Counted from the stretch's first letter, positions 1 to 64,000 are shown. The stretch: DNA of 64,000 bases from Macrostomum lignano (GCA_002269645.1 NIVC01001447.1:1-64000); one strand, 5' to 3'. Numbers and translations: made by a program. The notes: generated by a model not told the origin, from the sequence alone.

Positions 1-61
1 ACTCACGCTATTCAAAACACATTCTATTAAATGAATGCAGATTTGACCCGATCGATTTGCA

Positions 62-1926
62 ATGCTGACCTACTTGCTTCGATGCTTCACACCAGAAGAT
101 CGCTCGGTGTGTGCTGCTGACGCCCTCTTGCATAGTCAGCGCAAAGATCTGCCTCCTCTGGCTCCGCAGTCCGGGCAGTTGTCGCGGTACCCCAAGGCCG
201 CAGCATTTGAATGCAACGCCAGCGCAGAAGCTGCCAAGCGTTGAGTTCTACATCCGGCTGCTCAGCACGAGGGCGCCATTCCGCACCGATTTGTTCGGGC
301 CGCAGATCACGCAACTGAGCTGCGGGCCATCCTGCCGCCTGCTGTGGACCTTCTTGGACCTCTGCGAGCAGCGCGGCCTGCCTGCCCTGCTGTACGGCAA
401 CTCTCTGCTGGGCTCCTACCGACACCACGGTGTGGTTCCGTGGGACGACAGCGTCAGCCTGCTGATGAAGGGGGCCGACCAGGGCAAGCTGGCCGACGCA
501 CTGGCTGGGTAAGAATTTCCGGATTGCGATCAAGGCCCTGGGAGCCCGGTTTTGCATGTCAAAATATTGAATTCACTCTGGATAGTTCTCTGGTTTCACA
601 CGTATTGCGTGCTCGACTGGGGAATATAACATACTGCGGAAGTGACAAGAGACACTGACGAGTGACAAGAAGTGAAAGGAGACAAGAAATAGGTGACAAG
701 AGAGACACTAGAAAGCGACAAGAGTCACTGGGAATTGGTTAGACTGGGGAGTGAGTGGAATTCTCTTGTCATTGGGGAGTGAGTGGAATTCTCTTGTCAT
801 TGGGGAGTGACAAGAGACACCGGGAGTGACAAAAGATACTCGGGAGTGACAATCGACACTTGGGAGTGACAAGATGACAAAAGACACAGAGAGAGACACT
901 GGGGAGCGAGTGGAGTCACTGGAGAGTGAGTGGAGTCACTGGAGAGTGGGTGGAGTCACTGTAGAGTGAGTGGAGTCACTGGAGAGTGAGTGGAGTCACT
1001 GGAGAGTGAGTGGAGTCACTGGAGAGTGAGTGGAGTCACTGGAGAGTGAGTGGAGTCACTGGAGAGTGAGTGGAGTCACTGGAGAGTGAGTGGAGTCACT
1101 GGAGAGTGAGTGGAGTCACTGGAGAGTGAGTGGAGTCACTGGAGAGTGAGTGGAGTCACTGGAGAGTGAGTGGAGTCACTGGAGAGTGAGTGGAGTCACT
1201 GGAGAGTGAGTGGAGTCACTGGAGAGTGAGTGGAGTCACTGGAGAGTGAGTGGAGTCACTGGAGAGTGAGTGGAGTCACTGGAGAGTGAGTGGAGTCACT
1301 GGAGAGTGAGTGGAGTCACTGGAGAGTGAGTGGAGTGGAGTCACTGGGGAAGACCTGAACACTGCACAATGTAATCTAAAGGCTGCTCAAATTTTGACCA
1401 GACACGCGGACCTGCGCCTGACTCAGGCAGGCAGCTGGAGAGTGTGGAGCCAGTCTGTCTGCTTTCGGTGGGTCCAGCGCGGCTGCTGGCCCTTCATCGA
1501 GCTGTCCTTTTACAGCCTGCAGGCTGGCCATGTGCAGGTGAGCCAGGCCGGAGAGACCAGCGGGGTGCGCCTCTACCCGCTGGAGCTGACGCTGCCGCCG
1601 CACAAGCGGCCCTTCATGGGCCGCTGGGTGGACTCGCCCAGGGACGCGCTGGGCTTTTTGGCCCTCGCCGCAGAGGCCTCGGCCAGCTGCCGGAGCCTCG
1701 CCTATTCGCACCAGCTGGAAGCCCCGTTGGCCCCGAGACGATAGGCTGCGAGAAGCTCGCGCCGGTGTACCCGTTCGCGGTTCGCGCGGCCGACAGCGCG
1801 CCGAGTTGTCGTGGCGTCCTGGAGACGCTGAAATTTCCCGACAGCGAGCCGATGTACACCGTGGCAGTGAGCGAGCCGCTGGATGCCCTCAATGCCGACT
1901 ACAGCACCCTCAGACTGCGCCAGTGA
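62..1926 (+). CDS. LicD/fukutin-related nucleotidyltransferase-family protein (2 exons: ~62-508, 1402-1926), catalytic motif degenerate
   Basis: LYGNSLLGSYRHHGVVPWDDSVSL matches the LicD motif GTLLGxxRHxGxIPWDDDxD. WPFIELSFY, PFMGRWVDSPRD, CRSLAYSHQLE and CEKLAPVYPFAVR match the invertebrate LicD C-terminus. The GT donor at 509 and AG acceptor at 1400-1401 join in phase (gg|a). AATAAA at 1966. Apparent frameshifts near 240, 310/335 and 1735. The true start may lie upstream. Confidence 0.8.
901..1345 (+). repeat. 20-bp minisatellite (GGAGAGTGAGTGGAGTCACT)n in the LicD intron
   Basis: About 21 near-perfect tandem copies; each contains GTGAGT on the sense strand. Confidence 0.95.
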
Positions 1927-2064
1927 CGGACTGATTGGGGACAGTTTCGCCGCTCAGATTGCACTAATAAATGCCTCAATTCACCTAGCTAACTTGCTTT
2001 AAAACTGTAGTAGGAAAAGCTGATGAAATTAACAACTGATTTTTCTGGTTCATTCATTATCAAA

Positions 2065-2272
<208 letters not shown>

Positions 2273-2744
2273 CGGCTTGAAAAGAATCACTTGACAGAAG
2301 ATGTTTCTGTGACGAGATTACTGTAAGTTATGCATGCCGAAGCTCAATAACCAACGCACAGGCACACAGAGGGTCAGACAGCATTGACAGGCAAACAACA
2401 TTTTGTCCGTAGCTACAGACAAGCAGGCCAAAAGAAAAGCTGGATTTGTTGCTTGCAGCAGAAGCTGATCAGTCAAGACCAATTAGTCCGAACTTGTCCC
2501 GAGCTTTGTCGAGTTCCTTGGCCGGTAGTTTGCCTGATGCACGGAAAAGATTAGCAGTTTTCCATCTTCAGTGCGTGCGCTGCTGTGCAGCAAGATGGAG
2601 ATTCTCTGATAACCGTGCTGAAATTCATTCAGGCAATGGGGAGAGAGAATCTGGTTGTCAAGCCCTTCCTGGCTGCACTGGACAAGTCCAGGAATCTTGG
2701 AGCTTTTCTGGATGCGCCAAGCAGTTCTTTTTGGGTGCCAGCTT

Positions 2745-4134
2745 CCCAGATCCTCAGTTGCTGGGCCAGCCTCCCAGATCCTCAGTTGCTGAGCCAGCCT
2801 CCAGATCCTGAGTTGCTGGGCCAGCCTCCCAGATCCTCAGTTGCTGGGCCAGCCTCCCAGATCCTCAGTTGCTGGGCCAGCCTCCCAGATCCTCAGTTGC
2901 TGGGCCAGCCTCCCAGATCCTCAGTTGCTGGGCCAGCCTCCCAGATCCTCAGTTGCTGCTACAGCCTCCCGATCCTCAGTTGCTGAGCCAGCCTCCCAGA
3001 TCCTCAGTTGCCGGGCCAGCCTCCCAGATCCTCAGTTGCTGGGCCAGTCTCCCAGATCCTCAGTTGCTGGGCCAGCCTCCCAGATTCTCAGTTGCTGGGC
3101 CAGCCTCCCAGAGTGTCAGTTGCTGGGCCAGCCTCCCAGAGTGTCAGTTGCTGGGCCAGCCTCCCAGAGTGTCAGTTGCTGTACCAGCCGCCCAGATCCT
3201 CAGTTGCTGGGCCAGCCTCCCAGAGTGTCAGTTGCTGGGCCAGCCTCCCAGATCCTCAGTTGCTGAGCCAGCCTCCCAGATCCCCAGTTGCTGGGACAGC
3301 CTCCCAATCCCCAGTTGCTGAGCCAGCCTCCCGATCCCCAGTTGCTGGGACAGCCTCCCGATCCTCAGTTTCTGGGACAGCCTCCCGATCCTCAGTTTCT
3401 GGGCCAGTCTCCCAGATCCTCAGTTGCTGAGCCAGCCTCCCAGATCCTCAGTTGCTGGGTCAGCCTCCCAGATCCTCAGTTGCCGGGCCAGCCTCCCAGA
3501 TCCTCAGTTGCCGGGCCAGCCTCCCAGATCCTCAGTTGCTAGGCCAGCCTAACAGATCCTCAGTTGTTGGACTAGCCTCCCAGATCCTCAGTTGCTCGGG
3601 CCAGCCTCCCAGATCCTCAGTTGCTCGGGCCAGCCTCCCAGATCCTCAGTTGTTGGACTAGCCTCCCAGATCCTCAGTTGCTGGGCCAGCCTCCCAGATC
3701 CTCAGTTGTTGTTGGACTACCCTCCCAGATCCTCAGTTGTTGGACTAGCCTCCTAGATCCTCAGTTTCTGGGCCAGCCTCCCAGATCCTCAGTTGCTGAG
3801 CCAGCCTCCCAGATCCTCAGTTGCTGGGCCAGCCTCCCAGATCCTCAGTTGCTGGGCCAGCCTCCCAGATCCTCAGTTGCTGGGCCAGCCTCCCAGATCC
3901 TCAGTTGCTGCTACAGCCTCCCGATCCTCAGTTGCTGAGCCAGCCTCCCAGATCCTCAGTTGCCGGGCCAGCCTCCCAGATCCTCAGTTGCCGGGCCAGC
4001 CTCCCAGATCCTCAGTTGCCGGGCCAGCCTCCCAGATCCTCAGTTGCTGAGCCAGCCTCCCAGATCCTCAGTTGCCGGGCCAGCCTCCCAGATCCTCAGT
4101 TGCTGAGCCAGCCTCCCAGATCCTCAGTTGCTGG
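2745..4134 (+). repeat. 28-bp minisatellite (CCAGCCTCCCAGATCCTCAGTTGCTGGG)n
   Basis: About 50 copies with variant units; explains the overlapping repetitive ORFs in the track. Confidence 0.95.
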
Positions 4135-5162
4135 TGTGATAAATACAATATAAATATATTGCATGCACGATAAGCAATTATTTAGGCCCTAGACAAACCT
4201 ATTTTTGGAGCGTTCAGAGATTTTAAAGCTATTGACCCTAATTGCCTATCGCCGGTCGGCGAGTCCTACCAATCTTTCTCCAATAGTCACAGTACGGTAC
4301 AAGAAAAGAAGGAACACAGGTGAACACGAACCGAATACATGTAGATTTAGAGAGTGATAATCCTATATGAATAAAGCTGATAATGGCTAGACGATTTAAT
4401 TTGATTATTCAGGCTACAGGATTCAAGCAATTCGCGGCGCAGATAATTAGACTGATGATAACGAATAATAACGATTGATAATAATGATTATATTACGCAC
4501 TGACAAGCGGATCTCAGCTTGAAGAAGAAGAAGGAGGCACCGAACACAGGACCACGGAGAAAGACTCCTAACCCCTGGCCTAAGCCAGAACCTACACTCA
4601 AACGAGAGCCCTGCCGAATCGACCGTTCAACGGAGTACCGACTAAGTTCTATCGGCACTGCCCTTCAGTGTGACACTGAGGCCCTCGGGATCGAGGCCGC
4701 GTACTTGATCAGATCCGACAGTCTCTATCTAAACCGCGCTTGATAGCGACGACGTCAGACAAGGATGCCGAATCGTTACGCTACAAGACTGAAGCGGTTG
4801 GGCGGGAACAAAGTATGGACCGGGGTGACGAAATCAAAACGCCTCAAAGCGCGAACCAAAGGGAAACAGGCCACCGGCCGGGAAGCTGGACAAAACCAAG
4901 AACCGGGAAAAGAAGGGGGAAAAAGTGAGATCCGATTGCCAAACACACTTTCATTTATAGTCAGAGTCACAACCCCTCAAAACCCCCCTCAAGCCGGGTG
5001 GTGGTCGTCTGGCCGGCCGCTTGCTTAAGCCGAATTGCACTGTGCCCGCGGCGCCGGGTAGAATTGGAACTTGCCGCGTGCCAGGGTCCAGGCCGGTTCT
5101 GATTGGCTGGCCGCGCAAAGCTGGGGTTCGCAGACAAAAACTCAACCCTCCGCTGAGTCACA
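4135..5162 (-). mobile_element. Probable solo LTR (~1.03 kb)
   Basis: TGTGA...TCACA inverted termini; flanks GCTGG/GATGG (5-bp TSD with one mismatch); on the minus strand a CCAAT box (~5100) followed by TATAAAT (4953-4959); no internal gag/pol. Confidence 0.5.
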
Positions 5163-5904
5163 GATGGCGTCTGACTTCTAGCCTGTTTACGCAAAATTGA
5201 TTCTATCTAACAAGGAAAAAGTACACCAAAAACGTATGACTAAACTAAAGCAAAATAATAATTCAATAACAATAATGCAAAAACTAACTAATAGAATACA
5301 AGGCTATCGCAAAAGATGCTCACACTACACTGGGGATAGCTTCGTGTCAGATAATAACTGAATCCAAAAATTGAAAACAGCGGAATGTTAAGTAAAAGAC
5401 ATCATGGGTTGATTATCATGATTACAGCGAAGACATAAATAAGACATCCCGGATCAGTAAATAAGACTCAATCCTCTCAATTCACGTTAGCCCGGAGGGC
5501 CCAACAAATGACAAGCGAAAACCCCTTTGTCGGTCTCCAATTGGCTGTGCCGCCCTCGCCCCCCCCCCCCCCAACCCGGGTACTTCTCTTCTTCTCCGGG
5601 GCCAGTGAAGTTCAGACTCGGCTCGCAAACTCAGTCGGATCTCTCGTTGCGTTTCGCCTCGGATCACAGCCGGCTGCGGTGGGACCTCCTGCGCGCTGCA
5701 TCGCGAATCCATTGAGTAAGCTGAAGCTGGTCAGCTTGTCACAATTGTGATTGAACATTAGAGAACTGCATGGCCTCACTTTTTTGCTTGTAATTGGCCT
5801 GTTTTATTGCCTGAGCTGGGGTGTTGGTTCTGCTCTTTGCGTAGCGCTTAAATCAGATTTCCAACTTTGTGTTCAAAGCCCAAAATTGCTAGAGAGCTCT
5901 GCAA

Positions 5905-6150
5905 CACGAGGCGCTGAAATCTGGTATTGAGGCGCTGAAATCTGGTATTGAGGCGCTAAAATTAGGTATTGAGGCGCTAAAATCAGGTATTGAGGCGCTA
6001 AAATCAGGTATTGAGGCGCTAAAATCGGGTATTGAGCCGCTAAAATCGGGTATTGAGGCCCTAAAATCTGGTATTGAGTCGCTAAAATCGGGTACTGAGT
6101 TGCTATACAATCGGGTGCTGAGTCCTTAAAACCGGTATTGAGGCGCTAAA
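5905..6150 (+). repeat. 21-bp minisatellite (TATTGAGGCGCTAAAATCAGG)n
   Basis: About 11 copies. Confidence 0.9.
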
Positions 6151-7029
6151 ATCGGCCGGGATGACACGCTGGAAGCCACGTCCTTTACGCTGATCATCCG
6201 TAGTTCCGGCAGCAGTTGCCAAGGCAGGCGCATCATCGGCAGTCAGAGCATTTCATATTTGTTTGTCTCTCCCAGATTAATGCTCATATAATACTTACGA
6301 CTGCTTGCAACTCATTTTGTTCCACAATTGCACAATACACAGCTAGCCTGGGGCCGGCCCCCGGGCTGCTTCATGCATAATTCAATGCCCAGCCACTTAT
6401 GCAGGGTTTGGCTGAGTTTGGGAGAAGGGAATGCAATAGATTAACCAGGCCGGAGTGATCAAGCTTTTAAATCCCTGCCAGCTCACGCCGTTCTCATTTC
6501 CCACGACTCAATGTCTGAGCTCTGCCCATCCCTGATTGATGGGGTTTTTAGTGAGGCCCCGATCCCCGATCCCAATCCTTCTCCCTCTGCCCCCTCCCGA
6601 CCATCTCGAGTTCAGGGACCGAATTAATGATCAGGGCTGAGACCCACCGGCCCTTCGAACATCCGAACACAGTGGAGCTTCGAGCTTGCTGTCAGACCAG
6701 CAGGGCACAGATGCAGTGCGCACAGTGCATGCTAATCATCTGCCTTTTTGCACCTTGGCTTGGGCAGTGCAGCTTCCTGCCTGTTTAGCTGGTGTCAAAT
6801 TGCAATTCAACAACTGAAGGAATTAAGCTTTGTATTTTTAACAGTAAAGTGACAAACTAGTGACAAACTTTGAGTAACCGTGTGGTTTGCCTGAGGTTGA
6901 TTAAGCCATTTTGTTAGAGATGTTAAATTTTGAGACTGGAAAGCAATCCAAACACGATCCTGCATGGGAAACTTCGGTTGTTCCCACCGAATTATTTTGG
7001 CGCTTGTTCTGGTAAACTGCTCATTAGGT

Positions 7030-9283
7030 TGCTGAGATCAATTACTTGTACCCCGGGTGCAGATTCTCTTCAGAGCTCTGAGAGACCAGATTATTTTTAC
7101 TTCAACAACTCCTGCTGAGTGTTCTCTCATCAACTGCTGTCCTCCCGGCAGTGGCCTCTCTGCCGCAGGTGTCCAACCTGGCCATTGCCGGCGTGACAGG
7201 CTGCTGCACCGGCCTCATCCTGGCCCTGCTGCTGGTGCTCGCGTACTTCTGCTTTCGGCAGCGAAGACTGTATAAGTGCATGGCTCAGAGCGGGGACCCA
7301 GTGACTCAGCTGTGAGTATCTATGCGCTATAGGGCGCGCTGAGCTGTTTGATTCACCTTCCTCACAGAGCCCTGATATGTGATTCTAATGACGCACTATG
7401 TAATACGTTTTAGAACTGTCATGTCACACCTTTGACCTGATATTGGCATCTCTTGACTGCCACAGAGCTTCTCCCACAGAGCTTCTCCCACAGAGCTTCA
7501 CCCACAGAGCTTCACCCACATAGCTTCTCCCACAGAGCTTCTCCCACCGAGCTTCTCCCACAGAGCTTCTCCCACAGAGCTTCTCCCACAGAGCTTCACC
7601 CACAGAGCTTCTCCCACAGAGCTTCACCCACAGAGTTTCACCCACAGAGCTTCACCCACAGAGCTTCTCCCACAGAGCTTCACCCACAGAGCTTCTCCCA
7701 CAGAGCTTCACCCACAGAGCTTCACCCACAGAGCTTCTCCCACAGAGCTTCTCCCACAGAGCTTCTCCCACAGAGCTTCTCCCACAGAGCTTCACCGTCA
7801 ACCGAGCCTCTTTTACACACTGCCGAAAAGGTTTCTGATTTTTCCAGCTGGGGTTGTTACCGCAGGGTTTTTCCCACCGAGACTCTCCAGTGGACTAGTT
7901 GCGACTTTCCGCGCAAGTGTCCTATATCTTGCTCATAAGCAAAAAACCACAGCAGACTCTTCTTCTGGCCAACAACTACAACACTAAAGCACTTTAAAAC
8001 ACTTTTGACACTACAGAAAAAGAGGCAAAAACTAATAAAGTGATTTATTTATTTTTATAATATGCTATCGCAGGTCGTCGCTCATGTCGCCCCAGACTCA
8101 GCGCCCGTTAGATAACTCGGACTCGCGCTTGCTGCAGCAACAGCAGCTTCTGTCGCGACCATGTGCTTACGTGTCGCCGAGTCTCAATGGATTCGATACA
8201 GCCTCATTTTCTGGAATCGACGACACGCCATCGGATTCTTCGCCTTTAGCTGGGACCGCAGCCGTGTTTGCCACTATGCGAAGTGGTCACTTTCCACTGG
8301 GCGGCTATCAAGGTATTGGAGAGGACTGGAGTGACTGATTGACTGGAGGAATGAGGGGTGAGGAGGGGCAGTACTGGGGTGACTGACTGGCTGGAGGTAT
8401 GAGAGTTTGGGTAGGGGCAGGACTGGGGGTGGCTGACTGGCTGGAGGTATGAGAGTTTGGGGAGGGCAGGACTGGGGGTGGCTGACTGGCTGGAGGTATG
8501 AGAGGTTGGGGAGGGCAGGACTGGGGGTGGCTGACTGGCTGGAGGTATGAGAGGTTGGGGAGGGCAGGACTGGGGGTGGCTGACTGGCTGGATGAATGAG
8601 GGGTGGGGAGGGGCAGTACTGGGGTGGCTGACTGGCTAGAGGAATGAGAGGTTGGGGAGGGGCAGGACTGGGGTACTGACTGGCTGGAGGTATGAGAGTT
8701 TGGGGAGGGGCAGTACTGGGGTGACTGACTGGCTAGAGGAATGAGAGGTTGGGGAGGGGCAGGACTGGGGTGACTGATTGGCTGGATGAATAAGGGGTGG
8801 AGAGGGGCAGGACTGGGGTGACTGATTGGCTAGAGGAATGAGAGGTTGGGGAGGGGCAGGACTGGGGTGACTGATTGGCTGGATGAATAAGGGGTGGAGA
8901 GGGGCAGGACTGGGTGACTGACTGGCTGGAGATATGAGAGTTTGGGGAGGGGCAGTACTGGGGTGACTGACTGGCTAGAGGAATGAGAGGTTGGGGAGGG
9001 GCAGGACTGGGGTGACTGATTGGCTGGATGAATAAGGGGTGGAGAGGGGCAGGACTGGGTGACTGACTGGCTGGAGGTATGAGAGTTTAGGGAGGGGCAG
9101 GACTGGGGTGACTGTTAGCCCGTAACCATGCGTAACCAAACAATGTTTTGAATTGTGGAGCGGAGCAGAGGCTGCACTTGTATTTGCTGTTTTCTTGCAG
9201 ACAATGGCCGATGCTATTCAGCTGAGGAGGCGCCGCCAGTGCCGAGGCAGTCCAGAAGAATTATTTACGAAGTGGTTGTCTAA
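7030..9283 (+). CDS. Partial single-pass (type I-like) membrane protein; exons ~7030/7169-7311, 8074-8312, 9201-9283
   Basis: TM segment LAIAGVTGCCTGLILALLLVLAYFCF followed by basic stop-transfer RQRR. Introns 7312-8073 and 8313-9200 are GT-AG and phase-compatible. Ends SRRIIYEVVV*. N-terminal exons unresolved. Confidence 0.65.
7466..7795 (+). repeat. 14-bp minisatellite (CACAGAGCTTCWCC)n, intronic
   Basis: About 23 copies. Confidence 0.95.
8330..9116 (+). repeat. G-rich ~47-bp minisatellite, intronic, starting just after the donor
   Basis: Unit GACTGACTGGCTGGAGGTATGAGAGTTTGGGGAGGGGCAGGACTGGGGT, about 16 copies. Confidence 0.9.
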
Positions 9284-9583
9284 GAGCGTCCCGCATGTCA
9301 AGGTCCTCGGGATTAGCAAACATTTTTATACTTTTGCGAAAGTCAATTCAGTTTCGTTTTATTAACTATACATGGTCGAAATATTGGTGCTGGCTGCTTG
9401 TGCAAACATTTGCGCATAAACTACTGTAAATAAGGTGAAAATACTGTAAATTGGCTAATGTGATTTAAGCGAATTCTTGAGGCCATTCAGTTTATTTTTC
9501 TTTTGTAGACCTACGATTTTCGGCATCTGCGTGGAGATTTTGAATTGCTCTGCTAGTACCGTCTTAGCCTATGGCCGTTTGTC

Positions 9584-10562
9584 GTGGTGGTCCTGATCCC
9601 AGTCCAGTCATTAGTATTGGTGGTCCTGATCCCAGTCCAGTCATTAGTATTGGTGGTCCTGATCCCAGTCCAGTCATTAGTACTTGTGGTCCTGATCCCA
9701 GTCCAGTCATTAGTACTTGTGGTCCTGATCCCAGTCAAGTCATTAGTATTGGTGGTCCTGATCCCAGTCCAGTCATTAGTATTGGTGGTCCTGATCCCAG
9801 TCCAGTCATTAGTACTTGTGGTCCTGATCCCAGTCCAGTCATTAGTACTTGTGGTCCTGATCCCAGTCAAGTCATTAGTATTGGTGGTCCTGATCCCAGT
9901 CCAGTCATTAGTACTTGTGGTCCTGATCCCAGTCCAGTCATTAGTACTTGTGGTCCTGATCCCAGTCCAGTCATTAGTATTGGTGGTCCTGATCCCAGTC
10001 CAGTCATTAGTATTGGTGGTCCTGATCCCAGTCCAGTCATTAGTATTGGTGGTCCTGATCCCAGTCCAGTCATTAGTATTGGTGGTCCTGATCCCAGTCC
10101 AGTCATTAGTATTGGTGGTCCTGATCCCAGTCCAGTCATTAGTATTGGTGGTCCTGATCCCAGTCCAGTCATTAGTATTGGTGGTCCTGATCCCAGTCCA
10201 GTCATTAGTATTGGTGGTCCTGATCCCAGTCCAGTCATTAGTATTGGTGGTCCTGATCCCAGTCCAGTCATTAGTATTGGTGGTCCTGATCCCAGTCCAG
10301 TCATTAGTATTGGTGGTCCTGATCCCAGTCCAGTCATTAGTATTGGTGGTCCTGATCCCAGTCCAGTCATTAGTATTGGTGGTCCTGATCCCAGTCCAGT
10401 CATTAGTATTGGTGGTCCTGATCCCAGTCCAGTCATTAGTATTGGTGGTCCTGATCCCAGTCCAGTCATTAGTATTGGTGGTCCTGATCCCAGTCCAGTC
10501 ATTAGTATTGGTGGTCCTGATCCCAGTCCAGTCATTAGTATTGGTGGTCCTGATCCTAGTCT
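9584..10562 (+). repeat. 33-bp minisatellite (GGTGGTCCTGATCCCAGTCCAGTCATTAGTATT)n
   Basis: About 29 copies, highly homogeneous on the right side; open in several frames only because the unit lacks stops. Confidence 0.95.
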
Positions 10563-11345
10563 AGCCATGGTAACGCTGATTTGATGGATATTGACAGTGT
10601 CCAAAAAGACAATAGTTTGGACAAACAAAAGTCAACATGCAGGATGCTGAATGCTTATCATTGATCATTTTCAACTCTAAGAAAGTCTAGCTGCTAATAA
10701 TTGTAAAATTAAACAGTTAACAAATGAACTTGGCCTAATTCCGAAGCGCGGAGACGGGAGCGGATTCGAGTGTACTTTGATTTAAACAAACAGCTGATCT
10801 CGCATTGATGTAAAATTCGATTTAAAAAATTACAAATTGTAAAATATTGTAAAAAAATTATAGAGATTTGTTTATAAAACTTTTAGTGAGCAAGTTAACA
10901 AAGATAATATTATTTCGCCAACAAATTACAGATGAAAAGATCTGATTAAAAGTTTCAAAAATAGTATCATGATAGTTGCAAAGTCAACCAAGCTATAGGA
11001 ATGTACGCAATGCAGACTGGCTTGTCAAAAGCCAGGCAGAGTTTGCGCGGAAGAGTAGCTGAAAGTGCGTTTTTTAATTGGCAAAAAGTGCGGTAAAACA
11101 AATTCGCACCAGTTCAAATAAGTGTTATTGTGCGACGCGAGACTCGCGATGAAACCTATTCAACAAAAGTAAAAGCGATGAAAAATAATTTCGGGCTAAA
11201 TGTGGAAGTCGTGGAGTGTTTTGAAGTTTGGAATTAGTTTTCATGGAAAAGTTTGGTTGTCGGTGCAAATACTATACGCAGGTATAACGCATATGAGGCT
11301 AGCGAGGCATGCATTTCCTGTCTCCGTTTATGACACCTGTTGCTT

Positions 11346-14300
11346 TCAGTCCTCTTGCAGCAGCTCCAACTGGTGCTTTGAGTTTCTGGAATCATCAGGG
11401 GATAGGTGGTTACACAATAATTTAATTTTAATAAAGCGAATTTTTTAATGAAAACGCGTCGTGGAGCTCGAAAATAACAGTACTCTACGGGAATCCTTGA
11501 GCCTTCAATTTCTTTGCCTTCAAGAACAGAAAGGAGTGTCTGTTCTTCGAAAATATGAATCATCACATGAGGCTTAAAGGGATTCTTATCCGCTCTTTTA
11601 CAGGAAGCAAAACTTAACGAATTGAAGCCCCAAGTGTGCTACCCAGCCTCACCTGAGCTCCATCTCCCGTAGAACCTCAGCGTCGGATGCGCTGGGCGAC
11701 GATGAGGCGCCGTTGTCGCCGCCACTGGATGGAGCCTCAGCGGCCCCGAGCAGATCCACCAGCGGCTGCCGACCCAAACGACGCTCTCCCGCCGCGTCAT
11801 TCTCCGAAGCCGAGCTGCTGCTCAGGCGGATGTCCCGGCTCGAGTCCCGGCCAACTGACAGACCGTCCGAGCGCTGCAGGCTCGGATCGTACAGCGTCTC
11901 GAAGGAGGACTCGAGCGCCAGCAGGTGAATCCGGCCCGCGCGGGCAGCTAGCCGACGGCGCTGCAGATTGTCATCGTCCGAGAAGATGCTGCCGTCGCTC
12001 AGGAAGCCATCGGGCCCGACGCGCCGCGGCAGGCGCAGCTGTCGAGACTCCGACGGTTGAGCCGCGGCTGACATCTGGGGTACAGTCGCCCTCGCGACTG
12101 ACTTCCCGCTGACCATGCGCGGCCTGTCGGGGAGCAGCACCGAGGCTGTGGATCGGGCCTCGACCTTGGGAGATTTGACAGCTTCCGTCGGCTTTGGTGC
12201 CTCCGTACGTTTGTCAGCTTCGTCCGATAGAACGCTTGACGAGATGTCCGTGTCAGTTTGATTGCCTCCGTTTGATTTTGCTCTTTCCTTTGCTTCGCTG
12301 TCATCTGTTTCGTCCTTCAGAGTGTCCTCATCTTCAGAGGAGGTCCCTCCTGATGCGGCTCGACGGCCTTCACCTCTGATCCTTGCAACTTTCTGCTTGG
12401 CCGCCTCGATCAGCGCGTCGTGCGTCGGGTCGGTGACCGGTTGTGGGCGATGCGACTCGGCCTCGGCCGTCTCGCCTCCGTTTTCGGGCCTAACTCGGAC
12501 GCTGAACCGCGGCAGCTGCGACGGCAGTGGAGCCGGTGGCTTCATCGGCGACGGTTGTGGCGTCCTCCGACGCAGCGGATTAGAGCGACGGCTGTCACCA
12601 AGGGCTTCGCTAGAGCGACTCGTGGCGGACTGGGAGCGTCGCTGCGGCGGGCGTCGGCGAGGCGGTCGCTGTCGGTCACCTTCGCCGGAGCCTTCAGCAT
12701 CGCTTGCTGAGGCACCAGTCGAGGAACCTTCAGTGCCGGCTGCTGCGGCAGCGGCTTTTCGATTCTGCCGAGTCGCCCGCAAAGAGCTCAGGATCTTGGC
12801 CCGCGAAGGCGTGCCGCAGACGTCGTTGGCCTCGGAGTCGGAGGAGTACAGGCGGTTGCTGCCCGGATCAGGGAGTCGAGTATCGATCGCGGGCAGCTCC
12901 AGCTGCTCGTTAGGTTCCTCAGCCTCGGCTCGAATCTGGCTGACGATCTGGTCCACACCGGTGACAAAAGCTTCAAACTCTTCGTCGTCCAAATCGGACA
13001 GCGTGTTCCGCAGGTCCTGCTGGAGCAGGCGCTGCTGCTGCATGTCCGGGTTCATGATTGGAGGCGCCGACTGCGTCAGCATGGAGGTTGCCTCGGAAGC
13101 GTCGCGACTTCCTGTCGGAGGCGACATCGGCTGTGGTGCGAGCTGCTCCAGCTGCCGGCTGCCGAGGTCTTCGCCGCCTCCGCTGACGCTGCTGAGGTTC
13201 GGTACGCTGCGACACAGCTGGACGCCATCGCGTTTGCGCCGATCGTTGACTGCGATGCGAACAAAGATCGGCTCGTGCTGCTGGGAAATCTCCGACTCGG
13301 AGCTGCTGCGAGCGCGCACCTTGCCCGGCCCTCTTGCGGCCGACGCGCTGCCCGGCTGTGATGGTCGTTCTTAAAACATTGAAATAAGAAATAAAATATT
13401 TATCGTCTTTGCATAAAGGAGGGTGGCTGTCAGCTCAGAGACAGTTCGTTCAACCCCAACCCACATATACTTCCTGACGACGCCTTGAGGGTTTATATAA
13501 TTATGGGTCCTACCCATGGGTCCGTCGTGCCCGACCAGTTTAAATTTTTCAGCTGCGTTTACGAGTCAGCCTGAGCTTGAAAGCACGCGTAGGTAGTGCA
13601 TGCCTTTTCATTTCACGCATTAATAAATTTCTCACCTGTTGAGCGCTTCACATTGAGTACTTCATTAGGACTAACAGTGCCCGAGCTGCTGAGGCTGCTG
13701 CTGTAAACCGGATGCTGCTGCGTCCTCTGCTGCTGCGGTTGCCTGCCGGAGCCCTGGGAGCCCTTCAGCTCCTGCCTAGACAGCGACGAACCGCGTGCTC
13801 CCGGCTGCGCTGGGATCCGATGCTCCACATCAGCCTCGAAGCTGCTCTCCGATCGTCCGCCTGCCTGGCTTTGCTTTCCATCAGCGTCGAGATTCCTGGA
13901 AAAATTTGCAGGCTTTGGCCGGCCCAGCCGGTTGGAATCTGTTCTCTGCCGCGGACTCCTGGCGGTGCGAATCGAATCCGGGCCGGACTCGCTGGACTTC
14001 TTGCCCGAGTCGTGAGTCCCCGAGGCGGTCCGGTCATTGGAGACGTCCTCAGTGAAGCTGTCCGAGTATTCGGGTTCTTCCAAATTTCCTGCATTGTCCG
14101 GATGCAAGTAACTCTCGCTCGGGCTTTTTTGCTGTGATCCATGAGCCGAACTTGAATTTTCTGCTTGCTTTCAACAGGTTGCGAATCAAAATTCTTTGAC
14201 ATTTCCTGTTGTGTTGCATGACCTGTCGCATCGGTGTCTGCTTGGGCCAACTTCTGGCTCATTTGGTCCCTGCCAGCTCCGGTAGCCTTCGACTGTCGCT

Positions 14301-17300
14301 CCTATCGGCATTGGGAGAGTCGTCCGACCTGCCGGATGATGTTCCACTGGGATCTTTTATAGTCCAGGAAGGTGGGCGGTCGAATTTATATTCGGATGTA
14401 TTTTCTGAGGAAGAATTATCAGCAGATTGACTTTGGGCCTGTTGGCACTGTCGCTCGCATCGGTTCCTTTCAGGAGTTTTTGTTGGCCCCGAAGCCCAAG
14501 TTCAAGCGCTTGTTGTCTTGCCGATTGCATTTGCGTGTTCTCTGACGACTTTGCATCGCCCTGGGCTCCCAGGACCTCTGTGCGAACTCGTTGCTCTGGC
14601 GCCAACTCGATGCTAAAGTTAAGCGACTCTTCAGGAGGCTGGCTTATCCGGGTTTTAATGCTAGTATCTTCCTGAACGAACTCTCCTTGAACAGTTGCAG
14701 CTGAGCTTACCGTCGTGACTGAATTTACTGCATCATCTCCCGCTTTATTCTGGGAATGGTCTACTCCGTCAGTTGCGTCTTTGCTGTAACTGTCTTTTGA
14801 AGAGCTCTTTTGCTCGAATTTCAGTCGCGTTGGAATCTTTGAGCCAGAGAAAAATTGTTCAGAGCCAGTCGAAAACGGACTTGTTCCGCGAACTGGAGGA
14901 GACGCTAGCGAGACGGGCTGCTGTGGGGGCGGCTGCTCCTGCTCGGTTCGTCCTGCGCTAGAAGACCGAGGCTGCAGGCGCCTCACCGGCACGGGAATGC
15001 CCGATCCTGCATGAGTGCCGAACTCCCCGCCAACCGACTGCCCGGATGGAGATCTTGGCGATACGACGGTTCTGGACTGATCAGTAAAATAAGTTTCTCC
15101 TTCAAAGCGAATAGCACCGCTATCTCTAATTGGCACCTCTGGAGATCTGTCTTCTTGTGAGGCATCAGTCCTGGTTGGACCACTTTGCTTCCGGTTTGCT
15201 CGCCCAGAAGCTGCCTTATCTAAAACAGCAGCCATCTGCTGTAAACTTTCGACTCTACTCTCTGGTATTATAGTGCTATTTGAATTGTCTAGACTTCTAT
15301 TGCTGTCAATTCCCCCTGGCTGATTGAGCTGCTGTCGCCAAGTCGGGCTGTCTGACGCAACTGACGCTGTCACTGGCACCCGGTGCTCCAGACTCTGTTG
15401 AGCCTCTTTGATGGTCGTCTGGTCGAGTTTTTCGCAAAGGTCGCGAGGTTGTCTGAGTTCAGAGCAGCCTTGGAGTCTGGCTGAGATCGCACTGGCCTGC
15501 CCTCTCTGCTAGTGTCTGCATCCGGCATCGACTCACTGGAAGTTTCTTCGTTTGAACTGATTTTTCCTTGCGCTGAAAATTTACCCTTTTCGCCGCCGCC
15601 TCGGGTGTCTTTCTCTTCTTTATTAGAATCGTTTTTATAATTGTCAGGCTCCATCTCTGACTTCCTGCCTTCTTTCCAGCCATGCTCAGGTGTGCGCCGG
15701 TTCTCGTGCTGCTTCGATGAGCCTTCTCCAACGCCACTCGGCTTCCCGCGATGCGCATCACCGCCCGACGATGCGGAATCCGTTGGCTCTTCCAAGCGAA
15801 TCAGCGGCTTCTGCTTGGAGTCTTCAGCAGCGTGACGAGCAACTTCAGCATCCGATGCGCTTGATTCACTTGATCTTCGTTCATCTCGCGCATGCGATTC
15901 CGTGGTACTTTCAACTCGTTGCTTATCACCTGGTAGTTGAGCCCCGTCTTTACCAGTTTTCCCCAATAGTGTATCCGGTTCAGAACCCGCAGTTCCCGCA
16001 TTCTGGCCATGTATTTGCGCCCGCTTTGTTGGATCCAGTTGGCCATCAAATCCGGGTTTTGAATCAACTAACTTCAACACTCCGAGCTCGTCATCAAGCA
16101 TTGTCTTTTTGGCTTTATTTTGTTGACCTCCATCGCAGACTTCAGCGTCATCAAGAGATTTTCCGCTTCCCGTTGACAATCTGGCAGATTTCTGCCAGCT
16201 TTCTGTCGGGCTCAATCTCCTCTCAACAGCGCTGTCAGATCTTCCAGACTGATCAGGTGAGTCACTTCGTAACCCAGCTGAACTTTCTCCAGCACTTGTG
16301 CGGTCTCGATCCACGGTTTGACCTTTTATGCTTGGTGAATTCGAATCATCGTCCTCCAATTGCGTGTCCCTCCTGGTTCTTCCCGTGTTCGAAACGGCTT
16401 GCAAAGGCGAATCAAAAGCACTGAGTTGCGCTTGTTCCCCACGCACAGTGGACGCCTCGCTGGGACTTTCGGGGTCTTGATCGCTTAGGCCTTTGTTATG
16501 CTTTTTTGGATCACTTTGGGGCTTTTCTGAGTTCTCGCCAGCAATGCTTTTGCCTAAAATTTTGCTGGCCATCTCAGAGTCGGCTGCACTGCTTCTAAGG
16601 GACGTCTCAGCGTCAGAGAATGTAGTTGAGTTCGATCCTAATTGGTTCAAATCTGCTTTCGTCAATGAATTGTCAGTCCCTCCATCACGACCTCCATGCC
16701 TGCGAACCATGACATCCGCGTGTTGAATTGCGTCGTTCAATTCGTCTGTGGATGTTTTGAGCTTCTCTGAGTTCGCCATTGTTTCGCGTCTTCTACTACT
16801 TGGACGGTTTTGACGGTGCACTGCACCACCATCCGCATCGCTACTAAAATTTTTCTGATCACTGTCAGCTAAGCTGCGTAGACCAGTCTTTCCACCTGAA
16901 TCTGGACGTTTTCCCGAGTCAACAGCGTCAGATCGATGAGTGAAATCAGGTCGATGTTCACTAGCACCGACGTTGAGATCGTCTCGACTCGCTGCGATAA
17001 CTGCGTCTTCAGGCACTTCGCCTCGCTCTGCTTTCAGCTGCTCCTCGTCCTCCCAGCGAGTTCTTCGGGCTGGACTGACGGAACCGCCGGACCGACTTCG
17101 CGCCGGCTTCGACATTGAACTGCTGGGATCGACTTCGGCACTCAAGGACGCAGTTGCCATACTTGGGCCATCATCCTTCGCGGAACTTTCATTAGATAAT
17201 TTACCAGACGTGGACTTCAAATTTCCCTTCCTTTGCTGTCCGTCGCTAGTGGATGCTGCTTTCGTCGCAAAACTGTCCGCTCTGGCTGTCTTCGATGACT

Positions 17301-20300
17301 TTTCGGAGCGATCTCCGTCAGAGTCGCGTGTTCGGCTCCTTGATGGATCACTGATTTGTCCTTGTCCCTGTTTGTCGGGGTGAGAACCTGCTGGAGAAGC
17401 TGTCGAAGAGCGCCTAGATTTTTGTTTCTGGCCAGCATCAATGTCCGAATCGGTTCCGCTCTGCCCGCTTCTGTTGTCTGCACTTGGCTGTTCACCCGGA
17501 GGTTTCCGTTCACCAGCTTCTGTTACCGAACTGCCAGGTTGTTTGCCTCGAGGTGTTCTTTGCAAGCCAAGATCTGGAGTGGATCTTCCATCTCTGTATC
17601 TGGCGCTTCTATCAATGTCACTCTCATGCCCACCTTCAAACTGCCTGCTAGCGCTGACAGGCCCAGAGTACTTTCCAGATATTTTTTCATTTCTGCTTCT
17701 CCGACCATCACTGTCTCGACTGGTGTCTCGTCTGCGGCTTGGCGACTTTGCGTCGACTTGCCTCGTAGAGTCTCGTTGCGCAATGGGACTTTCTAGCCGA
17801 GAATTCGTTTCACCAGACTTGAATTCCACTTCGGCAGCTGGCTTATCGGCTTCGTTTAGACTCTGTCCACTTGGCTTGCTCTGGTGCCGAGGACTCACTG
17901 ATACTGACTGGTCCTTGGGTTGATGGCCGGCTTCAGGCTTTGCGTCAAGCTTAACTTGTCCTTTGCGCCAATCGCCTGGGCTCATCTCAGCAGGCTGTTT
18001 AGCATCGTTTGTATAGCGAGGTACGGACGTTTCTCCTGTCTCCTGTCTCTGGAGCCTGTCTCTGGAACTGGAAGAATGAGAGTCTTCGTTCCGTTTGTCT
18101 TGACTTCTGTCTCTGTCGCTCGAATCAAAAGATCCGTCCAGTTTTTCCCTCTGTCCGTCTATTTCGCCCACAGGTCGAGGGTCGTATCGTCTTTCTTCAC
18201 TTCTGTCTCTCGCACTGGCAGGATGAGAGTCGTCGCACCATCGGTCGCGGCTTTGATCTCTGGCACTGACCGCGAGAGAGTCGTCATTTCGCAGATCTTC
18301 ACTTCCGTCTTTTGCACTTTTACTCTGAGATTCACCTTCCGATTCCGGCTTAAACCTGTGTTTCCCACGCACACGCTGAGAATCGTTGTACCGTTCGTCG
18401 CCGTCGTTTGTGCTTTGGGAATAAAATTCGGCAGTGAGTCCAACACAGGGTCTTTCTCTCGTACTCAAATCCTGTGAATCGTGCCTGCCAGTTCTGTTAA
18501 AAGGATTGTCTACATCTCCGTCACTGTCAAGTACAGCATGAGTATCACCGTGCCGTCTGTCTCGACTTTTGTCTCTGGCACTGGTAGGATGAGATTCACC
18601 GTCGAGACTTTCTTTGACTCCAGAATTCGTTAGCTGTGAGTCATCGTACCTTCTGTCTTTGGCGCCAGCATTGCAAGATTCGCTATCATGTTTGTCTTTC
18701 GATCTGTGCGTGAAACTCGCATCATGAGAATCGTTTTTTCTATTTTTGTCTAATCGTCCATCTCGACCTCCTTTGTTTTCATCCTCAGAACCGTCGTACC
18801 GTTTGTCTCTTGCATTGGGAGGATGAGAGTCGTCTTTCTGTCCGTCTTTACTTCTGTCTCTCGCACTGGTTGGATGAGAGTCATCTTTCTGCTTCTCTCG
18901 TCTTCTGTCTCTCGCACTGGGAGGCTGGGAGCCGTCATACCGTCTGTCTCGGCTTCTGTCTCTCGCATTAGGAGATTGAGCATCATCATACCGTCTGTCT
19001 CGGCTTCTGTCTCTCGCATTGGGAGGTTGAGCATCATCATACCGTCTGTCTCGGCTTCTGTCTCTCTTATTGGATGAATGAGAGTCGTCTTTGTCTCTCT
19101 CTCGGCTTCTGTCTCTCGCGCTGGGAGGCTGATGGCTGTCGTACCGCCTGTCTTTATTTTTCTCCTTTGTGCTGGCAAAATTCAGTTCACTGTGTTGCTT
19201 ATTTTGGGGTCGGTCTTTCAGACTTACAGGCTGAGAATCGTCATACAGTCTGTCTCGGCTTCTGTCTCTCTTATTGGGTGGATGAGAGTCGTCATACCGT
19301 CTGTCTCGGCTTCTGTCTGTAGTGCTGGGAGGCTGAGACTCGTCATACCGTCTGTCTCGGCTTCTGTCTCTCGCACTGGGTGGATGAGAGTCGTCTTTGT
19401 GTCTCTCGCGGCTTCTGTCTCTTGCGCTGGGAGGCTGAGAGCCGTCATAACGTCTGTCTCGGCTTCTGTCTCTTGCGCTGGGAGGCTGAGACCCGTCATA
19501 TCGTCTGTCTCGGCTTCTGTCTCTTGCGCTGGGAGGCTGAGACCCGTCATATCGTCTGTCTCGGCTTCTGTCTCTCGTGCTGGGAGGCTGAGAGGCGTCT
19601 TTGTGTCTCTCTCGGCTTCTGTCTCTCGCGCTGGGAGGCTGAGAGGCGTCATACCGTTTGTCTCGGCTGCTATCTCTCTTATTGGATGGATGAGAGTCGT
19701 CTTTGTCTCTTTCTAGGCTTCTGTCTCTCACGCTGTAAGGCTGAGAGCCGTCATACCTTCTGTCTTGGCTTTTGTGTCTCTTATTGAATGAATGAGAGTC
19801 GTCTTTGTCTCTCTCTTGGCTTCTGTCTCTCGCGCTGGGAGGCTGAGAGCCGTCATAACGTCTGTCTTGGCTTCTGTCTCTCGCGCTGGGTGGATGAGAG
19901 TCGTCTTTGTGTCTCTCTTGGCTTCTGTCTCTCGCGCTGAGAGGCTGATGGCTGTCGTACCGCCTGTCTTTATTTTTCTCCTTTGTGCTGGCAAAATTCA
20001 GTTCACTGTGTTGCTTATTTTGGGGTCGGTCTTTCAGACTTACAGGCTGAGAATCGTCATACAGTCTGTCTCGGCTTCTGTCTCTCTTATTGGGTGGATG
20101 AGAGTCGTCATACCGTCTGTCTCGGCTTCTGTCTGTAGTGCTGGGAGGCTGAGACTCGTCATACCGTCTGTCTCGGCTTCTGTCTCTCGCACTGGGTGGA
20201 TGAGAGTCGTCTTTGTGTCTCTCTCGGCTTCTGTCTCTTGCGCTGGGAGGCTGAGAGCCGTCATAACGTCTGTCTCGGCTTCTGTCTCTCGCGCTGGGAG

Positions 20301-23300
20301 GCTGAGAGCCGTCATAACGTCTGTCTCGGCTTCTGTCTCTCGCACTGGGTAGATGAGAGTCGTCTTTGTGTCTCTCTCGGCTTCTGTCTCTTGCGCTGGG
20401 AGGCTGAGAGCCGTCATAACGTCTGTCTCGGCTTCTGTCTCTCGCACTGGGTAGATGAGAGTCGTCTTTGTGTCTCTCTCGGCTTCTGTCTCTTGCGCTG
20501 GGAGGCTGAGAGCCGTCATAACGTCTGTCTCGGCTTCTGTCTCTCGCGCTGGGAGGCTGAGAGCCGTCATAACGTCTGTCTCGGCTTCTGTCTCTCGCAC
20601 TGGGTAGATGAGAGTCGTCTTTGTGTCTCTCTCGGCTTCTGTCTCTGGCACTGGGAGGTTGAGAGCCGTCATATCGTCTGTCTCGGCTTCTGTCTCTCGC
20701 ACTGGGAGGTTGAGAGCCGTCATATCGTCTGTCTCGGCTTCTGTCTCGACTTCCGTCTCTCGCATAAGGATGCAGAGAGCCGTCATACCGTCTGTCTCGG
20801 CTTCTGTCTGTAGTGCTGGGAGGCTGAGAGCCGTCATAACGTCTCTCTCGGCTTTGTCTCTCGCACTGGGAGGCTGAGAGCCGTCATAACGTCTCTCTCG
20901 GCTTTTGTCTCTCGCGCTCTGAGAGCCGTCATAACGTCTCTCTCGGCTTTTGTCTCTCGCACTGGGAGGCTGAGAGCCGTCATAACGTCTGTCTCGGCTT
21001 CTGTCTCTTGCACTGGGTGGATGAGAGTCGTCTTTGTGTCTCTCTCGGCTTCTGTCTCTCGCACTGGGAGGCTGAGAGCCGTCATAACGTCTGTCTCGGC
21101 TTCTGTCTGTAGTGCTGGGAGGCTGAGACTCGTCATACCGTCTGTCTCGGCTTCTGTCTGTAGTGCTCGGAGGCTGAGAGCCGTCATACCGTCTGTCTCG
21201 GCTTCTGTCTCTAGTGCTGGGAGGCTGAGAGCCGCCATACCGTCTGTCTCGGCTTCTGTCTCTCGCGCTGGGAGGTTGAGACCCGTCATATCGTCTGTCT
21301 CGGCTTCTGTCTCTAGTGCTGGGAGGCTGAGAGCCGTCATACCGTCCGTCTGGACTTCTGTCCCTGTTACTCACTGCTATACCGTCATATCGTTGATCCG
21401 GGTATCCATCTCTACTAATCGCAGCATTTGATTTATTTTCGAATTCCCCTGTGCGGCGTCCATCTTTGCTGCCGGCCTGAGAATTGGTCCTGCCAAGCTG
21501 GTCGAATTGCTGATCCCAACTTCTGTCTCTGGCACTCGTTGGCTGAGAATCGACAAATCTTTCACCTTGACTTTGATCCCTGTTACTGGGAGAATGAGAA
21601 TCGTTGCGCTGCTTATACAGAGTCTTGTCCCTGGCACTTGCTGACTGGGAATCCCGCGCATCTAGAGTCCTGTCGCTGGAATTCGCATGGCTAGGTTTGT
21701 CAGGATGCCTGTCTGGGCTCCCGGTTTTGTCTCTGTCACTGAAAGCATCATCATCAGGGCGTCTATTGTATCCAAGTTCGCTCGGTCTCCGGGAGCTTCT
21801 CGATTCCTCACTGCCGGATCCAGAACCTTCGCGTCTCCGCACACCGCGTCCTGGGGCTGGCTCATTAGCCAACTCGCCTTGTCGATTGGCCCCTGTGGGC
21901 CTCACCGTGCCGGTGGACTCGCCAACGCTGGCTTCCGACTGACTGTAGGTTCGAAGACTTGAGCGTGGCTGCTTTTCGCGCGCCTGTCTGTCTGACGAGA
22001 ACCGGGCGCTCTTGCCGCTGTCGGATTCGAAGCTGGGATGTCTAGCCTCGCCTCTGGGCACACGGAAGCCAAGGTTGTCAACTGGAGCCTTTGAAGCCTC
22101 CAACCGGCTCTGCTCTGCTCGGCTTCGACTTTCTGCTTCTTCTGCGCTGAGAGGCCGCCCGTGGCTCCCGACCTCACTGCCCAGGTTCAGCTTTGGAACT
22201 TTGCGCCGCCGAGTTCCGCTGTCGCGTCGAGATCGTCGCGGTGAACCAGACAGAGTCTCGTCGGAATCGTTGCGTTCTTCGTGACGGTCCCATGGTGCTT
22301 TGCTACGAGACGACGGTCTCCGCGCTGGGCTGCCGCTCAAGGACCGCTCACTGTGCCACCCGGCTGAGTCTCGAAGGCCGGACTGGCGCGGACTTCCCGG
22401 CAGCGATGGGCTGGCTGAGCTGGCGAAGCTCCGTCTGGACTGTCTCTTGGCTCGCTGTCGCTGCGACTGCGCTGTAGGGGCTTCGTTTCCTGCATTCGCC
22501 GACCTGAGCCTGGCCCACATGCTGCTGCACTGCCCATCAGCTCGGTCTTGGTCTTGCGGGCATGAGCGCAGGTTCAAATTAGCGGATTCCGATGTGCCAG
22601 ACGGCTCCCCCTGCAGGTGCGGCTGCTGATGAAAGGCGCCGCTTTCAACCGTTGTGTGGCGTCCTTTGCCGTCGCTCAGCAGGCCCTCGGCATCGGAGAC
22701 CTCATCGTAGAGTCGGGGGCCTTCGAAGTAAGGCAAACTATTGAAAAAATGCTCGGGGCAGGCTTGGGGCAGTGGAGACGTCTGCGTGTGGATATTTTTA
22801 GTGCTGTCGCTGGCAGCTGCTGCGGCTGCGGTGTTTGCGTTGCTATTGGCAACGCTTGGCCCGCCAGCCGTGCCGTACGGCTGCTCAGCTGGCGGGCGAT
22901 GCAAGTTTAAAGAATCCGAGCGAGCTTTGGCCTCGCCAAGGTGCGTCGGCTTCTTTGACGACGGCCGCCGTTCGTGCAGGCCGTCGTCTGAAGAGACCGC
23001 GTTGGACGAAGCCTGTTGTTGTTGCTGTTGTTGTTGCTGCTGCTGCGGATCGGGCGGTCGTCTCAACCAAGGCGTCTGGGTCTGGGACTGGGCGTTTCTG
23101 GCGCTTCCGCGGCCCCGGCGCAGCGCCTCCAGCTCATTGGCGAGCGCCTGGAAGCGGCTGTCCAGCTCGCGGATGGCCTGCCGTCGGTCATCCGACTCGA
23201 CGCGCAACTGGCCGGACAGGTCGCCTTGAAAGCGGCCCCAGTCGGTCAGCAGGTCTCGGACTCGATTCCTCAGACCATCGTCCTGGCTGACCCCATCGTC

Positions 23301-26300
23301 AGCACCGGACGGCTGCTGCGAGTGTCTTGACGCTTTGAGAGCATCGACTTGAGCGGACAGGGCGCGAATCGCCTCGTCTTTGCCGCGGCTGTCGGTGAGA
23401 GCAGAGTTGGGAGTCTTTATTGGGATCTCGTTTGAGGAAAATATGAGTTAAAGTGACTTTTACCTGTCCTCTAACAGCCGCCTTAGAAGATCGTCAACCT
23501 CCGGCCGTCGCTGCTGGCTCTCAGTGGCCAGCTGGCGCAGGCGGCCGATCTCCTGCCGCAGCGCTGCTACCTCCGGAGACGTCGCCGATGAGGCTGCCGC
23601 TGCCGCCGTCCCGATTCCGGCTGCTGTCGATGGTCGCTTCCGCTGCTGCGGAGGCGAATCGAACCCGGCCTCCAGCTGGTCGATGAGCGACTGCTGACGA
23701 CCCAGGAGGTCGCGCGATTCCGCAAGCCTGGTCTGGACGTCCTGCAGATCGCGGCTGAGGCCCGGGGCTGAGGCTGCAGCTCCCAAGTCTTCAATAAGCA
23801 AAGTGAATGTAACGGGATATCAGGAGGTGCACAAGGGGGTTGACAAGGTGTGGTCAGCACTCACTTGGCAGCCGGTAGCCGGATGCAGCAGGTCGTCTCA
23901 GCTGCTCATTCTCCTGGGCCAGCTGCCGGTTCTGATGTCGGAGCTCGTCTAACTGGCTTTGCAACCGGTTGTCCAGTCTGCGAAAGAATTGTCCGGCTCA
24001 CTCTGACCCAGTCTGACTCACTCTGACCCAGTCTGGCTCACTCTGACCCATTCTGACTCACTCTAACCCAGGCTGACTTACTCTAACCCAGCCTGACTCA
24101 CTCTGACTCAGTCTGACTCACTCTAACCCAGCCTGACTCACTCTGACCCAGTCTGACTCACTCTGACCCAGTCTGACTCACTCTGACCCATTCTGACTCA
24201 CTCTAACCCAGTCTGACTCACTCTGACCCAGTCTGACTCACTCTGACCCAGCCTGACTCACTCTGACCCATTCTGACTCACTATGACCCATTCTGACTCA
24301 CTATGACCCAGTCTGACTCACTCTGACCCAGTCTGACTCACTCTGACCAAGTCTGACTCACTCTAACCCAGGCTGACTCACTATGACCCATTCTGACTCA
24401 CTATGACCCAGTCTGACTCACTCTGACCAAGTCTGACTCACTCTGACCCAGTCTGACTCACTCTGACCCATTCTGACTCACTCTGACCCATTCTGACTCA
24501 CTCTAACCCAGCCTGACTCACTCTGACCCAGTCTGACTCACTCTGACTCAGTCTGACTCACTCTAACCCAGGCTGACTTACTCTAACCCAGCCTGACTCA
24601 CTCTGACTCAGTCTGACTCACTCTGACCCAGTCTGACTCACTATGACCCATTCTGACTCACTCTGACTCAGTCTGACTCACTCTGACCCAGTCTGACTCA
24701 CTCTGACCCAGTCTGACTCACTCTGACCCATTCTGACGCACTCTGACTCACTTTGATCATAGTCTAACACATTCTGTGAAGCGCATGACTCACTCGAATA
24801 TTTCCCGACTCGCCGTTACCTATTCTGACTCACTTCCTTCACCCAATCTAGCCTACTTCGAGCCAGTCTGACCCCACCCGACCCGAACTCACTCCTCATC
24901 GCTTTCTCCCAGGCCGTCCTCGCCGCTCCTCGACCTGCCTGCTGGCCGGCTTTTCCCCCGCTTCAGTTCCTCGTTTTCGCGCGCAAGCCGCCGGTTCTCC
25001 TCTTCGATGGCGCGGTTCTCGCCAGCCACGGTCTCCTGGAAGGTGGCCAGGGCGCGGCGCAGCGCCCCCAGCTCGCCCAGCAGGCTGTCGTGCGCCTCCT
25101 GCAGCCGGCACGCTCCTCGTCAAGGCCGGCGCACCGCGCCTGCAGCCGGTCGGCCTCCTGGCGGGCCAGCAGCAGCTCCTGTCGAAGGTCGTCGGCCATG
25201 ACCTCGGCTGGACTGCGCGAATCGGAGCTGTCGATGCCCAGCAGCGAGGCCTTCATCCGGTCGCGCTCGGCCGCCGCGGTTGCCAGCTCCGAGGTCACGT
25301 GATCACGCTCGCGGCGGAGCGCCTGCAGCTGGGCGCGGAGGCCTGCAGTTTCCTGCGGATGTTCGACGGGACCAGGCTGTGTCTAACAGGTGTCCGGCAT
25401 GTCTAACAGTTCTATATTCTGTCTAACAGCTGTCCAGTATGTCTAACAGATCTGAATCTGTCTAACAGGTATCTAATATGCATGTCTAACATGTCTAAAC
25501 AGATCTAGATTTGGTCTAACAGTTCTAGATTTTGTCTAACAGGCATCTAACACCTGTCTAACACAATGTACACTGCCAACAAATCCAACCAATAACCCAC
25601 CTCCTGCTGCCTGGCCATGTGGCCGATGAGCTCCTGGCACTCCTTGCAGAGCACAGCGTTGAGGCTCTTCAGGTGAGCGGCCTCGTCCCTGGCCGAATCA
25701 GCCTCGGACTGCTGCTGGGCTGCCTCCTGGGGATTTTCGACGAGCGGGGAAGCTGGAGACGCGGCTGAGTGTGGCTACTGACGAATTGGGAATGTCTAGA
25801 TGTCGAATTGGGGATATCTAGATGTTGAATTGGGGATGTCTAGATGTCGAATTGGGGATGTCTAGATGTTGAATTGGGGATGTCTAGATGTCGAATTGGG
25901 ATGTCTAGATGTCGAATTGGGGATGTCTAGATGTCGAATTGGGGATATCTAGATGTTGAATTGGGGATGTCTAGATGTCGAATTGGGGATGTCTAGATGT
26001 CGAATTGGGGATGTCTAGATGTCGAATTGGGGATATCTAGATGTCGAATTGGGGATGTCTAGATGTCGAATTGGGGATGTCTAGATGTCGAATTGGGGAT
26101 GTCTAGATGTCGAATTGGGGATGTCTAGATGTCGAATTGGGGATGTCTAGATGTTGAACTGGGGATATCTAGATGTTGAATTGGGATGTCTAGATGTCGA
26201 ATTGGGGATGTCTAGATGTCGAATTGGGGATATCTAGATGTCGAATTAAGCAACAACTTATTTGAGATGTTTATGATGAAGTGAGCTCACATTTTTGGCA

Positions 26301-29300
26301 CAGTCAAGCTCCGATTGCTTCGCGCCCAGCGCAGCATCTTTCTCCTTCAGGGCGCGGGTCAGCGATTCCATCTGCCTGCGGTACTCCTCCGTCTGGCGCT
26401 TCGCCAGCTGCAGCTCCTGGAAGCCATCGGTTCTTGAAATATTAAATATGCTCTTTATCACCGGTTCACACTGTCCCATAACCAGCTCACACTGCACCAT
26501 CACCAGCTCACACTGCCCCATCACCAGCTCACACTGCACCATCACCAGCTCACATTGCCCAGCTGCTTGTTCTGCTGGTCCCTCTCAGCCAGGGCGTCAC
26601 CGAGCCGGTCTGTCTGATCCTGACTGTCCGCCAGCTCCTGCTCCAGACTCTTGGCCAGCGGTGCCAGCTGGTCCAGCTTCTTGGTCTGGTTGTTCAGCCT
26701 GGAGTGGTAGTTCGAGTGGAGTAGATTAGCAATCCATTCTATTCCCCATGTCTGAGGAGTAGATTAGCAATCCATTCTATCCCATGTCTGAGGAGTAGAT
26801 TAGCAATCCATTCTATCCCCATGTCTGAGGAGTAGATTAGCAATCCATTCTATCCCCATGTCTGAGGAGTAGATTAGCAATCCATTCTATTGCTATAATG
26901 CTATAATGCTATAATGCTATCTATCCCCTTGTCCGAGGAACCCTTGTGCATCAGCCGATGCGAGGCAAAAGTCACACCATGGCGGTCACTCACGAGTCGT
27001 TGAGCTCCTTGATCTCCAGTCGAAGTCGTTCATTTTCATTTTTCAAAGGTTCCGCTCGCGGCGTCGGTTGCGGCGGCAGCGGCGGCGGAGGCGGAGGCGG
27101 CGGGGCCGACGGAGGCAGGTACGCCGGCTGGCTGCCGTAGCCGGGGTGATGAGAGCTGGGCTGAAAGTTTGAAACCAAAACTTGCTTGAAAATGAATTCA
27201 AATTTTTATAAGCAGAACTGCTGTGAGCTTCTTGACTCGATAAGCAACTTCATGGCGCCCCTTATCCCCTCATGGCGCCCCTTATTCCTCATGGCGCCCC
27301 TTATCCCCTTCATGGCGCCCCTTATTCCCTCATGGTGCCCCTTATCCCCTCATGGCGCCCCTTATTCCCTCATGGCGCCCCTTATCCCCTTCATGGCGCC
27401 CCTTATCCCCTTCATGGCGCCCCTTATTCCCTCATGGTGCCCTTATCCCCTCATGGCGCCCCTTTATCCCTTTCATGGCGCCCCTTATCCCTTCATGGCG
27501 CCCCATATCCCCTCATGGCTCTCCTTATCCCCTCATAGCGTCCCTTATCCCCTCATGACGCTTCTTGTCCCCTCATGGAGCCCCTTATCCCCATCTTCTC
27601 AATCGCAGCCTCACCTGCGGCGCCGTGTCCCCGTAATTCCAGTCGGCGGAGGCGGAGCGAATCTCGGCGACGTGCGCCGCTGCTTCGCCGACGGCGAGGG
27701 CGAAGGCGAGCGCGACAGCCGCTGCTGCCGGTAGCGGAGCTTCTCGAAGTGGCCTCATCCGCCGCAGCCTCCTTCTCGTCGAGATATTCATCAATATCGT
27801 TGGCTATGGAGGCCAGCTCCTGCCGCGACTCCCGCAGGCTGTTCACTGTGAAGCTGGGTGGCACAGGTGAGGCGATGCGGATGAGAAAGTCTAAGGAAGG
27901 CTGTTTTGCACATTTTAGAATCAAGTTTTCTTAATTTATGTCAGACCCTATTTTTTTCTTGTAACGCAGGAAGGAAGGTCATCTGTAAAAAATGGGTCAC
28001 TAATGGGACAGGGGAGTCACCTGTAGGACAGGGGAAGTCACCTGTAGGACAGGGGAAAGTCACCTGTAGGACAGGGGTAGTCACCTGTAGGACAGGGAGA
28101 GTCACCTGTAGGACAGGGGAAGTCACCTGTAGGACAGGGGGAAGTCACCTGTAGGACAGGGGGAAGTCACTTGTAGGACAGGGGAAGTCACCTGTAGGAC
28201 AGGGGAAGTCACCTATAAGATCGGGGGAGTCACAGAGGGAGTCACCTGTAGGACAGGGGGAAGTCACTTGTAGGAGAGGGGAAGTCACCTGTAGGAGAGG
28301 GGGAGTCACCTGTAGGAGAGGGGGAGTCACCTGTAGGAGAGGGGAAGTCACCTGTAGGAGAGGGGAGTCACCTGTAGGACAGGGGAAGTCACCTGTAGGA
28401 GAGGGGGAGTCACCTGTAGGAGAGGGGGAGTCACCTGTAGGAGAGGGGGAGTCACCTGTAGGAGAGGGGAAGTCACCTGTAGGAGAGGGGGAGTCACCTG
28501 TAGGAGAGGGGGAGTCACCTGTGGGAGAGGGGGAGTCACCTGTAGGAGAGGGGAAGTCACCTGTAGGAGAGGGGGAGTCACCTGTAGGAGAGGGGGAGTC
28601 ACCTGTAGGAGAGGGGGAGTCACCTGTAGGAGAGGGGGAGTCACCTGTAGGACAGGGGTCACCCGTTGAGACGGAAGTCAGCCTGAACTTCCTAAGCCCT
28701 ACACGCCAAAGGGACCAACAGACCAATGCGCACTGCCCAGGTGTTTTCTCTGCAACATAAACCAGCAATCATTTAGAATAAAAGGAGCAGAGACTGAGTT
28801 TCATCGAAAAGTGCCGGGTAATAAAATAAAACTTTATGCTAAACAGGAATCTGTCAGAGTCGCAAGTGGATGAGGCCTCACAAGCCCCGGTGTTAACTAT
28901 TTCGTGACTACTCGCTGCTGAAGAGCTCGGCTGCTTTCAACTGCGCACAAGAATGCCAGATAAAACCCGGTGAGCACATATAAGCCAAGAATGGCAGCAG
29001 CGAGCAGCTCTCAGGCCAGAGAGAAACTGCAAAGCGACAGGGCTGAGCACAGTGAGACGGAGATTTTCTACATTTAGGGCGACGGAAAGACGGAAAGAAA
29101 TTGATGCAGCAGAGGCTTCTCCCCCCCCCCAGTCTCTCTGCTTGCCGAGAGACTGCCGCAACATGCGTGGTAGGCAGGCGGGTGCAGCTCTCAGAAGCGC
29201 TCAGCAGCCCACCGCACGCCGCTGTAGATTCGAGTGCTCAAACACGAGTACTCAACTGATGCGACAGGCAACGCGGCGCACCGGTAAACAGGGCGGCTGA

Positions 29301-30188
29301 CAGGAAAAGCAGAAATATGCAATTTGTAGAAAAGTAAAAGTTGGAATCGAGGAAATTATCACGAACTGAGATAACTTGGGTTGTAGAACTGCCAAGTTTG
29401 ATTCGGTGATGCATAGCCGTTACGTGAATGAGGGAATTTTCTGCCGACTTTCATTCACACTTGCTTCTCTGCCTCTCTCAGTCACTCTCTACTTCTCCCA
29501 GTCCCTCCCTATTTCTCTGTCTCTCCCTACTTCTCCCAGCCTGTCCCTACTTCTCCCGGTCTTTCCTACGTCTCCCAGTCTCTCTCTACTTCTCCCAGTC
29601 TCTCTCTACTTCTGCCAGTCTCTCCCTACCTCTCCCAGTCTCTCCCTATTTCTCTCAGTCTCTCCCTACTTCTCCCAGCCTGTCCCTACTTTTCCCGGTC
29701 TTCTCTACTTCTCCCAGTCTCTCTCTACTTCTGCCAGTCTCTCCCTACCTCTCCCAGTCTCTCTCTACTTCTCCCAGTCTCTCTCTACTTCTCCCAGCCT
29801 GTCCCTACTTTTCCCGGTCTATCCCTACGTCTCCCAGTCTCTCTCTACTTCTCCCAGTCTCTCTCTACTTCTGCCAGTCTCTCCCTACCTCTCCCAGTCT
29901 CTCTCTACTTCTCACAGTCTCTCTCTACTTCTCACAGTCTCGCTCTACTTCTCCCAGTCTCGCTCTCTACTCCTCACAGTCTCTCTCTACTTCTCCCAGC
30001 CTGTCCCTAGTTCAGCCCCAATTGCACAGCCAAGCCAACCTGATGCCGCGGTCGATGAGGCCGCCTCTGTCGGGGCTGCGATAGCCGCGCCTGTCCAGCG
30101 AGCTGAGCCGGCCAGTTGAGCCATAGAATGCGGCGCCGGGGCTTCGGTAGGGCGACGCGGAGGCCGGCCTGTAGCGTTGGGCCTGCAT
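11346..30188 (-). CDS. Giant ~4,478-aa protein with an N-terminal coiled coil and a very long S/R/D-rich disordered region; 13 exons
   Basis: Exons in transcription order: 30040-30188, 28663-28691, 27615-27845, 26994-27160, 26554-26698, 26291-26416, 25601-25774, 24893-25352, 23865-23977, 23464-23788, 13636-23388, 11653-13369, 11346-11385. All junctions are GT-AG and phase-consistent once 8 single-base losses are restored (13,437 nt, divisible by 3). Coiled-coil heptads, e.g. ELQLAKRQTEEYRRQMESLTRALKEKDAAL. Starts MQAQRYRPAS, ends NSKHQLELLQED*. Confidence 0.75.
18000..21650 (-). repeat. Coding 51-bp (17-aa) repeat SQPPSARDRSRDRRYDG inside the giant exon
   Basis: Homogeneous core 18750-21340 with degenerate in-frame copies on both sides; higher-order 816-bp (16-unit) duplication, 19131 vs 19947. 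Confidence 0.9.
23993..24750 (+). repeat. 20-bp intronic minisatellite (CTCTGACCCAGTCTGACTCA)n
   Basis: About 37 copies; reads GTGAGTCAG on the gene's sense strand. Confidence 0.95.
25783..26247 (+). repeat. 22-bp intronic minisatellite (GAATTGGGGATGTCTAGATGTC)n
   Basis: About 21 copies. Confidence 0.95.
26470..26553 (-). repeat. 21-bp repeat made from the splice donor (GTGAGCTGGTGATGGTGCAGT) x4
   Basis: The first unit starts at the GT of the intron at 26553. Confidence 0.85.
26716..26890 (+). repeat. ~37-bp intronic minisatellite (GAGTAGATTAGCAATCCATTCTATCCCCATGTCTGAG)n
   Basis: About 4.5 copies. Confidence 0.9.
27250..27592 (+). repeat. 20/21-bp intronic minisatellite (CATGGCGCCCCTTATCCCCT)n
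   Basis: About 16 copies. Confidence 0.9.
28005..28660 (+). repeat. 21-bp intronic minisatellite (TCACCTGTAGGAGAGGGGGAG)n
   Basis: About 30 copies abutting the donor of the 29-nt micro-exon. Confidence 0.95.
29485..30008 (+). repeat. 20-bp CT-rich intronic minisatellite (CTCTCTACTTCTCCCAGTCT)n
   Basis: About 25 degenerate copies in intron 1 of the giant gene. Confidence 0.9.
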
Positions 30189-33100
30189 GGCTGCGGCCAG
30201 ATGAGCCCCGCAGTGAGCTGACTGCTAATGCCTCTCCGTACTTTGCTTGTTGTTGACTAACTGAATTTGCCCTTGACAGTAAACTACGGCCTCCGACGCT
30301 CTGAAAAGCGGTGTTGAAGCAAAGCAGGCTTAAAAGTTATTTAAGATCAAAGTGTCGATCAAGCACTATTTTTGGCGGCAATATCGCCCCACAAACATTT
30401 ATTCAATGGAAACAAAGTTCACACTTCAAGTAAAAAATGCATCGACTACTTAAAGCTATCAATTTGTTAATTTTCCATATCTATGTAGCGGCGTAGCCAA
30501 TCCAATATGACAGCTAACTTGATCACATAATGTACTGCATTCTACCTTTTTTGCATATACTATCCAAAGTGCTCAATAATGATCATATGTCGTTTCTGAA
30601 TTACACAGAATCAAATTATTCTCTACCCAATTAAAATAGTTACAGGTACACTATACTCGTATCCCTTACTTGTATAATAAAACATAATATCCTTAAGAGC
30701 AGACTATAATTGTTACTGGTATTTTTACTTCTGATAAGGTAATACAGACTATAAGGTAAAAGTAAGCATAAAAGAATTAAACAACTGCAAAATGGTTCAT
30801 TGGCCATTTTGAGTCATTGCTGGCGAGAATTCTTAAGACTGTTGCTATTTCAAAGTAATGCAATTTGACGTACTAAGAAGTGAGAGCAATAATTACTAGT
30901 AATAATAGCTTGTTCTGGAAATATCTTGCTGGCTAAAGTGTCGAAACAGCTGCAACATTAATAAAATAATTTATAACCAATACAAAGCTAATATGCATTC
31001 ATTTTTTACAATTGAAAGATGAGATAAATAAGATTATGTTATGCTGGAATGTGCTACTTAAAAATTGTGCTGCAAAAATATTATTTTGCCAGTAATTTCC
31101 TGTCAAGATGATGCATCGTCTCATTCGTCTGCGACAAGAGATGGTTCACCTATTTTACACCCTGTGTGTCCTCTGCGCCCCAAACCGGCTCATGCAATAT
31201 TCCCTACCTAAAATCATCTATCATCTGCTCTCCGCCGTCTGCGCAAAAAAATGAGTCCAAAATCCATTTTCCGAGAAAAACAACATCATCCTGACTATGA
31301 CTTTCTTAAAAATATATTATTTCTTCTCTATCCTAGCTTTGACATATCCTATCCTATATATACTAAAACAAGTTGTCTGTATGTATGTAGCTATGCGATA
31401 GATTAAAAAAACGGCTCAACCGATTTTCTTATTAGCTAATTACCAGAGCTCTGTGCTTAATAGATACCATATATCTTATGCCATGTACGTACGAAGTACT
31501 TACTTACCATCCAGGTCAAGCATTGTATCAATACGACGAACTTGCAAAAATATTAGGCAGCTACCAGTAAGTTAAATTTTCCGTTGAAGCTAACTTTTAT
31601 TTCTTAAGAAAAGCCTAAGTTTTAGAAAAAAAGTAACTAAAGAAATTAATGAGCGTGATTATATTACTAAAGTAGTCGTTCTTTCTTACTTTAGAAATCA
31701 GCAACAGTTAGTTTTACGTTATAAAAGATTTTAAAGAATTCGAAATTAAATATTAGAAAGTATAATTTTTTTACGGCTGAAAAAAACCGTAAAAAAAATT
31801 CCAGACGCTCTTTCAAATACCTTACTTAATACAAATATCGTAACTCGTTTTCAGCGATCGTGTAAAAATTTATTTAACCTTTTGAATAAATACTAAATAC
31901 ATCGGATAATACTGGCATAGCAGGCTCTTTAAGCCTGAGCCAAATTTACTACTACTACTAATCGACTCTAGTCCCAAAAAATCTTGCGTAATCTTTCTTG
32001 AGGTCAGGGGTCCACTAACCTGACTTATTAGTCCTAGTCCTAAACTCTAACCGTTGTCGGATTTGAACTTTTGAGAAATTCGTTCAGTTTTTAGCATTTG
32101 CGCTAAGTCGACAATTGAAATTTGAATAGGCCTATATTATAATCTTGCAGTTAATTTTGGTACTTTATCATGCCAAAGTGAGTGGAGGCCTAGTTTACAA
32201 TCAAAGCTTCCTATCCTACTTATTTCAAAATAAGCTACGCCATCTATATTGCCTACCTATATAGCCCCCTAATTTTTTCCATGCTGTTGAGCTATTGTCG
32301 TATTGAGCATACAAATATGCTGCTTTTTGTCTAGGCCTATAGTACCTATACAAAACTTATAAGTAGGCCTACTAACAACCAGAGAACCAGTCACAGTCAT
32401 AGACTCATAGGTTCTAGGCGCAGTCTACTACTAGGCTTAGGGCTATGCCTAGGCCTACTAGTTACCACTATGCCTATACTAGTTGGCAAACTGCTACTAC
32501 TAGTCATATCTTTGGGCTACTTGGGCTAATTTGTTTTTATCTTTTCTGGCATTTATTTTATTTTTGGTCTAGCTATAAAAATTATAATCCAAATCCATTA
32601 TTGCATTACATTAGCAAAGAGAAATCTGATTCTAAAAAGATAAATAAATAAATAGCAATAACAATGTTTTGAATACATTTTGCCTAAATAATAGGCCTAT
32701 GCAATGCTATGCCTATGCATTAGGCCTATTATTTCATCTAGCATATTTTGCTTGATATAAAACATTTTATTTGCATTAAAACTTATGACATTTTGACTAA
32801 ATAAAAAAGTAAAAACTTTATCATAGGCCTAGTGCCAATGGCAATATTAATTATATTTTTTATCATAGGCCTTAGTCCATAGTCAAGAATGTAATAGATT
32901 TCATAGAAAATTCTGGCACTAATTGGCAATTTCTCTAGCATTCTTGGTGCATTTGGTGCATGGCACAAAATGAAAAATAAGATAAAGGCATGAAACTTAG
33001 TGTACTTGGAACAATGGCCTGGCACTTAGTATATATTTCCTTGAACAGTTTAGTATAAGAATTGTTTATGTGTTGTGATTTATCATTCTTTGTATTTTAT

Positions 33101-34189
33101 AGAAGAGTATTAATAGTATTTTACAACAAATGTTAATTTTATTATAAATATAAAAGTTCAAATTCATTATACATTGCTCAAATTCATATTGTGATCTATT
33201 TTGGGCTATGACAACCTTAAGTGTTGGTATATAGCGCAAGAAAAAATAATTCTTTAGTGTAGTATTTTTCTGTTTTTCAACCTGTGGGTTGAGATGTCAC
33301 GTGACCCCCAATAGGGTTATATGACCATTTTCTGGGGGTTGCAGTAGTGAGAAATGTGTGAGTATATCTATACATGCACAATAGTCAGCCAAGTTGGCCG
33401 ATCCGGCCAACCAATTTGGTGGCCAACCAAAGTAAGTTGCAAAAATGCCTACCCAAATAAATACCAAAGTAGTACTAAGTAGATGACAAGGCATTTTACC
33501 TTAATAAGATAGTCATAGTTACTCCTGCCATTTACCCAAAGTTGCATTAATTTTGCTTTAGGGTTTCTTTTACATGTAAGTTGAATTTTTGGTCAAAAAC
33601 TATGTCGCATTTTTGTTAAAACTAAGTTGTATGGCCAACTGAATTTTGGAAGTTGCGCATGTATGAGTTACATACATTACATTATATCACACTTAATGAT
33701 GCATTATATTGATTATAAAAAGGGTCGCAAACATTTAAAAATGATGCAAGTTAATAAATTAATAAATTAGCATTGCCTAAAAAAGGTTGAGAACCATTGC
33801 TTTAATGCATGGCATATAATAAATAAATGTGGGAAGTTTATTCCAGAAAACACAGTGCACCTTCTTGACTAGGCCTATAGATCACAATTTAATTATATTT
33901 TATTATATAAATATTTTAGACCCTAACCAATAATGGTCACATTTTAGATCAAGTCACTTATCTAAATGCCTCTATAATAAATATTTATAAACTTTTTATG
34001 ACTAATATCAATAATATCAATAAAAATATAATACCAACTAGATACCAATTATTATTATTATTATTATTTAAATTATATCAATCATAATACCAATAATAAG
34101 TATTATTATACTTATACCAATTATTACCAGCTATTGCGCAGTGTATCTAAAGGCTATATATAGCTATTCACATATACACATACCCTCAA

Positions 34190-34346
34190 TTATCCCAGCT
34201 AATGTTGGTACCCATTTTATAGCTGGTTGAACTTAAGCAATACATATTTTAAGTGTCTTGCTCAAGGATACAAACTGTTCTAGTGGGATTGAGAATTGAA
34301 CTCCCAACTTTCAAGTTGTGAGTCCAACATTCTAACCACTATGCTA
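34190..34346 (-). mobile_element. tRNA-derived SINE fragment
   Basis: Minus strand reads TAGCATAGTGGTTAG (A-box-like) ... GGGAGTTCAATTC (B-box-like) ... GTATCCTTGAGCAAGACACTT, the post-tRNA motif typical of many metazoan SINEs. Confidence 0.6.
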
Positions 34347-35126
34347 AAAACTTAATATTAGGTTAATTACATACTAGAATTCATGCTAGAACTAAATGTA
34401 TATAATGCATGCTAAAGCAAATATACATAAGAAAATTCTAGCATAAATGATATTTTCTAGAATGTGATATGATCTCTAAGTCTAATATGGCTTATCATAT
34501 AGTATATTTTAATATAAATTCAAACTAACAAAGAACATTGGTATAAGTAAATACTAAATTCTAAAATACATAGATTATATATGTTTATATGGTGCAACTG
34601 CTAGCTAACCTAACCATTGTAGTTAATGTAAATTGTGGTAGATTATAGTTAAGTTGCAAAACTAAGTCCTATTCTTAGTCTAAAAGTATAGTAGACTAAG
34701 TTATATAACTAATGGTCTTATATAAGCTATTTCTAGTTTAGTCTGTGCCACTCAATTAAGATAAGTGCTTAACTGACATGCTTAACTGACAATGTATAAA
34801 AAAATACTATATTACAATTATTACTATTGTCAAGCTGTACAATATATATTATTTATAAGTCTGTACATGCTATAATTATTTATAATAAGCAATACTGAAC
34901 TTTGAATCAAGGTTATACTTTAAAGTCTGCCCTGGTTTTTGCAATTAATCTGCTCACAATTCATTATTATTCATGCACCAGTTTGAGCAAATCTCCTTAC
35001 TGACAACTGATTTTTAATTCAGGCACTGCATAGTTGTAACACTTTGGCTCTGCTTTTGCATGGGCAAAAGAGGCTCAAGCAGTTCGATAAATATTGCTAA
35101 TAGTAGTCCCTGACTAGCCTGCGGCC

Positions 35127-38100
35127 ATGTCCTCCAGGTTTGTGAAAGAATTCAACAGGCTGATCAAGTCAATAGACAAGAAATTCAGTGGACAGGCCAG
35201 CATCCGGGACTATGATGCCGACAACCTGAACTGCTTTATTATTGAACTGGCGCCTAACAATGGGCCCTACAAGCATGGCAAATTCTTATTCCAGGTATGG
35301 GTAAAGCTGCATTCGCTGTTAACAGTAGGAATACCAAGCCATTTTTCCGCCCGTCGAACTACCAAGGGGGGGGGGAAATTTCCCCCCCCCTGACAATTTT
35401 TTTTGCTGCGCCGGAACGGAGCAACGCAGGCACACGAAATTCAAGAACACGGGCTAACTTTTTGTTGCGCACCTTCTCAAACAAGAATCAAGTCGCCAGC
35501 CCTTCGGACCGTCGAGATATTCGACGATTCTGCCAGAAGGTCGGATTTTTCCCATAAGCGCTAGTGTATTCAGTACACCCCTGTGCGCCAATCAGCACTG
35601 CGCCTCAGTGCAGCCTTGCCAAGTCTCCAAACTTCATCAGCACGTCGACCACATGTGTCTGCATCAGTTCTGACTTCGTTGGTCACTAGCCTTCACCCAG
35701 GTGGAGCTTCTGGACCCTCAACAGCTGTGGCACCAGGTGACTATGGACACCCTGATGCGGATTTCTCTAGTTTCGCCGATCAAGCCTCGACAGTGGGCAA
35801 GAATCAACCGTCAGATATTCTCAGCTAGTCTCTCAAGCATTCCGTCATCATCCCGACGCCGTCGGCACCTTCAACAGGTGGCACCAGGTGACTACGGACA
35901 TCCTGTTGCAAATATGTTTGATTTTTCTTATCAAGCTTCAATAATGGGCAAACCTCAACCGATGGACATTGTCAGCTAGTTTCTCGAGCATTCCGTCATC
36001 ACCCCGATGCCGTCGGCACCTTCAACAAATGACACCAGATGACTATGGACACCCTGATGCTGCTTTCTCTAGTTTCGCCGATCAAGCCTCGATAGTGGGC
36101 AAGAATCAACCGTCAGACATTCTCAGCTAGTCTCTCAAGCATTCCGTCATCATCCTGACGCCGTCGGCACCTTCAACAGATTACACCAGGTGACTATGGA
36201 CAGCCTGATAAGAATCTCTCTAGTTTCGCCGATCAAGCCTCGACAGTGGGCAAGAATCAACCGCCAGACATTCTCAGCTAGTCTCTAAAGCATTCCGTCA
36301 TCATCCCGACGCCGTCGGCTCCTTCAACAGATTACACCAGGTGACTATGGACATCCTGTTGCAAATATGTCAGGTTTTTCTTATCAAGCTCCAATAATGG
36401 GCAAACCTCAACTACCGGACATTCTCAGCTAGTCTCTCGAGCATTCCGTCATCACCCCGATGCCGTCGGCACCTTCAACAGATTACACCAGGTGACTATG
36501 GACAGCCTGATAAGAATCTCTCTAGTTTCGCCGATCAAGCCTCGACAGTGGGCAAGAATCAACCGACAGAAATTCTCAGCTAGTCTCTCAAGCATTCCGT
36601 CATCATCCTGACGCCGTCGGCACCTTCAACAGGTGGCACGAGGTGAGTAAGGACACCAGAGCGTGATTTTTCATCATGCGCCGAACATTTCTGAAGCTCT
36701 CAAATTTTTTTAAGCACGGACATTGCTATAGTTAAGCTTGAACTCATGTTGTTGTATATGTATATTATTATTGGGTTCTTATATTATAGTTCAATAAACT
36801 AAACAGCTTGTCAAATAAAGTATGTATGTAGCTCGTATGTATAAAAGTATGTGTAATAATAATATACATATACAGCAACATGAGTTCAAGCTTAACCATA
36901 GCAATGTCCGTGCTTAAAAAAAATTTGAGAGCTTCAGAAATGTTAAGCGCATGATGAAAAATCACGCTCAGGTGTCCTTACTCACCTCGTGCCACCTGTT
37001 GAAGGTGCCGACAGCGTCGGCGTGATGGCTGAATGCTTGACTGACTAGCTGAGGATGTCCAGCAGTTGATTTTTGCCCACTGTCGAGGCTTGATCAGCGA
37101 AACTAGAGAGATTCTTATCAGGCTGTCCATAGTCACCTGGTGTAATCTGTTGAAGGTGCCGACGGCGTCGGGGTGATGACGGAATGCTTGAGAGACTAGC
37201 TGAGAATGTCTGACGGTTGATTCTTGCCCACTATCGAGGCTTGATCGGCGAAACTAGAGAAAGCAGCATCAGGGTGTCCATAGTCATCTGGTGTCATTTG
37301 TTGAAGGTGCCGACGGAATCGGGGTGATGACGGAATGCTCGAGAAACTAGCTGACAATGTCCATCGGTTGAGGTTTGCCCATTATTGAAGCTTGATAAGA
37401 AAAATCAAACATATTTGCAACAGGATGTCCGTAGTCACCTGGTGCCACCTGTTGAAGGTGCCGACGGCGTCGGGATGATGACGGAATGCTTGAGAGACTA
37501 GCTGAGAATATCTGACGGTTGATTCTTGCCCACTGTCGAGGCTTGATCGGCGAAACTAGAGAAATCCGCATCAGGGTGTCCATAGTCACCTGGTGCCACA
37601 GCTGTTGAGGGTCCAGAAGCTCCACCTGGGTGAAGGCTAGTGACCAACGAAGTCAGAACTGATGCAGACACATGTGGTCGACGTGCTGATGAAGTTTGGA
37701 GACTTGGCAAGGCTGCACTGAGGCGCAGTGCTGATTGGCGCACAGGGGTGTACTGAATACACTAGCGCTTATGGGAAAAATCCGACCTTCTGGCAGAATC
37801 GTCGAATATCTCGACGGTCCGAAGGGCTGGCGACTTGATTCTTGTTTGAGAAGGTGCGCAACAAAAAGTTAGTCCGTGTTCTTGAATTTCGTGTGCCTGC
37901 GTTGCTCCGTTCCGGCGCAGCAAAAAAAATTGTCAGGGGGGGGGGAAATTTCCCCCCCCCCTTGGTAGTTCTACTGTTAATGGCATGGGGTATTTTGAAC
38001 TGCCCGCAATAAGATTTTTAGCGATGCGTTTCATGTGCAGCAGTCCCTTTTTTCCTGACGTCCAAATATTACCTTATGATTTCTGGGCATTACTGAAGAC

Positions 38101-41100
38101 CCAGTGTGGCACGTATCTTAATTTAAGCTTAAAAGCTTAGCCCTGGTGACACCCTGAGATCCCACATCAGCACCCTGAAGACACCCTGAGATCCCTCTAC
38201 ATTGACACCTGAAGACCCCCTGAGATCCCATATCGGCAATCTGAAGACACTCTGAGATCCCATATCTGCACCCTGAAGACACTCTGAGATCCCACATCGG
38301 CACCCTGAAGCCCCCCCTGAGATCCCACATCGGCACCCTGAAGACACCCTGATATCTCACATCGGCTCCCTGAATACACCCTGAGATCCCACATCGGCAC
38401 CCTGAAGAAACTAAGATCCCACATCGGAACCCTGAAGACACCCTGAGATCTCACATCGGCTCCCTGAATACACCCTGAGATCCCACATTGGCACCCTGAA
38501 GATACTCTGAGATCCCAAATCGGCACCTTGAAGACACTCAGAGATCCCACATCGGAACCCTGAAGACACCCTGAGATCCCACATCGGCACCCTGAAGACA
38601 CCCTTCGCAGATCTCACATCGGCTCCCTGAATACACCCTGAGATCCCACATCGGCACCCTGAAGATACTCTGAGATCCCAAATCGGCACCTTGAAGACAC
38701 TCAGAGATCCCACATCGGAACCCTGAAGACCCCCCTGAGATCCCACATCGGAACCCTAAAGATACTCTGAGATCCCAAATCGGCTCCCTGAAGACACCCT
38801 GAGATCTCACATCGGCTCCCTGAATACACCCTGAGATCCCACATTGGCACCCTGAAGATACTCTGAGATCCCAAATCGGCACCTTGAAGACACTCAGAGA
38901 TCCCACATCGGAACCCTGAAGACCCCCCTGAGATCCCACATTGGAACACTAAAGATACTCTGAGATCTCACATCGGCTCCCTGAATACACCCTGAGATCC
39001 CACATTGGCACCCTGAAGATACTCTGAGATCCCAAATCGGCACCTTGAAGACACTCAGAGATCCCACATTGGAACCCTGAAGACACCCTGAGATCCTACA
39101 TCGGAACCCTAAAGACTCCCCTGAGATCCCACATCGGCACCTTGAACACCCCCTGAGTTCCCACATCGGCACGCTGAAGCCCCATTTCGGTGCGCCCCGA
39201 CCCCCGCAAGAAGTGACGCCCAAGCCCTGCCGCTGCCCGCCCGCAGATTCACGCCTCGGAGCAGTATCCGGACTCTGCGCCTGACGTGGTCTGCCTGACG
39301 GACATTTACCACCCCAACATCGATGCCGACCTCACCTTGGAGCACAACATCTGCCTCAACCTATTCGACGAATGGAATCGAACCTTCGGCATCGAGGACT
39401 GTCTGCAGGGCCTGCTGTTTCTACTGTACCACCCCAACATCTCCGACCCAGTGTCCAGCTACTTCGAGTCCGGCCTTGACCAGGCCACCTTCATCAGGAA
39501 TGTCGGCAGGTCTCTGCGCGGCGAAGAAGTTGACGGGTTCACCTTTCAGAAGAATCACGGCTGGGCGGAGCACGAGGCCGCCCTGGCGCTCGGCTTCGAG
39601 CCCTCGCCCTCGCTGGCTGCCTCCGGGTCGGCTGACGGGGCCACCGCTACATCGGATTCGAACCCGAGCAGTGACGAGGCCGCTGGCTCAGGGGCGGCCG
39701 CTGTGTCCGCCCTGGCCGCTTTGGACCGCTTGGCGGCCGATCCGAAAACGGACGAGTCCGCCGCCGCGTATTCCACTGCCCCAGCCTCCACTGCGGACAT
39801 TCTGACCGCCTCTCTTGGCGACTGCAAAATGGCTACTAAAATGGAGGAAAACTCGCTAGATACTACTGCTGCCGCTGCTTCAACGAACTCCGAGGCGACA
39901 CCCAAAGAGAACGGAGATGCTTCAGCAACAGCAGACTTCTGTACGACTTCCAGCGATCAGGCGGCAGCTGAGGATGCGGCGAAGCCGGCGGAGTTCGACC
40001 CGCTGCTGCCACAGACTGCTGATGGGGCCGCGCACCCGGATGTGGATTATCCCCGGCTGCTGCTGGACGGCACCGCCATGCCCGCCACCGACTTGTCGGA
40101 AGATGTCGAGGAGGTCGACGCGACGGCGACAGCAGCCGGCGCTTCCACCGCCTTGGTGGACAGCGGCAGGCCGGAGTCGCCGGACTCGCTCAGCCTGGCC
40201 TCGGACTGCTGCCTGCAGGACCTGCTCGCCCAGCTGCAGCTCGAAGAGGCGGCAGCTCTGGACGGCTCGGACGGTGATCTGGTTGCCTCCGCTGCTGATT
40301 CGCCTCTGGACTTCGTCTGCCGCCGGTTCCGGGCGGCCCCCGACACCAGCGACGAGGAAGACGATGAGGACGAAGACGAGGAGGAACTCAGCGAGGACCT
40401 GAGCTCCGATGAAGATGAGGACGATGATAACGTCATCGATGATGAGGTGGACGATGAGGATGTTAGCGCTGGAGGGCTGGTGGCCAGCGTTGAGGTCAGT
40501 GGGGAACTCAGCATATTTAATCTGCACCTCCTGACTCTGCACTCCCTGACTCTGCACTCCCTGACTCTGTACTCCCTGACTCTGCACTCCCTGACTCTGC
40601 ACTCCCTGACTCTGCACCCACTTGACTCTGCACTCCCTGACTCTGCACTCCCTGACTCTGCACTCCCTGACTCTGCACCCCCTGAATCATCACTCCCTGG
40701 ACCACCGTCAATTTGCACAAGTTCATAGCAACGCCATCGCCACTTTAATTTGCCGCCATTGCAGGCCGGCCTCTACCAGCTGCCCCGGCTGCTGCCCGGC
40801 TACCCAGCAATCCAAAGCCGTGGCAGCCAGCGGTATCGGCGGCGCCGGCCCGACCCGGCCGCTGTGGCCGCTTCGACTGCCGCAGCCGCCGCGGCGGCCT
40901 CCCGACGCTCCCTGACGGTGGTGGCTCGCAGCTCGGCACCTGTCGTTGTTCGACTGCGCGGCGGCGGCATGCGTTCGGTGCAGCTGCTGCAGGTGGGATA
41001 ATATAAATCCCAGGGGCAATTAAAACTCTTCTAATTAGTCCCCTCCCTATTCGACAGAATAAAAACAAGAATTCTATCCAGTGGTGGGAGTGAGGCGCGA

Positions 41101-42594
41101 ATTCGCGCCTGGCGCGAATTTTGGGATTAATGGCGCGAATGCGCGATTTCTGAGGCGAGGCGCGATTTTTTTTATGCTCAATGCGCGAAAAATGTTAGCT
41201 GATTTTGCTTTACTTTGCCAGTGACTGCCACACCCCCAGTGTCTCATACAGCTGTACTTTCACTTGTAAACTTATTATTGTTTTAACTTCTGGGGAAAGG
41301 TCGCCGCAGTTGGCAATCGCCCACTTCTTATGCGCATAGTACGTGTGCTATTTGTCTTGCCGCACGGCAACGCGGAAGTCGAGAATTTTCAGCAATCTTA
41401 ATGATGTCGTTACAAAGAAGCGCTCCAGTCTTGGAGCGCACACCATTAAGGCACTAGTCGTCGCGCGCTCTTGCCTTGCTGCTAAATGTTGGACAGCTGC
41501 TACGCTACCAGTCTCGCTTAGGTTGCAGAACCTGTGCAACAGCGCCTATGCTGCGTACCGCCGACGGCTGGAAGAAGAGAAGCAAGAAGAGGAGCGCAAG
41601 AAGAGGGAAGAGCTTGAGAAGAGTGTCCTCTCCGAAATTCGAAACGAGAAAAGCGCAAGCAAGACATTCACAGACTTAGGAAATTCTGTTCTGGAGACTA
41701 ACGAGCAGATAAAGAAGAAGCAGAAGCAGAGGGATGACGCTCAGAAGCTGTTGCTGGAAATGCGGCGCGAAAAAAAATCGTAGGCGCGAAAAAAATGGGC
41801 ACTCCTCACTCCCACCACTGATTCTATCTAACACTAACCCAACTATGGAAATCCCTCTATCCTATGGAAAACCCCTATCCCAACTATGGTAATCCCCAAT
41901 CCCAACTATGGAAATCCCCTAACCCAACTATGGAAATCCCCCTATCCTATGGAAAACCCCTATCCCAACTATGGAAATCCCCTATCCCAACTATGGAAAT
42001 CCCCTTATCCCAACTATGGAAATCCCCTTATCCCAACTATGGAAATCCCCTAACCCAACTATGGAAATCCCCTTATCCCAACTATGGAAATCCCCTAACC
42101 CAACTATGGAAATCCCCCTATCCTATGGAAATCCCCTATCCCAACTATGGAAATCCCCTAACCCAACTATGGAAATCCCCCTATCCTATGGAAAACCCCT
42201 ATCCCAACTATTGAAATCCCCTATTCCAACTAGGGAAACCCCCTATCTCAACTATGGAAATCCCCTATCTCAACTTTGGAAGTCCCCTATCCCAACTAGG
42301 GAAACCCATGTATTTGCTGTTTTGCTTCAATCGAATTTTCTTGTCTTTCCAACCTGGCAGGTGGAGGCGAGCGCCCGCTACCCCGGCATGCTCAGCATCA
42401 GCCTGAACGGCCGGCGCCTCCAGCCCAGCTTGGCGCGGCTCCTTCTGCGCCACGCTGCCCGCGCCTTCGCCGAATCCGGCTGCGTCTGGCTCAGCGGCGG
42501 CGCCTCCCCGATGACAGTCGGCGGCGGTACCGACAGCGCCAGCCTGCTGGCCTGCCTGCTGCTGCGCCACTGCTTGCTGCCCGCACCGCTGTGA
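35127..42594 (+). CDS. Ubiquitin/NEDD8-conjugating E2 (UBC12/UBE2M-like) with a long C-terminal extension, ~625 aa; exons 35127-35294, 39247-40494, 40765-40992, 42361-42594
   Basis: UBC fold motifs GPYKHGKFLF, YPDSAPDV, IYHPNID, active-site NICLNLF-EW and LQGLLFLLYHPN. All introns are GT-AG phase 0. Poly-D/E tract at 40350-40460. Exons 3-4 are less certain than exons 1-2. Confidence 0.85.
35323..37976. mobile_element. Foldback-type non-autonomous DNA element (2,654 bp) with arms built from 151-bp modules
   Basis: Left arm 35323-36772 and right arm 36855-37976 are reverse complements around an 82-bp AT-rich spacer. Termini CAGTAGGAATACCAAG / CTTGGTAGTTCTACTG. TTAA on both sides (35319-22, 37977-80). 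No transposase ORF. Confidence 0.9.
38140..39180 (+). repeat. ~33-bp intronic minisatellite (CCCTGAGATCCCACATCGGCACCCTGAAGACAC)n
   Basis: About 31 variant copies ending near the acceptor of E2 exon 2. Confidence 0.9.
40528..40700 (+). repeat. 15-bp intronic minisatellite (CTGACTCTGCACTCC)n
   Basis: About 11 copies. Confidence 0.9.
41079..41820 (+). mobile_element. Internally deleted hAT DNA transposon (742 bp)
   Basis: Perfect 17-bp TIRs CAGTGGTGGGAGTGAGG/CCTCACTCCCACCACTG; perfect 8-bp TSD ATTCTATC (41071-78, 41821-28); residual HGNAEVE(R)IFSNLNDVVTKKRSSL resembling the hAT C-terminal dimerisation region. Confidence 0.9.
41836..42310 (+). repeat. ~21-bp intronic minisatellite (CCCAACTATGGAAATCCCCTA)n
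   Basis: About 21 variant copies. Confidence 0.9.
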
Positions 42595-42729
42595 TGGGAT
42601 TCCCGTGTACAGTTCCTAATGGCCGAAGAGCATATTTTGCTTTATTTTTCTGAAAGCGAGATTTCTATCCTTGAAGTGCAACTCAGTTTTTTGTGACAAA
42701 CTAGATACCTACCTGTAGTGAATGCGCTA

Positions 42730-43330
42730 TCTATGTACACTGCCAAGCCCAACCCATATATAATGTACACTGCCACTGCCCAGCCATACCCATCCACAAT
42801 GTACACTGCCCACCCATCCACAATGTACACTGCCCACCCATCCACAATGTACACTGCCCACCTATCTCCAATGTACACTGCCCACCCATCCACAATGTAC
42901 ACTGCCCACCCATCTCCAATGTACACTGCCCAACCCCACCCATCCACAATGTACACTGCCCACCCATCTCCAATGTACACTGCCCAACCCCACCCATCCA
43001 CAATGTACACTGCCCACCCATCCACAATGTACACTGCCCACCCATCTCCAATGTACACTGCCCAACCCCACCCATCCACAATGTACACTGCCCACCCATC
43101 TCCAATGTACACTGCTCACCCATCTCCATTGTACACTGCTCACCCATCTCCATTGTACACTGCTCACCCATCTCCAATGTACACTGCTCACCCATCTCAA
43201 TTGTACACTGCCCACCCCACCCATCCACAATGTACACTGCCCAACCCCACCCATCCCCCAATGTACACTGCCCACCCCACCCATCCACAATGTACACTGC
43301 CCACCCCACCCATCCACAATGTACATTCTG
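42730..43330 (+). repeat. ~22-27-bp minisatellite (CAATGTACACTGCCCACCCATC..)n; second block at 46255-46378
   Basis: About 25 copies; the same unit recurs 3 kb downstream. Confidence 0.9.
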
Positions 43331-44250
43331 CCTGAGCCTTTTCTTTCCGCATACTTAAAGTGCCGGTATAATTTTTGTAGGGAAAGCTTGATATAAATAT
43401 GGTTCTGCTACTTTATGAGCTCCCCAGTGGTAAGAGGAGACCTGAACTTCATTATAATATTATAATTAGCAACTGCAATGCTCAACACTGCGTGCTCGTC
43501 GCTTCTGTGTGTGACTTTGTATAGGGAGCGAGCTTATCATGCGGTTAGTGGAGATTATGAATAGCTAAATTGTTCATTTTATATGTATTCTGTTTGTCTT
43601 ACTGTATATGCTAGAGTATATTAATAATATTTATCGCAGGGCAGTCAAGGACTTCTAAAACTGTCCTTGTCTGGATGGCGTTTCAGTCCAGTGCGCAGTG
43701 CCGGTGGTCCTTGGCGCAGTGTATATTTAATGCAGAATTATTCAGCGCATGAGTGCATTGGGTGCCGATCACGCGGCCAATTCAGTCTGCGGCTTGGATT
43801 TCAAGTTTATTAGATAATGATTTTTGCGTGTTATGCTCAAATAAATGCAGATTGTAACTGCGCATCTCCATCCTGATGCTGCGTTAGTTTGATTTTTTCG
43901 GTTTCACATCGATTTTGTCGCAGGTATTTTTTAAACTAGGGCTTGTTTTCTTAGAATCAATAGTTCATGAGATTTAAATGCAACTCTTAATGAGATCTTG
44001 AAACTGGTTGTCTGTTTCTAACAAGTCTTATGCACATTTCTAGGGAAATTGGGTCCGTATATATAAAATTCTATGTGCATTTATTGAGTATTAGTCTGTT
44101 TCTATGAAATCTAATGTACATCTCCACGATTCTGTACCATCTAAGATAAGCCAGCATTGACTAAAGCGATCGCTCTCTGCTTTTAACCAATTTATCAGGT
44201 GACCTTTTCTAGAAAACGGAGGTCAATTTCTTATCCAATTCGTGCTCTGA

Positions 44251-46248
44251 CCCAGTGGCAAAAGTTAGCTAGAATCTAGTTCGAAATTTCGAAGTAGAAT
44301 TTAGCTCGAAATATTGCCCGGCGAATTCTAGCTAGAATTTTCTAGCTACTTTCGAAGTAAAAAAATCCAAGCTTTTGAACAAATTTCGAACCTTTTTAAA
44401 ACCAGATATCTGCCTTAAGGTACATTTAGGCTGTGTTGAGAGTAAATATATTGTACATGTATATTTTCACAGTTGATTATTTTTAGCCTAGAGTCGCCAG
44501 GTGCGTAGCCAGAAATTTATGGGGGAATATAGGCTGCCCCTCAGGAGGGAAATTTTCTTTTGGGGGGGGGGGGGGATAGCACGCCCCCTAAGGAGAAATA
44601 CTTCAAAAAACAATTCGTTTGGCTGTTTGGGGGATACATCCTCCTGATCAGCCCTTCCCTACACCCCCCAAGTCGCTAATTTTTTAAACTGAAAAATGAA
44701 TCCAACATCGCATTTTTCAAAATGATGCACTAGAATAGCAGGTTTGGTCACTATGCTCCCCTCTCCTCTCCTCTCTTTTCTTTTTCTCTTTTCGCTTTGA
44801 TCTATCCTCTCTTCTCTTCAATCTATCCTCTCAACTCTCCAGGCTCTTCTCTCCTAGACCAAAATGGTTGAAATTATGAAAAATTAAATGTAAAATTGTA
44901 TAATAATTGTCATTTTTACAACTGATTGCATTTTCCCATTTTTCAATTCTATTATAATTTTTGTAATTTGCACTTCTTGCAATTCCAATCACAAAATTTC
45001 ACTATACCACTTAGTTAAAATAATAAAGAGGAAGAATAGTAGGACTGGAGACATTTGTAATACAATGCAATGCAAGTAAATATAGTTTATAATAAATTTT
45101 CTATTAATAAGATGGCACACCACATTTTATCATTAGCAATTATTTATTTTAAAAGTTTGAAACAGTTAAAAGTAGATTAAAAAGCAAAAGTAGACAAGTC
45201 AAAAGACCAAAAAGCAAAACAACAACTAAGGTCTATTCAAGGAATTTCAAGCCACAGGCAAATTAACTATAAAAAAAATTGTGAAGTTCAAAATACAAAA
45301 ATAAAATGCAAACAGAAGAAAGCAACACCATGAGAGAACTATAAAAATACTGTGAAAAGTTAACAGATTAAATATGCAATGGAAAAAAGCAAGTGATCTT
45401 TACAAAAAGTAAGTTTTTAGAGCTTATAGTAGACCTAATCAATAGGAAAATCTAAAGGTGATGCAAGTGATATACAACAATGTAACTTTTGTTTTAAAAG
45501 GTATGAAATGTGTCAAACATGGGAAAAATAAAGCAGAAACATAAATAAATATTTCATGAAAACTTTAGAGGCAAGGCATCATTGAATCACAATTTCTAAA
45601 TCTATAATAAATAGGCCTAACTAAAAATCGAACTTTCTATTGGTCACTAGCAGTAACACTATAGTAAAAAACAGCATATAGTAAAAGAGACCATTCTAAT
45701 CTTTAAGAAGTTGCACCCTAGCTAAAATATCACTGTCTATCTGTTCCTTGATAGAAAAAAATGGATTCCACCTTGCACACAAGCTAGCCATGGTGGAAAG
45801 CAATAAGCGCAACTCCTGCAATCCTAATCATTTGTAACTATTATACTATGATAAATTCTGCGTCCAAAGATGACTTGACCCAACAATGTAAACTAATCTC
45901 ATTTGCAGCAGGCCTAGCAATCTACATGTAATTAATGTATTGTAAAGAAGTTTATAGTAAAGAACCAGATTTTTACGTTTTACGAAAACGTTCGTTTTTA
46001 TCGAACCTATGTTCTCATTCGAAAAATCGCACCAAGTTTTTGCTAAAATCTACGCACTACAGTGGCACACTATAAAAATGTTCAAATGCAAAATCTTTTT
46101 ATCAAAGAAAAGATTATACTTCAAAAAAAGTACTAGACATCTTTTTTGGCCACAGGATAAAGTAGAATCCCTCAAATTGCCACTTCGAATGTAAATACTT
46201 TTTTCGACGCGAATTCGAACTAAAATCGAACTAACTTTTGCCACTGGG
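44251..46248. mobile_element. Non-autonomous TIR element, CMC/EnSpm-like (~2.0 kb)
   Basis: 18-bp perfect TIR CCCAGTGGCAAAAGTTAG/CTAACTTTTGCCACTGGG, extending imperfectly to ~35 bp; GA on both flanks (possible 2-bp TSD); AT-rich non-coding interior. The superfamily call is inference. Confidence 0.7.
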
Positions 46249-46628
46249 GATCTATGCACAATGTACAATGTGCCCAACCCCACCCATCCACAATGTACTC
46301 TGCCCAACCCCACCCATCCACAATGTACTCTGCCTCCCATCTCCAATGTACACTGCCCAACCCCACCCATCCACCATCCAAAACCCCCAAATTTCAATTT
46401 TAGGGGGTTGGTGGCTCTAAGAAAAACTAAAAAATATCTTTCTAGGAAATTGCTGTCTAAATGTCGGGCATCTGTTGAAAATTCATTTTTTCTTTAAAGT
46501 AGAAGCAATTTTTCGAACAATTAGATGCTTATCGCTAGAAAATGGGTTCCGGTTTCTTGTATTCAACTCGCCAAGCAGCTGCCGAACCCCCGACAACAAT
46601 TGCAGCTTGCCCGGCAACCCTCCGCGCC

Positions 46629-47201
46629 ATGAAGGTGATCAAGTCCGCGCTCAGCATGAAGATCCCCGAGGGAGTCACCGTGGAGAGCCGCTCCCGCGTC
46701 CTCCGCGTCAAGGGCAAGCGCGGCGCCCTGTCGCGCTCGTTCCGGCACCTGTCCCTGGACATCAAGGTGTCCCCCAACGGCCGCACCCTCACGGTGGAGA
46801 AGTGGTTCGGCGTGCACAAGGAGCTGGCCGCGGTGCGCACCGTCATCACCCACGTGCGCAACATGATCAAGGGCGTCACGTACGGCTTCCGCTACAAGAT
46901 GAAGTCCGTGTACGCCCACTTCCCCATCAACATGGTCATCAGCAAGGCCGGCGACTCCATCGAGATTCGCAACTTCCTCGGCGAGAAGAACAACCGGACG
47001 GTGAACATGCTGCGCGGGGTGACCGTCTCCCAGACTGGCGTGAAGGACGAGATCCAGCTCGATGGCAACGACATCGAGGCGGTCAGCCACTCGGCCGCTC
47101 TGATCCAGCAGTGCTGCTGTGTGAAGAACAAGGACATCCGAAAATTCCTGGACGGCGTCTACGTTAGCGAGAAATCCACAGTGCTAGCCAGCGATGATTG
47201 A
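46629..47201 (+). CDS. RPL9: 60S ribosomal protein L9 (uL6), intronless, 190 aa
   Basis: [54 protein letters not shown] and [24 protein letters not shown] near 47269. Confidence 0.95.
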   Translation: [190 protein letters not shown]

Positions 47202-47479
47202 CATGTCTGACTGAGCTGACTCTCAGCTCTCTGTTTGACTCTCTGAGTTGACTGCATGCTCATTGAGAATAAATTTGGCTAAAGCAGGTCTCTGATATTG
47301 GGCCGAGTGAATTCCAGTGCGAATTCGCTGTTGGAAGAAAAAGTCTTTGTAGCTTTGTGCTTTGCTCATTTTCCGCTTACTGCTGCTTCAAGTAGTAGCA
47401 TAAGGTCGATTTCTGAAATCATTGAAAAGATAAAGAAAACTCACTAATACTATTTAAAACTTTCTTAGTTTCAAAGGAA

Positions 47480-47890
47480 TGTCCTATGAGAACCCATTAC
47501 TACACATTATAATCTATGAGAACCCATTACTACACATGATAATATATGAGAACCCTTTACTACACATGATAATCTATGAGAACCCATTACTACACATGAT
47601 AATCTATGAGAACCCATTACTATACATGATAATCGATGAGAACCCATTACTACACATGATAATCTATGAGAACCCATTACTATACATGATAATCTATGAG
47701 AACCCATTACTACACATGATAATCTATGAGAACCCATTACTACACATGATAATCTATGAGAACCCATTACTACACATAAGAATCTATCTATGAGAACCCA
47801 TTACTACACATGAGAATCTATGAGAAGCAACCGCTCCATGAGAATCCATCTATGAGAAGCAACCGCTCCATGAGAATCCATCTATGAGAG
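47480..47890 (+). repeat. 30-bp minisatellite (ATCTATGAGAACCCATTACTACACATGATA)n
   Basis: About 11 copies plus degenerate tail. Confidence 0.9.
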
Positions 47891-48583
47891 CACGCGCCTC
47901 GGCAAGCATCTCCCAGTCCTATCCAGCACAATCTATTCTGTGAGCACATCTGTGAACACATTGCTTTCGAATCGCGTCAAAGCTGACTGAAAGCTCCGAT
48001 GGGAAGCCCCCGTTGAGCTGTCGCGAGCTTGTCATTATTTTTAAAGCAAAATTTCCTACTTTTCCGTCACGGCGCCTCTGGAGTCATGCGAGGCTGGGCA
48101 GAGTTTAGCATTTATTTGCATGCAAGTACTGAGCGCGTGCGTGCTTGATTTCAGGCCAGAGCGCATATTTTCGTTCCTTTCTCAATTCCTGACAAACCTT
48201 ACCTTTGTCCGTAACTAACTTTGCTCTGCCCCTGCGCATGCTCTGTGTTTGAATTCCAGTTGCTTATTCCGAACTCTGCGTACCTTCCTTTCCTAGCGCC
48301 TGCCCCTGCCTTCCCGAGACTGCAAACAACCACCAAAAGAAGTTTATTTGTGCAACATTCACTGCTGCGCCTCTTCAAGCCCCTCGCGAGGCCGTGCACA
48401 CTGCGCTCTCATTGACAATGGGGCTGCTCTGCATGTAAATTGTCCTAGGAATGAGTCGAGTGAGTCAGGCCAGCGTGGCTATAGCGGTCTGTTTGCCCAC
48501 CAGCTCGCACAACTCGGACAATAGAGCGACCGCCACCCGCGGGCAGGGTTCTTAGCTTCATCTCCGAGCTGCAGCCGCCCGCT

Positions 48584-48694
48584 CTGATTGGCTGCTCCAG
48601 GCGGGCTTGGCTGCAGCTAAAGCTGACCGGCCCGCTCCGCACCCAAAGATGGAGCGCAGAGACTGAAAACTCTGGGGCAGCCGCTGGCTATAAA
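48584..48694 (+). promoter_or_regulatory. CCAAT (reverse, ~48586) and TATAAA (48689-48694) upstream of the dynein light chain gene
   Basis: CTGATTGGCTG and GGCTATAAATGG about 100 bp before the ATG. Confidence 0.55.
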
Positions 48695-48787
48695 TGGACT
48701 GCCCTGCGGCCTCCGCGCCCCCTGGCCGCAGCCACCGCAGCACCCAACCAGCCATCTCCAGCTCAGCCAACTCCAACAGCCTGCAGA

Positions 48788-49121
48788 ATGTCTTGGCAGA
48801 AGGGCGACATGAGCGACGAGCTCCGCCAGGCCGTGGTGGAAATCGTCAACGAGATCTGCTCCGAGTCCAAGGACGACGACAGCATCGCCAGCAACTTGAA
48901 GAAGAAGCTGGACGCCCAGCTCAGCCCCACCTGGCAGGTGACGGTCGGCCGCAACTTTGCTAGGTGAGTCCGGCTGAGTCTGGCTGCTCCCGCTGTGCTC
49001 GGTGAGTCCTGACACCCCTCCCCCTTGATCATCCCGCAGTCACGTGACGCACGAGAAGGGCACCTTCGGCTACTACCAGTACGGCCCCTACGCCATCCTG
49101 ATGTACAAGGCCGGTCTGTGA
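48788..49121 (+). CDS. Dynein light chain type 1 (LC8-like), 85 aa; exons 48788-48963 and 49040-49121
   Basis: KGDMSDELRQAVV...IASNLKKKLD...PTWQVTVGRNFAS|HVTHEKGTF...AILMYKAG matches the LC8 pattern; 76-nt GT-AG intron in phase; AATAAA ~49269. Confidence 0.9.
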
Positions 49122-49604
49122 TCCGTCGGTCGCTCGCTCTCTAAGGGAGTTCGTTCCGTCTGTTACTGGAATCAGTTCGAATTCGATGCACTCCATGACT
49201 GAATGGCCCTACAATGCTGGCTATAGCAGTAATTTTTTATAATAGCTTATTTCTTCGTTATAATTAAAATAAATTTGCATATGAAAATACTACTAAGTGT
49301 AGTATTCGCTTTCATTAATGCTAGCACGAAGTCTTAGCAAATTAATATTTCTATTTAATTAAATCGTGTCTTTGTTAAAGTTCTTTGTTTAAAAATTTGT
49401 TTATTGGAGCATAGACTACGGCTTCCCGACTGAGAATGCCTCTTAAACCTTCAGCTGTCTCCAGCATGCTAGGGTTAGCTAGGTCCTGCTTGCAAGCCGT
49501 TAAACTTATCGAATTTTCTTTCGATAGAACAGACCGGTGTATATTGGTCTAACTGCAATTGTTCCAACTGGATTCATGCGATTCAATTTGCAGCTAACTG
49601 TGCC

Positions 49605-50050
49605 AATTCTCATCTGAGCAATTCCATATTGAGCCAATTCTCATCTGAGCAATTCCCCATTGGGCCAATTCTCATCTGAACGATTCCCCATTGAGCCAAT
49701 TCTCATCTGAGCGATTCCCCATTGAATCAATTCTCATCCAAGAAATTCCCCATTGAGTCAATTCTCATCCAAGAAATTCCCCATTGAGTCAATTGTCATC
49801 CAAGAAATTCCCCATTGAGTCAATTCTCATCCAAGAAGTTCCCCAATAAATCAATTCTCATCCAAGAAATTCCCCATTGAGTCAATTCTCATCCAAGAAA
49901 TTCCCCATTGAGTCAATTCTCATCCAAGAAATTCCCCATTGAGTCAATTCTCATCCAAGAGGTTCCCCATTGAGTCAATTGTCATCCAAGAAATTCCCCA
50001 TTGAGTCAATTCTCATCCAAGAAATTCCCCATTGAGCTAATTCTCATCTG
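49605..50050 (+). repeat. 31-bp minisatellite (ATTGAGTCAATTCTCATCCAAGAAATTCCCC)n
   Basis: About 14 copies. Confidence 0.9.
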
Positions 50051-50505
50051 AGCTAATTTGAGCAAGTTAAACTGGAGAGCTCGCTCAGATAATTAAAACG
50101 AGTCCCAGCTGGTTTTGCAAAACAGATTGAAAAGGACGCGATGCAAGACAGCTCTTAAGAAAGAGGCACAATTCTTTGTTTTTGACTTTGACTTTGAGCC
50201 CTTCCGGTGCTGAAATTTGAAGGTGCGAAAGTTTTTTCCAGTTATTTTCCTCTTGCAACCGGCTGATGACAAGAACTCTTTTTTGAGACCTTTGACTTTT
50301 GTCGACTACAAAGGGATTTCAGCAGCTGAAACACAGGCTCTGATTGACCAACCCGACACCCCGGTGACAAAGCAGTCAGTTGGACAAATCAAAGGGCCGG
50401 TTGAGAAGAGGACCGGTTCGGACCAGAGAGAGCTCGAGCCGGGCTATTTAATCGGAACGGCAGCCGCTCCCAGCCCGCCCGCCGTCACCTGCAACACCAG
50501 CAGCG

Positions 50506-59072
<8,567 letters not shown>

Positions 59073-59177
59073 CTCTGCAAGGTGTGCGGCAGTGCGGAGA
59101 ATCGCAATGCTCGCTGTCTGTCTCATCCTGTCTTCTGTCTTCTCCGTCTCTATTCTGAATTTCCTTTTCTTGTTTTT

Positions 59178-59425
59178 GTCAATCTGCCCCGATCACCTGC
59201 GTTTCTCCTGTCAATCTGCCCCGATCACCTGCGTTTCTCCTGTCAATCTGCCCCGATCACCTGCGTTTCTCCTGTCAATCTGCCCCGATCACCTGCGTTT
59301 CTCCTGTCAATCTGCCCCGATCACCTGCGTTTCTTCTGTCAATCTGCCCCGATCACCTGCGTTTCTCCTGTCAATCTGCCCCGATCACCTGCGTTTCTCC
59401 TGTCAATCTGCCCCGATCACCCGCG
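59178..59425 (+). repeat. 32-bp minisatellite (TGTCAATCTGCCCCGATCACCTGCGTTTCTCC)n
   Basis: About 7.5 copies. Confidence 0.9.
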
Positions 59426-59717
59426 TCTCCGACAGTGAGACTCATAAGCAAAAAGAGAAGTTTTAAAATATTATTTCTCAAAACGACGATCTCGGAACTA
59501 AAATGAGGGCTGCAGTAATTTGTGTGCAAACGCTCTGAATCACTTAGACAATTAGTGCACGCAGCTTAGTATTGCTGGTACTTTGGCTTCTCAAATGATC
59601 TTGCTGGCGTTTGGTGTCTAGCTTGACAGCACAAATAGTTGCTAGTGCATCTTTTTATCCTGTAATATCTTTTTGTACTTGTATTTATGCGTTTGTGTTG
59701 TATATGTATTTCCGTTT

Positions 59718-59885
59718 CCGCTGCCCTGCCTCCCTCTCCCCGCCTCCCACCGCTGCCCTGCCTCCCTCTCCCCGCCTCCCACCGCTGCCCTGCCTCCCTC
59801 TCCCCGCCTCCCACCGCTGCCCTGCCTCCCTCTCCCCGCCTCCCACCGCTGCCCTGCCTCCCTCTCCCCGCCTCCCACCGCTGCT
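59718..59885 (+). repeat. 32-bp C-rich minisatellite (CCGCTGCCCTGCCTCCCTCTCCCCGCCTCCCA)n
   Basis: About 5 copies. Confidence 0.9.
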
Positions 59886-60804
59886 CTCCCTCTCCAAATC
59901 ACAAAGAAAATAGACCGCACTCTGTTTAATCTACTGAAAATCAGCTTTAATAAAAAACATTTGTGCTTTGCCTAAAAATAAAGAGCTGCAGCTTCAGTGA
60001 CTCCTCTATTATTTTGTGTGTGAATCTTAATTGCTAAATTTACTTCTCAGTAATGCTATAAATATATGGTAGCAAGGGTTTCCGTGTGGCCTGATGCATA
60101 TCAAATACCCGCACACGCAGGAAACAAAACAGGTTTCACAGACACCATTAAGCCATCCAAAGACGTCACGACGGACCGAGGCGGGGAGACTTCTAAACAA
60201 TTTTTAAACAAAACCTTTAAAAAAATCAGAGATACGAGTCAGAGGTTCTTTAAAGTACGTTTTTAAGTTAAACTAAAACAGTTTACGATGCCCGTAGGTA
60301 TTTTTAATCATGCTGAGAGGTTGTTTATCGATGTAACCTTTGGCGAGAATTTTAAATGAAACAAATGCGATTCACTGTCCAAAATTCGCTCTCTTGGTAT
60401 CCAAGGGAAATGCAAATGCAACTCTTCAGACAAGCTCATTGAATTATTTCATGCTACGCAAGGAGGAGGAAGTGTACGTGCCATTGCTGGATAAGATAAC
60501 ACTCGACATGGAGAGCAGGCAATAGAAGCAGAGTCGCGACCTCAAAAAGTCAGAATAGTCCGTTCTTTATTCCAGAATGGATGTCATTGATTTTTGGCTT
60601 GTATATTTTTGAGTGAGTAAGCTCTGCTAAACGGCGTTAATGTCAAAATAAATGTTAAAATAAAAGAATATTTACAGCCATGGAGGATATTACTCGTAGC
60701 ACAGCCGTTTCTTACTGAATTTGCAATGCTCGCTTTTTGAAACTAAAGTAATTGATAACCTTACCGTGGATTTTTTTGTGATTCTTCGCTGTGTCTCGCA
60801 CAGT

Positions 60805-61160
60805 ATTTTTGCTGATGCTTCAGATTTGTGAAAGTGCTGGTAAAGGCCATGTAAGATTTTTGCTGATGCTTCAGATTTGTGAAAGTGCTGGTAAAGGCCA
60901 TGTAAGATTTTTGCTGATGCTTCAGATTTGTGAAAGTGCTGGTAAAGGCAATGTAAGATTTTTGCTGATGCTTCAGATTTGTGAAAGTGCTGGTAAAGGC
61001 CATGTAAGATTTTTGCTGATGCTTCAGATTTGTGAAAGTGCTGGTAAAGGCCATGTAAGATTTTTGCTGATGCTTCAGATTTGTGAAAGTGCTGATAAAG
61101 GCCATGTAAGATTTTTGCTGATGCTTCAGATTTGTGAAAGTACTGGTAAAGGCCATGTAA
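60805..61160 (+). repeat. 51-bp minisatellite downstream of the GT32 gene
   Basis: 7 copies of GATTTTTGCTGATGCTTCAGATTTGTGAAAGTGCTGGTAAAGGCCATGTAA. Confidence 0.92.
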
Positions 61161-61304
61161 GTCAGGAATCGGAATACAAATAATGAGGCTAGTCAGGTAA
61201 GGTCAGGTAAAGAGCATTACAGAAGAAAAAGCTAGCAAACACTCTGAAAGCTCTTTGACTTTCATATTGTGCTAAATGACAAACTAAAGTTAAGTTCAAG
61301 TTAA

Positions 61305-62684
61305 TTAGGGCTGACCGCTCCCATACAAGATGCGACGGCACATCTCACCGTACATTGAATTCAGCGTTCGTATGCTGTCCATGCTGTGCTGCTTATTGTA
61401 CAGGCGAAACCACAGGTGCATGACGTAGTTCTTCGTCCTCCAATCCCACCTGCTCTGCTGTCCTATATTGTAGATCCAGGTCCTCTCCTCCGGAGTCCAG
61501 TTCGGCCGGTCCATGCTCTCCTCTTCCACGTGACACAGGTCCGGGAAGGCGGCTTGCATCGAGTGCGGAAGCTTCACTGAGTGTTCGCCCCAAGCCTCAT
61601 CGTTGAACACCTGGTACGCCGTGTGCCACATCGCCAGAAACGTCCCGCTAGGAGCGGACAAGAAGACGCCGTTGCACAGACCGTATGGAACCTCCCTGCC
61701 AATGGTGCAAACGAATTTCCGAAGAGGCTCCAGCGGTTTCAGAACCAGGACATCGATGTCCATGTACAGTCCTCCGAATACGAGCACAGCTTCAAGCCTC
61801 ATCACATCTGACTGGTGCTCTTTTCCGTGAACTGGAACCGTGTACACGGATGTGGGAATCGGTCTCTGCACGAATATGATCCTCTCTTCCCACTCCGACT
61901 CGGTCAGATTCTTCCTGACTCTGTCCCACCAATGTCCGCTTGGCAGCTTGCCAGGAGCGTACCACAGCAGCAGACGGTGAGGCTTCATTATGTGCAGACA
62001 GCTGAGGAGGCTGACCATCTGGTGGAACTGCAGGTTGGTTTCGCCGAACGGCATGACAAAGTGAGCAATGTTTGGCACCTGGAATCCAGGCTGAATGGTC
62101 GACTTCGCCACGGAATGGACCTCCTCAATGGTGAGCTTCTTGCCGCTGGGACTGTGCGGAGACCATGCGCTGGTGTCGACAGCTGGCAGGTAGGTGGCCA
62201 TCATCTGGTCCAGTCGACTGTGGTACCTGCCGCTGTGCTTCTTAGCAGCCTCCTTCAGCATCGGGAAGTTTTTCTTTAGAGCTCTAGAGTCAACAGGCAA
62301 GGAGCTGAAGCCTTTTTGTTTTTCTTCCGATTCCTTCATTGCGCTGGACTTCTGCAACGGCTTCGGAGTCTGTGAGTCCGTCTTGTGGACTGTCTTCGGA
62401 GTCTGTGAGTCCGTCTTGTGGACTGTCTTCGGAGTCTGTGATTCCGTCTTGTGGCCTGTCTTCGGAGTCTGCGCGCTCTGTGAAGTCATGCGAGCCGGCT
62501 CGTCTGAGACCTCAGTGTTTCTGCTTGGCGCATCGACTACCTCTGTATCAAATAATACAGTTTGAGTTCGTATCCAGGGTTTGATTCCGATGTAAAAGAG
62601 GCTTAGACTGAGCAGCACAGCGAGCGCGGCCACGCATCTGCGGTTAGATGTCTGAAAAATCCAGTTGCACAGGAGGTGCTGCAT
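61305..62684 (-). CDS. GT32-family glycosyltransferase (alpha-1,4-GlcNAc/Gal-transferase-like), type II membrane, 459 aa, single coding exon
   Basis: N-terminal TM (CVAALAVLLSLSLFYIGI), stem with 11-aa repeats, VPNIAHFV, HQSDVMRLEAVLVFGGLYMDIDV (DxD) and LCNGVFLSAPSGTFLAMW. Confidence 0.9.
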   Translation of the reverse strand: MQHLLCNWIFQTSNRRCVAALAVLLSLSLFYIGIKPWIRTQTVLFDTEVVDAPSRNTEVSDEPARMTSQSAQTPKTGHKTESQTPKTVHKTDSQTPKTVHKTDSQTPKPLQKSSAMKESEEKQKGFSSLPVDSRALKKNFPMLKEAAKKHSGRYHSRLDQMMATYLPAVDTSAWSPHSPSGKKLTIEEVHSVAKSTIQPGFQVPNIAHFVMPFGETNLQFHQMVSLLSCLHIMKPHRLLLWYAPGKLPSGHWWDRVRKNLTESEWEERIIFVQRPIPTSVYTVPVHGKEHQSDVMRLEAVLVFGGLYMDIDVLVLKPLEPLRKFVCTIGREVPYGLCNGVFLSAPSGTFLAMWHTAYQVFNDEAWGEHSVKLPHSMQAAFPDLCHVEEESMDRPNWTPEERTWIYNIGQQSRWDWRTKNYVMHLWFRLYNKQHSMDSIRTLNSMYGEMCRRILYGSGQP

Positions 62685-64000
62685 TCGGGCGCAGCATCAA
62701 TTGCGCTTTCAAACAATATTGCTTGCGTAACTCCAACTGAGTTCGATCCGGTTTCTGGTTTGTATAAAAGTTTGAGATGAACGCCTGTTTGTCTTGACGA
62801 AGTTGTGCTTCTTGCAGGAGCGTGCGAAGTGTGTGCTGCTATCACCGTGTTAAACTGGTAATAGCAGGCTTTGATATAACATATAGCTAGAAATAGGGCT
62901 GTGCTAGTGCGCGCGCGTGTTTGTTTCCTGACATTCTTAGTGAATGTAAAGCTAGCCAGTTCTTTTTTGTTCTTATCTTCGCGTACGCTATAGTCAGTGT
63001 ATGTTGGGTAGAGGTGGGTGTGCGCAAGAAACCTGTCTGTGTCTCTGGCTCATTTTACAGGGGACAGCGCGCACCGCCAACAGGGGCCGAATCCGATTCT
63101 CGTCTCTCATCCCTGCTCAGCGCCCAAAATTTCCTCTCTTCCCTGAGTGCGTGAGGAAGAGAGAGACAGAGAGAGAGAGAGAAAGCCGAGGAAGAAGGGT
63201 GCTTTTCTGCCGGAGACTGTGATGGGCAGTGAGCACGGTCTCCAAGTAGAGGGAGAGCCACAGCGATGGTAATTAAAATCTATCTATAGATGACAACAAC
63301 TACGTGAAATATAAATTGGAGTGAATGCTACTTACTGTAGAACAAGAACACCTTGCCCCCATTAAAATTGGCAGTAAGGCTTAAGTCCTCGTACGCTTTT
63401 ATTCGTTCTCGTTTCAAGATTTCAAGTATCATAAAAAATATTATTATACGTATTACTATTATATTATTATTTTACCTATTATTATAGGTAAATCTTCAGC
63501 CAGTTCAGCCAGCGAAGGTCGCCAAGCGTACAAAAGTACACAAGCAGATGTACACGCATCATTGAGTGCGCTCTTTTCATTGGCTGCTGTTATGTTTTGG
63601 ATATGAATGTTATATTACGGCATAGCCGTCTGTGCTGCGCTTAGTTCGTATCTGCAGCTCTCGTATATTTAGCTTATAAAGACATAAAGCTAAGGTCATA
63701 GACAACTTAATTCGGTCTGTCTGCGACATCCCTTTTTTTCCAAAAAGAAGTGTCATACGCATTAATGGATGAATGAATGAAAATGGCATTGTCAGTTCAG
63801 TTTGAGTGCATATAATTATGTAGCCTTGTAAAATTGAGTTGGCTTTACTTCACGTCCATATCGTGTAATGTATTTTGTTCCACCAGATTTTCCAGAATCC
63901 AGCTGAGAACTGTGTACTGTATTGGATGCATGAGCGTCTGAGCTGGAAGTCTGAATCGTTCCATTGTTAGAATCCTGATTAGGTAGTTGAATCCTTGAAT

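What the first reader, a model, noticed from the sequence alone, without database searches (positions are those of the whole stretch)
11346..30188. Hidden ~4,500-aa coiled-coil plus disordered giant protein split across many track ORFs
Thirteen exons join in consistent phase, including a 29-nt micro-exon and a 9.75-kb exon. The N-terminal ~750 aa are coiled coil. The remaining ~3,700 aa are S/R/D/G-rich with no globular domain I recognise, and there is no signal peptide. Automated annotation would fragment it. Inference: a lineage-specific intracellular scaffold (for example ciliary, centrosomal, germ-granule or nuclear-body).
Basis: partly seen in the sequence, partly recalled or inferred. 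Interest (0 to 1): 0.75.

Follow-up and report, generated by a model that had tools for sequence, protein, structure and literature searches.

The report
Giant orphan coiled-coil/disordered flatworm gene
The window holds one real, very long gene of the flatworm Macrostomum lignano (about 4,465 codons: a coiled-coil front end and a huge disordered arginine/serine/aspartate-rich tail with 47 tandem 17-residue repeats); it looks broken only because this draft assembly has dropped single bases, it has no detectable relatives outside the species, and its function is unknown.

Summary
The finding is largely real, but it is neither clean nor fully hidden.

**Source and model.** The window is the first 64 kb of M. 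lignano contig NIVC01001447.1. On the minus strand, 12 exons join in phase from ATG 30188 to TGA 11346. A 13th, 29-nt exon at 27219-27247 is possible. The model encodes about 4,465 aa.

**Broken frame.** The "9.75-kb exon" (23388-13636) is not one open frame in the window. It needs 17 missing bases. Sixteen were supplied by a 99.3%-identical second contig, and one completes an A-run in a repeat unit. The result is a stop-free 3,257-codon exon. Exon 7 needs one more base.

**Why these are assembly errors.** The indels are short-run deletions, they sit at different places in each copy, and no substitutions accompany them where they hit exon 11.

**Existing annotation.** GenBank annotates only an 871-aa piece here. 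UniProt A0A1I8FYU8 (2,507 aa) independently links exons 8-12.

**Protein features.**
- Heptad signal is confined to aa ~170-720.
- The rest is S/R/D-rich, with no Pfam domain, signal peptide or membrane segment.
- An exhaustive search with the last 571 aa found only M. lignano itself.

**Function.** A self-associating, multivalent scaffold is inference only. Interest is modest.

The parts
30040..30188 (-). Exon 1 (149 nt): ATG at 30188-30186. Encodes an R/S/P/G/Y-rich head, MQAQRYRPASASPYRSPGAAFYGSTG...
   Evidence: In-frame TAG 12 codons upstream of the ATG; donor CATCAG|GTTGGC
27615..27853 (-). Exon 2 (239 nt). The frame in its 3' half is ambiguous.
   Evidence: Acceptor CCACCCAG|C joins in phase with exon 1; donor CCGCAG|GTGAGG. 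The codon-usage profile drifts f1>f0>f2, which could mean two more 1-nt deletions.
27219..27247 (-). Unverified.
   Evidence: It is the only AG..29 nt..GT segment in the intron. It would link exon 2 (phase 1) to the strong acceptor at 27160. Both of its own splice sites are weak.
26994..27180 (-). Exon 3 (starts at 27180, or at 27160 in the alternatives): poly-Pro stretch, then the start of the coiled coil (LKNENERLRLEIKELNDS).
26554..26698 (-). Exon 4, coiled coil
   Evidence: junctions in phase
26291..26416 (-). Exon 5, coiled coil
25601..25726 (-). Exon 6, coiled coil
24893..25352 (-). Exon 7, coiled coil. It has a 1-nt frame break at ~25105-25109 (GCCGGC). Adding one C or G there reads ...LDEERARLQEAH...
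   Evidence: Frame f2>f1 is seen in the translation and in the codon profile. No intron-sized GT..AG interval is available.
23865..23977 (-). Exon 8, coiled coil
   Evidence: This is the first residues of UniProt A0A1I8FYU8.
23464..23788 (-). Exon 9, coiled coil with an A/S/G/P linker
   Evidence: 76-nt intron before it and 75-nt intron after it. The junctions are reproduced in P0003 at 100% identity.
13636..23388 (-). Exon 10: 9,753 nt in the window, 9,770 nt or 3,257 codons after repair. It holds the tail of the coiled coil and then a disordered S/R/D-rich region.
   Evidence: Stop-free after adding 16 nt from contig NIVC01000180.1 and 1 nt at 20853-20855. The donor at 13636 coincides with the end of the first coding block of the GenBank model on the other contig.
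18804..21362 (-). Coding tandem array: 51-nt unit, about 50 copies. There are 47 in-register 17-aa units with consensus YDGSQPPSARDRSRDRR, alternating with a KDDSHPPSARDRSRERH type.
   Evidence: TRF; unit table, third-codon-position entropy 0.73 against 0.38 and 0.49, and 79 synonymous against 166 nonsynonymous differences
20853..20855 (-). AAA run where neighbouring repeat units have AAAA. This causes the frame break f2>f1.
13792..15430 (-). Cluster of 13 gaps (16 nt) that the window lacks relative to the second contig. It breaks exon 10 into many short ORFs.
   Evidence: Filling the gaps restores one frame. The same frame is read by P0002 and P0003.
11653..13369 (-). Exon 11 (1,717 nt, 572 aa): mostly disordered with 5 isolated helices
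   Evidence: AlphaFold2 mean pLDDT 47, pTM 0.23.
11346..11385 (-). Exon 12: ...RNSKHQLELLQED, then TGA at 11348-11346. An ATTAAA lies at 11078.
   Evidence: P0003 has an identical C-terminus.

Best explanation
This is one intact protein-coding gene of Macrostomum lignano with 12 or 13 exons, spanning 30188 to 11346 on the minus strand and encoding about 4,465 aa. In this PacBio-derived draft its reading frame is interrupted by about 15 single-base consensus deletions. These are assembly errors, not mutations.

**Architecture (shown)**
- An R/S/P/G/Y-rich head of about 165 aa.
- A segmented heptad coiled-coil region, aa ~170-720.
- About 3,700 aa of low-hydrophobicity polyampholyte. It includes 47 tandem 17-residue units (YDGSQPPSARDRSRDRR) and a C-terminal part with a few isolated helices.

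**Mechanism (inferred)**
- The coiled coil makes the protein self-associate.
- The long R/D/S/Y-rich tail offers many weak Arg-Asp, Arg-Tyr, Arg-phosphoSer and Arg-RNA contacts.
- The protein would therefore act as a multivalent intracellular scaffold of a membrane-less body.
- A nuclear RNA-protein (speckle-like) body is most likely, because RD/DR and RS/SR dipeptides are dense and arginine exceeds lysine 5.8-fold in the repeats.

**Confidence by step**
- Real gene broken by assembly errors: about 0.85.
- One gene from exon 1 to exon 12: about 0.75.
- Scaffold of some condensate or assembly: about 0.5.
- Specifically nuclear or speckle-like: about 0.25-0.3.
For: **Source and assembly**
- The assembly was made with PacBio reads and Canu, then polished with Pilon (PMC5730564).
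- 93% of read pairs multi-map in this three-subgenome species (PMC10733133). That explains the poor polishing.

**The breaks are errors**
- The second contig aligns to window 19878-2783 at 99.26% identity with 35 indels.
- Nearly all indels are one base in short runs (CC/CCC, GG/GGG, AAA/AAAA).
- The window lacks bases at 15430-13792. The other contig lacks bases at 19603-16598 and at 13283-11788.
- The other contig's exon-11 deletions come with zero substitutions.
- Taking the longer version gives 0 stops in 3,257 codons.

**One gene**
- The independent model A0A1I8FYU8 is colinear with aa 479-4465 in 12 blocks of 91-100% identity.
- Splice junctions are in phase with consistent GTGAG donors, and exon GC exceeds intron GC.

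**Coding constraint**
- The coding array has a period of 51 = 3x17. The intron minisatellites mostly have periods that are not multiples of three (20, 22, 37, 40), with a few of 21, 42 or 63.
- Third codon positions vary most in the repeat units.

**Protein features**
- 36% of residues in aa 166-720 lie in strong heptad windows. The maximum over 100 shuffles was 7%, and the fraction elsewhere is 0.
- AlphaFold2 puts helices at model aa ~625-723 (residues 2-100 of the exon-10 query) and disorder after that.
- RD-type and RS-type arginine-rich domains drive condensation and speckle entry in other systems (10.1101/771592).
Against: - No transcript, protein or localisation data could be retrieved.
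- Exons 1-7 are joined to the rest only by ab initio splice logic. No database protein contains them.
- Two frame repairs (25105-25109 and 20853-20855) have no second copy to support them.
- The exon 2/3 junction has three competing solutions.
- Amino-acid constraint looks weak. pN/pS is about 0.88 between the two contigs (30 nonsynonymous, 10 synonymous). It is roughly 0.65 among repeat units.
- The tail does not meet the published numerical definition of a mixed-charge domain. The maximum fraction of charged residues over 60 aa is 0.60, and 0.7 or more is required.
- No RNA-binding or other folded domain was found.
Confidence: 0.6

Rival explanations
1. It is a structural coiled-coil protein of a cytoskeletal organelle (centrosome, ciliary rootlet, sperm or epidermal structure). 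The coiled coil builds a filament or tether, and the disordered tail is a spacer or docking region.
For: - The heptad region spans ~550 aa.
- Sub-threshold Pfam matches are all to coiled-coil families: CEP85 CC4 (E 0.005), Taxilin, TACC and TSC22.
- UniRef names the partial model "CAP-Gly domain-containing protein".
Against: - None of the Pfam matches reaches its cut-off.
- No CAP_GLY domain is found in the partial model or in my model.
- The coiled coil is only about 12% of the protein and is interrupted by linkers.
- No PDB relative has E<0.03.
Confidence: 0.15
2. It is a fast-evolving, reproduction-related (germline or sperm) protein of Macrostomum. Its repeats expand and diverge under relaxed or sexual selection.
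For: - It is an orphan.
- Substitutions between copies look near-neutral.
- The tandem array shows higher-order duplications.
- Reproduction-related genes evolve rapidly in this genus (abstract of PMC7336406).
Against: - No expression data link it to gonads. The gene cluster id is absent from the supplementary tables searched.
- This reading does not exclude a scaffold role.
Confidence: 0.1
3. The locus holds two or more genes: a ~620-aa coiled-coil gene (exons 1-9) and a separate disordered-protein gene. They might be transcribed as a polycistronic precursor and separated by trans-splicing.
For: - About 7% of M. lignano transcripts are multi-gene precursors (PMC5730564).
- No database model contains exons 1-7.
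- The GenBank models cover only downstream pieces.
Against: - Exons 8 and 9 are joined to exon 10 by 76-nt and 75-nt in-phase introns, and A0A1I8FYU8 joins them too.
- The coiled-coil heptads continue about 100 aa into exon 10.
- There is no stop between the parts in the spliced frame.
- The repeat array has no Met, so ORF callers could not start there.
Confidence: 0.08
4. The window copy is a decaying pseudogene. The frameshifts are real mutations in one of the three subgenome copies.
For: - There are 14 frame-disrupting gaps in this copy.
- The species is a recent polyploid with redundant copies (PMC10733133).
- pN/pS is close to 1.
Against: - The gaps are almost all single-base, short-run deletions.
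- They cluster in blocks and are reciprocal between the two contigs.
- The seven in the other contig's exon 11 occur with no substitution at all. That is the signature of unpolished long-read consensus, not of decay.
- No premature stop arises from a substitution anywhere in 4,465 codons.
Confidence: 0.07

Closest known systems
Existing database fragments of the same gene: GenBank 871-aa hypothetical protein on this contig (P0001), BOX15_Mlig006583g2 (P0002, 1,176 aa, contig NIVC01000180.1), and UniProt A0A1I8FYU8 (P0003, 2,507 aa)
   Same: They are the same locus or its subgenome copies. P0001 is 100% identical to window 15370-17985. P0002 is 99% identical. P0003 is colinear with model aa 479-4465.
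   Different: - All are partial.
- None contains exons 1-7.
- P0003 skips the whole repeat array and several other stretches, and carries out-of-frame segments.
- P0002 uses a shifted reading around the exon 10/11 junction to get past a deletion in its contig.
- Pfam does not support the UniRef name "CAP-Gly domain-containing".
SRRM2 and SON, the giant disordered nuclear-speckle scaffolds (PMC7671692)
   Same: Very large size, mostly disordered sequence, R/S-rich, and internal tandem peptide repeats. The proposed role as a multivalent condensate scaffold is also the same.
   Different: - No sequence homology was detected.
- No Pfam family of any kind reaches its cut-off on any part of the model. 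That includes the N-terminal domain of SRRM2 and the C-terminal folded domains of SON, which I know these proteins carry (my own knowledge).
- This protein has an N-terminal coiled coil, which those proteins lack, and its tail is Asp-rich.
Arginine-rich mixed-charge domains such as those of U1-70K, CPSF6 and NELF-E, and synthetic RD50 (10.1101/771592; PMC9324279)
   Same: - In the repeat region, RD/DR occurs 144 times and RS/SR 79 times.
- R/K is 5.8 and net charge is near neutral (+0.076 per residue).
   Different: - The charged fraction is 0.48 (maximum 0.60 over 60 aa), below the 0.7 used to define such domains.
- The charge blocks are diluted by a Y-D-G-S-Q-P-P-S-A spacer in each unit.
- The array is far longer, about 860 aa.
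Coiled-coil proteins with long disordered tails, such as nucleoporin TPR/Megator and NuMA (from my own knowledge, not tested here)
   Same: General layout: an oligomerising coiled coil followed by a long charged disordered tail.
   Different: In those proteins the coiled coil dominates (more than 1,000 aa). Here it is about 550 aa out of 4,465. No homology was found.

Membership tests
CAP-Gly domain-containing proteins (name given by UniRef to A0A1I8FYU8) | Presence of a CAP-Gly domain (Pfam CAP_GLY) | tested here: not met
   The Pfam scan of P0003 and of every part of my model found no CAP_GLY match even at E<=1. No suitable ORF lies upstream of the ATG.
Coiled-coil proteins (structural class) | Heptad periodicity of hydrophobic residues over at least 28-residue stretches, beyond what composition gives | tested here: met
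   A home-made heptad score places 36% of aa 166-720 in strong windows. The maximum over 100 shuffles was 7%. Segments: 175-204, 236-265, 318-361, 406-434, 477-506 and 684-723. AlphaFold2 shows long helices at model aa ~625-723, i.e. residues 2-100 of the exon-10 query. The score is crude and is not COILS or MARCOIL.
Arginine-rich mixed-charge domain proteins (definition in 10.1101/771592) | A stretch of more than 60 aa with fraction of charged residues >=0.7 and a positive:negative ratio of 1:0.7-1.3 | tested here: not met
   The maximum fraction over any 60-aa window is 0.60, and no window reaches 0.7. The definition was read.
Arginine-rich mixed-charge domain proteins | Arginine strongly preferred over lysine | tested here: met
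   The repeat region has R 202 and K 35.
Arginine-rich mixed-charge domain proteins / nuclear-speckle components | Localisation to nuclear speckles; condensation of the purified domain | not testable with these tools
   This needs tagged expression in M. lignano or a heterologous cell, and an in vitro assay.
SR / SR-related splicing proteins | An RS domain together with an RNA-recognition motif or another splicing-factor domain | tested here: not met
   RS/SR dipeptides are frequent (178 in the protein). No RRM or other domain was found by Pfam.
SRRM2 / SON orthologues | Sequence homology, including their conserved folded domains | tested here: not met
   No Pfam family reaches its cut-off. 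The word-indexed searches of the N-terminal part and of the first 662 aa of exon 10 found nothing, and the search with aa ~3037-3880 found only the two M. lignano fragments. The exhaustive search of the C-terminal 571 aa hit only M. lignano. The N-terminal part could not be searched exhaustively.
Pseudogene | Frame disruptions that are genuine and accompanied by other signs of decay (substitution-derived stops, shared lesions) | tested here: inconclusive
   The lesions are not shared between copies, are short-run deletions, and occur without accompanying substitutions in exon 11. There are no substitution-derived stops. This argues strongly for assembly error, but raw reads were not available.

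The most novel reading that the evidence does not exclude
This is a flatworm-specific (possibly genus-specific) giant organiser of a so far undescribed membrane-less body, nuclear or germline. A coiled-coil oligomerisation module is fused to an ~860-aa array of R/D/S/Y 17-mers. It would be a natural, repeat-number-tunable condensate scaffold that arose de novo by minisatellite expansion in a genome unusually rich in minisatellites.
Probability: 0.12. Interest if true: 0.6.

Novelty: new member of a known kind. Interest (0 to 1): 0.3.

Why it matters
**Practical value**
- It shows concretely how unpolished single-base deletions in the Mlig_3_7 draft reduce a gene of about 13.4 kb of coding sequence to an 871-aa "hypothetical protein".
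- It shows that comparing the near-identical subgenome copies can restore the frame.
- It supplies a full-length model for a gene that current databases hold only in pieces and under a misleading name.

**Biological value**
- If the protein is expressed as modelled, it is among the largest proteins of this model flatworm.
- It is an orphan with a clean two-module design: an oligomerising coiled coil and a long regular R/D/S/Y repeat array.
- It can be tested directly in M. lignano, where transgenesis and RNAi exist.

**Limits**
- Giant disordered orphan proteins are common in animal genomes.
- Nothing here ties this one to a process, so the interest is moderate at best.

Tried and rejected
1. 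**N-terminal search.** A word-indexed homology search with a 729-aa spliced N-terminal query gave no hit. The same index also failed to return A0A1I8FYU8, which shares 208 identical residues with that query. Its negatives are therefore weak.
2. **Pre-repeat part of exon 10.** The same kind of search gave no hit. I had hoped it would reveal another annotated copy whose flank covered exons 1-9. It did not, so the exon-7 and exon-2/3 problems have no second copy.
3. **Chimeric query.** I tried to send a query of head, coiled coil and C-terminus to the exhaustive search. Exon 11 was sent instead.
4. **CAP-Gly lead from the UniRef name.** Rejected by Pfam.
5. **Strict mixed-charge-domain membership.** Rejected on the charged-fraction criterion.
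6. **Short intron to explain the exon-7 frame change.** Only a 13-nt GT..AG interval exists. Rejected as too short.
7. **Genes on the opposite strand.** The plus-strand ORFs inside the locus have no real Pfam match. The DUF4214 "hit" on the antisense of the repeat has no individually significant stretch.
8. **Expression data.** The cluster id Mlig006583 was searched in full text and in the supplements of four M. lignano papers. Nothing was found.
9. **Non-coding RNA.** Rfam and tRNA scans of the window found nothing.
10. **First codon-usage profile.** It was trained partly in the wrong frame. It was discarded and redone.
11. **Contig look-up for P0003.** No gene with exactly this product is on record in that collection.


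Full report
**Where the window comes from.** A single-exon glycosyltransferase ORF at 61305-62684 (minus) is an annotated gene of GenBank assembly GCA_002269645.1, contig NIVC01001447.1, at the same coordinates. So the window is the first 64,000 nt of that 67,597-nt contig. A protein search returned a near-identical protein named [quoted passage not shown]. The assembly (Mlig_3_7, accession NIVC00000000) was built from PacBio reads with Canu and polished with Pilon (PMC5730564). The species carries three near-identical subgenomes. In it 93% of read pairs map to several places, and 36% of the assembly length lies in chimeric scaffolds (PMC10733133).

**Raw observation.** All long open frames in 11-30 kb are on the minus strand: 20040-23447 (1,135 codons), 15370-20883 (1,837), 14357-15508 (383) and 11649-13370 (573). 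They lie in three different frames and overlap at their ends.
- The first change of frame sits in a 51-nt coding repeat unit. That unit reads ...GACAAAGCC... where the two preceding units read ...GACAAAAGCC... (20853-20855).
- A further change of frame lies inside a coiled-coil exon at about 25105-25109, in GCCGGC. No usable intron exists there, and the codon-usage profile confirms the shift.

**A second copy shows the breaks are assembly errors.** The end of contig NIVC01000180.1 (locus L003) aligns over its whole 17,095 nt to window 19878-2783. Identity is 99.26%, with 88 substitutions and 35 indels.
- Thirty-one of the indels fall inside the gene.
- Nearly all are one base in a short run (CC/CCC, GG/GGG, AA/AAA).
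- They come in blocks. The window lacks 16 nt in 13 events between 15430 and 13792.
- The other contig lacks bases between 19603 and 16598, and again in exon 11 (13283-11788).
- The seven exon-11 deletions in the other contig are accompanied by no substitution at all.
- Inserting the 16 bases the window lacks, plus one A at 20853-20855, turns 23388-13636 into one stop-free exon of 9,770 nt, or 3,257 codons.
- In the 1,726 codons compared, the other two frames hold 42 and 134 stops.
- The restored frame is the one read by the GenBank model P0002 and by UniProt A0A1I8FYU8.

Real decay would give substitutions and shared lesions. What is seen is the pattern of unpolished long-read consensus in a region where short reads cannot be placed uniquely.

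**Gene model.** The ATG is at 30188, with an in-frame stop 12 codons upstream.

| Exon | Window coordinates (minus strand) | Note |
|---|---|---|
| E1 | 30188-30040 | start codon |
| E2 | 27853-27615 | frame ambiguous in 3' half |
| E3 | 27180-26994 | or starts at 27160 |
| E4 | 26698-26554 | |
| E5 | 26416-26291 | |
| E6 | 25726-25601 | |
| E7 | 25352-24893 | one base missing |
| E8 | 23977-23865 | |
| E9 | 23788-23464 | |
| E10 | 23388-13636 | 17 bases missing |
| E11 | 13369-11653 | |
| E12 | 11385-11346 | TGA 11348-11346 |

- The repaired coding sequence is 13,398 nt, or 4,465 aa, with a single terminal stop.
- All introns are GT..AG, and 8 of 11 donors are GTGAG.
- Exon GC is 0.60-0.71 (0.54 for E10, 0.50 for the 40-nt E12) against 0.40-0.55 in introns.

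The weak point is the E2/E3 junction, which has three possible solutions.
- A direct join needs the weak acceptor at 27180.
- The strong acceptor at 27160 is reached in phase through the only possible 29-nt micro-exon, 27247-27219.
- The strong acceptor is also reached if E2 has lost two more bases. The codon profile hints at that, drifting f1>f0>f2.

I could not decide between these.

**Independent support for one gene.** An exhaustive phmmer search of exon 11 against 1.84 billion representative proteins returned a single hit, P0003. This is UniRef100_A0A1I8FYU8 from M. lignano, 2,507 aa.
- It is colinear with my model from aa 479 (first residue of E8) to the last residue, in 12 blocks of 91-100% identity.
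- It reproduces the E8/E9 and E9/E10 junctions and the C-terminus ...ELRNSKHQLELLQED.
- It skips the whole repeat array and several other stretches.
- In the window GenBank calls only one gene in 5370-27985, an 871-aa ORF at 15370-17985.
- On the other contig GenBank calls a 1,176-aa model. Its first coding block ends at the position equivalent to the 13636 donor.
- The annotation pipeline assigns ORFs to assembled transcripts with TransDecoder (PMC5730564). This explains why only the longest Met-initiated piece was kept. The repeat array contains no Met.
- Exons 1-7 are in no database protein that I could reach. Their attachment rests on phase, splice signals, codon usage and the continuity of the coiled coil.

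**The protein.**
- Composition is S 14.8, R 13.1, D 10.1, A 8.4, G 6.8 %.
- Hydrophobic residues (VILMFWC) make up 12%.
- The maximum 19-residue hydropathy is 0.93, so there is no membrane segment and no signal-peptide-like N-terminus.
- No 50-residue window exceeds 34% hydrophobic residues.
- A simple heptad score puts 36% of aa 166-720 in strong windows. The maximum over 100 shuffles was 7%, and the fraction is zero in every other region.
- The first ~165 aa are not coiled coil.
- No Pfam family reaches its cut-off. The best sub-threshold matches are coiled-coil families.
- No PDB sequence scores below E = 0.03.
- AlphaFold2 without an alignment gives three helices in the first 100 residues of exon 10 (model aa ~625-723) and disorder afterwards (pLDDT 43).
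- For exon 11 it gives five isolated helices in a disordered chain (pLDDT 47, pTM 0.23).

**The repeat array.** The array at 18804-21362 has a 51-nt unit in about 50 copies.
- I aligned 47 in-register 17-residue units. The consensus is YDGSQPPSARDRSRDRR, alternating with a KDDSHPPSARDRSRERH type.
- A roughly 270-aa higher-order duplication is visible.
- Variation is highest at third codon positions (entropy 0.38 / 0.49 / 0.73).
- Differences from the consensus are 79 synonymous against 166 nonsynonymous, where 12 against 39 sites are available. This indicates some constraint on the peptide.
- Intron minisatellites mostly have periods that are not multiples of three (20, 22, 37, 40), with a few of 21, 42 or 63, and are more homogeneous.
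- Between the two contigs the non-repeat part of exon 10 shows 10 synonymous and 30 nonsynonymous differences, pN/pS about 0.88. The amino-acid sequence of the disordered part is therefore barely constrained, while the open frame is.

**What it probably does.** Nothing here is shown. This is inference from architecture.
- A segmented coiled coil should oligomerise.
- An ~860-aa array rich in RD/DR (144) and RS/SR (79) dipeptides, with one Tyr per unit, R/K 5.8 and near-neutral net charge, offers many weak contacts. Such contacts drive condensation and nuclear-speckle entry of arginine-rich mixed-charge and RS domains (10.1101/771592; PMC9324279). They are also used by the giant speckle scaffolds SRRM2 and SON (PMC7671692).
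- I therefore favour a self-associating multivalent scaffold of a membrane-less body, most likely nuclear.
- It is not a member of those families. The charged fraction peaks at 0.60 over 60 aa, below the 0.7 of the published definition. No RRM or other folded domain is present, and no homology was found.
- The UniRef label "CAP-Gly domain-containing" fails a direct Pfam test.
- Rivals are a cytoskeletal or centrosomal structural protein, a fast-evolving reproductive protein, two genes in one transcription unit, and a true pseudogene copy. They are scored in the rivals section.

**Verdict.**
- The claim of cleanly phased exons holds only after repairing at least 14 frame-breaking single-base gaps. 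I attribute these to the assembly.
- The gene is fragmentarily, not wholly, absent from databases.
- It is an orphan as far as the searches reach. The N-terminal 720 aa could not be searched exhaustively.
- I file it as a new member of a known kind (giant coiled-coil plus disordered repeat proteins), of modest interest until expression and localisation are known.

Noticed in passing
window 2783-19878 versus L003 (NIVC01000180.1 end): Differences between the two contigs are mosaic. All but 3 of the 88 substitutions lie in 13815-19868. About 11 kb (2850-13815) has none, only single-base indels. This may reflect scaffold chimerism or collapse between subgenomes, or recent gene conversion.
   Followed up: partly
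window ~19878 (inside the coding repeat array 18804-21362): Contig NIVC01000180.1 (832 kb) ends exactly inside the 51-nt coding repeat array. The assembly broke there, so the second copy gives no information on the upstream half of the gene.
   Followed up: partly
window 35100-38020: A large inverted duplication. Plus-strand ORFs at 35258-36600 reappear as minus-strand ORFs at 38017-36980. It contains 151-nt tandem repeats (35731-36657, 36959-37612) and lies between two apparent exons of the neighbouring E2-enzyme gene.
   Followed up: no
window 39217-40728 (+), possibly starting at 35118-35390 (+): A ubiquitin-conjugating-enzyme gene (Pfam UQ_con, E 6e-13, covering profile positions 50-119). 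It has a ~400-aa acidic, Ala/Ser/Asp-rich C-terminal extension and is transcribed divergently from the giant gene. The upstream ORF looks like the N-terminal part of the fold by eye but gave no Pfam hit.
   Followed up: partly
window 46539-47201 (+): An exon encoding ribosomal protein uL6/RPL9 (Pfam Ribosomal_L6, E 1e-30).
   Followed up: partly
window 61305-62684 (-): A single-exon 459-aa glycosyltransferase with a DXD sugar-binding region (Pfam Gly_transf_sug, E 3e-7). Its N-terminal half carries TPKT(V/G)HKT(D/E)SQ repeats. It is annotated in GenBank.
   Followed up: partly
whole window, e.g. 893-1336, 2737-4134, 9585-10568, 23997-24747, 28006-28658, 57902-58841: Minisatellite density is extreme: 42 TRF rows with score >=300. 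Most introns of the giant gene are largely filled by 20-22-nt or 37-nt arrays. Several arrays create long spurious ORFs, for example 9568-10584 with a "Mucin-like" sub-threshold hit.
   Followed up: partly
P0003 = UniRef100_A0A1I8FYU8: Pfam finds no CAP_GLY domain, so the database name "CAP-Gly domain-containing protein" is unsupported. The model also contains out-of-frame stretches, for example KPWIETAKVLEKVQLGYEMREF..., so that assembly has indels too.
   Followed up: yes
window 20139-20813 (+), antisense of the repeat array: The antisense translation of the repeat gives a Pfam DUF4214 "hit" (E 1e-8) with no individually significant stretch. It is a low-complexity artefact.
   Followed up: yes
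search tools: The word-indexed protein search never returned A0A1I8FYU8, although that protein shares long identical stretches with all three queries. The exhaustive search found it. Negative results from the word index are therefore weak for this locus.
   Followed up: partly
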